A stretch of 64,000 nucleotides of DNA from Planctomycetota bacterium (GTDB lineage: Bacteria; Planctomycetota; UBA1135; JACQFD01): the NCBI GenBank assembly GCA_016792805.1, contig JAEUHX010000037.1:4327-68326 (forward strand). The letters run 5' to 3'. The notes under the pieces were generated by a model that worked only from the letters and a program-made list of their open reading frames with translations, ran no database searches and was not told the DNA's origin. This document shows positions 1 through 64,000 of the stretch, piece by piece. Within the stretch, counting starts at the first letter, position 1. The number at the start of each line of letters is the position of its first letter. The translations under genes and the position numbers were made by a program.

Positions 1-168
1 GAGCGTCGCCTGGGGAAGCGGCGTCCCGTGGCGCTCGAGCGCATCCACCCCGGCTTCCGCGCGCTCGAACTCAAACGAAACGCCCGTCGCCTCCAGCACT
101 TTTCGGGTGACCTCCATCAATTCGGGGCCAGTGCCGTCGCCGTCGATGAGTGTGACCTTGTGCGCCAT
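1..168 (-). CDS. Isocitrate/isopropylmalate dehydrogenase family protein, N-terminal part (runs off window edge)
   Basis: Not in the ORF track. Manual minus-strand translation from ATG at 168 gives MAHKVTLIDGDGTGPELMEVTRKVLEATGVSFEFERAEAGVDALERHGTPLP, the typical GDG(I/T)GPE N-terminus of NAD-dependent IDH/IPMDH. Confidence 0.85.
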   Translation of the reverse strand, partial: MAHKVTLIDGDGTGPELMEVTRKVLEATGVSFEFERAEAGVDALERHGTPLPQATL

Positions 169-255
169 GGGGAGATGCTAGCGGAGCGTGGGGTGGGAAG
201 TGTGGGAGGTAGGAGGGCAGGAGTGTAGCGCCCGCCGCGCTATTCTCTGCGGGCT

Positions 256-696
256 ATGCGCAACACCATCCTCGCTCTCTCGTTCCTGGCTCTCTCCGCA
301 GCGTGCTCGAGCTCCAAGCCGGCCATGGTCCTCGGTGAACCGAAGGCTGCCACTCCGCGCGAGACACTTGTAAACCTCATGGCCGGTACCGGCAGCCCGC
401 GCGAAGTGCGCGTCGAGGGCACCATCACCGATGTCTGCCGCAGCAAGGGGTGCTGGCTCATGCTGAGCGACGGGAAGGAGTCGATGCGCGTCAGCGTGAA
501 GAAGTGTGGCGAAGTCGCCGTCCCCGTGTCGTCGATCGGCAAGCGCGTTGCGGCCTATGGCACCGTGGAGCGCAAGACGATCAGCGAGGCGACGGCGAAG
601 CACTACGCCGAGGAGTCGGGGGGCGACCCGGGCAAGATCGTCGGCGATCAGGTGGTGATCGCGATGACGGCCCAGGGCATCGAGATCTTCGAATAA
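256..696 (+). CDS. DUF4920-like lipoprotein (OB-fold-type)
   Basis: Lipobox-like LSAAC after a hydrophobic N-terminus; VRVEGTITDVCRSKGCWL and AKHYAEE motifs typical of DUF4920. Confidence 0.75.
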   Translation: MRNTILALSFLALSAACSSSKPAMVLGEPKAATPRETLVNLMAGTGSPREVRVEGTITDVCRSKGCWLMLSDGKESMRVSVKKCGEVAVPVSSIGKRVAAYGTVERKTISEATAKHYAEESGGDPGKIVGDQVVIAMTAQGIEIFE

Positions 697-719
697 TCGG
701 CTCGGAATCCCTGACCCAT

Positions 720-756
720 AGCGCGCGGCGCCGCAGGTGTCGCGCGCTCTTTTATT
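720..756 (+). terminator. Rho-independent terminator
   Basis: Hairpin AGCGCGCGGCGCC-GCA-GGTGTCGCGCGCT followed by CTTTTATT, just after the 256..696 stop. Confidence 0.65.
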
Positions 757-807
757 GATCTGTTGCTCTCACATTTCGAGCTGTAAGCTCTCCAGCGCCT
801 GCCCAAC

Positions 808-1131
808 ATGAACTCGCCGATCGATCTCTTCGCAACTGCGCCCTACCAGCCGGGGAAAATGGGGAAGTCGACGGCGTTCCAAAGCGAGCGCGTGCTCGTC
901 GGGCTCAATGCGTTTGAGCCGGGCCAAGAGCACGCGTCCCACGCCCACGCCGGCGCAGACAAGGTCTACGTCGTCTTGGAGGGAAATGGGCTCTTCACGC
1001 TCGGCGACGCCGAGCATCGGCTGCGCGCGGGCCAGTGCCTCGCTGCGCCTGCGGGTGTCCCCCACGGGGTGCGCAACGACGGCGGCGAGCGGCTGCTCGT
1101 CCTCGCCGTCATCGCTCCCGCTCCGAAGTAG
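808..1131 (+). CDS. Cupin domain protein
   Basis: Cupin motifs HASHAH...KVYVVLEG and PAGVPHGVRN. Confidence 0.85.
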   Translation: MNSPIDLFATAPYQPGKMGKSTAFQSERVLVGLNAFEPGQEHASHAHAGADKVYVVLEGNGLFTLGDAEHRLRAGQCLAAPAGVPHGVRNDGGERLLVLAVIAPAPK

Positions 1132-1178
1132 CCGGGCGTGGATGGGCCGCCGACGGACGATCACACAAATCGAAAAAG

Positions 1179-2273
1179 TTACTTCGCCGCGCTGGCCTGC
1201 TCTTTCTCCCACCAGGTCCGCCAGAGCTTGATCTGCTTGGCTCGATCGTCGGATTTCCCGCTCGGCTCAAATTTGAGGTCGTTCTTGCGGGAAATCTTCC
1301 GGAGCTGATTGAACACCATCTCGCGCACAAAAAGCTGCTCATCGGCGAGCGCATCGATGAGATGGGGAATCGCCGCGCGCGCATCGAGATCGCCCAGAAT
1401 CTCGGCTGTATGGTGGCGCACGAAATCATCCGCATCTTTCAGCAAAGGCAATAGATAGGGAATCACCTTGTCATTTCCCCCGCGGGCGACCTCGCCGACG
1501 GCCTCCCAACGCTCGGCGGGATCCGATGATTTCAGTCGTCCGGCGTGCTTCTGCAGATCGGCAGGGAGCGGCGGAAGCGAGCTCGGATCGGCTGGCGCCG
1601 CCTCGACGGGAGTCGGCACCGGCGCCGCCGCCACCGGCCGCGCCGCGAGATCGGCCAGAGCCGAGCGCACTTGATTCAGCTCTTTTTGTAGCGACCCAAC
1701 CTGCTCCTGCGACGCCGCCAGCTGAATCTGCAGCTGGTGCACAGAGTCTTTGAGCTTCTCGTTCTCCTTGACGTACGACGTCACGCGCTCAAACCGCGCT
1801 GCCAGTTCGGCTTGATCGTGCTCGCGCCGCCCCGAATGATCCTCCTTCGCGGTGCGCAGCTCCGAGGTGAGCGAATCGATTCCGCGCTGCGCCGAGATCG
1901 CATCGGCCTGCACTGTCTGAATCCGGTCCTCAGCAAGGCTTAGGTCCTTGCGCGCGTCCCGCCGAAGCGCCTCGAGATCATTCCGCAGTTCCTTCTCCTT
2001 TTGTGAAAGCAGCGCCAGCGAAACCCCGGCGCTTGCGATGACCGCCAAGGCAATGCCACCCAGTAGGCGTCCCGAGGAGCCCGCGCCGCTGCCGCTCGAA
2101 GCCGAGGCCGCTGCCGTCTGTGCGGCCGTCGCCATGGAGGCAGCGCGCGTGCCCGAGGCCGCCGATGAGCAGGCCGCGCAAAGCAGCTTGCCCTTCACAG
2201 CCACGGCCTGGCCTTCATCGAGGTCCTTCAGCGGAATGCTTTGGTTACAAATATCGCAGAAGTAGATCTTCAC
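1179..2273 (-). CDS. Membrane protein: N-terminal Cys4 zinc finger, TM, coiled coil, C-terminal HEAT repeats
   Basis: CDIC...CAAC at the N-terminus, hydrophobic LLGGIALAVIASAGVSLALL, a heptad-rich stretch, PBS-HEAT repeats (LLKDADDFVRHHTAEILGDL) and a WRTWW end. Start placed at GTG 2273. Confidence 0.75.
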   Translation of the reverse strand: MKIYFCDICNQSIPLKDLDEGQAVAVKGKLLCAACSSAASGTRAASMATAAQTAAASASSGSGAGSSGRLLGGIALAVIASAGVSLALLSQKEKELRNDLEALRRDARKDLSLAEDRIQTVQADAISAQRGIDSLTSELRTAKEDHSGRREHDQAELAARFERVTSYVKENEKLKDSVHQLQIQLAASQEQVGSLQKELNQVRSALADLAARPVAAAPVPTPVEAAPADPSSLPPLPADLQKHAGRLKSSDPAERWEAVGEVARGGNDKVIPYLLPLLKDADDFVRHHTAEILGDLDARAAIPHLIDALADEQLFVREMVFNQLRKISRKNDLKFEPSGKSDDRAKQIKLWRTWWEKEQASAAK

Positions 2274-2524
2274 TGGGATCTCCGGATCGCGGAGTGGAGT
2301 CGGCAGATTGCGGAGCATGCGCACAACGCCGTAGCTGGGTCAACGTTCCCGGTCGCGCCGGAATCTAGCCCGCCGAAATGGATTCAGACCGAAGAGGAGG
2401 AGAACGCAGAACGGCCAGAGGTCCGACAAGGACAGCACCCTCGCCGGGATTAGCCCCCCCGGTTGCCTCGCCAAGTTGCAGATTGACACCGCCGTGAGCC
2501 GAGGGAGGGTATCCAGGCACCCGC

Positions 2525-2938
2525 ATGAAGCTCGACACCAACACCCTCCGAGCTCTCGATCACGTCGGCGATGAGTTCATGGCCGTCACCCTTCGACGGG
2601 AGACGGATCTCCGCGACAACCTCGCCGCTCTCTTCGAGCTGGGGGCCGTGTTGACGCGGCTTCGGCGCTTCGAAGAAGGTCTCGAGATCGACCGTCGCCT
2701 CGTGATGCTGGAGCCGCTTGAGCCGATCCTGCGCTACAACCTCGCCTGCTCGCTGGCGCTGCTGGCGAAGAATGACGAGGCCCTCGATGAGTTGGAGCGC
2801 GCGGTCGAGCTCGGATACAACGACGCGGACCATATGGTGCGCGACCGCGACCTCCGGTCGGTTCGAACCCATACACGCTTCGAGAAGCTCGTGCAGCGGG
2901 TTCGCGAGCTGCAGAATGGCAGCTCGGCGACTGCCTAG
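2525..2938 (+). CDS. TPR-containing protein
   Basis: YNLACSLALL...ALDELERAVELGY...DRDLRSVR, a TPR end-of-group-type pattern. Confidence 0.8.
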   Translation: MKLDTNTLRALDHVGDEFMAVTLRRETDLRDNLAALFELGAVLTRLRRFEEGLEIDRRLVMLEPLEPILRYNLACSLALLAKNDEALDELERAVELGYNDADHMVRDRDLRSVRTHTRFEKLVQRVRELQNGSSATA

Positions 2939-3002
2939 CTCAAGCTGACGCAGAACGACTTCGTTCTGGCGGGCCGAAGTCGCCCGCGCCCGGGCATGGG
3001 TG

Positions 3003-3059
3003 ACCCGATCGCCGGAAATCCGATCGCCGGAAACCCGAACGCCGGTAACCCTAACGCCG
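3003..3059. repeat. Degenerate 15-bp tandem repeat, about 4 copies
   Basis: ACCCGATCGCCGGAA / ATCCGATCGCCGGAA / ACCCGAACGCCGGTA / ACCCTAACGCCG; the last copy overlaps the stop codon of the 3051..3749 gene. Confidence 0.75.
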
Positions 3060-3749
3060 CGGCGCTGCGATCGCGTCCAATCGCAGTAGCTCGACGCCGT
3101 CCTTGTCGACCACGACGAGTCCGCCCCGCTCGAGCCGCGCCCGGGGCAAACGATACACATGGGCCGGCCTCACCCTCACCTCGGTCGTATGTCCGGGGAG
3201 GGTTTCCAGGCGAAGGCGATAGCGCGCTTCCTCCTGGATCGGCTCAACCGGCTCCAGCGCAACGGTGAAGTCGAGACGCGGCCTCTCGCCGAGCCCCAGC
3301 ACGAAGATCGCTTCGTCGAGAACGTCGAACCCGGGCAGCGGAGCCTCCCCTTCCAGCGCACTTCGGTACGAATGGTCGAACTCGTGGATCTGCTTGAAAA
3401 GTGATCTCCACTCTTCTGGATCCATCACGATCTTGCCCCAGAGGTCTTTCCCGAACGCAAGAGGTGCCAGATTCGTGAGATCGATCGGCACGAGCCGCGG
3501 CGAGCCGGGGCGATGCTCCGGCGCTTTCGGACGGGCACGCTCCTCGCGCACCGGTTCGACGCCATCGGCGCCCGCAAGCGGTCCGTCGCCAGGCGATCGG
3601 CTTCCCCCGATCGATCCCATCTGCGAATGAGCGGATTCCCTCGGTTCCTCGCCACGGAAGTCGAGCATCCAGACCGCCGCGATGCCGGCGAGCGCGGCAG
3701 CGCCGAGTCCAATCCCAAGAAGAGTGCGCGCGCTGGTCGAGCCGGCCAC
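3051..3749 (-). CDS. Membrane-anchored protein with possible PrcB C-terminal-like domain
   Basis: N-terminal TM (LLGIGLGAAALAGIAAVWML); FDVLDEAIFVLGLGERP...RPAHVYRLPR resembles the PrcB_C pattern. Start (GTG 3749) is uncertain. Confidence 0.5.
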   Translation of the reverse strand: MAGSTSARTLLGIGLGAAALAGIAAVWMLDFRGEEPRESAHSQMGSIGGSRSPGDGPLAGADGVEPVREERARPKAPEHRPGSPRLVPIDLTNLAPLAFGKDLWGKIVMDPEEWRSLFKQIHEFDHSYRSALEGEAPLPGFDVLDEAIFVLGLGERPRLDFTVALEPVEPIQEEARYRLRLETLPGHTTEVRVRPAHVYRLPRARLERGGLVVVDKDGVELLRLDAIAAPRR

Positions 3750-3757
3750 AGAAGCCG

Positions 3758-3994
3758 CTAGAGCGCGCCGTAGAGCGCCGCTGCGAGCGCCGCCATTCCG
3801 ATCAACCCGAGGAGCGCGAGAATCACTTCGAAGACGCCCACAAGCGCCGAATCTTCGGCGGCGGCTGACGCCGACGCGGGGCGCGCCAGCACCAGCTGTA
3901 CATGGGTCATCGAAGCGCCGCACTGCGGGCAATAGGCGCGCGACTCCTCTACGAGGGCGTCGCAGCGAAGGCAGGGGCGAACGGCTTGGTCCAC
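3758..3994 (-). CDS. Small zinc-ribbon membrane protein
   Basis: CLRC...CPQCG zinc ribbon followed by a C-terminal TM helix. Confidence 0.6.
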   Translation of the reverse strand: MDQAVRPCLRCDALVEESRAYCPQCGASMTHVQLVLARPASASAAAEDSALVGVFEVILALLGLIGMAALAAALYGAL

Positions 3995-4045
3995 GGATCG
4001 AGAACGCGCCTCAAGTCTCGGGGTTCCGGCGCGCCCGCGCCGCCG

Positions 4046-4642
4046 CTACTCACTGCGCATGGCAAGTGTATCTTTCGAATGCTGCGACCACCAGCTCCGC
4101 CACTTGGCGACGGCGGCGGCGCGCTCCTCTGTCGGGGCCTGCGGCTGGAAACCGAAGTCGACTCCGGTGTTCTTGCGGAGTGCATCGTGGCAAAGCGTGC
4201 GGCGATAGACCGACTCGTCCTGGAGGCCATCGACGAGGACGCCGAGCACCGACCACTCCCCGAGGCGCATGCAGGAGCGGGCCGCTTCGTAGCGCACGCT
4301 CGGCTCGGGATCGCGCGTCGCCTCACGCAGGGTCTCGATGACGCGGCGGTCTCCCATCGCGCCGAGGACGTTGAGCGCAAAGGCGCGCCGCACCGGGTCC
4401 TCGTCCGCGACGGCATCCTTGAGCCGCGGGATCGCAGCGGGACCGAGCCGAACGAGCGATGCGCACGCATCCACGACTTGGCGTCCTTTGAGGTAGGGCA
4501 CGTCGTGGAGGTGCTGGTCGATCTGCGCCTCCACGAAGGGCGACGGCGTCGGGTAGGTCGCGTCGTCGGCCAAGCTCGAGCGAGACGCGGAGCAGGCGGC
4601 GGCGAGCAGCAGGATAAGTGCACTTGCGAGCGTGGTACGCAT
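4046..4642 (-). CDS. HEAT-repeat lipoprotein
   Basis: MRTTLASALILLLAAAC lipobox; HEAT repeats (DPEPSVRYEAARSC); C-terminal TGVDFGF...WRSWW. Start at ATG 4642. Confidence 0.8.
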   Translation of the reverse strand: MRTTLASALILLLAAACSASRSSLADDATYPTPSPFVEAQIDQHLHDVPYLKGRQVVDACASLVRLGPAAIPRLKDAVADEDPVRRAFALNVLGAMGDRRVIETLREATRDPEPSVRYEAARSCMRLGEWSVLGVLVDGLQDESVYRRTLCHDALRKNTGVDFGFQPQAPTEERAAAVAKWRSWWSQHSKDTLAMRSE

Positions 4643-4893
4643 GGTAGGGCGCGAAGGAGTGCGCCTGCGATCGGCAGTTCGCCCGCCCGAGCTGGAATCT
4701 TTTTCCGGCGCGACCGCCGACGCGAGCGGGGCATCGCCAAACTTATAAATATGCGCTTCGGCGCCTTCGCCGCGTTCCAGTTGCATGCCGGATCGCAGAG
4801 TGGCGCTTGTCGCCGCAGCCCTTCCCATCTATCGTGGTCCTCGCGTGAAGCACGCCCCCGCGTGCGGCGCGCAGAATTGCGGCCCGCGACAGG

Positions 4894-5053
4894 AGGACGT
4901 TTCAAAAGTGCTCTGCTATGCGAGCGCGAGGAATCGTCGCCCAGCGCAAAGCACCTCGCCGAAGACGTGGCCAAGGAGTTACGTCGACGGCGAGGCGACG
5001 CAGCGGTAGGCAACGATGCCCGAGCGCAGCTCGGATCACTTATGAAACGCCCT
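4894..5053 (+). mobile_element. ~160-bp MITE-like structured element, copy A
   Basis: Terminal inverted repeats AGGACGTTTCAAAAGTG / CACTTATGAAACGCCCT (15/17 match), nested internal stems, colinear with 22807..22966. Confidence 0.65.
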
Positions 5054-5201
5054 TACAGCCCTCGTCGGATCGCCCCTGCTCCAGACTTCAAAACCCCGCT
5101 TGGCTGCCCGTGACAATTGCCCTCCTAGCTGCGCATGGCCTAAGTCGCCCCCGCCCTGCGGATCGCAATCGTTACAATCAGTTCAATTGAGCCACCTGCC
5201 C

Positions 5202-5693
5202 ATGAATAAGGCTCAGCTTGTTGCTGCGGTCGCGGACCACCTCGGCGAAGAGTTCACTCGCCCCCAAGTGCGCAAAGCTGTCGATGCGGTCCTCTCCATG
5301 ATCTCCGAGGGGCTTCGCTCCACGGGACGAGTGCAGATATCGCGGTTCGGCACGTTCTCGACGCGCCGGCGGCGCATTCCGCGCTCCGCAGGCTTGAGCG
5401 GAGGAGTGCAGAGCGGCACGCCGTTGGGCGTCGAGGGAGCGCCCGCCGCGCTCGAACTCAACGGCTCCCCGGATCGAAGCGGCTTCATCGTGGGAGCCCG
5501 TTCCGGCAGCCAGGAGTCGACTCCCGGCTCAGGCGGCCTCGACGATGCAACAGTTCCAGTGGTAACGTTTCGGGCGAGTCCGGAGCTGCGTGCGAAAGTA
5601 GCACCCGGCGCAAAGTCCAAGCGCAAGCGTCCGGCGCGCGGCTACTCCGTGCTCTCGATCCACGCGGAGCCCGCGACCATCTCTCCGTCGTAG
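5202..5693 (+). CDS. HU/IHF-family DNA-binding protein with long arm insertion
   Basis: MNKAQLVAAVA...VQISRFGTFS...VVTFRASPELRAKV HU signature. Start at ATG 5202. The 3' end overlaps mnmA. Confidence 0.8.
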   Translation: MNKAQLVAAVADHLGEEFTRPQVRKAVDAVLSMISEGLRSTGRVQISRFGTFSTRRRRIPRSAGLSGGVQSGTPLGVEGAPAALELNGSPDRSGFIVGARSGSQESTPGSGGLDDATVPVVTFRASPELRAKVAPGAKSKRKRPARGYSVLSIHAEPATISPS

Positions 5694-6751
5694 CCGTCAT
5701 ACAAAACGGCGAGCTGCCCCGCAGCGACTCCCGGCTCCGGCGCAAGCAGCTCAATACGAAGCCCCTCCTCAGTCGGGGCCGCGATGCACCGAACGGGCGT
5801 GTGGTGCGCCCGGATCTGTACCCAATATTCGCGGGCCTCGCCGAGGGACGGAGCTTCGTGCTCCTGCCCGAGCCAGCTCAAAGCGCCGCAGCGAAGAACG
5901 TGCGTTGCGAGCGCAGCGCGCGGCCCGACCGTGACCGTCGCAGTGGCTGCGTCGATCGAGATCACATAAAGCGGTTCCGGTGCGGGGATCCCGATCCCCT
6001 TGCGCTGGCCGACCGTGAACTTCTCGTATCCGTCGTGCTTCCCAAGGAGACGTCCGTCGGCGTGGCGGATCGGTCCCGGCGTGCCGACGACGCCGCGCTC
6101 CGCCAGCAAATCGCGGTAATTGTTACTCGGGACGAAGCAGATCTCCTGGCTCTCCCGCTTGCTCGCGGTCGGAAGTCCGGCGCGGCGCGCAATTTCCCGG
6201 GTCTGGTCTTTTGTGAGATCTCCCAGCGGGAACATCGCCCGCGAGAGGGCGTGCCGATCGACGGCGGCGAGCACATAGGACTGGTCCTTCGCGCGATCGG
6301 CCGACCTCGCGAGCATCGGCCCGCCGGAACGGCTTCGTGCGTAGTGGCCCGTCGCCACGGCGTCGGCTCCGATGGAATCCGCAAATCGAAGCAGCGCGCC
6401 GAACTTCAAATCGCGGTTGCATTCGACGCAGGGATTGGGCGTTCGCCCCTTTCGGTATGAATCCACAAATCCGCCGATGATCGTCTCGAATTCGCCGGAG
6501 AAGTCGACGGCGTGAAATGGAATTCCGAGCACTGCCGCCACCGCGCGCGCGTCGCGGGCGTCATCGACCGAGCAGCACCCCTGCTTGTGGGCCGGAGCCA
6601 AAAGCGGCAACGGGCCGCAGTCGACCGCTTCGCGATGCACGATGCCGTTGCGCAGGAAGAGCCCAACCAACTCCGCGCCGGTCTCGCGCAGGCGGAGTGC
6701 CGCCACGGAGGAGTCGACTCCGCCGGACATCGCCACCACCACTCGCGTCAT
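5642..6751 (-). CDS. mnmA: tRNA 2-thiouridine(34) synthase MnmA
   Basis: VAMSGGVDSS PP-loop, TPNPCVECN, ATGHYAR, KDQSY, ESQEICF, FTVGQRKG and AAGQLAVLY. Start at ATG 6751. Confidence 0.95.
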   Translation of the reverse strand: MTRVVVAMSGGVDSSVAALRLRETGAELVGLFLRNGIVHREAVDCGPLPLLAPAHKQGCCSVDDARDARAVAAVLGIPFHAVDFSGEFETIIGGFVDSYRKGRTPNPCVECNRDLKFGALLRFADSIGADAVATGHYARSRSGGPMLARSADRAKDQSYVLAAVDRHALSRAMFPLGDLTKDQTREIARRAGLPTASKRESQEICFVPSNNYRDLLAERGVVGTPGPIRHADGRLLGKHDGYEKFTVGQRKGIGIPAPEPLYVISIDAATATVTVGPRAALATHVLRCGALSWLGQEHEAPSLGEAREYWVQIRAHHTPVRCIAAPTEEGLRIELLAPEPGVAAGQLAVLYDGYDGEMVAGSAWIESTE

Positions 6752-6794
6752 CGGGGACCTCGGGACCTTGGGAAACCGGACTATACTCTTCGCC

Positions 6795-6961
6795 CTAGCT
6801 GCCCGCTGAAAGGCTCGTTCCTTCGCTTCTCGTCCCCTTTTCGCGATCTCGTTACCGGGCCGCGCCCGACGTAACTCCTTGCTGCGCCTTACGCGTCTCT
6901 CCACGATCTCGCGAGAAGTGAACTTCGAGTCGCTCGGAAGCTGATTCTCAACAACCGACTC
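6795..6961 (-). mobile_element. MITE-like structured element, copy C (more diverged, reverse orientation)
   Basis: The reverse complement contains CAAGGAGTTACGTCG, identical to the central loop of copy A, inside a long imperfect hairpin of similar length. One end lies at CTAG. Confidence 0.45.
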
Positions 6962-7032
6962 AACGCTGGCCCGCAGGCCGGCCCATCCCACCCCAATGCC
7001 GAAGGCGGCGCCGACGGCGCCCCCGGTTCCCC

Positions 7033-7500
7033 ATGACGACACCGCGGCTCTCGATTCTCGTCCCTTCGCCCACGACCCCGTTCGCCTGGCAGAACAAGCC
7101 GGAGGCGGAGGTCACGAAGCCGATGGGCGCCGGCGGCGCGCCGACGCCTACCAACGCGACGCAAGGGGCGCCCGATAGCCCCGCCGGTACTGCGCCCTCG
7201 GGGCCGCTCGGCCTCCTCTCGATGCTCTGGCCGATCCTGCTGATCTTCGGCCTGATGTGGCTCCTAGTGATTCGGCCCGAGCGCAAGCGCCAGAAGGAAC
7301 TCGAGAAGGTCCGATCGGAGCTGAAGAAGGGAGACCGCGTTCTCCTCAACGCCGGCATGGTCGGCGTGATCGCCCAGGTGACCGATGACTGGATCGTCGT
7401 TGAAATCGCCGACAAAGTGCGCGTCCAGTTCCAGAAAGGAGCGGTTGCGCAGGTACTCGAGGTAAAGGACAAGGAAAAGGCGGAGGCCACCGCCAAGTAG
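7033..7500 (+). CDS. yajC: Preprotein translocase subunit YajC
   Basis: TM followed by IRPERKRQKE...LKKGDRVLLNAGMVGVI...VEIADKVRV. Confidence 0.92.
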   Translation: MTTPRLSILVPSPTTPFAWQNKPEAEVTKPMGAGGAPTPTNATQGAPDSPAGTAPSGPLGLLSMLWPILLIFGLMWLLVIRPERKRQKELEKVRSELKKGDRVLLNAGMVGVIAQVTDDWIVVEIADKVRVQFQKGAVAQVLEVKDKEKAEATAK

Positions 7501-7510
7501 CGCCCGTACC

Positions 7511-7903
7511 GTGCTCCCGACGCCGCCGAGCCGCCCTGCCCTTGGCCCGATCGGCGAGGAGATCGCCGCGCGGGCCCTGGCCGACCGCGGCTACCGTATC
7601 CTCGAGCGCAACCTGCGCAGCCGCGTCGGTGAGATCGACCTGCTGGCGACCGAGGGCGAGACGCTCGTCGCGGTGGAGGTGAAGGCGCGCACAGTGAAGG
7701 ACGCCTCGCGAATGCCACACTTCGGGCGTCCTGCTGAGGCCGTAACTGCGACGCGGCTGTCGCGTCTGGAGCGCGCGGTCGAGGACTACTGCCACCGAGT
7801 CCATCGCCCGCCCGGCCCCTGCCGCATCGACGTCGTGGAGGTCCTACTCAGCCCCAAGGGGGAAGTCCTGAAGCTCGTCGTGCTCCGCAACGTGACCGGC
7901 TGA
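7511..7903 (+). CDS. yraN: YraN family (UPF0102) endonuclease-like protein
   Basis: GEEIAARAL...GYRILERNLR...GEIDL...VEVKAR...RIDVV. Confidence 0.9.
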   Translation: MLPTPPSRPALGPIGEEIAARALADRGYRILERNLRSRVGEIDLLATEGETLVAVEVKARTVKDASRMPHFGRPAEAVTATRLSRLERAVEDYCHRVHRPPGPCRIDVVEVLLSPKGEVLKLVVLRNVTG

Positions 7904-8122
7904 GCGGCGCTCACCTACCCTTTCCTGCGCTCTCCATGCCCGCTCCGCGCTACTCCGTCTGCGGTGAGCCGCCGCCCTCTCAAGGCGCTTTCCAGGTCCC
8001 GCCGATCCCACCGGCGGAAGAAGCCGCCAGCGCCGTCGCGTGGCTCGGCGGCGGAGGCCCTAGTCCCACGAAAGCGCTTCGAAGCCCCAAGGCGACGCCG
8101 TCGCCTGCGGCGTTCTAGTTCC

Positions 8123-9559
8123 GTGCTGCAATACAACATCTCCCCGCGCAAGCTGCTTCTCGCGCTGTCGGAGGCGTTCATTCTTTTTATTGGATTCTCG
8201 ATCGGCGCCTCGATCCATGTGGCGCCGCCGGGGCTGGAAATCGATGCGTTCGTGGCAGCCCGGGGCGCCGCTGCCGCCGCCGCCGTCGTCTGTATTGTGA
8301 TCCTTGGCTTCCAGGATCTGTACGAATGGCGAATCTCGATGAATTCGCGCGAGCGCAATCAGCGGCTCGTCGCGGCCTTCGGCCTCTCCTTCGTGATACT
8401 TGCGGCGCTCTTCTTCTATGCCCAGGAAGCCCATCCGCTCATCGCCTTCGGCGTTCTCGGGGAAGACGTCCGAATGCGCATGTGGCGGTTTTTCTTGACC
8501 GTATTCTTGACATTCACAGTCCTGGCAGGCTGGCGAACGCTCTTCCATTCGCTGGTCTCCCGCTGGCAGCTCGCCGAGCGCGTGCTCGTCGTCGGCACAG
8601 GTGAGCTCGCCATGTCGCTCGCCCGTGAGATTGCCGATCACCGCGACGCCGGGTTTGAGATCGCGGGGATGGTGCCGGGCCCCAACGAGAAGCCTCGCCG
8701 GGCGCGTCGGCGCGACCCGCATGTGGAAGTGGTAAGCCGACCGATGGACGAACTCTACGACGTGGCGCGCGAGCGTGGCGTGCGCCGAGTCGTCGTCGCG
8801 CTCCAGGATCGCAGAAGTGCACTTCCCGTCGAAGCGCTGCTCAGGTGCCGCCTCGCAGGGCTCACGATCGAAGAGCGAGAAGTGATGTACGAGCGCGTCA
8901 CGGGCAAGATCGCCGTCGAAGCGATCCGCCCGAGCTATCTCATCTTCGGAGACGGATTTCACAAAACGCCCCTCACGATGGCGCTGAAACGGGTGCTCGA
9001 TATTCTTGCGAGCGCAACCGGGCTCATTCTGTCGCTGCCGATCACGATTCCGACCGCGATTCTGATCAAGCTCGACTCTCCGGGGCCACTCTTCTACCGG
9101 CAGCCGCGCGTCGGAAAAGATGGCCGCCATTTCGAAGTATTGAAGTTCCGCTCGATGCGCGCCGACGCGGAGAAAAACACGGGCCCCGTTTGGGCGCGCG
9201 CCGGCGACGACCGCGTGACTCGAGTAGGGCGCTTCATCCGCAAGACGCGCATCGATGAGATTCCGCAAATGTGGTGTGTGCTGCGCGGCGAGATGAGCTT
9301 CGTCGGTCCGCGGCCCGAGCGGCCGTTCTTTGTCGACGAGCTGGCGCGGGAGATCCCCTTCTTCCTCGAGCGGCAGACGGTGAAGCCGGGCATCACCGGC
9401 TGGGCACAAATCAATTATCCGTACGGATCGTCGAAAGCCGACGCTATCCAGAAGCTTCAATACGATCTGTTCTATATCAAGAACATGTCGGTGTTTTTCG
9501 ACCTGCTGGTGATTTTTCGAACCATCAAGGTCGTCGTGCTGCGCAAAGGCGCGGTGTAA
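8123..9559 (+). CDS. Polyprenyl-phosphate glycosylphosphotransferase (priming sugar transferase, TIGR03013-like)
   Basis: N-terminal TMs, VLVVGTG CoA-binding-like domain, KFRSM, RKTRIDEIPQ, MSFVGPRPERP and KPGITGWAQI. Start placed at GTG 8123. Confidence 0.9.
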   Translation: MLQYNISPRKLLLALSEAFILFIGFSIGASIHVAPPGLEIDAFVAARGAAAAAAVVCIVILGFQDLYEWRISMNSRERNQRLVAAFGLSFVILAALFFYAQEAHPLIAFGVLGEDVRMRMWRFFLTVFLTFTVLAGWRTLFHSLVSRWQLAERVLVVGTGELAMSLAREIADHRDAGFEIAGMVPGPNEKPRRARRRDPHVEVVSRPMDELYDVARERGVRRVVVALQDRRSALPVEALLRCRLAGLTIEEREVMYERVTGKIAVEAIRPSYLIFGDGFHKTPLTMALKRVLDILASATGLILSLPITIPTAILIKLDSPGPLFYRQPRVGKDGRHFEVLKFRSMRADAEKNTGPVWARAGDDRVTRVGRFIRKTRIDEIPQMWCVLRGEMSFVGPRPERPFFVDELAREIPFFLERQTVKPGITGWAQINYPYGSSKADAIQKLQYDLFYIKNMSVFFDLLVIFRTIKVVVLRKGAV

Positions 9560-9630
9560 CAAACGGCGGGTCCCTCTCGACGGCGCGGTGCGCCGATCGG
9601 AGGCATCCGCGCGCATGGTACAAGCCCGCC

Positions 9631-11274
9631 ATGTTCCGAGTTCTCGTGGCCGACTCGATCGAGTCGGAAGGCATCCAGCTCCTCTCCGCCGCCGGCTTCG
9701 AGCTCGACGTGCGAGCCGGCCTCGACGAGGCTCCGCTGTGCGAGGCGATCGCGGAAGCCGATGCGGTGCTCGTTCGAAGCCGAACGCGGGTGACGGCTAG
9801 AGCGATCGAAGCGGGGAAGCGCCTGCGCATCATCACGCGTGCGGGGATCGGCGTCGACAACGTTGACCTCGCAGCAGCCACGCGACGAGGAGTGGTCGTC
9901 ACCAATGTGCCCGACGCGACGACGACGACAACGGCGGAGCTGGCGGTGGCGCTCCTCATGGCTCTCGCCCGAAGGATCCCCCAGGCCGATCGAAATGTGC
10001 GATCCGGGAAGTATGAACGAACGAAGTTCACGGGCACCGAGATTTGTGGCAAGACGCTCGGCGTAATCGGCTTCGGGCGAATCGGCAGAATCGTGGCGGA
10101 TCGGGCCCTTGGCCTCAAGATGCGCGTCCTCGCCTATGATCCCTATCTCCCCTCGGACGGATCGCCGATGAGTGGTGTCTCGTTACAGACCCTCGAAGGG
10201 CTGCTGGCGGCCGCAGACTTCCTCACGATTCACACTCCCCTCACCGAGTCGACGCGCCATTTGCTGGACGGGACGCGCCTGGCGATGTGCAAACGCGGCG
10301 TGCGCATCGTGAATGCGGCACGCGGCGGAATTGTGGAGGAGCACGCCCTCGCCGAGGCCATCCGGTCGGGCCAAGTGGCGGGCGCGGCCCTCGACGTGAC
10401 GGAGGTGGAGCCGCTGCAGGCCGACTCGGAGCTGCGCGGTCTCGACGCCGTGATCCTGACTCCGCACCTCGGCGCGTCGACGGAGGAGGCGCAGCGCCGC
10501 GTCGCCCAGGACGCCGCCGCTCAAATTGTTGAGTTTGCGCGAACGGGCGCGGCGAAAAGTGCAGTGAACTTCGTCTCACTCCCCGAGGAGCTGCGCGAGG
10601 AGCTCGGACCCTATCTCGAGCTCGCGGAGAGGCTCGGCGCAACGGCCGGTGCCCTGGCGCCGGCGCCAATCCGCCGCGTGTCGCTACGCTTCCGGGGCGC
10701 GCGCTTCGAAGGCTCTACGGGCGACCGCGCAGCCGCGGCGCTGCGCGCATCGATCCTGGCGGGGTGCTTGCGCCCAGCCCTCCAGGACGCCGTCTCGCCG
10801 GTGAGCGCTCCGGCCGTGGCCCGCGAGCGCGGCATCGAAGTGTTGGAATCGCGCGAACCGCGCGATCGCGACTATATGGCTCGCGTTTCTGTTGAACTCA
10901 CTTTTACCGACGGCTCAAGCCTCGGCCTCGACGGAACCTGCTTCGGGCGAAAGCCGCGGCTCGTGGCCCTGGATGGGATTCCCCTCGACGCCTCGCTCGA
11001 AGGCGAACTCGTGGTGACGCGCCACAGCGACCGCCCCGGCATGGTCGGACGCATCGGCACGCTGCTCGGTGAGCGTGGGGTGAACTTGGATCGGGTGGAC
11101 GTCGGCTCTCCCTCCGATGGCGCGGCGGAGCGAACCGCCGCCGCTCCCGGCGAGACGGCGCCGCTCGCCGTCGGCGTCCTCGGTGTGAGCGGCTCAATCC
11201 CCGCCGGGCTCGTCGAAGCGATCCGCCGCGTCGATGGCGTTCGGTTTGTTGCAGCGGTTCGGCTGCCCCGGTAA
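9631..11274 (+). CDS. serA: D-3-phosphoglycerate dehydrogenase
   Basis: RAGIGVDNVD, GFGRIG, NAARGG, TPHLGAST and a C-terminal ACT domain (HSDRPGMVGRIG). Start at ATG 9631. Confidence 0.93.
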   Translation: MFRVLVADSIESEGIQLLSAAGFELDVRAGLDEAPLCEAIAEADAVLVRSRTRVTARAIEAGKRLRIITRAGIGVDNVDLAAATRRGVVVTNVPDATTTTTAELAVALLMALARRIPQADRNVRSGKYERTKFTGTEICGKTLGVIGFGRIGRIVADRALGLKMRVLAYDPYLPSDGSPMSGVSLQTLEGLLAAADFLTIHTPLTESTRHLLDGTRLAMCKRGVRIVNAARGGIVEEHALAEAIRSGQVAGAALDVTEVEPLQADSELRGLDAVILTPHLGASTEEAQRRVAQDAAAQIVEFARTGAAKSAVNFVSLPEELREELGPYLELAERLGATAGALAPAPIRRVSLRFRGARFEGSTGDRAAAALRASILAGCLRPALQDAVSPVSAPAVARERGIEVLESREPRDRDYMARVSVELTFTDGSSLGLDGTCFGRKPRLVALDGIPLDASLEGELVVTRHSDRPGMVGRIGTLLGERGVNLDRVDVGSPSDGAAERTAAAPGETAPLAVGVLGVSGSIPAGLVEAIRRVDGVRFVAAVRLPR

Positions 11275-11279
11275 TTTTT

Positions 11280-11954
11280 GTGGCATATCGATCGTTGAAG
11301 TTCGCTCGAGTCGTCTTCGATGCCGACTCGACGCTGTCCCGCATTGAGGGCATCGATGAGCTGGCGCGGCTCCGCGGCGTCGATGTCTCCGGGCTCACCG
11401 AGCGCGCCATGCGCGGTGAGATCCCGCTCGAGTCGGTCTTCGGCGCTCGCCTCATGCGCGTCCGCCCCGACGCCGCGATGCTCGCGAAGGTAGGAGCCCT
11501 TTATGTGCGCGGCGCCGTGCGCGGAGCGCGGTCGCTGCTCTCGGATCTCTCCCACGCGGGCGTCGAGCCGTGGATCGTCTCCGGAGGGCTGCGCCCCGCC
11601 CTTCTCCCGCTTGCGCGGGCAATGGGGATCCCCGGCCACCGGCTGATCGCCGTCGACGTGGAGCTCGACGGCCGCGGAAAATTTGTGGGATTCGACGAGA
11701 GTTCGCCGCTCACGCGGGCCGACGGCAAGCTCGAGATCCTGCGCGGGCTCCGCCCGCGCGGAGGAAAATTGGCATTCGTCGGCGACGGCGCGACCGACCT
11801 TGCGGCGAAGCCTGCAGTCGATCTGTTTATTGCATTCACGGGCGTGGCAGCGCGGCCGGCTGTGATCGCGGGCGCCCACCGCGTCGCTTCGACCTACTCC
11901 GAGCTCCGGCCCTTGCTCCTCGGATCCAACCGTTCCGTTCACAAAACCCAATGA
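11280..11954 (+). CDS. serB: Phosphoserine phosphatase (HAD-IB)
   Basis: FDADSTL motif I, IEGIDELA, LTERAMRGE, VSGG and GDGATD; lies between serA and an aminotransferase. Confidence 0.85.
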   Translation: MAYRSLKFARVVFDADSTLSRIEGIDELARLRGVDVSGLTERAMRGEIPLESVFGARLMRVRPDAAMLAKVGALYVRGAVRGARSLLSDLSHAGVEPWIVSGGLRPALLPLARAMGIPGHRLIAVDVELDGRGKFVGFDESSPLTRADGKLEILRGLRPRGGKLAFVGDGATDLAAKPAVDLFIAFTGVAARPAVIAGAHRVASTYSELRPLLLGSNRSVHKTQ

Positions 11955-13030
11955 GCACTCAACCTCGCCTCTGGATTCCCGGCCCGACCCATGTGCGCCC
12001 GGAGATTCTGCAAGCCTGCGCGCGGCCGACGATCGGCCATCGCGGCTCCGCGATGAAGTCTCTCGTAGCTTCGATCGACCAGCGCTTGAAGCCGCTTTTC
12101 GGCACGAAGCAGCATGTGTTGGTTCTCACGGCGTCGGGAAGCGCGGCTTGGGAGGCCGCGATCCGTTGCGGAGTCCAGGAGCGCTGGGCCGCCGTCACCC
12201 ATGGCGCCTTCAGCGAGCGATGGGCTGCGACGGGCAAGGAGTGCGGTAAGCAGACCTCCGTGCTGGCCCTCGAATGGGGTCGCGGCCTCGACCCCGCCGC
12301 CGTTGGTCGATTTGTGAAAGCTGCCGGCCCCGTGGAGGCGGTGGCCTTCGTCGAGAATGAGACCTCGACGGGCGCCTATTCGGACGTGGGCGCGATCGCC
12401 CGCGCCGTTCGCGAGGCGGCCCCGCAGGCGCTGATTTTTGTGGATTGCGTCAGCACGCTCGCCGGAGCTCCTTTTCAGTTCGACGAATGGGGAATCGATC
12501 TCGCGCTCGCTTCCTCACAAAAGTGCCTCGCACTCCCCCCCGGGCTCGCGGTCGTGGCGCTCTCGCAGCGATTCCTCGATCGGGCGCGGAGTGTCACAGG
12601 CCGGGGATATTATTTGGATCTCGTCCGCGCGCAGGAAGATTGGTCGAAGCAGCAGACGCCCGCAACGCCCGCCGTGAATTTGTTCTATGCACTCGACGAG
12701 CAACTGCAGGCATTCGAGCGGGAGACCCTCGCGGCCCGCTTCGCCCGTCATCGGACCATGGCCGAGATGGTTCACCGCTGGTCGCTCGAGCGCGGCTTTC
12801 CGAGCTTCGTTGCTGAGGAACATCGCTCGCCGACGACGGCTTGCCGCAGCGCGGGCAAACTCGACACCGCCACATTCGTGAAGGGGCTCAAGGCGCGCGG
12901 CCATGAGATCTCCGACGGCTACGGCAAGCTCAAGGGGCAGACGTTCCGCATCGGGCATCTCGGCGACCACAAGCCGGAAGATCTGGCGGAACTGCTCCGC
13001 GCCGCCGACGAGACGCTCCGCGCTCTTTAG
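11951..13030 (+). CDS. Class V PLP aminotransferase (alanine-glyoxylate/serine-pyruvate type), probable SerC substitute
   Basis: IPGPT, NETSTG, VDCVS, SSQKCLALPPG (PLP lysine) and FRIGHLG; ATGA overlap with serB. Confidence 0.88.
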   Translation: MSTQPRLWIPGPTHVRPEILQACARPTIGHRGSAMKSLVASIDQRLKPLFGTKQHVLVLTASGSAAWEAAIRCGVQERWAAVTHGAFSERWAATGKECGKQTSVLALEWGRGLDPAAVGRFVKAAGPVEAVAFVENETSTGAYSDVGAIARAVREAAPQALIFVDCVSTLAGAPFQFDEWGIDLALASSQKCLALPPGLAVVALSQRFLDRARSVTGRGYYLDLVRAQEDWSKQQTPATPAVNLFYALDEQLQAFERETLAARFARHRTMAEMVHRWSLERGFPSFVAEEHRSPTTACRSAGKLDTATFVKGLKARGHEISDGYGKLKGQTFRIGHLGDHKPEDLAELLRAADETLRAL

Positions 13031-13087
13031 CGGCGCCCTTCGTCCGGCCGATGGGACGACACCCCTTTTTCGGTTGGGTTGTCGCCC

Positions 13088-14854
13088 ATGCGCATGCACA
13101 CGCGTTCCTCGGTCTGGACCCTCGGCCTTCTCGCCGCTCCGCTCTTCACAGGCCTTGCCTGGGCCATCGGGTCGGAGCTTCTCGACGCTGAGTCGATTTG
13201 TGAGCGCCTTCCTGGCGGAGGCGAGCTCGCGGTCGAGCCCAACGGCGCGTCGATCGAGCTCTCCTTCTCCGACGATGGCAATTATGCGGTCTTCACCAGC
13301 TCCGCGAGCAATCTCATCGTGGGAGATACCAATGGCGTCGCCGACGTCTTCCTTCTCGAGATGGAGACGGGAGGCATCACGCGGGTAAGCGTTGCGACGG
13401 GCGGCGGCGAATCGAACGGTGCAAGCGGCGCACCCTCGGTCTCCTCCGACGGACGATATATTGCATTTCAGTCGATCGCAACCAATCTCGTCGCGGGCGC
13501 CGGAGACGCCCCGGCGGCGGCCGACGTCTATCTGTACGACCGTCTCACCGCAGAGACGACGCTCGTGAGCGGTGACTCACTTGGCCAGCGAACGGGCGCC
13601 AACCACAATATGCTCTATGGGCGCGCGCTCGGACCCGACGGCGGAATGGTGGTCTTCATGGCGGCCGACCCCGACCTCGACCCTACCGGCGGCGGCATGA
13701 ACCATCTGTATGGACGTATTCTCTCCGAGGGCGCACTGATCCGCATCAGCGGCCCCACCTTCGAGACCCCGGGCAACGCCGAGTCTCACGGCGGCCAGAT
13801 TTCTCCAGATAGCAGCTATGTCGCCTTCAGCTCGCTCGCGACCAACCTCACGGAGTCGCCGACGGGAGGGAAATGGAATGCATTCGTAGTCGGCGAGTCG
13901 TCGCCGATGCAGCAGGTGAGCATTTCCGCGGCCGGCGGCGCGCCGAACGGCGACTCCCGCAGCACGAGCGTCTCCAATCAAGGACGCTACGTCGCGTTCG
14001 AGAGCACGGCGAGCAATCTCATCGCGAAGGATAAGAATCATCTCAAAGATGTCTTCCTTCGAGACATGCTGACGAGCACGACCGAGCGCGTCGTCAGGGC
14101 GCTCAAGAATGCAGAGCCGAACGGCGAGTCATGGGGCGCGCTCGTGAGCGCCGACGGTCGATTTGTGACCTACACGAGCCTCGCGAGCAACCTCGTTCCC
14201 TTCGATCGAAACGGTGCGGCCGATGTGTTTCTCTACGATCGTCTGACTCAGATCACAACAAGAGTGAGCCGTGCGCCCGCAATGACCGAGCCGAACGGCG
14301 GCTCCTACGCCTCCGATTACCTCGACATCGCCCAAGGCGTCGGATTCTCCAGCACCGCGACGAACATCGTCTCTGAAGATATCAATAATGTGGAGGACGT
14401 CTTCGTTCGCAGGCTCTGGGCTTCCATCGAGCTCGTGATGCGCAAGGGCACGATTGCCTTCTCGGCGCAGCCCAACCAAGACCGGTGCACGATCGCGGGC
14501 GACTTCCGCTTCAGCGGCTTCTCCGGCGACTCCGTATTTGTTCACGAGTCCGAGAATGCGCGCGTGATCTTTGGTTGCGAAGCACAGTTCTACGAGATCT
14601 CGATCGAGGCGGGCGATCCGGGCTGGAAGACGCTGCCGAATGGAACGATTCGATGGAAGAGCCCTGCGGGCACGACGCCGGTCGTCACCCTCACGCTCAA
14701 TCCAGGGAAACGCCAATTCTCCCTCGCGGCCTCCAAGCTCGAGCTCGGGGAGGGGTGGACGAGCCCAATCTCGATGGCGCTCGAGCTCGGCGACGACCTC
14801 GGAATGGACGGCGCAGCCTGGACGGAGAAGCCTACCGGCTTTGTGTTGAGATAG
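13088..14854 (+). CDS. Secreted TolB-like beta-propeller repeat protein with C-terminal beta domain
   Basis: Signal peptide and repeated S(A/S)DGRYVAFxSxAxNL..GDTNG..DVFL units. Confidence 0.8.
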   Translation: MRMHTRSSVWTLGLLAAPLFTGLAWAIGSELLDAESICERLPGGGELAVEPNGASIELSFSDDGNYAVFTSSASNLIVGDTNGVADVFLLEMETGGITRVSVATGGGESNGASGAPSVSSDGRYIAFQSIATNLVAGAGDAPAAADVYLYDRLTAETTLVSGDSLGQRTGANHNMLYGRALGPDGGMVVFMAADPDLDPTGGGMNHLYGRILSEGALIRISGPTFETPGNAESHGGQISPDSSYVAFSSLATNLTESPTGGKWNAFVVGESSPMQQVSISAAGGAPNGDSRSTSVSNQGRYVAFESTASNLIAKDKNHLKDVFLRDMLTSTTERVVRALKNAEPNGESWGALVSADGRFVTYTSLASNLVPFDRNGAADVFLYDRLTQITTRVSRAPAMTEPNGGSYASDYLDIAQGVGFSSTATNIVSEDINNVEDVFVRRLWASIELVMRKGTIAFSAQPNQDRCTIAGDFRFSGFSGDSVFVHESENARVIFGCEAQFYEISIEAGDPGWKTLPNGTIRWKSPAGTTPVVTLTLNPGKRQFSLAASKLELGEGWTSPISMALELGDDLGMDGAAWTEKPTGFVLR

Positions 14855-15162
14855 TTACAGAATCTTCACCGGACGGGTCGAGTGCGCCGCTGCGCAGATG
14901 CGCCAGGCGCGGGGAAGTGAACCGATGGTGCCCCCGTTGGGGCGCTCTGCGGGCGGCCGCCGACGGCGGCTCGGACGGATTTTGTTACGGTTTCTCAATT
15001 GGGGCCGAGGCAAGAAAGCATGCTTCGCGCCCCAAGCAACCGCTTCACTGGCGCCCTCCTCGGCTCCGGCGCGGCTGCGAGGGGGTGACGGGGCCCCAAT
15101 TGGTGGTTTGTCCGCGGGAAACTCCGCAGCCGCAGAGTTCCCCCGCGCCCGCGGATAGTTCG

Positions 15163-15987
15163 TTACCGAAGATCTGGGAGCGCCTCGACGACGTCAATCG
15201 CGGCATCGTGGCAGGCGTCGAGCGCCCATGCCGGCGTGTAGCCGCGGCGACGCAGGAATAGGCGCAGGCCGGCGAAGCGCGGATCGGTGCGGCGCGCGGC
15301 CGCAGGAAGCGCCAGGTCGAGGGAGAGCACATCGCCGATAAAGGCGTCGGGGGTCTCCTCGCTCAGGATCTTCCAGAAGCTCGGTCTCCGCAGCGCAATG
15401 GGGCGCGCGCCAAAGGACGCTCGCGCCGGAAGCTCCGCGGGCTCTTCGCCGAGGCGAAATTTGAGGGCATTCCCGCGGACGCGCAGTCCGCGCTGTCCCG
15501 GCTCAAAGCCCGCGCTGCGCAGGATTGCCTCAATGCGGTCGGTCGAACTGTTGGAAACAATCACAACTTCATGGCCGTCCGAAAGCCACTGCGCCACGCG
15601 CGCCAGCGCCGCCTCCTCGGCATGGCTCGCGTGGGCGGCGCGATAGCGGCGCGTACCCTCCTCGAAGCAGTGGATCGAGAGATCGCTGTACTTCACAAAT
15701 CCGCTGTCCCGCAGACGCGCCAGCACCGCAGCCGGCCCGCGCTCATAGAGCGCCGCGACGACGCCATTATTATAAATGTACGGATCTTCGTCGGCATAGG
15801 CGGAGATCACCGTTCGCCCCGAATCGGACACCATCCAGCCGTGACGATCGGGCGCCGCACTCACCTCCGCGCGCAGCGCCGAGAGAAGCGCGCGGTCGCC
15901 GAGAAGCTCGTCGAGGTAGGACGCACACGAGGCAGCCTCCCCTTCGGGAGTTGTGAAAACGCCGTCGAAATCGCTGAGAATCTTCAT
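15163..15987 (-). CDS. HAD-superfamily hydrolase
   Basis: ILSDFDGVF (DxD), VIVSNS and FIGDVLSLD motifs; starts 1 bp after the MFS stop. Confidence 0.7.
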   Translation of the reverse strand: MKILSDFDGVFTTPEGEAASCASYLDELLGDRALLSALRAEVSAAPDRHGWMVSDSGRTVISAYADEDPYIYNNGVVAALYERGPAAVLARLRDSGFVKYSDLSIHCFEEGTRRYRAAHASHAEEAALARVAQWLSDGHEVVIVSNSSTDRIEAILRSAGFEPGQRGLRVRGNALKFRLGEEPAELPARASFGARPIALRRPSFWKILSEETPDAFIGDVLSLDLALPAAARRTDPRFAGLRLFLRRRGYTPAWALDACHDAAIDVVEALPDLR

Positions 15988-15988
15988 A

Positions 15989-17389
15989 TTAGTGAGCAGC
16001 CTTCTTGCCGCGCGGCACGGCCTTCCAGATGCGCACCAGCAGTACGAGCCCGATCACCGCGAACGGCAGCAGGAACAGCGGCCAATAGCTCCACCCGAGG
16101 TCCTTCGACGAGGTGATGCGCCCGAGAGCGAGCGATTGCACTCCAGTGCCGAGGTAGACGAATCCGTCGATGACGCCGACGGCCGTGGCCGTCCCCTTCC
16201 GCCCGCCGAAGTCCATGGTGGCCGTTCCGGAGAGGAGCCCATGGATGCCGATCACGGCGAGAATATTGAGGAAGCTCAGTCCGCACAAAAGCCACGAATC
16301 GGTGAGCGCGAAGCACATGGCGCCGACGCAGACGAGCAGAAGCCCGTAGAGCAGCCCCGCGGCCGGCGCGCGCCGCGACTGAAAGAACATGTCGCTCACC
16401 CAGCCGGCCGCATTGGCACCGATGATGCCGGCGACGAATTGGATGAGTCCCCACCAATCGCGCGTGAACTGCCAGCCCGTGCCGGCCGCAGCGGCGCCGA
16501 GTTCCTTCGCCTGCTCGCCGGCATAGATGAAGTACCAGTGCATGATCCCCTGGCGCAGCACGCCGGTGCAGAATTCGATCAACGCCACCGTGAGAATCAC
16601 GGGATGGGTCAGCACCCTGAGCAGGAGCTGGACAGTGGAAAAGTGGTCCTGATCGGGGCTCAGGATGGCCTCACCCGTGTCGATGTCGGAATGTCCGGCC
16701 TCCGACGGATGGTCCCTTAGAAAGAAGAATTCAAACAGAAGGATCGCCGAGAGCGCTGCAGCCGGAACAAAGAACACGATCCAAGTCGGCACGGGGCCGG
16801 ATGCCGCTTCGCCGCTGCCCTTGAGCAAGTTCAGAAACCAGCGGTTCCCCTCGAAAGCAAAGAATATCCCAGAGGAGATCATGACGCCGAAGATGCCCGA
16901 GAAGCCGCCGCGTTCGCGCACGTGGAACCAGCTGGAATTGACTTTCACAATCGCCACGGCGCCGAAGCTCTGAAAGTACATGTTGATTCCGTACAGAACG
17001 GAAAGCAGCATCTTCACGCTTTCGGCCGTAGCGCCGCCGCCAAGCACGGCACCGCGCAGATAGAGCCCGATGCCGAGATTCGCACCGGCGGCGCCGAGCA
17101 CCGAGATGAGCATGGCTTTGCGGCCGCCGATTCGGTCGGTTAGCGGCCCGTTCAGTACAAATGCGAAGCCATAAATGAACGTCCCGATCGCGAATACGTC
17201 GCCGAAGGCCTCCTTCGTGAGCAAGCTCCCGAGGTCGCCCTGCGCAACGGTCAGGTTGTAGCGCCCCATGTAGAGGAGCGCATAGGCGAGCCCGAGCGGG
17301 AACCAATTCAGGAAACGCCGCAGCCGGTAGGCGCGCGGGTGCACGACCTTGCCGTCGACGAGCGGCTGCCGGGGCGTGCGGGAATCCAT
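15989..17389 (-). CDS. MFS transporter, organophosphate (GlpT/UhpT-like) type
   Basis: Multiple TMs, [27 protein letters not shown] and [15 protein letters not shown]. Start at ATG 17389. Confidence 0.85.
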
Positions 17390-17662
17390 GGGGCGGCGGA
17401 TGGTACGCGCGAGCGCTCCCCACGAGAACGGCATGAAAGCGCCGCAAATCGACTCGCTTGCGGCGCACGCCCGCGCTGCGGGCGCCCTCGCCGAGCGCAG
17501 GCCGAAATGCCGTCCTTGCAGTCGCGCCTCCGAGGCCCGATCCATGTGGGCATCGAACGCGTTCCGCGAGCTCTGACCCTCGGCCTCCTGATCGGCGCAT
17601 GTGCTCCGACGAAAGGTGCATGGGCGCCGGGCCCCCAAGGCACGCTCGAGCGCACCTCCCCA

Positions 17663-19813
17663 ATGCCGCAATCGCGTCCCGCCAACCGCCTCGCCCGAGA
17701 GAAGAGCCCCTACCTTCTGCAGCACGCCCACAATCCGGTGGATTGGTATCCTTGGGGCGAAGAGGCATTCGAAAAGGCGCGGAGAGAGAACAAGCCAATC
17801 TTCTTGTCGGTCGGCTACTCGACGTGCCATTGGTGCCATGTGATGGAGCGCGAGTCATTCGAGAACGAGGTCATTGGCAAGTTCCTGAGTGAACATTTCG
17901 TTCCCGTGAAAGTCGACCGAGAGGAGAGACCGGACGTGGACCGCGTCTACATGGCATTTGTGCAAGCCAGTACGGGAAGCGGCGGCTGGCCAATGTCGGT
18001 CTGGCTCACGCCCGATTTGAAGCCTTTCTACGGCGGCACCTACTTCGCGCCGGTCTCCGCCTACGGCCGACCGGGCTTTCTCGACCTGCTGAAGCGGATC
18101 GATGAGCTTTGGCGCACGAAGAGCGCCGATTTGCAACAATCGGCGGCACGCGCGCTCGACGTGCTGCGCGAGCAGACACAGGTTTCTACGCCGGAGAGCA
18201 CGTCGGCCGAGGCGACGGTGAGCGACGCGATGCTGCGCCGCGGATTCGATGCCTTCGACCGGAGTTTCGATGAGCGCCACGGCGGGTTCGGCGGCGCGCC
18301 GAAGTTTCCGAGGCCAAGTACACTTTTCTTTCTGCTGCGCTACGCGCAGCGGGCGAAGAGCGAGCGCGCTTCGCACATGGTGACGCTCACGCTCGAGCAG
18401 ATGGCGCGCGGCGGGATGTACGATCAGCTCGGCGGCGGCTTCCATCGCTACTCCGTCGATGCCGTGTGGCACGTGCCGCATTTCGAGAAGATGCTGTACG
18501 ACCAGGGGCAGCTTGCCTCCGCGTACGCGGAGGCGTTCCAGGCCACCGGAAAGCCGCTCTTCGCGACGACGCTCCGCGGTATCTGTGATTATGTGCTGCG
18601 AGATCTCACTTCTCCTGATGGGGCGTTCTACTCGGCAGAGGATGCCGACAGCGCTGATCCGGATGCGGCTTCCCAGCCGGCGGAGGGGCATGGAGCCGAG
18701 AAGCGCGAGGGTGCTTTCTATGTGTTCACTCATGAGGAGCTCGCCCGAATCGCAGGCGCCGACGCGGCGGCGTTCGGGCTTCGCTTCGGAGTCGAGGAGA
18801 GCGGGAACGCCAGCGATCCCCACGGTGAGCTGACCGGTAGAAATGTGCTATTCCTGGCGAGGGAGATTTCGGAGGTGGCTTCGCGGCTCAGCCTCTCCGA
18901 GCGAGAAGTCACAGATGCGATCGATCGCGCGTCCGCCAAAGCGCTCTCGGAGCGCGCGCGGCGGCCGCGGCCGCATCTCGACGACAAGGTCCTCACGGCG
19001 TGGAACGGATTGATGATCTCCGGGCTCGCCAAGGCGGCGGCGGCTCTCGACGAGCCGCGCTACGGAGAGGCGGCTGCGCGCGCGGCGAGATTCATCGAGG
19101 CGCGGATGCTGGACTCGAAGTCGGGGGAACTCCGACGGAGGTATCGCGATGGCGAGGTGGGGCTGCGTGCCCACGCCGATGATTATGCATACTTCGTGCA
19201 GGGGCTGCTCGATCTGTATGCTTGGAGCTTCGATGCGCGGTGGATCGAGCTCGCCTCGAAGCTGCACGCGACCATGGATCGCCTCTTCCGAGACTCCCGC
19301 GGCGTCTATTACAGCTCCGCCGAGGGCGATGCGTCGATCCTGATTCGCATGCAGGAAGACTACGACGGCGCAGAGCCGACGCCGAGCTCGGTCGCGGCCC
19401 ACAATGCGCTCGTGCTGGCGGAGCTCACTGGCGACGACGACCTGCGCAAGCGCGCCGAGGAGACGGTGGCGGCCTTCCACTCACGGCTCTCACAAATCCC
19501 AGCCGCCGTTCCCCAAATGTTAGCGACGCTCGACGCGATGCTCGCGAGCCCGCAGCACATCGGTATCGCTGGCGATCCGAGCCGTGAGGACACTCGAGCA
19601 CTCTTGCGCGCGATTCGCGGCCGATTCCTTCCGAATGCGCACATCCTTCTGGCGGACGGCGGCGCGGCGCAGTCGGCGATGGCAAAGCGCCTGCCTTTTG
19701 TGGCAGGCATGAAACCCGTCGGCGGAAAGGCGGCGGCTTATGTGTGCGTGAATCGCGCCTGCCGGCTGCCTACCACAGATCCGGGAGAGATTGAGAAGCT
19801 CTTCCCGCGCTAG
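17663..19813 (+). CDS. Thioredoxin domain-containing protein (YyaL/SSP411, DUF255)
   Basis: [53 protein letters not shown] and [10 protein letters not shown]. Start at ATG 17663. Confidence 0.92.
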
Positions 19814-19875
19814 CGCGCGCAGCTCGGGGGATCCTGAGGGTGCCCTCCGAGCGTCGCACATCGAGACAGAAGCCG

Positions 19876-21843
19876 TTAGTACGGCAGGTAGCGCGCGAGA
19901 TCACTCCAATCCGACTTGCTCTTCGCGTCGGCCTTGATCTGCGCGGCGATATTCAGGTAGAGCGGGCCATCGAAGCCGGCAAGCGGGCTCGCCTCGAGGA
20001 ACTTCCCCGCCAGGTAAAGCCCAAGCCCCGACACGCGGTTGTAACCCGAAAGGTCAGCGTCCACAAAAACGCTCGGGTCGAGCGGATCAACGAGCCGCTT
20101 GATCCCCTTGCCCTTGCCCTCGGCGCCGTCCGTCCACGCCTGGGTCGCGTAGAATTGGCACTTCTCCAGCGCGCCGGTGATGAGCTTCGGCCGATTGAAC
20201 TGCTGTCCGACTTTCAGCAGCACCGGAACTGCGCGGAGATCTTCGAAAGACGCCGCCGCATAATGCCCGGGAATCCACTTATCCGAAATGAGAGCCCACA
20301 TCACCTGCGGCTGGCCCCAGGCCTTTCCGAACGGTTGCACATGCCCGAGGTCGAGGAAATGTTCCATCGCCGCGATCGGCTGGCTCATGTCGTAGTTCGG
20401 ATTCAGCCTCCAGGCGCGATAGGCGATCTCGAGCCACCCCAAATATCCTCTCGGCGTGTTCGCAAACCCTGGGCCGAAGGGCTGCGGGTCGATCGTCCGG
20501 AGCATTGCCTTCGCGAGCTCTCCGTGATGGAGCATCTCCGCCCAGGCCCATGGCGAACCCGTCGCCTCAGCGAACTCTCCCGTCCGGCGCATCGACGCGT
20601 GCTGGTGATCCTGGGCCATCCAGCCGTGGTCGTCGGCGATCGGAGCGATTTTGTTGGAATTGCTGTCGAGCGGAATGCGCCCCAGGTACTCCGAACCCCA
20701 AGTCGCCGGACGGCAGAAGTTCATCCAGATCGACGGCGAGTCGCCGACGAATCCGTTGAAATGTCCGGGCCGAGCCGATTGGCGGTAGACCGTTGGCGCG
20801 ATGAAGATGAGATCATTGATCTCGTTGCGCGCGTAGTAGGCGCCAATGTGACAGAAGGGCCAATCGCCATGGTAGCCCGTCTGCCAGGTTTCCTTTTCGT
20901 CGACTCCCAATAATCCCCACGGATCGCCGCTCGTGGGGAAATAGGCGGAGCCGTCGAGCCAGCTCATCTCCTGGTTCGAGCGGCTCGGGAACGCGGGGTC
21001 GACCGCCGTCCACATGCAGCCGGGATTCGGCGGGAAAAGAGCCGCCAGCTCGTTCCAGCTCGGATTTCCCGTCGGTTCCGTCGTTGCCACAAAAGGCCAA
21101 ATGTGGCCAGCGCCGTCGGCCACGCGGCGGTCGGAATCCTGCGGGAACACAAGGCGGTAGCGCTGCTCCGGCTGAATAACTTTGAATGTGGCCAGCTGCG
21201 GGAAAAGCGGCATCAGGCGGCCGCCGGACACCTCGAGCTGGACGTCGGGGACGATCTGTGAACCCACGGAGGCGCCAGCGGAAACCTGCGCAGTCGTGAC
21301 CAGCGGATCATTCATGAATCCGGCCTCGATCCACGCGACGGCCGTGCCGGGAATCGCCCGCCGATAGATCAGCAAGGAAAGGTGACTATTGACCGCGAGG
21401 CGAGAAACCGAGTTGCGCGCCGCAGTCGTCGTCGGACCGGGCGACCCTGCGAAGTCGGGAGCCGGATAAGTGGCTCCATCAATTATCCACTGAAACTGGA
21501 GCCCCGAAGCGCCTGAGCCGCCGCCGGTCCCACCGGTGCCGCCCGTCCCACCGGTACCTCCGGTTCCCCCGCCTCCACCCGAGCCGCCACTACCGCCCGA
21601 GCCCCCACTACCGCCCGAGCCCCCACTGCCGCCCGAGCCCCCACTACCGCCCGAGCCCCCTGTTCCGCCTGTGTCGCCGCCCGTGCCGCCGGTTCCGCCG
21701 GTGTCGCCTCCTGAGCCGCCGTCGTCAGCAGTCCCGGTGCCGACGGCTCCGCCGCCGCCGCCACCGCCGCAGCTCGGCAGACCTGCAACAAAAATCATGG
21801 CCGCCAATCCAAGAGCGCATGCGGCTTGCACCGAACGATTCAT
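19876..21843 (-). CDS. Lipoprotein with Gly/Ser/Thr-rich linker and large uncharacterised catalytic-like domain
   Basis: Signal peptide ending LPSC, then a (GGT/GGS)n linker, then about 540 aa rich in W/H/D. Start placed at ATG 21843. Confidence 0.7.
   Translation of the reverse strand: MNRSVQAACALGLAAMIFVAGLPSCGGGGGGGAVGTGTADDGGSGGDTGGTGGTGGDTGGTGGSGGSGGSGGSGGSGGSGGSGGSGGSGGGGGTGGTGGTGGTGGTGGGSGASGLQFQWIIDGATYPAPDFAGSPGPTTTAARNSVSRLAVNSHLSLLIYRRAIPGTAVAWIEAGFMNDPLVTTAQVSAGASVGSQIVPDVQLEVSGGRLMPLFPQLATFKVIQPEQRYRLVFPQDSDRRVADGAGHIWPFVATTEPTGNPSWNELAALFPPNPGCMWTAVDPAFPSRSNQEMSWLDGSAYFPTSGDPWGLLGVDEKETWQTGYHGDWPFCHIGAYYARNEINDLIFIAPTVYRQSARPGHFNGFVGDSPSIWMNFCRPATWGSEYLGRIPLDSNSNKIAPIADDHGWMAQDHQHASMRRTGEFAEATGSPWAWAEMLHHGELAKAMLRTIDPQPFGPGFANTPRGYLGWLEIAYRAWRLNPNYDMSQPIAAMEHFLDLGHVQPFGKAWGQPQVMWALISDKWIPGHYAAASFEDLRAVPVLLKVGQQFNRPKLITGALEKCQFYATQAWTDGAEGKGKGIKRLVDPLDPSVFVDADLSGYNRVSGLGLYLAGKFLEASPLAGFDGPLYLNIAAQIKADAKSKSDWSDLARYLPY
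21505..21770 (-). repeat. Coding low-complexity tandem repeat (GGS/GGT)n with 9/18-bp units
   Basis: Repeated CCGCCCGAGCCCCCACTA-type units on the + strand. Confidence 0.85.
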
Positions 21844-22739
21844 CACAGAAATTTCCACGCACGACGATTCCTTGGCTTCCTCCGGGCGCAGACCCAGGTC
21901 GGACAAGCCAGAATGGAGTCTCATTTCGGTGCCACTCTCCGAGTGCGGAGATCGGATGAAATGAGTGAAGGTCTTTAGAGCGGGCCGCTCTCGGAGGGAA
22001 GCGGCGACGGGGCGCAGAATCGGGATCCCACCGCGACGATGCCAACAGAAAAGTCGGCCGGAGCACGACGGCGTCACCCCGCCCGTAGAGCGAAAAAAGT
22101 GCACGGCGACTTGCGGCGCCGACTCGTTCCCCGAACACTTCCAACGTCGCAGGGCATAGCGCGCTCGTTGTGATCTCGATCTCACAAGGACTTCCGCCAG
22201 CACCCGGCCGGCAATGACAGAAATCCGGACGGTCAACCCGTAGTTTTGTGCGCAATTGCTCATCTCGAAGGCGCGCGAGCGCGCGGGCATGGCGACCTAC
22301 GGGAGGAGCCCCCGGGTGATCCCCCTTGGGGTGCCGGGTGGGTGAGCACCACCTTCGGGCCGCGCGCACTCCCCCGTCGAACATGCGGGTGTGCCCCGAG
22401 TCCATGCGGGCGACGCGCGCCCAACGGAGCGGGTGCTGTGCACAGAAAGTGATGCGTAGGGTCCGCGCACGCGCCGAACCAACTCCGCGTGGCTTGCCCC
22501 GCGCGGTAACGATCAGGTGCCGAGTCTTGCATCCGCGGCAGGGTTCCTCCTCCGGCGGCGCATGCGCCGTCGAATCGTCGCGGGCGATGCCCGCGCCCTT
22601 CGGGAGCCGTGAAGAAATCTGTTGGGATGTTGCCGTGCCAGGTTTCACCCACCATCAACTTCACAGATGAGAGACGGCTTGGAATGGGGCGTGGGTCGGT
22701 CTTGGCGCGGCGAGTTCCGCAGATGCGAGGCCATGGCGC

Positions 22740-22782
22740 GCGCAGAATCGGACCGGCGCTTCGCGCCGGTCCGATTCTGCGC
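22740..22782. repeat. Perfect 20-bp palindromic stem with 3-nt loop
   Basis: GCGCAGAATCGGACCGGCGC-TTC-GCGCCGGTCCGATTCTGCGC. Confidence 0.9.
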
Positions 22783-22806
22783 AGCCGATGGGCCGCCGAG
22801 CGTCGG

Positions 22807-22966
22807 GAGGCCATGACAGGATTCCTCCGCAGAGCGGGCGCGAGGAATCGGCGCTCAGCGCAAGGCGCGCGGCCGCAGGCGTAGCGAGAAGCTACGCCGA
22901 GGACGCGCAACGCCGCGCTGGGCGCCGAGGCCCGCGCGCAGCTCGGAGCAATCCTGGAATGGCCTC
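22807..22966 (+). mobile_element. ~160-bp MITE-like structured element, copy B
   Basis: TIRs GAGGCCATGACAGGATTCCTCCG / CGGAGCAATCCTGGAATGGCCTC (20/23 match); shares GCGCGAGGAATCG and GCGCAGCTCGGA with copy A. Confidence 0.65.
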
Positions 22967-23066
22967 TTGGACTGTTCGCTGCCGCGCCAAGACCGACCAC
23001 GCCCCATTCTTCTCAAGTCACAACTCGAAAGCCGCGCGCGCACGCGCGCGCGCCCCGGTCGGCGCA

Positions 23067-23180
23067 CGCGCCGACCCCACTTTTCCCTTGGAAAATCGCT
23101 ATTACGCGCCGACCCCACTTCTCCATTGGGAGAGCGCTATTACGCGCCGACCCCACTTTTCCCTTGGGAGATTGCTGCTG
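23067..23180. repeat. 38-bp direct tandem repeat x3
   Basis: CGCGCCGACCCCACTTTTCCCTTGGAAAATCGCTATTA and two near-identical contiguous copies starting at 23105 and 23143. Confidence 0.9.
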
Positions 23181-23228
23181 CGCACCGCCCCGGCATGAAA
23201 CTCAATGCCGGGGAGAAATTCAATTCTG

Positions 23229-24404
<1,176 letters not shown>

Positions 24405-24656
24405 CTACTCGGCGACGAGAGGATCGATGTGCACTCTTCGGTTCGACTGGAACCGCACGCGCCCATCGACGAGGGCGAAGAGCGTCCAATCCTTGCCGGT
24501 ACCCACGTTGTGTCCCGCGTGGAAGCGAGTGCCGACCTGCCGAACGATGATCGAGCCTGCGCTCACCGTCTGGCCGCCGTAGGCCTTGACGCCTCGGAAC
24601 TGCGGATTCGAGTCGCGGCCATTGCGGCTCGAGCCCTGACCTTTCTTATGTGCCAT
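24405..24656 (-). CDS. rpmA: 50S ribosomal protein L27
   Basis: [16 protein letters not shown]...GKDWTLFAL. Confidence 0.98.
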
Positions 24657-24745
24657 GGCTGGTTACTGGAGAAGTGATGCTCGGGATCTAGGCGGATCTG
24701 GATCTGTGCGAAACGGAAATCGTACGAAACAAAAGATGTAGATTC

Positions 24746-25063
24746 TTAGCCGATCTTCTGAATCGCCACGCAGGTGTAGAACGCGCGGGAGCCGTGCTTT
24801 CGGCGGCTCGACTTGCGGCGGCGATACTTGAACACCGTAATCTTCTTGCCGCGGGTCTCGCCCTTCACCTCGGCCACCACTTTGGCGCCGGAAACGGTGG
24901 GCGTGCCGACTTTAATCCCGCCGTCGGTCGAGAGAAGCTCGACCTGATCGAACGTGATCGTGGCTCCCTTCGCGAGATCCGCGCGGTAGTCAATCCAAAC
25001 CTCTTCACCCGGACGCGCGGTGAAGCGGCGGCCGCGATCATTCACGATGGCGTACGTGCCCAT
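24746..25063 (-). CDS. rplU: 50S ribosomal protein L21
   Basis: YAIV...VGTPTVSGAKVVAEV...KITVFKYRRRK; canonical rplU-rpmA-obgE order. Confidence 0.95.
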   Translation of the reverse strand: MGTYAIVNDRGRRFTARPGEEVWIDYRADLAKGATITFDQVELLSTDGGIKVGTPTVSGAKVVAEVKGETRGKKITVFKYRRRKSSRRKHGSRAFYTCVAIQKIG

Positions 25064-25164
25064 GGAAGGTGAGCGTTGCTTTCGAAGCTAGGGGTAGGCG
25101 GTTGCGAACGCTGCTCGACGCGCTGGGCGTCGCAAGCAGCCCCTTGGGTCAAAACGGGCCGAAG

Positions 25165-25193
25165 AAGGTAGCGGTCGCCCCCCGAGGCTGCAA
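25165..25193 (-). promoter_or_regulatory. Putative sigma70 promoter for rplU-rpmA-obgE
   Basis: Minus strand TTGCAG-N17-TACCTT about 100 bp upstream of the rplU ATG. Confidence 0.5.
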
Positions 25194-25256
25194 GACGAGA
25201 GGCCCGCCCTGGGTGCCTCGGTATGCTGCCGGCTCCCCTAGCCCCCCCGAAGCGCC

Positions 25257-26264
25257 TTGGACTCGCCGCAGCATTTCCTCTCCCCTCAGCCGTTCGACCG
25301 GGCCTTCCTCGACAACGTCCTCGACCGCGCCGTGCGCATGAAGCATGGCGCCGACAAGCGGCTGCTGGAGGGGCGCTCCCTGGGGCTCCTTTTCTTCAAT
25401 CGGTCGCTGCGCACGCGCACGTCGTTCCAGGTGGCGATGTTCCAGCTGGGGGGCCAATGCGTGAACCTCACCTCCTCGTCCGATTTCTGGGACCTGGAGC
25501 CGGAGGAGGGCAAGGTGATGGACGGCAGCGCGCCCGAGCACGTGAAGGACGCTGCGCGCGTGCTTTCGAGCTACCTCGACGCCATCGCGATCCGCACGGT
25601 CCCCTTCGGCCGCAACTATGACGTCGATCGGCGCGACGCCGTGATCCACGCCTGGGCGAAGCAGGCACGCGTGCCGGTGCTCAACATGGAGTCGAACGTT
25701 CACCATCCCTGTCAGGCGATGGCCGACCTCATGACGCTGAGGGAGACCTTTGGCGAGCTGAAGGGGCTCAAAGTGACGCTGGCCTGGACGGCCAACCCGC
25801 AGCCGCAAAGCGCTGCGCCCGTCCATTCGCTGCTGACGGCCGGCGCGAAGTTCGGCATCGAGTTCACGGTGGCGCACCCCGACGGCTATGACCTCGACGC
25901 TGGCATCCTCGCCGACGCCAAGGCCGAGGCCGAGAGGGCGGGCTCCACGATCCGCGTCGTGCACGACCTCACGGAGGGCTGCCGCGGCGCCCGCGCCGTC
26001 TATGCGCGGAGCTGGCCGAGCCTCGAATGCTATGGGCAGCCGACGGTGGAGGCGGTGAAGCGAAGCCGCTTCACGAGCTGGATCGTCGACGGAGCGCGGA
26101 TGCGCGCAACGCAGGACGGCAAATTTCTCCATCCGATGCCCGTTCGCCGAAATGTGAACGTTACCGATGAAGTGATGGACGGCGCAGGATCGCTCGTCTA
26201 TCAGCAAGCCGAGAATCGGTTGCATTCCCAAAAGGCGATCCTTGCGACGTTCCTGAAGAGCTAG
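25257..26264 (+). CDS. N-acyl-ornithine carbamoyltransferase-like (AOTCase/SOTCase family)
   Basis: FFNRSLRTRTSF carbamoyl-phosphate motif, extended MDGSAPEH loop, HPCQ, HPMPVRRN and QAENR. Confidence 0.85.
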   Translation: MDSPQHFLSPQPFDRAFLDNVLDRAVRMKHGADKRLLEGRSLGLLFFNRSLRTRTSFQVAMFQLGGQCVNLTSSSDFWDLEPEEGKVMDGSAPEHVKDAARVLSSYLDAIAIRTVPFGRNYDVDRRDAVIHAWAKQARVPVLNMESNVHHPCQAMADLMTLRETFGELKGLKVTLAWTANPQPQSAAPVHSLLTAGAKFGIEFTVAHPDGYDLDAGILADAKAEAERAGSTIRVVHDLTEGCRGARAVYARSWPSLECYGQPTVEAVKRSRFTSWIVDGARMRATQDGKFLHPMPVRRNVNVTDEVMDGAGSLVYQQAENRLHSQKAILATFLKS

Positions 26265-26282
26265 CACCCAGGCGCCGTCGCG

Positions 26283-28196
26283 ATGGACGAAGCGGCCTCG
26301 ACTGCAACTGTGCAAATGACGGGCGGCGCGCCGTCGTGGGGCCGGGCGTCGCTCCTCGGCGCCGCCGCAGGCGGCTTCGCGGGGCTCGGTCTCGGAGCGA
26401 CTTTACTTTTCAAGAATCCGACGGGGCTCGGCCATTTCCAGAGCTGGGCGGTCTTTCTCGGGCTCACCATGGGCGCGCTCGCCGCTGCAGGCGCGCTGGT
26501 CGGAATCGTTGCGTGGATCGCGCTGCGATTGGCGGCGCCGACGCGCGACGGCGCGATGCAACAGAAGCGGCTCGCCGCGTTCCTCGGTGCCGCCGCCGGT
26601 GCCTTCGTCGGCTACCGCGTGCTGTCGGAGCTCGACGCCTCGCGAATCCTCCAAAACGTGGGGCTCGGAGCCGGCGCCGCGCTCCTCGGTGCGGCGGGCT
26701 GGACGCTTGCGTGCACGCAGCGATTTTTTGTGCCTGCCCGCGCCCTCGCGGTCGCCTCCGCCGTCGGCGCCTCCGCGTTCGCATTCGTTCTGTGGGATGT
26801 GAAGCGGCCGCGCGAGGTGTCGGCGTCGATCGTCGACTTCGTCCCCAAGTTCGACCCGCTCCCCGCGGAAAAGCGCCCCAAGCGCGAGCCGCGCGAAGGG
26901 AGAATTGTGGTGCTCGGCGTCGACGGCGCCACGTGGGACAAGATCGATCCGTTGATCGCTGCCGGCGAGTTGCCGGCTTGGGGGAAGCTGCGGGAGGAGG
27001 GCGCCGCCTGCCGGCTGCGCACGATGATTCCGACGGCGTCGCCGGCCATCTGGACCACAATGGCGACCGGCCACACGCCGAAGCAGCACGGAATTGAGGA
27101 CTTCGTGCTGCGATTCTCGAGCTTCGGTGCGGGGCTCGATGTGCGCGTTCGATGGAAGCCGCTGCGCCGCATCTACGGCGCGCTTGGGCTCGTGCAGGTG
27201 GTGCCGGTCCCCTCGAACCTCCGCCAGCGGAAGGCGATTTGGAACATTTTGACGGAGATGGGGATGCGCTCGGCCACGCTCGGGCTCTGGGCCACGTATC
27301 CGGCCGAGCCGGTGAATGGCGCCATGGTGAGCGACGCGGCGACGCCATCGTGGATTCAGGAGCTGAGCCTGTCGGGCGAGAAGGTCCGAGCCGATTTCTT
27401 GGGTGTGACTCATCCGCCGGAGCTGGCCGCGCGCCTCGCCCCGCTGCAGCGCGCGGCCGACTCGCTGACGCGCCAGGACCTGGCAAAATTTGTAACAGTC
27501 GACGACGCGGTGTGGCGCGAATTCGAGGAGACCAAGCGCCTCTCCGGCGAGACGCCGCTTCACGTCTTCCGCGGAACGTTTCTGCGCGATGAGTTCCTCG
27601 TCGCCTCGGCTCTCGAGCTCGACCGCGAGAAGCCCTTCGGTCTTTTGTTCTGTTATGTTCGGCTCATCGACATGATGGGCCACTCGTTCTGGAACTACCG
27701 TGCGCCGAAGGAGATGGAGCCCGCGGCGGCGCAGGCGCGCGAGCGCAGCTTCCACGGCGCCATCGACCGCGCCTATTTGTGGTCTGACGGAGTGCTCGCC
27801 AAGTTCCTGGAGCGGCTCGGCCCGAAGGACACGCTGGTGGTGGTGAGCGATCACGGCTGGCAGCTCGAGGACGACGGCAAAGGCGGCCAGCATTGGAACC
27901 ACGAGCAGGGCCCCGAGGGCGTGCTGGCGGTGCTCGGCCCCGGCGTGCGGCGCGGCTATTTTCACCAGGAGCCTCCCCACGTGCTCGACATCGGCCCGAC
28001 GCTGCTGCAATTGTGCGGATTGCCGAAGGGCGAAGACATGGGCGGCCGGTTCTTGAGTGAGCTCTTCACGGATGCCAAGCCGCAAGCCGTGATCCCCACG
28101 TGGGAGACATCCGTACGAAGCCGCGCCGGCGGGCTTTCGACCTTCGACGCCGCGGCGCGGCTCCAGGAGCTCGAAGGGGTCGGTTACCTCCGGTGA
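26283..28196 (+). CDS. Membrane-anchored alkaline phosphatase/nucleotide pyrophosphatase family protein
   Basis: N-terminal TMs, VLGVDGATW, SPAIWTTMATG, DMMGH, VSDHG and C-terminal LEGVGYL. Confidence 0.85.
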   Translation: MDEAASTATVQMTGGAPSWGRASLLGAAAGGFAGLGLGATLLFKNPTGLGHFQSWAVFLGLTMGALAAAGALVGIVAWIALRLAAPTRDGAMQQKRLAAFLGAAAGAFVGYRVLSELDASRILQNVGLGAGAALLGAAGWTLACTQRFFVPARALAVASAVGASAFAFVLWDVKRPREVSASIVDFVPKFDPLPAEKRPKREPREGRIVVLGVDGATWDKIDPLIAAGELPAWGKLREEGAACRLRTMIPTASPAIWTTMATGHTPKQHGIEDFVLRFSSFGAGLDVRVRWKPLRRIYGALGLVQVVPVPSNLRQRKAIWNILTEMGMRSATLGLWATYPAEPVNGAMVSDAATPSWIQELSLSGEKVRADFLGVTHPPELAARLAPLQRAADSLTRQDLAKFVTVDDAVWREFEETKRLSGETPLHVFRGTFLRDEFLVASALELDREKPFGLLFCYVRLIDMMGHSFWNYRAPKEMEPAAAQARERSFHGAIDRAYLWSDGVLAKFLERLGPKDTLVVVSDHGWQLEDDGKGGQHWNHEQGPEGVLAVLGPGVRRGYFHQEPPHVLDIGPTLLQLCGLPKGEDMGGRFLSELFTDAKPQAVIPTWETSVRSRAGGLSTFDAAARLQELEGVGYLR

Positions 28197-29236
28197 GCGA
28201 AGGGGCCGTGCTCGCGACGCCTCGGCTCGAGGGCGTGCGCTGCCCGCTCTGCGGGGCGCAGGAAAGCCGCCGCCTCGTGGAAGGGAAGGATCGCCTCATG
28301 GGCGTGCCGGGCGCCTTCGCCATCGCCGAGTGCGGGAAATGTAGCTTTCTCTTCACCAATCCGCGGCCGCTCGTGGAGGATCTCGGCCTCTGCTATCCGC
28401 CCGGCTATGGGCCGCACCGCGATGTCGCAGAGCGCTCCGGACCGCGCGTGCTCTCCGGCAGCGGCTCGCGCGCGCTCGCGTCGCGGCTCGCGCTGGCACA
28501 GTCGCTCGGCTATCGGCACCTGCAGCCGGAGGGCGAGCTCCCCTGGAGCGTGAAGCTCCGGGCCAAGCTGCGCGCAGGGCGGCTTCGCAAGCGCATCGAG
28601 CCGTGGCGCGGCGAAGGGCGATACCTCGACGCCGGCTGCGGAAGCGGCGGATTGCTCCAAAAGATGCAGTCGCTCGGCTGGACCGTCTCGGGAATCGAGT
28701 TCACAGAAGAGGCAGCCGCGAAGGCGCGCGCCGTCACGCCGGCGCTCTTCGTCGGCGATATCCTCGACGCCCCCTTCCCCGAAAGCAGTTTCGATTTAGT
28801 GACCTGCAATCATGTGCTCGAGCACGTGCCGCGCCCGCTCGAGACGCTCGCCAAGCTGATTCGCTGGCTCGCGCCGGGAGGCGTGCTGTCGCTCGAGGTG
28901 CCGAACGCGGGCGGCCTCGGACCGCCGCTGTTCGGGAGCTGCTGGTTCAGCTACGACCTGCCGCGGCATCTCTTACATTTCACTCCGCGCACGCTCACAC
29001 AGGCCGTCGAGCAGTCCGGAGGAAAAGTGATCTCCATTCATCACGTCGCTTCGCCCTCGACCTGGCGTAAGAGCCTCGAGTATCAATCCCGCGAGCGCAC
29101 AACCGCGGGCCGCGGCGCCGGACTCCCGGGCCTCCTCGCCTCCCGCCCCCTGCGCGGCCTGCTGCGCCTCGGCGCGCAGTCGGCCGCCGCGATGGGCCGC
29201 GGCGAAGCGATTCGTGCACTTATCCAGCGCGCTTAG
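28193..29236 (+). CDS. Class I SAM-dependent methyltransferase with N-terminal zinc site
   Basis: CPLCG...CGKC, YLDAGCGSG, NHVLEHVP and EVPN; GTGA overlap with the upstream gene. Confidence 0.88.
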   Translation: MSEGAVLATPRLEGVRCPLCGAQESRRLVEGKDRLMGVPGAFAIAECGKCSFLFTNPRPLVEDLGLCYPPGYGPHRDVAERSGPRVLSGSGSRALASRLALAQSLGYRHLQPEGELPWSVKLRAKLRAGRLRKRIEPWRGEGRYLDAGCGSGGLLQKMQSLGWTVSGIEFTEEAAAKARAVTPALFVGDILDAPFPESSFDLVTCNHVLEHVPRPLETLAKLIRWLAPGGVLSLEVPNAGGLGPPLFGSCWFSYDLPRHLLHFTPRTLTQAVEQSGGKVISIHHVASPSTWRKSLEYQSRERTTAGRGAGLPGLLASRPLRGLLRLGAQSAAAMGRGEAIRALIQRA

Positions 29237-29341
29237 TGCTTCGGTCATCACACCCCGAATCTCAGACTAACTCAGCCATGAGCGAGGCGGGCTGACGATC
29301 GCATCCAACGGTCCTCGAAGCCTGTCAGTTAATATGCTGCA

Positions 29342-31120
29342 GTGAACGCAAGCGATCGAATTAGGCCCTTCGTGGATGATATTCGCGCAGTGGTATCGCA
29401 AGTAAGTACTCGAAGTACGGTTGAGCGCTGCGCGCTCTGCCACCTGCAGCGGGCGAACTCTACCTACGGATCGACACTGCTGCATTCCCACGCTAGGCAG
29501 CTTTCATTTCTGCTCGGACTACTGCTAGAGACACCCGACCGTGGGCAGTCGGCGCTGATTTCAGATGCTCAATGGAGTCGGCTGGTTGACTCCCTGAACG
29601 GCGCTTTTAGTGCCTACCAACAGTTCTTTTACCCGCAAGGCGCAGCCGACTCCTCATCTCCGAATTCCTCGTGGTATCGAGTTCGCAGGGTCGCAATGCC
29701 TGCACTTCTTCACTACGTCGGAAGCGATGTCATTGCAACGGCCGACCAGATTCAAGCGCGCATCCAGGCCTACGTAGCACCGTTCGACCTAGATCTAGTC
29801 TCAATCTGTGGGGTGTCAGCAACCGACTCACTTCGCGTCTGCCGATGGATTTCTGACAACTTGCAAGCAGCTATCGATCTCGATCAGATCCTGACTGCGA
29901 GTACACATGATTACTCGATCGATAGTGCGAGGCCCAATGACCGACCAGAGAACCGCGCAGCAAGGAACTGCGTGGTGTATCTGAAGGACATACGAGCTGC
30001 GTTTCCTAAAATCGCCGATGCCTATTGGTCGGCGTACACAATTGCTCGCGGAGCAGGACCGCCACTCTCATTCCCAACGGAGTCGACGGTGTTCGACGAG
30101 AAGCCACTGATCCTGAGGGATTCGACATCAGCCTGGTGCCCATCTGCGAATGCTCTATTTTGGTCGCTCCTCAGCGCCTGCGAGAGACGATTGATTGAGT
30201 CCAATATCAAGACGCGCTTCCTGCGACACCGGGACCAGACGCTCGAGCGAGAAGCTTTCGACCTGTTCCGCAGGTTCTTCAAGGAGAAGGCAAGGATCTA
30301 CAGCGGGCTCTTTGAGACTCCAACGCAACAGTTCGAACACGATGTCGTCATTATTGTTGGTGATCGTTGTCTGATCGTGGAAGCGAAAGCGTCCGAGCCA
30401 GTTGAGCCGTTCCGGGATCCCGAGAGGGCTTTCACAAGGCTAAGAGATGCATTCAGGTCCGAGAAGGGGATTCAGGGCGCATTCAAACAAGCTAACCGGC
30501 TAGTTCGCCGCCTCAGAACTGAGGAGAAAGTTGAACTCTTTGACGAACGCGGGAACGTAGTTGTTCGAACTGGCGCGAAAGAGCTTCGCGCCGCCTATGC
30601 GGTATGCATCACGAGAGATGATCATGGTCCCCTTGCAATCAACCTAGATCTTCTCCTCGAGAAGGAGCCCGCGGATACCTACCCATGGGTGATCAACTCG
30701 CTCGACCTGGCAACGATATGCGACTGCAGGGAGTACTGGAGCCGCCCTCCTGAAATGCTATTTGAGTACCTTGATGAGAGACTGCTCCTCCACGGTAAGG
30801 CGTTCGCGGTCGATGAGCTCGATATTATGGCTTTTTGGCTTTGGCACGGTTCGCTACGCTCGATTCTGAATGCGTCAGAAGACATAATCGCTGTTAACCC
30901 TCATTATTCTGACTTAATTGATAAGATGTACTTGGCGCGCCTCCGTGGAGGACCTCGCGTCGAACTCAGATCAGCTGCTCCAGTACCCGAGGATGAGCGA
31001 GGGTCCATGGCTTCGGGTGAAGATCCGCCTCACGCTGCAAAGAGGTTGGGGTCTAGTCGAAACAAGCCGTGCCCATGTGGGTCTGGGAAGAAATTCAAGA
31101 ATTGCCACGGAGTCGCATAA
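29342..31120 (+). CDS. PD-(D/E)XK nuclease-like protein with C-terminal SEC-C motif
   Basis: EHDVVIIVGDRCLIVEAKAS nuclease motif; RNKPCPCGSGKKFKNCHG SEC-C; visibly lower GC than flanks. Confidence 0.75.
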   Translation: MNASDRIRPFVDDIRAVVSQVSTRSTVERCALCHLQRANSTYGSTLLHSHARQLSFLLGLLLETPDRGQSALISDAQWSRLVDSLNGAFSAYQQFFYPQGAADSSSPNSSWYRVRRVAMPALLHYVGSDVIATADQIQARIQAYVAPFDLDLVSICGVSATDSLRVCRWISDNLQAAIDLDQILTASTHDYSIDSARPNDRPENRAARNCVVYLKDIRAAFPKIADAYWSAYTIARGAGPPLSFPTESTVFDEKPLILRDSTSAWCPSANALFWSLLSACERRLIESNIKTRFLRHRDQTLEREAFDLFRRFFKEKARIYSGLFETPTQQFEHDVVIIVGDRCLIVEAKASEPVEPFRDPERAFTRLRDAFRSEKGIQGAFKQANRLVRRLRTEEKVELFDERGNVVVRTGAKELRAAYAVCITRDDHGPLAINLDLLLEKEPADTYPWVINSLDLATICDCREYWSRPPEMLFEYLDERLLLHGKAFAVDELDIMAFWLWHGSLRSILNASEDIIAVNPHYSDLIDKMYLARLRGGPRVELRSAAPVPEDERGSMASGEDPPHAAKRLGSSRNKPCPCGSGKKFKNCHGVA

Positions 31121-31260
31121 AGTTGAGAACTTCTCATCCTTCGGGCTACTAGGCACAGCTGCCTAGTCTTGTTCAGAGATTTACTGTCCCAGGCTCGTTA
31201 TTCATCTGGATCTCACCCAAGAAAACTCTGGCGCTGCGCTAGGAGTATCAATGATCAACT

Positions 31261-31803
31261 CTATTCGACCACGGCAGCTACCACACTCTCCCAGTCTCTC
31301 GGGACAACCGCATGAGTTGCGCTGAGACCACGAACAATCAAGATACTTGTAAGCATCGCAACTGCGGAGATAAATTCGCTTCGGGCTGATATATTGACAG
31401 CGCCATGTCGTACGCCTTGTGCAGCGTGCAGCCCCCTGCAACAATCTCGGACCTCACTTGCATTAAAAGAGAATTCGGAATGCGAGTGCGCAGCATAATT
31501 GCGAATATCATTTATAATTCGAAGATCGGAGTAATCACAAGCCGAAATGTGCCCCATCAGGAATGCCAGTCGAGAGAGATGGGAGAACTTCGACACTCGT
31601 ACGAGTTCATCAAACTCTTTCTTGTTCGCCACCATTGACTTTCTCAACATAAATTGTAGTGTCTGTTCTAGGAATGCTGCCGCAACGATCGGGACACCTC
31701 GATCTGCCTGCTTCTGAAGTTCCTCCAAAAACCGACCCGAGTCCTCGGCGATCAAGTCGGACGGCTTCGGACGAATGCTCTTCCGCAGGGGATTTTTGCG
31801 CAT
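31261..31803 (-). CDS. MtlR-like/HEPN-fold protein
   Basis: DRGVPIVAAAFLEQTL...FSHLSRLAFLMGHI...IRNYAAH (RxxxxH). Start at ATG 31803. Lower GC. Confidence 0.7.
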   Translation of the reverse strand: MRKNPLRKSIRPKPSDLIAEDSGRFLEELQKQADRGVPIVAAAFLEQTLQFMLRKSMVANKKEFDELVRVSKFSHLSRLAFLMGHISACDYSDLRIINDIRNYAAHSHSEFSFNASEVRDCCRGLHAAQGVRHGAVNISARSEFISAVAMLTSILIVRGLSATHAVVPRDWESVVAAVVE

Positions 31804-31922
31804 GAAACGCAGTCTAATGAATGCTGCGGTTGAAACAACCTGAAGGAAGCAGAAAAGTCGCCTTCTGATCAGGATTTCGATTCTCTCAACCAGTGAAACA
31901 ATTGGTACTCGAACCAATCGAG

Positions 31923-32897
31923 CTACAACCAGTCGCCGAGCTGCTCGCGCGCTTCGCGCCAGATCTGTGTAAAGAGCGCCTGCGTGTCGAGCTCGGGGTC
32001 GCGGCGGCGGGCGGCACAGACGCGGTGGCGCGCGGCCCAGGCCTGCACCATCGCCGTCCGGTGGATGCCGAAAACACGCAGCGGCGCTCGCAGCAGATTT
32101 TGGCAGAGCGCCTGGGTCCACCAGAGGCGCCCGAAGGTGTTCTTCCAGACACACAAATAGTTATTGCGCACGCGCGTGACTTTCACGGAACGTTTCTTGA
32201 GCTTCGTGCCGATGACCCCTTCGTGCTCGTGGAAGACGAGGGAGCGCGGATCGACGACGGAGCGCCACCCGTGGCGCCACGCGCACCAGCCGAGGTCGGC
32301 GTCCTCGTAATAGTACGGAGCGTACAGCTCATCGAAGCCGCCGAGCGCCAGGAACCGGTCGCGGCGGAACATCACATTTCCGCCGTTGCCGTAAAGCGTC
32401 ACGACCGGCTTTCCGCCGGTGCGAGCGAGGTACTCGGCCGCCGGAGCAAACTTCGGGTGGTCATAACGAATGCGCCCGCGCCGCAGGCTCGGCAGGAAGA
32501 CGCCACGCCCCCCTTCCCCTTTGCCGCCGTCGGCGATCCAGGCAGCAGCCGAGAAAAGCCTCTCATCGGAAAAGTGCTCTTCCAGCGGGCTGAGGAACTC
32601 CGGCTGCGGACGCACGTCGGAATTTAATAATGCGACAAGCTCCCCGCGCGCCTCCTCCACGCCGTGGCTCGCTGCCCTCCCGAAGCCGCCGTTCTCCAGC
32701 CGCGCTACGACGCGCAGCGCCGCGCCGAATCGCTCCCGGAGGAAGTTCACCGATCCGTCTTGGCTCGCGTCATCGACCACCACCACTTCGGCGGAGCCGT
32801 GCTGCTCCGACGCGGCGAGCCACGTCGGCACATTGCGCTCGAGGAGCTCGCGTCCGTTCCAATTGGGAACGACGAGGCTGACACGCGGAGAAGCCAC
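31923..32897 (-). CDS. Glycosyltransferase family 2
   Basis: SLVVPNWNG, VVDDASQDGS, LLNSD and GGFDELYAPYYYEDADL. Confidence 0.92.
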   Translation of the reverse strand: MASPRVSLVVPNWNGRELLERNVPTWLAASEQHGSAEVVVVDDASQDGSVNFLRERFGAALRVVARLENGGFGRAASHGVEEARGELVALLNSDVRPQPEFLSPLEEHFSDERLFSAAAWIADGGKGEGGRGVFLPSLRRGRIRYDHPKFAPAAEYLARTGGKPVVTLYGNGGNVMFRRDRFLALGGFDELYAPYYYEDADLGWCAWRHGWRSVVDPRSLVFHEHEGVIGTKLKKRSVKVTRVRNNYLCVWKNTFGRLWWTQALCQNLLRAPLRVFGIHRTAMVQAWAARHRVCAARRRDPELDTQALFTQIWREAREQLGDWL

Positions 32898-32936
32898 AGA
32901 AAGACTCGGACTGCGAAGGCGCGCAGACTGTGCGGC

Positions 32937-34160
32937 TCAGTTCCGCGCCGCCTGGAGCTCCGCTGCGCGCCGCTCCACCGCCTCGAGCACGCGCAGCGCA
33001 TTGCCGCCGACGATCTTCTCGAGGTCGGCCTCCGAATGGCCGCGACGCAATAATTCAGCCACCAGCTCGGGATATTGCGACACATCCTTGAGCCGCACGG
33101 GCAAGCTGTCACCGACGCCGTCGAAATCGGAGCCGAACCCGACGGCCTCCACTCCCGCCAGCGCGATCACATGCTCCACGTGATCGGCCACATCGCGCAC
33201 GTCGGCGAATCCCGGCGAGTGCGATGCCAAATATCGGCGCGCGTACTCCCGCGCCTGCGGCTCATCGCCGCGAAGCCCCTTTTCCTTCTGCCATTGCTCG
33301 AGATGTGCGTAGGCCACTTCGCTTCGCTTGCGCACGTCTTCGCGGATGAACGCCGACCCGAAATTGATCATCACGATTCCGCCCTTGGCAGCGATGGCGC
33401 GGATCTGGTCGTCGGTGACATTGCGCTCCCACTCCGGAGTGAACTTTCGGCAGCTCGAATGTGACGCGAAGACGGGCGCCTTCGACACCGCGAGCACGTC
33501 GCGGATTGAATCATCGTTCAGATGCGACACATCCACGAGGATGCCGAGCCGGTTCATCCGCTCAACCACCTGCTTTCCGAATCCGCTCAGACCACCGTGG
33601 GTGTGGCGCTGATCGTAGGAGGAATCGCAGAGATGGTTGTCCTTGCCGTGGCAGAGCGTGATGTAACGAATTCCGCGGCGGAAGAAATGGTCGACATTGG
33701 TAAGCTCTCCCTGCACCGGGCTTCCGTTCTCCATGCCGAGGAGGAAGGCAATTTTCCCAGTCCCCGCGATGCGGCGCACGTCGGCCGCGGTCCGCGCCAG
33801 CTCGAATTTGCTCGGGTGCTCGCGGGCGATGCGCTCCACGTCATCGATCAGCTTGTTCGCGAGCGCGTAGCTCTCCCCTTTCTCCTCCAGCTCGGCCGGA
33901 GTGTAAATACTCATAAAAGGCGCGTCGAGCCCGCCCTCCTTCGCCCGCGGATAATCGAAATCGCCCCCTTCGGTGCGAATGCCCACATCCTCCCACTTTT
34001 CCTGCAGCCGGTAGGGCACGTCGATGTGCCCATCGACGACGATGGCGCGCTGCGTCAGCGCGCGGGCCCGCTCGAGCTGCTCCGCCGACGGACGCGGAGC
34101 GCCGCAGGCCGCCAGCAGGAAACCAAGCGGCGCCCACGCCGCGAGTCGATCGATGCGCAT
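32937..34160 (-). CDS. Membrane dipeptidase (peptidase M19) lipoprotein
   Basis: LLAAC lipobox, DGHID, GMENG, VDVSH, ASHSS and GFGSDFDG. Confidence 0.92.
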   Translation of the reverse strand: MRIDRLAAWAPLGFLLAACGAPRPSAEQLERARALTQRAIVVDGHIDVPYRLQEKWEDVGIRTEGGDFDYPRAKEGGLDAPFMSIYTPAELEEKGESYALANKLIDDVERIAREHPSKFELARTAADVRRIAGTGKIAFLLGMENGSPVQGELTNVDHFFRRGIRYITLCHGKDNHLCDSSYDQRHTHGGLSGFGKQVVERMNRLGILVDVSHLNDDSIRDVLAVSKAPVFASHSSCRKFTPEWERNVTDDQIRAIAAKGGIVMINFGSAFIREDVRKRSEVAYAHLEQWQKEKGLRGDEPQAREYARRYLASHSPGFADVRDVADHVEHVIALAGVEAVGFGSDFDGVGDSLPVRLKDVSQYPELVAELLRRGHSEADLEKIVGGNALRVLEAVERRAAELQAARN

Positions 34161-34185
34161 GGGCGGCACCTTACCAACCGCGCCT

Positions 34186-35172
34186 TCAGAGCCACCCTTC
34201 CTTGCGATACCACGCCACGGCGCTAGCGAATCCCTCTTCGAGCGCGATGGAGGGCGCGTAGCCGAAGGCGGCGCGCGCGCGGTCGCCCGAGCAGGCCCAC
34301 CCCGGCTGCGCTGCTTCTGTGAGTTTGTCGCGGCTCACAATGGTGGTCTTTCGGAGCGCGCTCGCCGCGCTCTCCAGCGCGAGCGCGACCGGCCACGCGA
34401 GCCAAGCCGGCACCGGCGGCATGCGCGGCTGCCGTCCCACGGCGCGTCCCGCGAGCGCGATCACTTCGCCGAAGCTCGCATCCTGGGGCCCCGGCAGGAA
34501 GTAAGACCCTTCCAGATCGGCGCGGGCGACGGCGCCAGCGAGCCCGCGTGCGAGATCGCGGACGTGCACGAGCGAGAAGCGTTTCTCGAGCGCGGCGCGA
34601 CCGCCGACGAGCGGCACAAGCCCGCGCGCCACCTGCTGAAAGACCACAAAAAAGTCGCGGTCGCCCTCGCCATAGACGATGGGCGGCCGCAGGATCGCGA
34701 GCCGCACGCCGCGCGCGGCGAGAACCTCCGAGGCGACGCGCTCACCGCCGAGCTTGCTGCGGCCATAGGCCGACACGGGCGCCGGCGGATCCTCTTCCGT
34801 GCGCGGGCGATCCGGTCCCGACGGCCCGGCTGCTGCCAGGGACGACACCAACAAGAAGCGCCCCACGCCAGCATTCACGGCCGCCTGCGCGAGCTGTCGC
34901 GTGCCCTCGACGTTGACGCGCTCGAATTCCGCCGCCCGCCATGTCTTCGTGAGACCGGCGACGTGCAGCACCGCGTCGACGCCGACGCACCCCCGCGCCA
35001 GCGCGGGCGCGTCGAACAGGTCGCCCTCTACGAGCTCCGCACCGGCAGCACTCCACCTCTGCGCCTTCCTCCGATCACGAACCAAGAGCCGCAGCTCCAA
35101 CCCAAGCCGGCACAGCTCGGGCACGAGCTGGCCGCCGACGAATCCGGTCGCGCCGGTCACGAGCACGCGCAT
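34186..35172 (-). CDS. NAD-dependent epimerase/dehydratase family, ceramide reductase (CerR)-like
   Basis: VTGATGFVG, HVAGLTK, VSSLAA, YGRSK catalytic motif and RPPIVYGEGDR. Start at ATG 35172. Divergent from the Spt-like gene. Confidence 0.85.
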   Translation of the reverse strand: MRVLVTGATGFVGGQLVPELCRLGLELRLLVRDRRKAQRWSAAGAELVEGDLFDAPALARGCVGVDAVLHVAGLTKTWRAAEFERVNVEGTRQLAQAAVNAGVGRFLLVSSLAAAGPSGPDRPRTEEDPPAPVSAYGRSKLGGERVASEVLAARGVRLAILRPPIVYGEGDRDFFVVFQQVARGLVPLVGGRAALEKRFSLVHVRDLARGLAGAVARADLEGSYFLPGPQDASFGEVIALAGRAVGRQPRMPPVPAWLAWPVALALESAASALRKTTIVSRDKLTEAAQPGWACSGDRARAAFGYAPSIALEEGFASAVAWYRKEGWL

Positions 35173-35411
35173 GGGCGCGAGGTTCACCGCGGCGCGTCCG
35201 CGAAGCAACGCCGGAAACGCCGCCCAAGGCGCGAGCGCTTGTGGAGGGCATGCCCGACAGCCACGAGCGTTTGACATCGTCCGGCGCTCCCCCTACCGTC
35301 GGTTTTCAAAATCTCGTGGCCGCGAGCCCCAGCGCGTTTGCAGCGTGCTTTCGCTGCGACCTCGAGAATCGTTCGGGCCCCAACCAACCAGTGCCGACCG
35401 CAGGCAGATCC

Positions 35412-36635
35412 GTGGACCTTTTTGAGAAGTGCTACCGGTTCGAAGAACTCCACCAAGTTCAGGCAACCGGTCTGTATCCGTACTTCCGCGCGATCGCTGC
35501 AAGCGATGCCACGGAAGTCACCATTCAAGGCAAGCGCCTCGTGATGGTGGGCTCGAACAATTATCTCGGACTCACCAACCATCCTGAGGTCATCGAAGCG
35601 GCCGTCCATGCGGCGCGCAAATATGGCTCGGGTTGCACCGGCTCTCGATTTCTGAACGGCACCCTCGAACTCCACGAGGAGCTCGAGCGGCGCCTCGCAC
35701 AATTCCTGCGCCGCCCCGCCTGTCTCGCCTTCTCGACAGGATTCCAGGCCTGCCTCGGCGTGCTGAGCGCGATCGCCGGCAAAGATGACCTCATCTTTTG
35801 TGACCGCGACAACCACGCGTCGATTATTGACGGCACGCGGCTGTCGTTCGCAAAAACCATCAAATATCACCACAATGACATGGCCGACCTCGAGGAGAAG
35901 CTCTCGCTTGCTCCCGAGGACAAGGGCAAGCTCATCGTGGCCGACGGCGTCTTCTCGATGCTCGGCGATATTGTGAAGCTTCCGAAGATGTCAGAACTCG
36001 CGAAGCGCTTCGGTGCGCGGGTGCTGCTCGACGACGCCCATGCCTTCGGCGTCCTCGGAGCGCACGGCCGCGGCACGGCCGAGCATTTCGGCCTCGAGCG
36101 TGAGACCGACCTCGTGATGGGAACGTTCTCGAAGTCGCTCGCGTCGATCGGCGGATTCGCGGCAGGCGAGTTCGACGTGATCCAGTGGCTGAAGCACAAG
36201 TCGCGATCGTTGATCTTCAGTGCGTCGCTGCCGCCGGCGTCAACCGCTGGCGTGATCGCAGCTCTCGATATTATTGAGCGCGAGCCCCAACGCCGCACCG
36301 CCCTCTGGCGCAACGCCGAGAAAATGCGCCGCGGGCTCCAGTCGCTCGGCTTCGACACCGGCCTCTCGGAGACCCCCGTCGTCCCCGTCGTGCTGGGGGA
36401 TCGCGAGTTCACCTTCCGGTTCTGGCGTGCGCTTTTCGACCGGGGCGTGTTCACCAATCCGGTTTGCTCGCCGGCGGTGCCGGCAGGCTGCGATCTGCTG
36501 CGCACGAGCTACATGGCAACCCACACCGACGCGCAGCTCGACTTCGTGCTTGAGCAGTTCGCGGCGGTGTTGCGCGAGATGGGCCCAACGCCTCGCTCGC
36601 GCTCCGGCGGCGCGGCGATCGCAGCAACGCGGTAG
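35412..36635 (+). CDS. Alpha-oxoamine synthase, serine palmitoyltransferase-like
   Basis: LYPYFR, GSNNYLGL, GCTGSRFLNGT, NHASIIDG, DDAH, GTFSKS (PLP lysine) and IFSASLPP. Start placed at GTG 35412. Confidence 0.85.
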   Translation: MDLFEKCYRFEELHQVQATGLYPYFRAIAASDATEVTIQGKRLVMVGSNNYLGLTNHPEVIEAAVHAARKYGSGCTGSRFLNGTLELHEELERRLAQFLRRPACLAFSTGFQACLGVLSAIAGKDDLIFCDRDNHASIIDGTRLSFAKTIKYHHNDMADLEEKLSLAPEDKGKLIVADGVFSMLGDIVKLPKMSELAKRFGARVLLDDAHAFGVLGAHGRGTAEHFGLERETDLVMGTFSKSLASIGGFAAGEFDVIQWLKHKSRSLIFSASLPPASTAGVIAALDIIEREPQRRTALWRNAEKMRRGLQSLGFDTGLSETPVVPVVLGDREFTFRFWRALFDRGVFTNPVCSPAVPAGCDLLRTSYMATHTDAQLDFVLEQFAAVLREMGPTPRSRSGGAAIAATR

Positions 36636-36655
36636 CTCCGATCGCGCTGCATGAG

Positions 36656-36694
36656 GAGCGCGTGCCGCGCAACGGCTACGCGCTCTTTTTGTTT
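36656..36694 (+). terminator. Rho-independent terminator
   Basis: GAGCGCGTGCCG...CGGCTACGCGCTC hairpin followed by TTTTTGTTT after the Spt-like gene. Confidence 0.75.
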
Positions 36695-36766
36695 CATCAA
36701 GGAGCGACCCGCGCGCTCCGTCTCCGTCATATCTAGAAATCGCAAACCTCTGACCACGAACGAGCC

Positions 36767-39700
36767 GTGCCCGGATCCCAGGGACAGAATCCTTCCCCTT
36801 CGAGCCAGCGCATCGGCGGAGTCGAGCGCGTGGGCGACCCGACTCCCCATCCGCTCGGCAGCCGCTGCCCGGGCATCTTGGTGGCGAGCGGCGACAAGCT
36901 GCTGATCGATGAGTGGTGCGCGAAGAGCCTTCGCCCGGGAAAGTCGCTGGCCGATTTGAAAAGCGCCCTCGAGGCGCGCACGAAGCCCAATGTTCCCGGA
37001 ACGGCGCCCTGCCGCGAAATTATCGAAGTCACCGGCGCCCACTGGGTAGTCCGCGACGCGCCGCGGGCGCAGATCCGATCGACGCGCCTCTCGTTCGCAC
37101 ACGTGCAATCGGTCGAGAATGCCGCCCGAGTCGCGCGCGCCGTGGCCGAGCTCCACGCGGCCGGCCGGGTCCATGGCAACATTTCGCCCGAAACCGTGTC
37201 GCTCGAAGGTCCCGTCTTTCTGTGGGAAGCGGCTCTCGATGCGCTCACGGAGGAGTTCGCCGAGGCGAGCGAGGATGCCCGCTGGTTCCCGGGGAAGGCG
37301 CCCGAGCTCTGGAGCGGCGGCCCCGGCGCCGCCACCCAGCGCGGAGACGTCTACAGCCTTGCAGCTCTGCTGGCGGCCGCGGTGCTGGGCAACGACCTCT
37401 TCGGCGAGATGGCCGATTTTGTTGCTTTCGGCTGGCAAGACTGGGCCGAGCAGCCCGAGTCGAAGCTGCCGGGCATCGATTTATTGCGTCAGACCCTCGG
37501 CGACAACGACCTCGTGCGCGTGTGGCTTGCCGCACTCGAGAAAGACCCGGGGCGCCGTTCGACGTCCGCCGGGGAGTTCGCCGAGGCGCTCGAGCAGTTT
37601 GCCCGGCAGTCCCGCGCCCAGGTTGCGCCGCCTCCTCCCGTTCAGACGGCGCCGCCCCCGACACCCGCCTCCCAGCCCTCGGTTCTCGACGACCCGACGC
37701 TCGACCCCGAGGAACTCCAGGGAAAATTGGTGGCCGGCTACCGCGTCGAGAAACTCCTCGGACGGGGCGGCATGGGGCTTGTGTATGAAGCGGAGCAGAT
37801 GAAGCTCGAGCGCCGCGTTGCGCTCAAGGTGCTCCTGCCCGACCTCGTCAAGCGGCGCGACCTCGTCGAGCGATTCCAGAAGGAGGCGCGCACCGTCGGA
37901 AAGTTCAATCATCGCAATATTGCGGTCGTCTACGACGTCGGCAGCGTCGGTAAGGTTCACTATATCGCGATGGAGCTCGTCGACGGCGTGAGCCTCGACC
38001 GCGTGATCCAAGATCGCGTCGACCAGCTTCAGCTCGGAGAGAAAGCGAGCGCCGTCCCGAAGCACTCCTCACTGCTTCCCTTCCGGACGCACTATGTGCG
38101 CTCGTGCATCGAGACGATCGCGTCGATTGCCGATGCTCTCCACGAGGCTCACCGGCGCGGGCTGATCCACCGCGACGTGAAGCCACAGAACATTTTGGTA
38201 AATTCTGAGGGCGTGCCGAAACTGTTGGATTTCGGCCTTGTGCGCGAAGATCAGGGCGAGACGCTGATGTCGTCCGCCGGCTTCGTCGGCACATTTGTGT
38301 ATTCGGCGCCGGAACAGGTGGTGTCGAAGTCGAATGTCGACCGCCGCTCCGATATCTATTCGCTCGGAGCGACGCTCTATGAGCTGCTCACACTGAAGCG
38401 CCCCTTCGAAGGCACGAGCGAGAAGGTCTTCGAGAAGCTGCAGAAAGACGCGCCGCCGCCGATGCGCACGCTCAACGCATCCATTCCGCCCGAGCTCGAC
38501 GCGCTGGTTCTGAAGGCGCTCGCGCGCGAGCGCGACGGACGTTACAGCAATGCGGAGCACTTCGCGGTGGCGCTGCGCGATTACGTCCGCGAGACGCCGG
38601 AAGATGAGCTCGAGCGCGCGGCGCCGACGGGTGCCGGCGGCGATCCGGCGGCGACGTCGCCTCCGACGGCGTTACGCAAGACTGCGGCCCCGTCCACGGC
38701 GAAGCCCGCGTCCTCGACCTCCGGCGCACTCATCCGCCTCGAGCTGCCGGCCCGCTGGCCCAAGCGCGTGGCGTCGAGAATCTTGAACTTGCGCGGAGTC
38801 ATCGAGAATTGCCCTGCGTCAGCACGGGACGTTCTTGTGATGGTCGGTGCCGAGCGGCCGGTCCTCGCAGGGATTCAGGAAGGCAAGCGAGTCGACGTGT
38901 CGATCGAGCTGAGCGAAGGGAGCAATGAGCTCTCCTTTGCCCTCGTCGACGGATCGCGACGCCAGCTCACACGACCCGAAGTCGTTGACTCCACGGGGAC
39001 GCCGATCCACGACGACGGCGGACTCATTACACTTCTCGTCGAGCGATCGAAAGCACCGAGCGCTCCGCCGGCACGGGAGCCAGAGCCGGCCATGACGTCC
39101 CCGCGGCCGCAGCCCGGTTCGGCTCGCCCGCGCCGAGAAGAGAAGGCGGGCCCATCTCCGGCGCTCTGGGGCGGATTGTTGATTGTGGGAATTCTCGGAG
39201 CCGGGTTAGGCGGCGCCTTTGCCTTGAAGCTCCCCCCGTTCTCGGAGTCAGAGCAGCAAATTCGAAACGGAGGCGCCAAGCCCGAAGACGGTGGATCCAG
39301 CAGCGGAACTGTGCAGCGAACAGAACCGGGCGCAGGCGCAACAAATCCCGGCCCCAACCCGGCAGGGACCGCGGGAACCGGGACCGCCACCCCGCCCGCC
39401 GACCCCGAAGAAGCAGCTCTGAAAGAGAAGATCCGGTCTGTGGACCAGCTTCTATCGGAAGCGGCCGCCAGCGGTGATCCCTTACAGAAGCTCGAGCCGG
39501 CGTCCGCTGAGCTGCACGATCTCCTCACGACTCGAAGCTACACAAAGCTCGCACGAGTGCTTTCAACGGATGAACAGAAAGCACGCTGGACCTCACTTTT
39601 CGAAGGCGTGCGCAAACTCACGGGGCGAAGCGACCTCAAGGACGCCGATCGAGCGCGCTTGCTGCCAGTGATCGAGCGCCTTCGCAAGGCCGCCGGAGGA

Positions 39701-42700
39701 ACGGAGGGAGTCGGATACCCGCTCGCATTGCCCGAACAGATCTGTGGCCTTCTCGTCGATCGAGCCGAGATGCTCATGGCGATGCCATCGCCGAATTTTG
39801 AGGAGATCGGAAAGAGCCTTCGAGAGGCGGCGGACCTCGGTGTGAAGCTCGAAGACCCCGAAGATTGGACCCGAGGGCTCCGGCCGAAAGCCGCGCGCCT
39901 TTGGGTGGAATCTCTCCTCGCGCGCTATCGCGCGAAGGAGCTGACGGCCGCAAACGCCGATCGCGCGCGCGAGGAAGCCCAGGACGCGATGAAAGATCCG
40001 CGCCTCGCGCTCAGCGATCTGCAGCAAGCTGATCTGTTGCTTCTGACGGCTCGGTGCGCCCGCGAGCGCAAGCAGCAGGATCAAGCGCTCGACGGACTGC
40101 GCATGGCGATCGACAAGGGCGGCGCCTCCTGGGGCCGCAAAGGTGAGGCCGTCGCCACGGCAGCGGCTTCGCTGCAGGGCTTCCTCGGCGAACTCGGCGA
40201 CCGGGCGGCGAGCCCGCAGGCGGCTCCTGCTGTGATCTCAAGAATCCAGGGGTGGCTCCCTTCGATCGTCGAGGCGAGGCTCGGACCTGAGCAGGGGTGG
40301 TCGCAGCAGGCACATGCAGATTTGTTGTATGCGCTCGCGCGCGCGCAGGAGGCGGCTCAGCAGCCTGCGGCGATCGCGACCTACGAGCAGGCGCTTCAAG
40401 CGGCGCCTCCGACCTGGGCCCAATATTCCGAGTGCTTCCGGAAGGTCTCCCAGAAGCGCTTTCAAGATCTGGCATTCACGGCGAAGGGCGAAACCGCTGG
40501 ACACCAAGCATCCGCAACGGGCCTGCGTGCGCTCTTCGAGAAGCTGGCGCCCCAGTCAACCGGCGCGGACGGAGCCCATTTCCTGGCCGACGTGCAGGCG
40601 GAGATCGCCAAGCACTGCGATGCGGCCGCCGACGTCGACGGCGCCCTCGCGGCGCGCGAGAAGGCCCTCTCCCTCGATACAGATGCGGCGAAGCCGTGGT
40701 CCGGCGCGAAGGCGACGAGCGACGCATTTGTGGCAAGCCTCCTCGACACGCTCGAGGCCTCCCAGTCGCAGGCCGCCAAAGTGAAGTACTCCGAGCGTGC
40801 CAAGCAGCTCCTGACTCCGGCATGGGCGGCGCGCGGCGTATCCGATCACGACCGTGGCCGCGTGCACGCTCAGCTCGGTGCGCTTCACGCTGCCGCCGGA
40901 CACGAGGCCGATGCCAACGCGGCGTACTCCGAGGCGATCAGGCTCCTCGATCCGGCGCGCGCGGGATCTCCGTACAAATCGGTTCTCGGCGCGTGGGCGA
41001 AGCTCGCCGCGCGCGAGGAGAGCTATCGGGTGGCCAAAGGCACCGATGCCGGTTGGATCCAGCAGCTCCTGGACAAGGCGGAAGCGCAGGCCGACAAGGC
41101 TCTCACGCCGCTCGAGCAGGCACGGCTTCTGTATCGTTGGTCGGTGGCGCTGATGGCGGCCGGGAAGGCGGAAGAGGAGCGCTCGGCGCTCGCTCGCGCG
41201 GACGAGGTGCTCAAGGCGAATGCGTCGGCACGCACAGAGGACGCTTGGCTCAACCAGCGCATCCTCGACCGACGCAAGGAGCTGCTCACTACGGGGACGA
41301 CCTCTGCATTCACCGAACTCAAGAATCTTTACGAATCGGTGAAAAGTAAGAGTTCGAGCGACACGCAGCTCGCGGACCTCGGCTTCCAGATCGTGACCCA
41401 CGCCGAATTCGGCGGAGCGGACCCAGTTCCTTATCTGACGACCTGCCTCCAGGTGTCGACGCCGAGCTGGGGTAATTATCGCCTCGCTTGGGGTCGGCTC
41501 GTGGATAGCAGGCTCACGCCAACGCTCGATGTCCGTGCGAATTCACAGCAGGCGAAGCTCGCGGCCCTCGATGAGTGCATTGCGTTCGCCCGCGGCATCG
41601 AGGAGGACGAATCGAGCCGCCTCTCGAAGGTGTACCGGGCAAAAGGCAAGATCCTCATGGAGCCGGCGACGTCGCCCACGTTCGATGCCGGCGTCGGCGC
41701 TTTGAAGTCGGCGTTCGCCCTGCCGGGCGTTCAACCGGAGGTGAAGGAACAAATCGTGGGCGATCTGCTCGGAGGCGTTCGCCGCCGCGCCCGCGCAGTC
41801 GGCGGAGATCTCGAGGCGGTTCGCGCCCTTCGAACGCTGCTGAGCGGAGCAGATACAACAGTCGGCGGTTTGTGGCGAGAGCTCGAAGCCGCCAAGCCGA
41901 GCGCCGCGACCACCCAGGACTTCGCGGAGACGCTCATTTTCCTGGGCGACCTCGCAGTGCGCCGGCCGGCGAACGTGCCGGATACTCGTGAGATCGTCCT
42001 CGGTGGCGACCGCGGCGCGCTGGCGCTGGCCAATAGCTCCTATTCGCACGCGACCGTCGTGATGGGGAAGCAGGGCCTTGACTGGGTTCTCTCGTCCTAT
42101 GCCGACGGCCGGATGAATTCGTACCGATCGATGGCCGAAACCGGCGCTGGGGACCGCAAGAAGAAACAAATCGGCGCACGCAATGAGATTCGCACCGCGG
42201 CACGCGGTCTCTCGCTTTTCCTTGGCCGGGGCTGGGTCGAGCGCACCGGGATGCCCTACATCGCGCCGTCCTCACTCTGGCGGATCGACGATGCTGCTCC
42301 CGACGACCTCGAACTCCATGTGATCGTTCAGGACACCAAATCCACCCCCGAAGTCACCGACCTCTATACACAAACGGCGGCGATTCACTCCGTCAAGACG
42401 GCGGACCTGCAGCGCGATGGCAAAGGAAAACGGCTCTCCGATGCGCTTGCTCGAGTGCTGGACTCCTGCTCGCTGATCGAGAAGATACAGATCGATAGCA
42501 CAAAGCTGCGGCCTTATAAGTGCGTCAGCGAACCGGGGGCATCGCCGCGATTCCGAATCCAGTTCGACTATCAGGGCAAGCACCTGCGATCCGGCAACGA
42601 CGTGGCCGGCTCGGCGGTCCTCTTCCTCGACGACCGCTCGCTCGTTTGGGCCGTGGGTTCGATGCGCAAGAGAGACTGGGACAGCGTCGAATTTGATCAT

Positions 42701-43285
42701 TATAGAAATGAGCTGGCCGGTGCCATGCGCTGGGCCGAACTCTCCACCGAATTCCAGCCGGTCGTGCTGGAAGACGGCCGTGCGAAGTTCCCCGGCTACG
42801 GAATCGAGCTGCAGCTCCCCGAGAAGGACTGGAGCGTCCGCGGAATCGACCACGCCGCGTTCGGAAGCGACGAAGACAAGAGTGACCTTCTGAAGCGGGA
42901 TCCCATCGGACTTCGGCTGCAGCATCCGAAGCTCGGTATTGTGTTCCTCGAGGTCCGAGCCGAAAAGGAAGCCTCTCTCGAGTCCTACTTCGCGCAGGAC
43001 AAGGGCTACAGAGACAGCGACAATTCTTGGGATCCACTCGACATCGACATCGAGGATGAGACGCCGTGGATGGCCTATCGCTATCACAATCTCGGAAATG
43101 TGGAAGACCAGGAGACTCCGATCTGGACGATTGTCGCTGCGGCGCGCCGCAAGACGGGTGGCATGCTGGCGCTGCGCGCCGAGGTCGTCCGCGAGCCGGG
43201 AGCCGAGGAAGCACCGAAATTCCCCGCCGACCTCGAAGGCTTGCGAAAGGCGATGGTCGCCGCGATCCAGGCATTCGCGAAATAG
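36767..43285 (+). CDS. Giant membrane Ser/Thr kinase 1 (pseudokinase + Hanks kinase + TM + helical repeats), 2172 aa
   Basis: Degenerate first domain (LHAAGRVHGNISP, APE, GDVYSL) and complete second domain (LGRGGMGLVY, VALK, HRDVKPQN, DFG, APEQ, DIYSLG); TM near 39164-39227. Confidence 0.9.
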   Translation: MPGSQGQNPSPSSQRIGGVERVGDPTPHPLGSRCPGILVASGDKLLIDEWCAKSLRPGKSLADLKSALEARTKPNVPGTAPCREIIEVTGAHWVVRDAPRAQIRSTRLSFAHVQSVENAARVARAVAELHAAGRVHGNISPETVSLEGPVFLWEAALDALTEEFAEASEDARWFPGKAPELWSGGPGAATQRGDVYSLAALLAAAVLGNDLFGEMADFVAFGWQDWAEQPESKLPGIDLLRQTLGDNDLVRVWLAALEKDPGRRSTSAGEFAEALEQFARQSRAQVAPPPPVQTAPPPTPASQPSVLDDPTLDPEELQGKLVAGYRVEKLLGRGGMGLVYEAEQMKLERRVALKVLLPDLVKRRDLVERFQKEARTVGKFNHRNIAVVYDVGSVGKVHYIAMELVDGVSLDRVIQDRVDQLQLGEKASAVPKHSSLLPFRTHYVRSCIETIASIADALHEAHRRGLIHRDVKPQNILVNSEGVPKLLDFGLVREDQGETLMSSAGFVGTFVYSAPEQVVSKSNVDRRSDIYSLGATLYELLTLKRPFEGTSEKVFEKLQKDAPPPMRTLNASIPPELDALVLKALARERDGRYSNAEHFAVALRDYVRETPEDELERAAPTGAGGDPAATSPPTALRKTAAPSTAKPASSTSGALIRLELPARWPKRVASRILNLRGVIENCPASARDVLVMVGAERPVLAGIQEGKRVDVSIELSEGSNELSFALVDGSRRQLTRPEVVDSTGTPIHDDGGLITLLVERSKAPSAPPAREPEPAMTSPRPQPGSARPRREEKAGPSPALWGGLLIVGILGAGLGGAFALKLPPFSESEQQIRNGGAKPEDGGSSSGTVQRTEPGAGATNPGPNPAGTAGTGTATPPADPEEAALKEKIRSVDQLLSEAAASGDPLQKLEPASAELHDLLTTRSYTKLARVLSTDEQKARWTSLFEGVRKLTGRSDLKDADRARLLPVIERLRKAAGGTEGVGYPLALPEQICGLLVDRAEMLMAMPSPNFEEIGKSLREAADLGVKLEDPEDWTRGLRPKAARLWVESLLARYRAKELTAANADRAREEAQDAMKDPRLALSDLQQADLLLLTARCARERKQQDQALDGLRMAIDKGGASWGRKGEAVATAAASLQGFLGELGDRAASPQAAPAVISRIQGWLPSIVEARLGPEQGWSQQAHADLLYALARAQEAAQQPAAIATYEQALQAAPPTWAQYSECFRKVSQKRFQDLAFTAKGETAGHQASATGLRALFEKLAPQSTGADGAHFLADVQAEIAKHCDAAADVDGALAAREKALSLDTDAAKPWSGAKATSDAFVASLLDTLEASQSQAAKVKYSERAKQLLTPAWAARGVSDHDRGRVHAQLGALHAAAGHEADANAAYSEAIRLLDPARAGSPYKSVLGAWAKLAAREESYRVAKGTDAGWIQQLLDKAEAQADKALTPLEQARLLYRWSVALMAAGKAEEERSALARADEVLKANASARTEDAWLNQRILDRRKELLTTGTTSAFTELKNLYESVKSKSSSDTQLADLGFQIVTHAEFGGADPVPYLTTCLQVSTPSWGNYRLAWGRLVDSRLTPTLDVRANSQQAKLAALDECIAFARGIEEDESSRLSKVYRAKGKILMEPATSPTFDAGVGALKSAFALPGVQPEVKEQIVGDLLGGVRRRARAVGGDLEAVRALRTLLSGADTTVGGLWRELEAAKPSAATTQDFAETLIFLGDLAVRRPANVPDTREIVLGGDRGALALANSSYSHATVVMGKQGLDWVLSSYADGRMNSYRSMAETGAGDRKKKQIGARNEIRTAARGLSLFLGRGWVERTGMPYIAPSSLWRIDDAAPDDLELHVIVQDTKSTPEVTDLYTQTAAIHSVKTADLQRDGKGKRLSDALARVLDSCSLIEKIQIDSTKLRPYKCVSEPGASPRFRIQFDYQGKHLRSGNDVAGSAVLFLDDRSLVWAVGSMRKRDWDSVEFDHYRNELAGAMRWAELSTEFQPVVLEDGRAKFPGYGIELQLPEKDWSVRGIDHAAFGSDEDKSDLLKRDPIGLRLQHPKLGIVFLEVRAEKEASLESYFAQDKGYRDSDNSWDPLDIDIEDETPWMAYRYHNLGNVEDQETPIWTIVAAARRKTGGMLALRAEVVREPGAEEAPKFPADLEGLRKAMVAAIQAFAK

Positions 43286-43288
43286 TAC

Positions 43289-43328
43289 GGCGCGCAGGAA
43301 AGGCGCTCGAAGGCCCTTTCTGCGCGCC
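43289..43328. terminator. Hairpin between convergent genes (possible bidirectional terminator)
   Basis: GGCGCGCAGGAAAGG...CCTTTCTGCGCGCC. Confidence 0.5.
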
Positions 43329-43361
43329 CTGCGTTGCGAGCGGCTTGCACTCGCTCGGCTG

Positions 43362-44288
43362 TTACTTCCCGCCGAGCTGCGATTTTAGCTGTGCATTCTC
43401 CGGGAAGAGCTTCAGCCCCTTCCCCCACACTTCCTGGGCCTTGGCGGTATTCCCCTGCTGCTGATACATGTTGCCCAGGAAATAGTACGTTTGGGCATAT
43501 TCAGGGTTTGTCCCGCCGGTCGACTCCTGCTGCGTGACGAGCGTCTCGAATTGTTTGATCGCCTCGTTCTGCTTGCCGAAGATCGGCGGCCAGAAGGCGA
43601 GCGAAGTGGCCTTCGAGAATCGTGCGCCCCAATGCTGGGGGCTGCTCGCCAACGCCGTGTCGAAGGCCTTGTCGGCCTTGATCGCCCACTCGCCCCTCGC
43701 AGGGCCATCCTGCACGCCCTGGAGCTTCTCAATGAAGCCCTGCCCGAGCGCATATTGAAGATCCGCATTCCCCGGCTGCTCCTTCGCGCTCGCTTCGATC
43801 GCCGCAAGCGCCTCGTCGATCATTCCAGCGTCTCGGATCTGTGCCCACAGATCGCGCTTCCAATCGCCCTTGGCGGCTGCCTCGAGAATCTTGGCCATTG
43901 CATCCGCGAACTCTGACTTCGTCAGTTTTCCGGCCGCTTTTGTGACTTTCCCATCTGTGGACGCTCCTGAAAGCGTTCCCGCGTCCGCGGCACCGGCCGC
44001 ACCCTTTCCGGAGCCAAGCCCCTTCGCGGTGAGCACTCTCGCAACAGCCGCCTCGAGATCGGCGTCCGAAATCTTCGAAGGCGCGGCGGCCACCGCCGGC
44101 TGCGCCGCCTGCTGCGCAAGGGCATCGAGCTTGCGCTCAAGCCCTTCGAGGCGCAGCTCAAGCGCCGCGCGCCCGGCCGAGTCCTCCGCAGTCGCGGCTT
44201 TCTCGCCAGACCAGGACGCCCGCGTCACTCCGTAGGCAACCACACCCGAGATCACAATCGAACCGACGATGGCGGCAGCAGTCTTCAT
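43362..44288 (-). CDS. Membrane-anchored or exported TPR protein
   Basis: Hydrophobic N-terminus, short coiled coil, TPR motifs (YYFLGNMYQQQGNTAKAQEVWGKGLKLFP). Confidence 0.8.
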   Translation of the reverse strand: MKTAAAIVGSIVISGVVAYGVTRASWSGEKAATAEDSAGRAALELRLEGLERKLDALAQQAAQPAVAAAPSKISDADLEAAVARVLTAKGLGSGKGAAGAADAGTLSGASTDGKVTKAAGKLTKSEFADAMAKILEAAAKGDWKRDLWAQIRDAGMIDEALAAIEASAKEQPGNADLQYALGQGFIEKLQGVQDGPARGEWAIKADKAFDTALASSPQHWGARFSKATSLAFWPPIFGKQNEAIKQFETLVTQQESTGGTNPEYAQTYYFLGNMYQQQGNTAKAQEVWGKGLKLFPENAQLKSQLGGK

Positions 44289-44360
44289 GGGAACGGTGAG
44301 CTTCAAAAAAGGGGGATGGGCAGCAGCCGGTGCCTCCGGCGCGCGCCCACAAGATCGGAC

Positions 44361-46418
44361 TCAGCGCGTGAGCACGACGCGCAGAGCCTGCACGCCCGTC
44401 ACTGCTGGGACGAGGCGGTAGGGCTCGCTCCGGCGACCGTCCTTCGCGGCAAAAATTGTCCACTCTCCCACACGAAGCGCCCGCACAGGGACGCGCCCGT
44501 CGGCGCCCGAGCGCAGATCGTCGGCGAGGCGCACAAGCCGCCCCACCCCGTCCCGCAGTTCCAGGCTCGCCCCGACGATGGGCTTTCCGTCTCCGTCCAC
44601 GACTGTGATCTCCACAGCGCCGGCCGGCTCAAGGCGCGCCTGCACCGGCGCGGGCGACACCCCCGCCGACACCGACAACCCATCGAGGATCTCGTGACCA
44701 AGCGCGAGCTCCCCGCCGAGAATTTGTAATGAATATCTCCCTGGGGAGATCCACGGAAACTCGAACGCGCCCTCCTCGCCGCAAACGGTCTTTCCAACAA
44801 ATCCGCCGTCGTCGGCATAGAGCACTGCCACCGCTCCCTTCGCCGGAGCGCCGTTCGAGGCGTGCACGACGGTGCCGCGAATGCTCTCCGCCGGCGCATC
44901 AAAGACCGCTTCCGTCGCCGCGGAGGAGGCAATCGTTACTTTCCCGAGCGCAATGATCGACGTGCCGAGCCCGAGCGTCCCGTAGACAGACCATGTGCCT
45001 GCCGGAATGCCGGTCGATTCAAAGGTGCCGTCGGCGGCCACAGGGCAGGTTCGCCAGCTCTCTGCTCGTGCGGAGCCCTCGATCTGCAGCGTCACCATGG
45101 CGTTCTGTGGAATCGCGCGCGGGGAGCGCAGGCGGCCACGCAGCGAGCCGAGGGCCGCCGACGCGCCGAGCGGAACTTCTAGCGTCTCGCCGGCTTTCAC
45201 TGTCACATATCGAAGATCAAACATCGGGCGCATGGACCCCTGCTCGAATACGAGCAGGACGTAGCTCCCCTCCGACAGGTCTTCGATGCGATAGGTGCCG
45301 TCGTCTGCCGTGACAGCGCGGCCAAAGAGCATGAGACGGCCGGATGCCGGCTCGAGCGTCCTCGATGCGATCACCTGTACATTTCGCAGCGATTCCCCAG
45401 CCGAGCCGCGAACCGCCCCGCGCACCGCGGCGCCACGGGCGAGGCGAATCTGCACCCCTTCGCGAACGCCGCCAGCGGTGAGGTCGATGGAGTCTACAAA
45501 TGCCGGACCGTAACCAGGGGCGCTCGCGCGGATCGTGTGCACTCCAACAGAAAGAGCCGAAAGCTCAAACGAGCCATCCGCACGCACGGTGCATCGGGCC
45601 GGAAGATCCGCCGGCAGATCCATCGCTCGGGCCGGCAGCATCATCGCCGGAGCATCCGTTTCGCTAATCACGACGGCACCGGCGACCGTGGCTCCCGTCG
45701 CAGCGTCCACGACTGTGCCGCGCACAGTGCCGCCCAGCTTGGGAATCAGGATCTTCAAAGATCGGTCCGATCCGGGAGCAGCACCTCGAACCGAGACCAT
45801 CGGCGCTCCAGCCGCGTGCACGAAGATCCGGTACGAGCTTCCAGAGAGCCCTTCCAGCCGGAACACGCCCGCCGAGTCCGCGAACTGCTTTGCGCTCGGC
45901 ATCGACGGCAGGACGTCCTCGCGAAGCGCCCACACGGTGAATTCCTTCGGCGCGCTGCCGTCCTCAAACCCCACAGTTCCTTCCAGTGCGAGCTTTCCTG
46001 GCGCCGGGGCAGAGCCGCGCTCCGGCTCCGTCTTCGGCACCACGTCGCGCGGCGGCTCCAGCTCTCGCGCCTCACGCGATCCGACGCCCACGGGAGAACT
46101 AAGCCCGTTGGTCGCATCGGTGCCACCTCCCGCGGCGGCGAAATCGGAATGTTGAAGAGCCGAGCGTCCCAAATCGCCCTGCTGCGACGCCCCGAGCCAC
46201 CACCCGAGACCGAGCGCCGCCATGACGAGCGCCGCCACGGCAATCACGGGCGACCATCGCCGGAGGATGCGCCACCGGAGAAAGTTGGGGTCGGTGACAA
46301 GCGCGACCACCTCCGCCTCCAGCTTGCGCCGGAATTCGGCGCGTACCGGCACCGGCACATACGCGCGGCGCAGGAGCCTCGAAATGTTCTCTTCAAGAAC
46401 TCTCGGATCGGCGCTCAT
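44361..46418 (-). CDS. Putative anti-sigma factor with carboxypeptidase-regulatory-like (SdrD/Cna-B-type) repeats
   Basis: Short cytoplasmic N-terminus, one TM, repeated GTVRGTVVDAATGATVAGA / DGSFELSAL beta-sandwich units; ATGA overlap with the ECF sigma. Confidence 0.75.
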   Translation of the reverse strand: MSADPRVLEENISRLLRRAYVPVPVRAEFRRKLEAEVVALVTDPNFLRWRILRRWSPVIAVAALVMAALGLGWWLGASQQGDLGRSALQHSDFAAAGGGTDATNGLSSPVGVGSREARELEPPRDVVPKTEPERGSAPAPGKLALEGTVGFEDGSAPKEFTVWALREDVLPSMPSAKQFADSAGVFRLEGLSGSSYRIFVHAAGAPMVSVRGAAPGSDRSLKILIPKLGGTVRGTVVDAATGATVAGAVVISETDAPAMMLPARAMDLPADLPARCTVRADGSFELSALSVGVHTIRASAPGYGPAFVDSIDLTAGGVREGVQIRLARGAAVRGAVRGSAGESLRNVQVIASRTLEPASGRLMLFGRAVTADDGTYRIEDLSEGSYVLLVFEQGSMRPMFDLRYVTVKAGETLEVPLGASAALGSLRGRLRSPRAIPQNAMVTLQIEGSARAESWRTCPVAADGTFESTGIPAGTWSVYGTLGLGTSIIALGKVTIASSAATEAVFDAPAESIRGTVVHASNGAPAKGAVAVLYADDGGFVGKTVCGEEGAFEFPWISPGRYSLQILGGELALGHEILDGLSVSAGVSPAPVQARLEPAGAVEITVVDGDGKPIVGASLELRDGVGRLVRLADDLRSGADGRVPVRALRVGEWTIFAAKDGRRSEPYRLVPAVTGVQALRVVLTR

Positions 46419-47035
46419 TCGAGCTCTCCTCGCCTCTTCGCAAGCAGCTCGAACACCTTTCCGAATGCCACGCGCGCACGCGTCAGCATCGACTCGGTCG
46501 CCTTTTCACTTTTTCCTGAGGCGCTGGCGATCTCCGCCACTGATCGCTCCTCGAGATATTTTGCAATCAGGACGCGCCGGTACTCGGGCGGAAGCGACGA
46601 GAGCGTCGCGCCGACGAGTTCCTGGGTCTCCCGCCGCTGAAGTACGCTGTCGGGAAGCGGCTCGCGCTCGATCTGTGACAAGATGGCGTCGATCTCGCCG
46701 CCAGCATCCTCGAGGATGTCCTCGATCGGCACGGGCCTGCGCGTCCGCCGATAGGCACGAATCTTATTTTTCGCAATACCACACAACCAAGTGTGAAGAC
46801 TCGAGCGGCCCTCGAAAGTCTTTAAGTTCTCGAACCCCGTCATCATCGACTCCTGCACGATCTGCTCGGCGAGGTGCAGATCGCGGCCAACGCGGAAGTA
46901 GACGAAGTCATAGAGCGAGTCGAAGTGCTCGCGGAAAAGCTGCTCGGCAGCTTCGCGGTCTCCGCGAAGCGTCCGGAGCCGAAGTTCGTCCGTTTCGGGT
47001 CGTTGCACGGGGTTGGGACGGTCGAGGACGCGCAT
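46415..47035 (-). CDS. ECF RNA polymerase sigma factor
   Basis: Region 2 (AEQIVQES...FEGRSSLHTWLCGIAKN) and region 4 (LPPEYRRVL...SVAEIA...ESMLTRAR). Confidence 0.93.
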   Translation of the reverse strand: MRVLDRPNPVQRPETDELRLRTLRGDREAAEQLFREHFDSLYDFVYFRVGRDLHLAEQIVQESMMTGFENLKTFEGRSSLHTWLCGIAKNKIRAYRRTRRPVPIEDILEDAGGEIDAILSQIEREPLPDSVLQRRETQELVGATLSSLPPEYRRVLIAKYLEERSVAEIASASGKSEKATESMLTRARVAFGKVFELLAKRRGELE

Positions 47036-47124
47036 GCGGCCCCTCGGTGCGGGCCCGCGGGAGCGTCCTTCGGGGGGAGCCGCGGCGGAGAGGGCTCCGC
47101 CGCAACTCGATGAGATTTCGCGCT

Positions 47125-49848
<2,724 letters not shown>

Positions 49849-49983
49849 GGAATGGTTTGTTGGGGGGCGTTGCAGGGGCCGCGGCGGCGATGTTCGGCGG
49901 AGAAGATATCCGTGCCGCGCGGACTCCCCGAGGCCGACGGATGGCCGGCTCCCTCGGCGTGCGACGTCGGCGAGAATCGGGCG

Positions 49984-50477
49984 ATGGCGACCCTCAAGGC
50001 AGCGCGAGCGACTTCCCGGCACGAGCAAAGGCCCGACGCCGCGGCGCTCTGGCGTCGCCTGCGCGCAGCGCTCGCGACGCAGGGCGACGCGGCCTACCGC
50101 ACGCAGATCGAGCGGCTCGTGCCGGGGATTCGAACCCACGGCGTCCACGTCCCCGCGCTGCGAGCGACAGCCAAGGAGCTGAAGAGCGAGACCGACGCGC
50201 CGACAGCGGCTGCGCTCCTCGACCTCGCGGCCGCTTCCGGGAATCGCGACGAGCTGCTGGCCTGCTGCTTCCTCCTGGCGAGCTTCGGGAAGGCGGCACG
50301 CGCCCTGCCTTGGACGCGGATCGAGCGTTGGCTTCAGGCCGTCGACAATTGGGAGACCTGCGACCAGCTCGCCATGGGACTCGCCGCGCCGGCGCTGGCG
50401 TCGAGCCCGACCCGTTCGCGCCCCTGCGCACGCTCACAAAAAGCAAGAATTTGTGGCATCGGCGCTTCGCGCTATTG
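49984..50477 (+). pseudogene. DNA alkylation repair (AlkD-like) gene, frameshifted and 3'-truncated
   Basis: [13 protein letters not shown] and VDNWETCD in one frame; the continuation [14 protein letters not shown] is in another frame after about 50410; similarity ends near 50475. Confidence 0.7.
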
Positions 50478-50815
50478 TATGGCCTGCCCTCGAGTTCAAT
50501 GCTAACCGTTGAACACGCGCACGAGTGCCGTTCGTCGTCGATTGAAAGGGATTGGTCCGATCTATTGCGGAATGAATAGACGAACTCAATCGCACCAGTG
50601 CCTTCCTGGACCTCGCGACGAATCGTCTGCTTTGCGAAATCCAGCTCTGGAATCGGGTTGCTTCGGGCCGAACTCTCGCCCAATGCGCTCTCGGGCAACG
50701 GGATCAATTCTCTCAATTGCGGCAAACATGTCCCAACAGACAGTGCAATCATGCCAAGCAGTGTGAAAGGAACGCTCGCAAAGCGAATACGCAAATAGTC
50801 GAAGCAGAGTCTCAT
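50476..50815 (-). pseudogene. DUF1573-domain exported protein, 3'-truncated
   Basis: Signal-like N-terminus, then EFVYSFRNRSDQSLSIDDERHSCACS (DUF1573 SCxC motif); the reading then runs into antisense AlkD sequence. Confidence 0.6.
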
Positions 50816-51209
50816 AGACGTGTGTCTCTTGTAATCTTGAATACGGCTCGGCTTGAGTAGTTGATTTTTTCACGACCTCAAAGTACATGACTTGAGGTCC
50901 GAGGTCCATCCGAAGCGCCAACAATGAAGTCACTTGTCGGAAAGTCAGCTCATCTGATTCGCTGTCAAGTTGCGCCGGCTTTGTGACATGTGGTCTTCCA
51001 AGCGCCGCCATATCTTCGAAAACCACTACTGTGACTAGATCGCGAGGATCTGCGAAACTAGCGATTCAACTTAGAAGGTCAGGTACTGAGCCATCCGAAG
51101 AGGAGAAACCGCTATCCACGCAACGAAGTTCGAATATCTGAATCGACCTTACCGAGGACCCCAAGAATCACTATCTCGCGGCCCAGAGATCGGACACGAG
51201 AGTTGAGGG

Positions 51210-51794
51210 TTAGTTGTTAGAAGGACACATTGAACACTGAAGGAGGATATCCGCGATGCTACAGCTGCCATATCCACTAGGACTTGGGGTCGGACAGTAC
51301 CCTGGCGCATACGAAACATCACACACGTAGTATTCATCACACTCAACTGCTTTGTTCAGGAATCCAAAAGAGATTCCTCGTCCCGCCTCAACTGTGTTAC
51401 TATTTCCATGGGTCAGAGAATTGTCGCCATTGGGAACCTGGGCTGGCGGCGCGCCCTGTTTCAATCCCTCTTCCTGCCGGATCGTAAGCGGCCCGTTCGT
51501 GATATTTGTCAACGTAATCGTAGCGCGCCGCCAGAAACAGTTATCAATCGGGTTGCAACTAAAACAATTGGCGCAACATTCTCCATTCTCCATTCTCCGC
51601 GCCAACTACATTGATCGTGATTGTCCATTTGATATCGCACTCGTATCCGCACAAGTCCATTGCGACGAGCTCGCCGTACAGCCGTCGCAAGGATCGAGCG
51701 CACCCTTTGTAGAACGAGCGAGCAAAGAGGCGGAAGGCGAAATCGTTGCGAGCGCCATGAAAACGACTGCGAGCAGGGGGAGATTCTGGGGCAT
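51210..51794 (-). pseudogene. Cys-rich secreted protein interrupted by an in-frame TAG or compensating frameshifts
   Basis: ORFs 51606..51794 (signal peptide, CDGC) and 51210..51605 (11 Cys) are contiguous in the same frame, separated only by TAG at 51606-51608. Confidence 0.6.
51577..51598. repeat. 7-bp tandem repeat (CATTCTC)x3 inside the Cys-rich gene
   Basis: CATTCTC CATTCTC CATTCTC C read directly from the sequence. Confidence 0.9.
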
Positions 51795-51855
51795 GTTTGT
51801 GTTTCCTGTGCAAGGCTAACTATCTTGAATAGACCAACTAGACCTGAATACGCCT

Positions 51856-52566
51856 TTAGTGCTTCGAGAGCCGGTGTCGCAGATAGCGAATTTCGTCGTT
51901 CAGTAAGTACAGATCTGGATACTCACTCTTGCTGAGCGAGACAAACCATGTAATGCTCTTCTTCGTTGCACGAATCTCGTCGATCCTCTCAATTGGATTG
52001 GTGATTGATTGGTAGAATACGTCGCCCTGAATCTCACTCGGAGTTTTGATAAGCTCATTGCCGGTTCGCGCGACCTCCACATAAAGCCCCTTTCTCCGCC
52101 GATCGTTCATTGCCTGCTCGTAGATTGCGTCAAATGCAGCCTGGAGCGCGCCAATGGACTCGCTGAGCTGGGCCGGGCTTGCCTCCGCATACTTCGTACT
52201 GAACTGCTTCGCTAGTTCCTTGACTTCTCGCTCACGACGCGTCTCAGCTCGAGACTCAACCAGGATGGAGTCAACCTGATGTCTCGCTGACTCGGGGCGC
52301 TCAACTCCAGCATTCGAGGCGGCCCCCGATGCGGCTGCAGCCTGAGTGACACCCGGCTGGCCGGAACCAACGCCTCGAGGGGCTCCATAATCAGTCCTCC
52401 GCTTTGACTCGTCCTCTCCGGATTGCCATAACAACAGGACCCCGACGGTCACGAGAAAAAAAACAGCGACGCATGCGGCGAGCAGGGCGGTCGCGCGCCC
52501 GCGTGTCCTTCGTCCAATCATCCACTTGGGAGGATCTTGCTGACGCAGAGTCGTGTGAGAATCCAC
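51856..52566 (-). CDS. Hypothetical single-TM protein
   Basis: 236-aa ORF in the lower-GC insert with TM ALLAACVAVFFLVTVGVLLLW; no recognised domain. Confidence 0.65.
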   Translation of the reverse strand: MDSHTTLRQQDPPKWMIGRRTRGRATALLAACVAVFFLVTVGVLLLWQSGEDESKRRTDYGAPRGVGSGQPGVTQAAAASGAASNAGVERPESARHQVDSILVESRAETRREREVKELAKQFSTKYAEASPAQLSESIGALQAAFDAIYEQAMNDRRRKGLYVEVARTGNELIKTPSEIQGDVFYQSITNPIERIDEIRATKKSITWFVSLSKSEYPDLYLLNDEIRYLRHRLSKH

Positions 52567-52843
52567 AAGGTACTGCCCAAGATGTGAAGAGCGACGTTAA
52601 TGGAACGCGTTTGTGCTGTCAAGCGATTGATGCTCCGTGATGATTGGCTACTTTCCTACTTTCGGCATGAGGCGGGGCGTCGCTGCGGGATCCGGTGATG
52701 AAATCGCAGGATTAGAAACGAGAAAGACGAGAAAAGTGCCACCCGAAGTGCCCTTGATGAGAAGCCGGAACGCGTTCGGTCAGACCCGGGGAATGCATCC
52801 TGAGGGACGAGCGTCTGCTGAGCTCGTCAACCCGCATGATGAC

Positions 52844-53099
52844 CTAGGGCCGGGAAGCCCGCGTTGGCGTCCGTCGGTTCGAGCACACGGTTTCTTGCTC
52901 AACGCTCGGTTACCGTCGGAACGGAGCGCCTCCCCTCGAGATTCAAGCTTGGGAGGCTTCGCGCTTGTTTCGCAGAACACTCCCTTCGCGGGCTTTCATG
53001 GGGTGTATTGAGGGAGGTTCTGCGAGTTGGGTGCCCTCGATGGCGCGAGCCACTATTCGAACCACGCGCCGTCCAAGGCTGGCTTGTGTGACGCCCTAG
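52844..53099. mobile_element. ~256-bp MITE-like element bounded by CTAG
   Basis: CTAGGGC...GCCCTAG ends with imperfect ~45-bp inverted arms (AAGCC-GC-TTGG...GGTTCGA) and an internal stem GCAGAACACTCCCT...AGGGAGGTTCTGC. Confidence 0.5.
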
Positions 53100-53182
53100 C
53101 ATCCAGAGCGCCGACGTCTTGATTTTCAAATGGCCGATTCCTTGGTTTTCGGATAGCCGATGGGCGAACTTACGATCAGCCG

Positions 53183-54433
53183 ATGGTCTCGGAGACCCAA
53201 TACCCCCGACTGAGCGAAGCGACCCTCCATGAGTCGCTCTCCGATTCGCCTGCGGTACTGATCCACGGCCCGCGCCAATGCGGGAAGACGACTCTGGCGA
53301 AAGCGATCAGCGCTACGAGCGGCCATGCGTATTTCACGCTCGATGACGAGGCTGTCCGAAACGCCGCACTGAGTGACCCCGTTGGATTTGTGGCGAGCCT
53401 TCCTGAGCGCGTCGTTCTCGAGGAGGTCCAGCACGTCCCCCATCTGTTCTCTTCACTCAAAGTGGCGATCGACCGTAACCGAGTTGCCGGCCGATTTCTG
53501 CTTACAGGATCTGCCAATATTCTGCTCCTGCCGAAACTTGCAGAATCACTCGCCGGGCGAATGGCGATTCATCGGTTGCATCCGCTCTCCGAATGTGAAC
53601 TGGAAAGGTCTGACGGATCCTTCCTCGACAAGCTGTTCGAGGGCTCCTTCAGAATGCAATCATGGCCGCGGCTTGGAGACGCGCTCATCCTGAGGATCGT
53701 GCGAGGTGGCTATCCAGCGGCCGTCAAGCTGCCTGAAGGCCGCAGGCGAAGTCGGTGGTATCGCGACTACGCCGACGCCGTGATCCAACGAGACGTGCGT
53801 CACCTCAAGGAGATTGCAACAGTCGATGTGCTTGAGCGATTGCTCTTGACAGCAGCATCTCAAACCGCGCGCCTCGTAAATTTCACAGATCTGGCAGCTC
53901 CGTTCCAACAATCACGGCCGACGATTCGAAGCTACGTCGATCTCCTCGCTCGACTCTTCCTCCTCGAGGAGCTTCCGCCATGGCATGTGAACCGAATGAG
54001 CCGGCTTATCAAAACATCGAAACTTCACATGGGAGACACGGGGCTCACCAGCGCCCTTCTTGGCCTGAATGCGGCCGCCCTTCAAAGCGATCGAAACCTC
54101 CTCGGTCAACTCCTCGAGACATTTGTAGTCCAAGAGCTGCGCCGCCAGGCGAGCTGGTCGAAGGTCGACGCTCACTTCTATCATTTTCGTGATCGTGACA
54201 ATTATGAGGTCGACGTCGTCCTCGAAGGAAATGGACGTGAGATCGTCGGAGTGGAAACAAAAGCATCCGCGACCATCACCGCCGCCGATTTCCGAGGGCT
54301 CCGAAAGCTCAAGGCGATGGCAGGGAAGCGATTCGCCTGCGGCGTCGTTCTCTACGATGGCGAGATGAGTCTCCGATTCGATGAATCGCTCTTTGCGATT
54401 CCCGTGCGTGCGCTCTGGGAGGCTCCGGGCTAG
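53183..54433 (+). CDS. AAA+ ATPase with DUF4143 / PD-(D/E)XK C-terminal domain
   Basis: GPRQCGKTT Walker A, LLTGSAN, ESLAGR, GGYP, DTGL and EVDVVLE...VETKAS. Confidence 0.9.
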   Translation: MVSETQYPRLSEATLHESLSDSPAVLIHGPRQCGKTTLAKAISATSGHAYFTLDDEAVRNAALSDPVGFVASLPERVVLEEVQHVPHLFSSLKVAIDRNRVAGRFLLTGSANILLLPKLAESLAGRMAIHRLHPLSECELERSDGSFLDKLFEGSFRMQSWPRLGDALILRIVRGGYPAAVKLPEGRRRSRWYRDYADAVIQRDVRHLKEIATVDVLERLLLTAASQTARLVNFTDLAAPFQQSRPTIRSYVDLLARLFLLEELPPWHVNRMSRLIKTSKLHMGDTGLTSALLGLNAAALQSDRNLLGQLLETFVVQELRRQASWSKVDAHFYHFRDRDNYEVDVVLEGNGREIVGVETKASATITAADFRGLRKLKAMAGKRFACGVVLYDGEMSLRFDESLFAIPVRALWEAPG

Positions 54434-54660
54434 CTCGTCGGGGCAGAGGCTTCCGTCGAGACCCGCCACGACTGGCTCCGCTCTTCGCGCACGTCAGCTC
54501 GAGGGCATCCGCCGCCCATACGCGCCCACGCGAAGCGGTCCGGCGTTCGGCAGTGCGCTGTCAGACGTTCCTCCGAACGTCCCCTTTTGGCGCGCCTCAA
54601 TCTCCCGGATACTTCGCCCTGAAGTCCCATGGTCTGCAAACCCGCGACCCAGGAGGTTCT

Positions 54661-57600
54661 GTGAGCGAGCCGCCGCGCCCCGCCCGCTCTTCCGTCTCGT
54701 CACGCATCGGTCAAATCGAGCGCGTCGGCGTACTCACGCCGCGCCCGCTCGGGAGCCGCTCCGACGGCGTGATCGTCGACACCGGCGAGCGCGTCCTTAT
54801 CGACGACCAGCGCCCGAGCGGGCTGCGCCCCGGGAAGACCCTCGAGAGCCTCGGCCGCGAGCTCGCCGAACGCACGCTGCCTCTGGTCGCCGGCGTGGCG
54901 CCGCTGCGCGACGTGGTGCCGCTCGCGCGAGCCTTTTGGGTCGTTCGCGACGTTCCCCAGCAGCTCCTCGGGACGCAGCGATTGCCGATCCAATCGATCG
55001 AAGCCCTCGAAGGGGCCGCCCGTGTCGCGCGCACCCTCGGCGACCTTCACTCCGCCGGCCGCGTCCACGGCAACCTCTGCCCCGCCACCGTATCCATCGC
55101 GGGCCCCTACGTTTTGTGGGAATCGGCGCTCGACGCACTCGTCGAGGAATATGCCGAAGCGAGCGAGGACGTTCGATGGGCGCCCGGCATCGCGCCCGAA
55201 CTCTGGGCCGTGGGCCCCGGCGCTGCCACCCGCGAGGGCGATATCTACTCCCTCGCCGTATTATTGGGAACCGCATTTGTTGGCTCCGACTTCCTCGGCG
55301 ACCTCGAAGGATATGTAGCTTTTGGCTGGCAGGATTGGGCTCAAAGCCCCGACCAGCAGCTGCCCGGGCTCGACGCCCTTGATGCCGTCGTCGGCCAGGG
55401 ACGGCTACTTTCCCTCTGGCGCCGCGCTCTCATGAAAGACCCGGCGGAGCGCGCCGTTTCGGCCGGCCAGCTCGCCGCCGCCTTCGCCGAGCGCGCCGAA
55501 GAGCTGCGCCGCGCGAGCGCCCCCGCCGTACAGATCACGCTGCCCGCGCGTCCGTTGTCCCACGCAAGCGAAGCCGCGACGCCCTCGGAGCTCTCCGGAA
55601 CGCCGCCGGAGGCGCTCGACCCCGAGAATCTCGTCGGGCACACCCTCGACGGATACCGCGTCGTGCGCCAGCTCGGCCGCGGCGCCATGGGAATTGTGTA
55701 TGAGGCGGTTCAGGTCAAGCTCGACCGGCCCATCGCGCTGAAAGTCCTCCTCGGCGAGCAGTCGCTGCGCAAGGATCTGGCCGATCGGTTCGCGCGCGAA
55801 GCGCGCTCCGTCGCGAAGCTCAATCATCGCAATATTGCGATGGTCTTCGACGTCGGCAACGTCGGACGAGTTCACTATATCGCGATGGAGCTTGTCGACG
55901 GCGTGAGCCTCGACCGCGTTGTGCATGATCGGGCGCGCTCAGAGTCACAAATCAGCTCGCCCTCAACGATCGCCTTCCGCGAGCGATATGTGCGCACGAG
56001 CCTCGAAGCCATTGCCGCCGTCGCCGATGCGCTCCACGAAGCGCACCGCCACGGGCTCATCCATCGCGATGTCAAGCCGCAGAACATTCTTCTCACTGCC
56101 GAGGGCATCCCGAAGCTCGTCGACTTCGGGCTCGTGCGCGAGGATCACGGCGAGTCGCAGATGACGTCGATGGGATTTGTGGGAACCTATGCCTACTCGG
56201 CGCCCGAGCAGGTGATCTCCCGCTCCAACGTCGACCGGCGCGCCGACGTCTATTCGCTCGGGGCGACGCTCTACGAGCTGCTGACACTGAAGCGCCCCTT
56301 CGACAGCTCCAGCAAGAAGGTCTTCGAAAAGCTCCAGGTCGACGCGCCCCCGTCGACGCGCTCCCTCAACCCGGCAATTCCTGCCGAGCTCGACACCGTC
56401 GTCCTGCACGCCCTCGCTCGCGAGCGGGAGAGCCGCTTCGGAACGGCGGCGCACTTTGCCGATGCGCTGCGAGACGTGCTGAAGAACGTGCCCGAAGAAG
56501 TGCTGGAGGCGGCGGCACCGCTGCCCGCGCGTCCCGACGGGGCGCACGCCGCCCCTGCCAGCTCCCATCTCCTGCGGCCCGCTTCCTCGACGCTCGGCGC
56601 GCTGTTTCGCCTCGAGACGCCAAACCCGTGGCCCGAGGTCGTGCACTCGCGCATTTTTGCAATTCGCGGCCGGCTCGAAGGGGCGCCGCGCGAAGCGAGC
56701 GATTTGTTGGTTCTCGTGGAAAACGATGCCGAGAGCCAGCCGGTGCGTGTGGCACTGCTGGAAGGCGGAGTCGTCGACGCGGCCATCGATCTGCGCGAGG
56801 GAGATAATTGGTTTTCCTTCGGGCTCCTCGACGCGACGCGGCGACATCTGTTACGTCCAGCGGTGGTCGACGGGGGCGGCAAGCCGGTCGGCGATGCGGC
56901 GGGGCTCGTGCGCGTTACCGTCGAGCGAAGCCGAGTTCCCATCCCGGCGACGCGCCCACCGTCGGTGCGAGAAACGGCCTCGAGCCAGGGACGCCCCGTG
57001 CGCCCTCTGGAGCCCGAGGTCCATGCGCCGAGCTCGGTGACGCTCGAATCGCTCCAAGGCGGAGCGCGCCCGGCGAGCCGGCCATTCCCGACGAAGGCGG
57101 TCGCGGTTGGGCTCGTGGTGCTCGCGGCGCTGGGCGGATCGGGATATTTGGGAAGTCAGCTCTTGAGTACGAATGGGCCGCCGCCGACGCCCTCGCCGTT
57201 TTCGTTGCGCGTGGATTCGATCCGCGATCTCTCCCGAAAAGCTGATCTCGCGTCCCACATCAAGGCTGGGAGCGAACTCCGCAAGCTGTGGGACGATGCG
57301 AGCGTTGCCGCAACGTTCGACTCGAAGCTCCGCGCTGAGCTGTGGAATCTCGTCGCGGGGACCGCGCTCGCGGCGAAGGTCGAGCAGGCGAGCAGCGAGG
57401 AGAAGAAGAAGATCGCGGCGCTCGCCTCCGATCTATCGAAATTGGCGGAAGACCCGAGCGTGCGGGCCGAGATCGACGGCACCCAAGGCACCCGCCGCAT
57501 CGACCTGCGCATGCTCGAGGGCGCCGCCCTGCTCGCCGGCACGACGGAGGACGCTCCCGCACAAGCCGCCAGGATCTTCCGCGATCTGCTTCTGACACTT

Positions 57601-60600
57601 CCGGAAGCCGACGTCGCGCGAGTTCCCTATTCGAAGAGAGCGGGCGATTTGTGGTCATCCGCAGTAGTGCGCCGCTTCGCAAAGCTCTCCGCTGCGAACG
57701 CAGAAAGCGCGCGCATCGAGGTCGATGAGATCCTCACGCTTCTTAAGAAAACCGGGCTCGAGCTTCCCGCCGAGCGCCGCGGTGAGCTGCTCTTGACGAA
57801 GGCGCGCGCCCTCGAGGCAGTCGGCCAAGTGGAGAGCGCAATCAAGGAGGCGGACGCCTGCGCAGTAGCCGCGCCCGAGAAAAGTGATCTTCGGCGCAGT
57901 GCCTTGGAACTCGCTGACCGGCTCACCGGCGAGCACATGCGCGCGCGCGTCGAACCCGCCCTGAAGCGGGCCGCTGAGCCGACGCCGCCTGGCGCCGACC
58001 CCGCCACGTCGACGGAGGCTGCAACGCTCCTCGCGCAGGATCTCGAGGCCCATCTGATCACACTTCGTGCGAGCCGAGAATTCACAAATCGAAAGTCACT
58101 CATCACGAGGTGCCTCGCGGCGCAGGCCCTCGCGTGGGACCGCGCGGGACAGCCCGCCCTTTCGATGGAGGCCTACGACCGGCTGCTGAGCGACACAGCG
58201 CCTTCCGACCTGGCTTCGTCGGATGCGAAAACCCACGCGCGAGCGCTCCTCGAGAAAGCACTTCTCTTGCTGGAGAGCCGCGATCCCAAGTGGAGCGGCG
58301 TGCGCGCGCAAGCGGCGGCGAAAATTCGGAAGCTTCAGGATCCCTGGAAAGCTACAGCTGCGATCACCGGAGACTTCGAATTCCGCGTGGAGCGAGCTCT
58401 TGCAGGGCTCGAAAGCTGGAGCACGGCGGGCGAGCGTTGGAAGCGGCTCTTCGCCTCGCAGCCAGAAGGTTCAGCAGAACGAACAAAAACGCTTGCGCTC
58501 TGGCTCGAGCACACAGCCGGCACCGATGCGACCGTCACCGCCGGTGACGCTTCCTGGATCCGTACTCTCCTCGGAGACCTTCGGCTCAAGGAATCCACAC
58601 AAGCTGCGGAGGCGCTGCAGCGCGCCTATGCGGGCGAGCGGCTCACTCTAGCGATAGAGCTGTCGCGCCAGAGCAAGCCGGCTCCCGAGGGCTTCGACCA
58701 CGAGCTGGCCACAGCGTGGCTCGGAGTTGCAACAGATCTCGCGAGCGCAAAGAAACTGGGGGTGGTGTCGGCGCCGCGAAGCCAGAGCCTCGCCCAGAGG
58801 GCGTGCGCAACACTCGTCGATCTGTGGTCTCGGGATACCGCTGCGGGACGCCCGCGGGCGACCCCCGAGGATCTCGCCACGGTCCTGGAGATCCTCCCGT
58901 CGGGCAACGAGCACTCGCGCGCCACGCTCGAATTCTGGAGCGCCCTCGCTCTCTCCGACGATGCGGCTCGCAAGGCCGCCCTCGAGAAGCTCCTCGGCAG
59001 CCCGCCAGCCGGTTGGAATCGGCTCGCGCAGGCGTGGCATGCGTACGCAATGATCGAGAAGGAAGCCATCGAGAGCCTTCCTGAGGAGGATCGCCGAAAG
59101 CGCGCCCGAAGTGTGCTTTCCCTGGCGAACGGAATCACTTTCGAGCTGGGCTCTGAGGCGGAGCAGCTCCACGCACTTCTTACAAAATGGACGAAGGAAC
59201 CAGAGGTCATCAAGCCGTCACCCCCGCCGCCGCCGCCCCCGCCCAATTTCACCGAACAGCTGGTGAAGCTTCGCGGAGCCATCGCGGCAGCTCGCGGAGA
59301 CGCGAAAGCTCTCCCGCCCCTTGAGAAGAAACTCACAAATCTCTCCACGGAAGCCAAGGATGCGGGGGCACCGCTTGCCGGCGAGGCGCTCGCGTCTGCG
59401 TGGGCGGAGCTCGCCTACAGCGCCCTCTCCCGGCCGGATGCGCAGACCGCGGCACGCGACGGCAAGGCGATGGCCGAAGCCCTCAGCTTCGCTCATCGCT
59501 GCCTCGCCGCGGCGGCGCCTCTTGCAATAAAAGGTTCTTCACTGGCGAAGGCTCTCGAGGATCAGCTCAAGGCGGCGGAACAGCTTCGAGATGCAGCGAA
59601 AGACATCGAGGTTCCGGAGATCCGCGGCGTCGCCGGAATCCTCTCGTTGCCGATGCCAGGCAACTGGATCCCTCAGACCTCCGCACCCTACGCCTATCCG
59701 GGATTTGTGCTGCGCCGCGATTGGGAACAGAGGCGCTACGAGATTCACGGCACTGCCTTCCCCTACGTCAAAGGGGAGAAGACCGAGGAGCTTCTCAATC
59801 TGGCTGCTGCCGTCTCGGAGAGTCCCGCGAATGCAGCTCAAAAGGGCGCACTCGAGGCTCGTCTGCGCGATCAGATCAGCGGGAATAGTGCACTTCGAGT
59901 AGGAACGCTCGAGGTTGCCTATGTGCAGGCTCTGGAACGAGGCCAGAAGCCCAGATTCCGAGTGGAAGTGAAGCTCAGGAATGCGTCGATTTTGGGAGGC
60001 GACTCGGTGGCGGGAGCCGGCATCGCGGTCCTCGACAGTGCTCGTGCGATGTGGATTATTGGGATTCGAGATCGAGAATCCGAGGATACTGGCATAGGAA
60101 TCCTCGAGCGTACGCGTGAAGGAAGGGAGCTGGCCGCCGGGCTCGCGCTGGCGCAAGGGCTTGCCGAGGCTCCCATCGTCGGAGCGGCCGCCGACGTGTT
60201 TGTGTTTGAGCAGCCTTCGATCCGTTGGAAGCCGCCCGGGGCACTGGTGGCGTGGCAGCGGGCGCGAAATGACCATATTGGGCGAGACCCAGAGGCGGTC
60301 GATCTCAAAAAAGTCGCGCTGGGCCTCTGGCTCATCGGCGGCACAACCCAGGGGGGCCAACCCCTGGGGGCAAAGGTGTATTTGGAGGAGCATCCGGGTT
60401 CCCCCTTGGACCTCTGGTCGACGCTCAAGAATGAGCCCGGATTCGAGGAGGAACCGTGCCGTTGGTATACATACCCCCAGGAACCCAACGACGGAACGCC
60501 GCTGGCAGCATTCTCCTATTGCGCCGACGAAGGCATGGGTGAGTGGCGAGTCGGAGCAGTGAAGAAGCTCCCCCGCGGCGTGCGCGTGCTCCGCGGAACG

Positions 60601-60669
60601 TTGCCGTCTAATGCGGCGCTGGCTGATGTCATCGCACTGCGCGATTCGTTCCGCGCGGCACTAGAGTAG
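54661..60669 (+). CDS. Giant membrane Ser/Thr kinase 2, paralog of 36767..43285
   Basis: Pseudokinase (LHSAGRVHGNLCP, APE, GDIYSL) plus complete kinase (LGRGAMGIVY, IALK, HRDVKPQN, DFG, APEQ); TM near 57097-57153. Start placed at GTG 54661. Confidence 0.9.
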   Translation: MSEPPRPARSSVSSRIGQIERVGVLTPRPLGSRSDGVIVDTGERVLIDDQRPSGLRPGKTLESLGRELAERTLPLVAGVAPLRDVVPLARAFWVVRDVPQQLLGTQRLPIQSIEALEGAARVARTLGDLHSAGRVHGNLCPATVSIAGPYVLWESALDALVEEYAEASEDVRWAPGIAPELWAVGPGAATREGDIYSLAVLLGTAFVGSDFLGDLEGYVAFGWQDWAQSPDQQLPGLDALDAVVGQGRLLSLWRRALMKDPAERAVSAGQLAAAFAERAEELRRASAPAVQITLPARPLSHASEAATPSELSGTPPEALDPENLVGHTLDGYRVVRQLGRGAMGIVYEAVQVKLDRPIALKVLLGEQSLRKDLADRFAREARSVAKLNHRNIAMVFDVGNVGRVHYIAMELVDGVSLDRVVHDRARSESQISSPSTIAFRERYVRTSLEAIAAVADALHEAHRHGLIHRDVKPQNILLTAEGIPKLVDFGLVREDHGESQMTSMGFVGTYAYSAPEQVISRSNVDRRADVYSLGATLYELLTLKRPFDSSSKKVFEKLQVDAPPSTRSLNPAIPAELDTVVLHALARERESRFGTAAHFADALRDVLKNVPEEVLEAAAPLPARPDGAHAAPASSHLLRPASSTLGALFRLETPNPWPEVVHSRIFAIRGRLEGAPREASDLLVLVENDAESQPVRVALLEGGVVDAAIDLREGDNWFSFGLLDATRRHLLRPAVVDGGGKPVGDAAGLVRVTVERSRVPIPATRPPSVRETASSQGRPVRPLEPEVHAPSSVTLESLQGGARPASRPFPTKAVAVGLVVLAALGGSGYLGSQLLSTNGPPPTPSPFSLRVDSIRDLSRKADLASHIKAGSELRKLWDDASVAATFDSKLRAELWNLVAGTALAAKVEQASSEEKKKIAALASDLSKLAEDPSVRAEIDGTQGTRRIDLRMLEGAALLAGTTEDAPAQAARIFRDLLLTLPEADVARVPYSKRAGDLWSSAVVRRFAKLSAANAESARIEVDEILTLLKKTGLELPAERRGELLLTKARALEAVGQVESAIKEADACAVAAPEKSDLRRSALELADRLTGEHMRARVEPALKRAAEPTPPGADPATSTEAATLLAQDLEAHLITLRASREFTNRKSLITRCLAAQALAWDRAGQPALSMEAYDRLLSDTAPSDLASSDAKTHARALLEKALLLLESRDPKWSGVRAQAAAKIRKLQDPWKATAAITGDFEFRVERALAGLESWSTAGERWKRLFASQPEGSAERTKTLALWLEHTAGTDATVTAGDASWIRTLLGDLRLKESTQAAEALQRAYAGERLTLAIELSRQSKPAPEGFDHELATAWLGVATDLASAKKLGVVSAPRSQSLAQRACATLVDLWSRDTAAGRPRATPEDLATVLEILPSGNEHSRATLEFWSALALSDDAARKAALEKLLGSPPAGWNRLAQAWHAYAMIEKEAIESLPEEDRRKRARSVLSLANGITFELGSEAEQLHALLTKWTKEPEVIKPSPPPPPPPPNFTEQLVKLRGAIAAARGDAKALPPLEKKLTNLSTEAKDAGAPLAGEALASAWAELAYSALSRPDAQTAARDGKAMAEALSFAHRCLAAAAPLAIKGSSLAKALEDQLKAAEQLRDAAKDIEVPEIRGVAGILSLPMPGNWIPQTSAPYAYPGFVLRRDWEQRRYEIHGTAFPYVKGEKTEELLNLAAAVSESPANAAQKGALEARLRDQISGNSALRVGTLEVAYVQALERGQKPRFRVEVKLRNASILGGDSVAGAGIAVLDSARAMWIIGIRDRESEDTGIGILERTREGRELAAGLALAQGLAEAPIVGAAADVFVFEQPSIRWKPPGALVAWQRARNDHIGRDPEAVDLKKVALGLWLIGGTTQGGQPLGAKVYLEEHPGSPLDLWSTLKNEPGFEEEPCRWYTYPQEPNDGTPLAAFSYCADEGMGEWRVGAVKKLPRGVRVLRGTLPSNAALADVIALRDSFRAALE

Positions 60670-60694
60670 CTTTACGGCCTACCAGCCGGAGAGT

Positions 60695-61735
60695 TTAGTT
60701 CTTCTTCGTCGGCGCGACGCGCACCACGAGCTGGATCTTCGACGGGCCGCCATCGGCGGCGCGCGGCTCCTGCGCTACGCAGACATCCACATTTCCGCCG
60801 GAGATGATGCAGCAGACCGTGCGGTCCTTCACGCCGCGCACATGCCCTTCGAGAAGCGCCGCGACTGGCGCCGCGCCCGCCCCCTCCGCAACAATCTTTG
60901 CCCGCTCCAGTAACAGATGCACCGAGCGCGCAATCGCCTCGTCGGAGACGGAAACCACTTCATCGGCGTACCTCCGTACGATCTCCCAGGTCACTTTTCC
61001 TGGGTGGCGCACGGCGATCCCCTCGGCGATTGTGAACCCCGCGTCGCAGGTCCGGTAGCGCTTCGCCTTCATCGACTTCACAAAAGGATCCATCGTCGCC
61101 GACTGCACTCCGATCACGCGCACGTCGGGACGCAGCGCCTTGAATGCCAAGGCGATCCCAGCGAGGAGCCCGCCCCCGCCGACCGGAACCAGCACGGCGT
61201 CGAGCTGCTCCAGCTGCTTCACCAGCTCAAGCCCCACCGTCCCCTGTCCATGGATCACCTCGAGGTCGTCGAAGGGATGCACAAAATAGGCCCCTTCACG
61301 CTGCGAGAATTGAAGAGCGTATTTATATGCTTCCGCAAAATTCGCCCCGTGCAGAACGACGTGCGCGCCGTAGCGCCGCGTCGCCTCGACCTTGGAGGCG
61401 GGCGAGCCTTCAGCCATCACGATCGTCGCCCGCACACCCGCACTCTCGGCGCCGAGGGCGACGCCTTGGGCATGATTGCCCGCCGACGCCGCCACGACGC
61501 CATGCCGCAGCACCGATTTGTCCTTTGCGGCAATCTTTGCAATCTTCGCGAACGCACCGCGGATCTTGAACGAGCCCGTGCGCTGCAGATTCTCGAGCTT
61601 TAAGTACACATTGGCGCCGGCGAGCGCGGACAGCGTGCGCGACGGCTGCACGGGCGTCTCGCGCGCAACCCCCGCAAGGCGGTCCTGCGCGCGGCGGATG
61701 TCGGCAAGATTGCGCTCAAGAAACGGATCGATCAC
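60695..61735 (-). CDS. ilvA: Threonine/serine ammonia-lyase, short form without clear ACT domain
   Basis: KLENLQRTGSFKIRGA (PLP lysine), SAGNHAQG, HPFDD, PVGGGGL and ISGGNVD. Confidence 0.88.
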   Translation of the reverse strand: MIDPFLERNLADIRRAQDRLAGVARETPVQPSRTLSALAGANVYLKLENLQRTGSFKIRGAFAKIAKIAAKDKSVLRHGVVAASAGNHAQGVALGAESAGVRATIVMAEGSPASKVEATRRYGAHVVLHGANFAEAYKYALQFSQREGAYFVHPFDDLEVIHGQGTVGLELVKQLEQLDAVLVPVGGGGLLAGIALAFKALRPDVRVIGVQSATMDPFVKSMKAKRYRTCDAGFTIAEGIAVRHPGKVTWEIVRRYADEVVSVSDEAIARSVHLLLERAKIVAEGAGAAPVAALLEGHVRGVKDRTVCCIISGGNVDVCVAQEPRAADGGPSKIQLVVRVAPTKKN

Positions 61736-64000
61736 GGCTTTCCCATCGGCATCGTAGAGGTGGCGGCAGGAGCAGCGCCCCGGAGAATCCCTTCTCGGTC
61801 GGCGAGGACCCGGCCGATGTCACGAATCTCCTCGACCGCGAGCTTCCAGAGCTGGGGCGCCGTGGCCGCTCCCTCGTCCCAGGCGAGCCCCGGGTGCAGC
61901 CGCAGGGATCCCGACACGCTTCGTTCGTGGGCTTCTTCCACGAATTCACGCCCGAGGTCGGCGAATCCGATCGAGTGCGGAGGCCGTGCAGCCGGCTCCT
62001 CGCACGCCTCCAGAATCTCCGCCAGCACGATCTCGGGGTCAGCCCCTTCGACGAGCGCCGTGAGCTCCGCGCGCTTCTCAAGCCTCCCTTCGATCGTACT
62101 CATCGAGAACCCGGCTTCGATGAGCCACGAGATCACCCTTGGAATGTGCGGCAGAACAGGAACGTATTCTGTGGCATCCGCGAGGTGTCCGAGTTCATGA
62201 CACAAAACCAATGCCAGCACCCGCGGCGCGAGCGGCGAGCCATCCCGCAGCAGCGCTCGCCGGATGAGCCGCCGGGGCGCGTCGCCCACTTCGTCCGCAG
62301 CGGCTCGCCGGGCGGCCTCGACCCGAGGCAGACGTTGCGCCGGAAGCGCCCCGCGCCCGCTCGCCCGGTCATGATCCAACCAGGCGCGCTCATGGTCGTA
62401 GGCCGCGGCGAGATCGCTCGCCGCGTCGAGCACCAGCAGCACGCTCTCCGGCAGCGTTGCGCCGCCAAAGCGCGCGCCGAGCGCCTCAAGCCGCGTGTGG
62501 AGGCTGCTCGCTTCCCCGAGGGCGAGCCGTCCCTCATAACGCCGGCCAAGGACCGTGCCCGAGAGCGTCGACTCCCCCGCGCGGCGCACAGAGAAGCCTT
62601 CGACGGGGCCGAAGAAGCGCTTTCCGAGGCGGAGCTCGTATCCGAGCGCCTCGAAATAGCTCACAATTCCGGGCTCACCGGGATGGGCGCCGATGAGCGC
62701 TCCCACGGGGAAGTGAATCTCCGTGCGCGAGCCTTCGACCACATCGCGTCCTATCAGCGCTCGGCTCTCGCGGGCGAGCGGCTCGAGTGACGCGCGCAGC
62801 AGCCCCGACGCCTCTCCGCCCCCGGCCGGAGCGCGCAGCTCATCGCGGAGAAACGCCACGAGAGCACGGAAGCCTCGCGCCTCTCGCAGCAGCGAATCGC
62901 ACTCCTCGAGCACCGATGGTTCTGTAGCAATCGGCCGTGCCGCAGCCGCGCATTCTGCAGCTTCCTCGGTCCATCCGGCTGCCAGCAGGCGGCGGGCGAG
63001 TTCGAGCTTGGCCGCAGCACTCTTCGGCACGACCGCCGCCCGAGCGACGGCCGCTTCGAGGGCCCCGAGCTCGGCGCGCGCCCGCTCCCGCGCGCTCGGC
63101 TGCGGCAGCACCTCCAGCATCGGCAAGACCCACTCCCGGTAGAGCGCCAGCGCACCGGAGAAATCTCCATCTCGAAACCGAGCCGACCGAAGGGCCCGGA
63201 GCGTCGCAAAAGTACGATCTCCGTTTTTGTACGCCCTCTCCCATTCGAGGCGGGCCGCCGCCGTACGCCCCTGGACCGCCGCCAACGTGGCCGCGAGCGC
63301 AGCCTGCTCGGCGGCGAGCGCCGCGCTGCGCGGCTTGCGTCGGGCCTCCTCGAGGCGCAGGGCGATCGTGGTTGAGGACTTGCGTCCGAGGCCGCGCTGA
63401 GCCGCGGCTGCGAGCACCTCGCAGCCACCCGCCGTTCGCAATAATTGCTCGCCGTGCTTCTCGACGAGCTCATCCACAGGGAAATGCGGGAATCTCACAT
63501 CTCGAAAGACTTGAAAGCGCAGCGCCAGCTCCGCCGATGCCGCGGCCGAATCCGCGTCGAGCCCCTCAGCGCGCGCGTGCCACTCGCGCTCCGTCTCCGG
63601 ACGAAAACCTATCTGTGCACTCTGCCGCACCCATGCGAGAAGCGGCTCCACCTCCAGAGGAAGCACAAGGGCCGCGAGCCGAGCGAACTCCACTCCGGCG
63701 CCCGGCTCTTCGAACGACTCCGCGAGGCCCGAGAGTCCGAGGTAGCTCCACCCGAACGACGGGTCCGCAGCGAGCGCCCGGTGAATCAGCTCCCGCCGCG
63801 CCTCGCCGTTGCGCAGCCGCGAAAGCAAATAAAGCGCCTGCGCCGAACGGGGCTCCCGCTCCACGGCCCGCTCCGCCTCCTCCATGGCCTCGCTGCGCCT
63901 CATCTGTGCAATCATCAAATCCTGCAGCGCGCGGTGCGCCCGCACGAACTTCGGGTCGGCCGCAATGGCCTCCCTCAGCGCGGCTTCCGCCGCAGCCACA
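61732..64000 (-). CDS. TPR-rich protein with C-terminal HExxH (zincin-like) motif; 5' end outside window
   Basis: N-terminal TPR-like helices; VLCHELGHLAD followed by EGRLEKRAEL; GTGA overlap with the dehydratase. Confidence 0.7.
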   Translation of the reverse strand, partial: VAAAEAALREAIAADPKFVRAHRALQDLMIAQMRRSEAMEEAERAVEREPRSAQALYLLSRLRNGEARRELIHRALAADPSFGWSYLGLSGLAESFEEPGAGVEFARLAALVLPLEVEPLLAWVRQSAQIGFRPETEREWHARAEGLDADSAAASAELALRFQVFRDVRFPHFPVDELVEKHGEQLLRTAGGCEVLAAAAQRGLGRKSSTTIALRLEEARRKPRSAALAAEQAALAATLAAVQGRTAAARLEWERAYKNGDRTFATLRALRSARFRDGDFSGALALYREWVLPMLEVLPQPSARERARAELGALEAAVARAAVVPKSAAAKLELARRLLAAGWTEEAAECAAAARPIATEPSVLEECDSLLREARGFRALVAFLRDELRAPAGGGEASGLLRASLEPLARESRALIGRDVVEGSRTEIHFPVGALIGAHPGEPGIVSYFEALGYELRLGKRFFGPVEGFSVRRAGESTLSGTVLGRRYEGRLALGEASSLHTRLEALGARFGGATLPESVLLVLDAASDLAAAYDHERAWLDHDRASGRGALPAQRLPRVEAARRAAADEVGDAPRRLIRRALLRDGSPLAPRVLALVLCHELGHLADATEYVPVLPHIPRVISWLIEAGFSMSTIEGRLEKRAELTALVEGADPEIVLAEILEACEEPAARPPHSIGFADLGREFVEEAHERSVSGSLRLHPGLAWDEGAATAPQLWKLAVEEIRDIGRVLADREGILRGAAPAATSTMPMGKP

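Follow-up and report, generated by a model that had tools for sequence, protein, structure and literature searches.

A conserved tandem of a dead and a live kinase domain was found in a membrane protein of very large size, encoded in the 64,000-nucleotide stretch of DNA analysed here (the window), which stems from an uncultured member of the Planctomycetes. The gene product is best explained as a receptor-type Hanks Ser/Thr kinase particular to a Planctomycetes lineage, predicted to cross the membrane once with its N-terminus in the cytoplasm. On balance, we favour the reading that its N-terminal domain, psiK1, a predicted dead kinase, acts as a non-catalytic regulator of the live kinase to which it is fused, a logic shared with JAK JH2-JH1 and GCN2 and reached independently. 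A dead kinase directly preceding a live one has hardly been described in bacteria.

Architecture of the gene product

The open reading frame noted in the sequence-only reading was recovered with exactly the same coordinates (Table 1), and a public protein collection holds an identical 2172-aa protein, P0003. From the N- to the C-terminus the product comprises psiK1, a Pro-rich linker, the kinase, a family-specific domain, a TM helix, a helical region and a C-terminal domain.

Table 1. Features of the tandem kinase gene, of its convergent neighbour and of its paralog, with positions in the window
Feature	Residues	Position	Strand	Basis or remark
Whole gene	2172 aa	36767..43285	+	ORF list and translation; GTG start
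psiK1	~11-285	36797..37621	+	AF2, Foldseek, VIA-align, motifs
Pro-rich linker	286-321	37622..37729	+	Translation
Canonical Hanks-type Ser/Thr kinase	325-595	37739..38551	+	Pfam Pkinase, motifs
Family-specific domain, kinase/TM interval	~650-762	38714..39052	+	Conservation among relatives
Predicted single TM helix	796-823	39152..39235	+	Kyte-Doolittle
Ala/Leu/Glu/Arg-rich region, presumed periplasmic	881-1789	39407..42133	+	Sequence composition
C-terminal domain	1790-2172	42134..43282	+	Common to paralog B and G001_A, alignment A4
Convergent TPR-repeat gene, just downstream		43362..44306	-	Pfam TPR matches
Paralog B	2002 aa	54661..60669 (ORF opens 54553)	+	Same architecture, P0006
Paralog B, psiK1		~54688-55545	+	Pfam, hydropathy, alignment
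Paralog B, kinase		55654-56436	+	Pfam, hydropathy, alignment
Paralog B, TM		57082-57156	+	Pfam, hydropathy, alignment

The complete Hanks kinase that had been described after the Pro-rich linker (residues 286-321) was borne out by its motifs and by a Pfam Pkinase match with an E-value of 6.3e-42. The full motif set (GRGGMG, VALK, HRDVKPQN, DFG and APE) is present and is canonical in all six members of the family. The best NCBIfam match is PknB_PASTA_kin (NF033483) with 281 bits; this score lies under the 450-bit cut-off and Pfam returned no PASTA domain, so the protein was rejected as a PknB/Stk1 PASTA kinase equivalog.

A Kyte-Doolittle scan with a 19-residue window showed a peak of 2.02 at residues 796-823, the sole membrane-grade segment outside the kinase-like fold, while the only other peak (residues 195-213) falls within that fold. 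A single TM helix followed by about 1,350 residues had been proposed and agrees with the 1349 residues found beyond the helix; the placement of this part outside the cytoplasm is a prediction from the hydropathy scan and the charge distribution. The succession of kinase, TM helix and outer part corresponds, as predicted from hydropathy, to the architecture of bacterial receptor Ser/Thr kinases.

The family-specific domain has neither a Pfam match nor a PDB sequence match, and a word search retrieved only the protein itself and its ortholog, to which the domain is 97.3% identical; it can be aligned in five of the six family members. The Ala/Leu/Glu/Arg-rich region, in which the ortholog is 90.4% identical, matched none of the Pfam or NCBIfam families significantly, the best being DUF6974 with an E-value of 0.27. 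The C-terminal domain shares 22% identity (72/325 positions, E 2e-10) with that of the paralog, and modelling did not yield its fold (pLDDT 46). Pfam detected no known sensor domain, PASTA or other, in the whole protein. Over their first ~810 residues, the main gene product and paralog B are 53% identical (429/811 aligned positions).

No FHA or PP2C partner genes lie near the receptor gene; the five FHA matches of the genome are all on other contigs, and the PP2C_2 profile had no match in this 91%-complete genome. A TPR gene is found at the same place in genus G001 (L013, 14158-15087, minus strand), and from its position a link between the TPR gene and the receptor may be inferred.

An N-terminal domain with a kinase fold and degenerate motifs

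Structure modelling, which the sequence-only reading had named as a check of the N-terminal domain, was carried out on residues 1-300 and returned a complete two-lobed kinase fold with a pLDDT of 89.1 and a pTM of 0.86. Foldseek searches with the psiK1 model gave at least 500 PDB matches at E <= 1e-3, and among the matches listed 44 of 46 were named protein kinases, the other two having titles without a protein name. All of the 1000 chains re-aligned by VIA-align reached Z >= 8, the top structure being M. tuberculosis PknA 4ow8 (Z 22.6, rmsd 3.3 A, 250 residues); the rows also included HER3 (Z 21.1) and KSR1 (Z 20.6), which are pseudokinases. AF2, Foldseek and VIA-align all agree on the kinase fold that had been claimed; the alignment used for folding contained 5 family members and 14 ordinary kinases, and the latter may have biased the model toward such a fold.

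Sequence matches provided evidence of homology independent of the AF2 model. The psiK1 sequence alone retrieved 1096 matches at E <= 1e-3 among 1.84 billion proteins, and the 12 non-family matches scanned with Pfam were all Pkinase proteins. The NCBIfam MAD6 kinase model matches residues 95-293 with an E-value of 1.3e-11, and psiK1 is 26% identical to its own kinase domain (46/178 positions, E 4e-6). Judged from these comparisons, the resemblance between psiK1 and kinases exceeds chance. Pfam reported no kinase family for residues 1-300 at E <= 10; routine annotation overlooks psiK1 because Pfam detects only one kinase domain, residues 325-595.

The motifs were read from the translation together with a profile alignment that covered 49 kinase-like domains. 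The position of the Gly loop is occupied by TPHPLG, which is no Gly loop, and the beta3 position by LLID, with an Asp in all six family members where VAIK has its Lys. The catalytic loop reads HGNISPET instead of the expected HRDxKxxN, the catalytic-loop Asn being absent as well, and the HRD Asp is lost throughout the family (HGN in five domains, HGG in one). APE and GDVYSL are retained. With respect to the fold and to the loss of the VAIK Lys and the HRD Asp, psiK1 is a pseudokinase by the sequence definition. All these points agree with the earlier description, which had also stated that DFG is missing: the Phe and Gly are indeed gone, psiK1 having EAA and the six members [E/D][A/S][A/S], but an acid persists at the DFG-Asp position in every member (Glu in three, Asp in three), in a short segment whose alignment is possibly one residue off.

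The domain would be inert and would not bind ATP, while this acid and five residues that are invariant in the former active site (R33, D48, H136, D158 and E163; six-row alignment A3) could form another site. They are also what speaks for psiK1 being an atypical enzyme or small-ligand sensor with a pocket rebuilt from Arg33, Asp48, His136, the DFG-position acid and Asp158, in the style of SelO and SidJ, which are kinase-fold proteins with other activities according to the available text of a bacterial pseudokinase catalogue (PMC12599244). We consider this very unlikely, given that psiK1 has lost its Gly loop and beta3 Lys as well as the Asp and Asn of the catalytic loop, that the nucleotide-holding N-lobe is its least conserved part (31% identity, versus 44% in the C-lobe) and that the searches run, Pfam and NCBIfam among them, showed no similarity to SelO or SidJ.

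Conservation of the tandem and a proposed regulatory role

The dead domain had been reported as retained in both paralogs, and a search for the architecture extended this to the whole family: in all six members, which belong to three genera of one Planctomycetes family, psiK1 is fused to a live kinase. The family is rare: its proteins make up 5 clusters in a set of 1.84 billion representative proteins, and 3 of the 301 genomes of the order contain it. psiK1 was never found alone, as its five matches at E <= 1e-30 are all proteins of 1099-2165 aa with more than one matched stretch each, and the three scanned with Pfam (P0006, which is paralog B, P0007 and P0008) also carry the kinase. In three of the six members (G000_C, G001_B and G019_A) the live kinase is flanked by two dead kinase domains.

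Within the family, the kinase has a mean pairwise identity of 51%, psiK1 one of 38.5% and the linker one of 32%. The faster evolution of psiK1 with respect to the live kinase and the loss of its catalytic residues would be expected of a decaying, functionless remnant of an internal duplication, a view that we find hardly credible. psiK1 is full-length, in frame and folds confidently in AF2, and the same degenerate motifs recur in six of six members across three genera. Between close orthologs it is 96.7% identical, while the kinase reaches 99.6%, the outer regions 90% and the disordered stretches and linkers 54-57%; the difference from the linkers fits the suggestion of selection on the dead domain. 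In the tree, psiK1 domains and kinases fall into separate clades (SH-aLRT 100 and 99, respectively), with the A/B pair sister in both; the long and well-supported common stem of psiK1 indicates that it degenerated long ago and has been preserved in this form. Because psiK1 is conserved, the idea of a decaying remnant is largely refuted.

A direct contact between the two domains was evaluated by complex prediction, using the kinase (residues 312-612) with psiK1 (residues 10-292) in three runs and with three controls. The runs scored 0.42, 0.38 and 0.00 (median 0.38) against a best control of 0.00, agreed in at least 8% of the contacts and gave partner pLDDT values of at least 84. When the method was calibrated, 58 of 80 solved complexes attained the mark, as did 2 of 110 mismatched pairs; scores <= 0.60 were obtained by only 7 of those 80 complexes, plus both passing mismatches. 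Since kinase-kinase dimers are frequent in the PDB, the pass may reflect memory. The interface between two kinase folds that had been anticipated is weakly supported by this test.

The best-conserved stretches of psiK1 are C-lobe surfaces, namely the RWxPGKAPELW segment and the GWQxW helix-G region. Surfaces of the kinase C-lobe commonly bind other proteins, and psiK1 might be a docking platform for substrates or signalling proteins that neither touches nor regulates its own kinase, the tether keeping clients near the active site. The long, Pro-rich and poorly conserved linker is as expected for a flexible tether, the weak prediction of a direct contact fits as well, and pseudokinase scaffolds such as EssB/YukC appear in the available text of the catalogue (PMC12599244). 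However, the gene neighbours (an aminotransferase, the TPR protein and a CarboxypepD_reg protein) include no candidate client, and two of the three complex runs placed psiK1 on the kinase while all three controls gave 0.00. We regard a pure platform as unlikely.

In the favoured regulatory reading, psiK1, nearest to the cytoplasmic N-terminus, would neither bind nor use ATP and would be joined by the Pro-rich tether to the intact PknB-like kinase, as its non-catalytic regulatory partner. Regulation would proceed through the two conserved C-lobe surfaces, with psiK1 docking either on the kinase of its own chain or on that of the other subunit in a receptor dimer; this docking may set the kinase activity once the outer part senses something. 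A stronger form, possible though rather doubtful, holds that the JAK/GCN2 principle evolved independently in bacteria, with an obligatory nucleotide-free psiK1 switching the fused receptor kinase on or off via its conserved Trp-rich C-lobe face. If this stronger form is true, the family would lend itself as a compact and genetically simple model for allostery by a pseudokinase within a transmembrane receptor. The six diverged family members are too few for co-variation analysis.

Relation to known kinase systems

A pseudokinase directly before an active kinase is the well-known arrangement of animal JAKs, and GCN2 also bears live and dead kinase domains on one chain. The planctomycete protein resembles JAK JH2-JH1 in domain order, in the direct fusion on one chain and in the conservation of the pseudokinase with the kinase. 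It differs in being itself membrane-spanning, in the lack of FERM and SH2 domains (Pfam reports kinase families only, and psiK1 begins at about residue 11) and in its catalytic loop, HRDVKPQN, of a type that marks Ser/Thr rather than tyrosine kinases, with bacterial Ser/Thr kinases as the best family models. Moreover, JAK JH2 domains bind ATP, whereas psiK1 has neither the Gly loop nor the beta3 Lys. The term "JAK-like" used previously holds for the domain order and not for family membership, which was rejected on the missing FERM and SH2 domains, the TM helix and the PknB-like kinase of Ser/Thr type. The two arrangements arose independently.

With PknB/Stk1-like receptor kinases the protein shares all the Hanks motifs, and its kinase is likewise followed by one TM helix and then by a large further part, which is the commonest bacterial architecture in the available text of the bSTK atlas (10.1101/2025.01.12.632604). 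It differs from them in having no PASTA or other known sensor and in the extra dead domain preceding the kinase, which is unlisted for any of the 42 families in that text (10.1101/2025.01.12.632604). The available texts of this atlas and of the pseudokinase catalogue contain no occurrence of the word "tandem" (10.1101/2025.01.12.632604; PMC12599244). The view that the pseudokinase-kinase tandem is undescribed is in line with its absence from these two texts.

The theme of a live and a dead kinase in tandem is not unique, because other Planctomycetes-type proteins carry the opposite order, K-psiK-psiK in P0010, P0012, P0016 and P0020 and K-psiK in P0011 and P0017, P0011 being annotated as a Planctomycetaceae MAG protein. 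These six proteins, which are among the nearest non-family matches and were read domain by domain, have a canonical kinase with one or two degenerate kinase domains behind it and make the arrangement less singular than had been supposed. They were chosen because several stretches of each were matched, and their proportion among the matches is therefore not a frequency. They likewise contain several kinase folds per chain, some with degenerate HRD/DFG, and HGN occurs also in P0010 d2 and in P0020 d2 and d3. In contrast, their live kinase leads and their dead domains are recognized by Pfam, whereas psiK1 leads, is invisible to Pfam and is separated from their domains in the tree as a long-branched clade of its own.

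The bacterial pseudokinase families ActPs1-3, GLW, CP1, DYD, DLHK, EssB/YukC and MviN, as given in the available catalogue text, have substituted catalytic residues within a kinase fold, as does psiK1, and are often membrane-associated (PMC12599244). They are described there as stand-alone domains with non-kinase partners, unlike psiK1, which is fused to a live kinase, and none is reported in Planctomycetes, a word absent from that text (PMC12599244). Compared by motif, no set printed there, including those of the ActPs1-3, CP1, DYD and DLHK representatives in its Table 1, shows the combination of Asp-beta3, HGN and [E/D]AA (PMC12599244). Assignment to GLW was rejected, as the family requires GLW in place of HRD and poly-Leu/Trp in place of the beta3 Lys in the same text (PMC12599244), and psiK1 has HGN and LLID.

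Plant tandem kinases of the WTK/Yr15 type, in the accounts available, also place a live and a dead kinase on one chain. Together with GCN2, they are described as soluble eukaryotic proteins of another kinase lineage that have no TM helix or outer domain and serve in immunity or translational control.

The N-terminal domain of the receptor

The receptor gene encodes a protein already represented by an identical entry (P0003) in the public protein collection. Pfam returned a single domain in the whole sequence, a protein kinase at residues 325-595 (E 6.3e-42), and the motifs of this live kinase were canonical in all six family members in a profile alignment of 49 kinase-like domains. A Kyte-Doolittle scan showed one membrane-grade segment, at residues 796-823, the only other peak lying inside the kinase-like fold, and 1349 residues follow this hydrophobic helix, in agreement with the count of the sequence-only reading.

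That reading had also assigned a kinase fold to the first 280 or so residues, the domain here called psiK1, and both homology searches and structural modelling bore this out. A phmmer search with residues 1-300 against 1.84 billion representative proteins returned 1096 matches at E <= 1e-3, and all 12 of the matches outside the family that were scanned with Pfam were Pkinase proteins. Within the window's own genome the query recovered the N-domains of its two paralogs and ten other long ORFs (E 5e-9 to 4e-3); the three of these ORFs that were checked were all Pkinase proteins, matched in the C-lobe. The NCBIfam kinase model MAD6 matched residues 95-293 (E 1.3e-11), and psiK1 shared 26% identity with the receptor's own kinase domain (46/178 positions, E 4e-6). 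Sequence searching of the PDB gave weak matches only (PknE, E 0.0076), the eight rows comprising five kinases and three unrelated enzymes. Pfam found no kinase family in residues 1-300 alone at E <= 10; its only matches to the N-domain at this threshold, DUF7185 (0.075) and DUF2322 (0.28), were taken as chance.

AlphaFold2, supplied with a 19-row alignment of five family N-domains and 14 short distant kinase matches, returned a model with a pLDDT of 89.1 and a pTM of 0.86, in which five strands and helix C form the N-lobe and the helical C-lobe is complete. The presence of ordinary kinases among the aligned rows may have aided this model, the sequence evidence being independent of it. Foldseek gave at least 500 PDB matches at E <= 1e-3, and 44 of the 46 matches listed were named protein kinases, the titles of the remaining two naming no protein. 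All 1000 chains re-aligned by VIA-align scored Z >= 8, the best match being M. tuberculosis PknA (4ow8, Z 22.6, rmsd 3.3 A over 250 residues), and the pseudokinases HER3 (Z 21.1) and KSR1 (Z 20.6) were among the rows.

The catalytic motifs of psiK1 are altered as previously read from the sequence. In all six family N-domains the GxGxxG motif is absent, the beta3-Lys position is occupied by Asp, and the Lys and Asn of the catalytic loop are missing. The HRD position reads HGN in five members and HGG in one, and the DFG position reads [E/D][A/S][A/S] throughout, with an acid retained at the DFG-Asp position (Glu in three, Asp in three). The APE motif, the helix-F Asp (DVYSL) and a KDPxxR motif are kept. 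By the usual sequence definition psiK1 is a pseudokinase, two of the three catalytic residues being gone and the third position acidic. In the model, the activation loop is replaced by the segment LDALTEEF (residues 157-164), which is predicted to be helical and varies very little among family members (D158, A159, E162, E163). The surface residues W173, W182, W223 and W226 are invariant.

Family members, distribution and conservation

The six diverged members come from the window's genome (G000) and from two relatives' genomes (G001 and G019), and their coordinates are collected in the following table together with those of the neighbouring features.

Coordinates of the family members and of other features (window positions unless a contig or locus is named)
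Feature	Position	Strand	Length	Remark
Receptor gene, G000_A	36767-43285	+	2172 aa	GTG start; ORF call and translation
Region modelled for psiK1	36767-37666
Stretch of the kinase domain	37998-38110		residues ~411-448	present in 6/6 members (alignment)
Paralog B, G000_B (P0006)	ORF 54553-60669, called start 54661		2002 aa from called start	second large ORF of the window
G000_C	contig C51, L009:801-4283		1160 aa
G001_A (P0007)	L013		2056 aa
G001_B (P0008)	L014		1613 aa as called
G019_A	L022, 6366-11219		1617 aa
TPR protein	43362-44306	-	314 aa	convergent to receptor gene
TPR gene of G001	L013:14158-15087	-	309 aa	same place after G001_A
AAA_14/DUF4143 ATPase gene	53183-54433			directly upstream of paralog B
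Low-GC stretch	30001-32000			GC 0.53-0.59
Low-GC stretch	50001-54000			GC 0.53-0.59; ends at ATPase gene
Multidomain protein, L012	contig C34:81000-87500 (G000)		>1638 aa	partial Pkinase

psiK1, the linker and the kinase lie in one frame in all six members, which come from three genera; the dead domain, previously noted in both paralogs of the window, is thus retained in every member. Paralog B shares 53% identity with the receptor in the cytoplasmic part (429/811 positions) and 22% across the last ~325 residues (72/325). A long helical region and a common C-terminal domain are present in G000_A, G000_B and G001_A, while the outer part of G001_B consists of TPR and FGE-sulfatase domains. In G000_C, G001_B and G019_A, three of the six, the kinase is followed by a second and weaker kinase-like domain that precedes a C-terminal TM helix, with profile matches at iE 9.5e-8, 1.4e-7 and 0.011; the live kinase is therefore flanked there by two degenerate kinase domains. 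In G000_C this second domain matched PknI (E 0.05); its HRD position reads HGS, and 'AGFG' stands close to the DFG site.

The distribution of the family is narrow. Only five clusters of the 1.84-billion library matched at E <= 1e-30, all of them long proteins with more than one matched stretch, and the three scanned with Pfam all carry a kinase too. Across 185,579 species genomes, pattern scanning yielded six confirmed loci; only two were true relatives, and these share a single MAG with the title 'uncultured Planctomycetales bacterium'. At E <= 1e-15 a match occurred in 3 of 301 same-order genomes, the window's genome included; two of the three other genomes of the same family matched, and none of the 297 genomes searched from nine other families of the order. 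Metagenome scans gave 165 pattern matches with the receptor protein, none confirmed, and 153 with alignment A1, of which five were confirmed, all weak matches to C-lobe parts (28-38% identity) and none a family member. In the collections searched the family is limited to a few uncultured Planctomycetes, and within the window's genome, where 50 Pkinase matches reached E <= 1e-5 (some being two pieces of one domain), psiK1 occurs in only three of several dozen kinases.

Identity by region among the six members and with the near ortholog P0004
Region	Mean pairwise identity	Identity to P0004
psiK1	38.5% (N-lobe 31%, C-lobe 44%)	96.7% (261/270)
Pro-rich linker	32%	91.4%
Kinase	51%	99.6%
Family-specific domain	27%	97.3%
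Outer regions		about 90%
Disordered stretches around TM		54-57%

By these identities psiK1 has changed more rapidly than the live kinase, yet it is clearly constrained. A quick IQ-TREE analysis of 46 rows, from which the partial domains P0024_d3, P0099_d1 and G000_C_d3 were left out, placed the psiK1 domains in one clade (SH-aLRT 100) and the family kinases in another (99), with the A/B pair sister in both, which implies that the fusion is older than the three genera. psiK1 lies on a long branch apart from all other kinases, and this long stem gives no origin.

Contact with the kinase and comparison with known systems

The sequence-only reading had expected an interface between the two domains. 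Complex prediction was carried out on kinase residues 312-612 and psiK1 residues 10-292, each with a 6-row family alignment. The three runs scored 0.42, 0.38 and 0.00, with a median of 0.38; none of the three controls rose above 0.00. At least 8% of contacts are shared between the runs, the partner pLDDT is at least 84, and no interface was reported. In the tool's calibration, 58 of 80 solved complexes and 2 of 110 mismatches attained the mark, and scores of 0.60 or less came from only seven of those 80 complexes and from both mismatches that passed. A pass could also reflect memory, since kinase dimers are abundant among solved structures. The prediction gives the putative contact a small push in its favour, as weak support.

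The observation as a whole is confirmed: the receptor is a real, conserved pseudokinase-kinase fusion and represents a new, narrowly distributed Planctomycetes receptor-kinase family. Its interpretation is supported in part: the proposed regulatory role of the dead domain, with weak computational backing, can reasonably be inferred.

Regulation of one kinase by a pseudokinase partner is central to signalling in animals and plants, with JAK, HER3, KSR and the plant tandem kinases as examples. In bacteria, the pseudokinases described so far have been regarded either as scaffolds that stand alone or as domains fused to parts other than kinases. Both bacterial receptor STKs and pseudokinases that partner a kinase are already known kinds. 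If the regulatory role is true, a conserved fusion of dead and live kinases in a bacterial receptor would mean that bacteria arrived at this regulatory logic independently, and would offer a small single-polypeptide system for studying pseudokinase regulation. Profile libraries miss domains such as psiK1 and, since Pfam sees one kinase domain in the receptor, counts of bacterial pseudokinases are underestimates. The label 'JAK-like' holds as a functional analogy and fails as kinship, the receptor lacking FERM and SH2 domains and having a catalytic loop of Ser/Thr type; GCN2 and the plant tandem kinases are likewise functional analogies, not relatives.

A 2025 review of bacterial Ser/Thr pseudokinase families (PMC12599244) and an atlas of about 300,000 bacterial STKs (10.1101/2025.01.12.632604) describe, in their accessible parts, seven pseudokinase families between them, none of which matches the motifs of psiK1; the words 'tandem' and 'Planctomycetes' each have no occurrence in the accessible text of either. 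Literature searches returned nothing relevant on pseudokinases in Planctomycetota. They also returned no report of a bacterial pseudokinase-kinase fusion, and Kwon et al. 2019, which reportedly surveyed pseudokinases throughout the tree of life, may hold relevant architectures.

The arrangement, previously put forward as undescribed, is absent from these catalogue texts, but kinase-pseudokinase tandems exist in other Planctomycetes-type proteins. Six of eight near matches to psiK1, chosen for several matched stretches so that shares among them are not frequencies, carry a canonical kinase followed by two degenerate kinase domains (P0010, P0012, P0016 and P0020) or by one (P0011 and P0017). All six are annotated simply as 'serine/threonine protein kinase', P0011 with a Planctomycetaceae MAG as its annotated source, and some of their degenerate domains have HGN for HRD. 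Their domain order is opposite to that of the receptor family. Pfam detects their degenerate domains, unlike psiK1, and in the tree these group separately from it. Kinase-pseudokinase tandems may be common but overlooked among proteins of this type.

Outer part and gene surroundings

Pfam at E <= 10 gave no credible match in residues 620-880 or 881-2172. Residues 620-880 had no PDB sequence match, and a word search with residues 640-800 returned only the receptor itself and its ortholog. The C-terminal domain (1790-2172) had no PDB sequence match below E 0.1 and no homolog of 210-671 aa among 8000 candidates scored. Its AF2 model, from a 3-row alignment, reached a pLDDT of 46 and a pTM of 0.39, and the ESM Atlas returned unnamed clusters together with DcrB, DUF4946 and DUF3805 at 0.90-0.92, which are leads only.

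An aminotransferase gene lies upstream of the receptor, and the TPR protein, a CarboxypepD_reg-repeat protein and an aconitase are encoded convergently downstream; the TPR neighbour is kept in G001. No FHA or PP2C genes lie near the receptor. The five FHA matches of the genome are all on other contigs and PP2C_2 has no match in this 91%-complete genome, neither of which excludes partners. Nine runs were listed for the stretch, none of them recorded as RNA. The two low-GC stretches of the window, compared with about 0.65 elsewhere, may be inserted or mobile DNA. Finally, the protein at L012, elsewhere in the same genome, combines its partial Pkinase with AAA_16, GAF and sigma-54 activator domains, resembling the CP1-type architecture of the pseudokinase review (PMC12599244).
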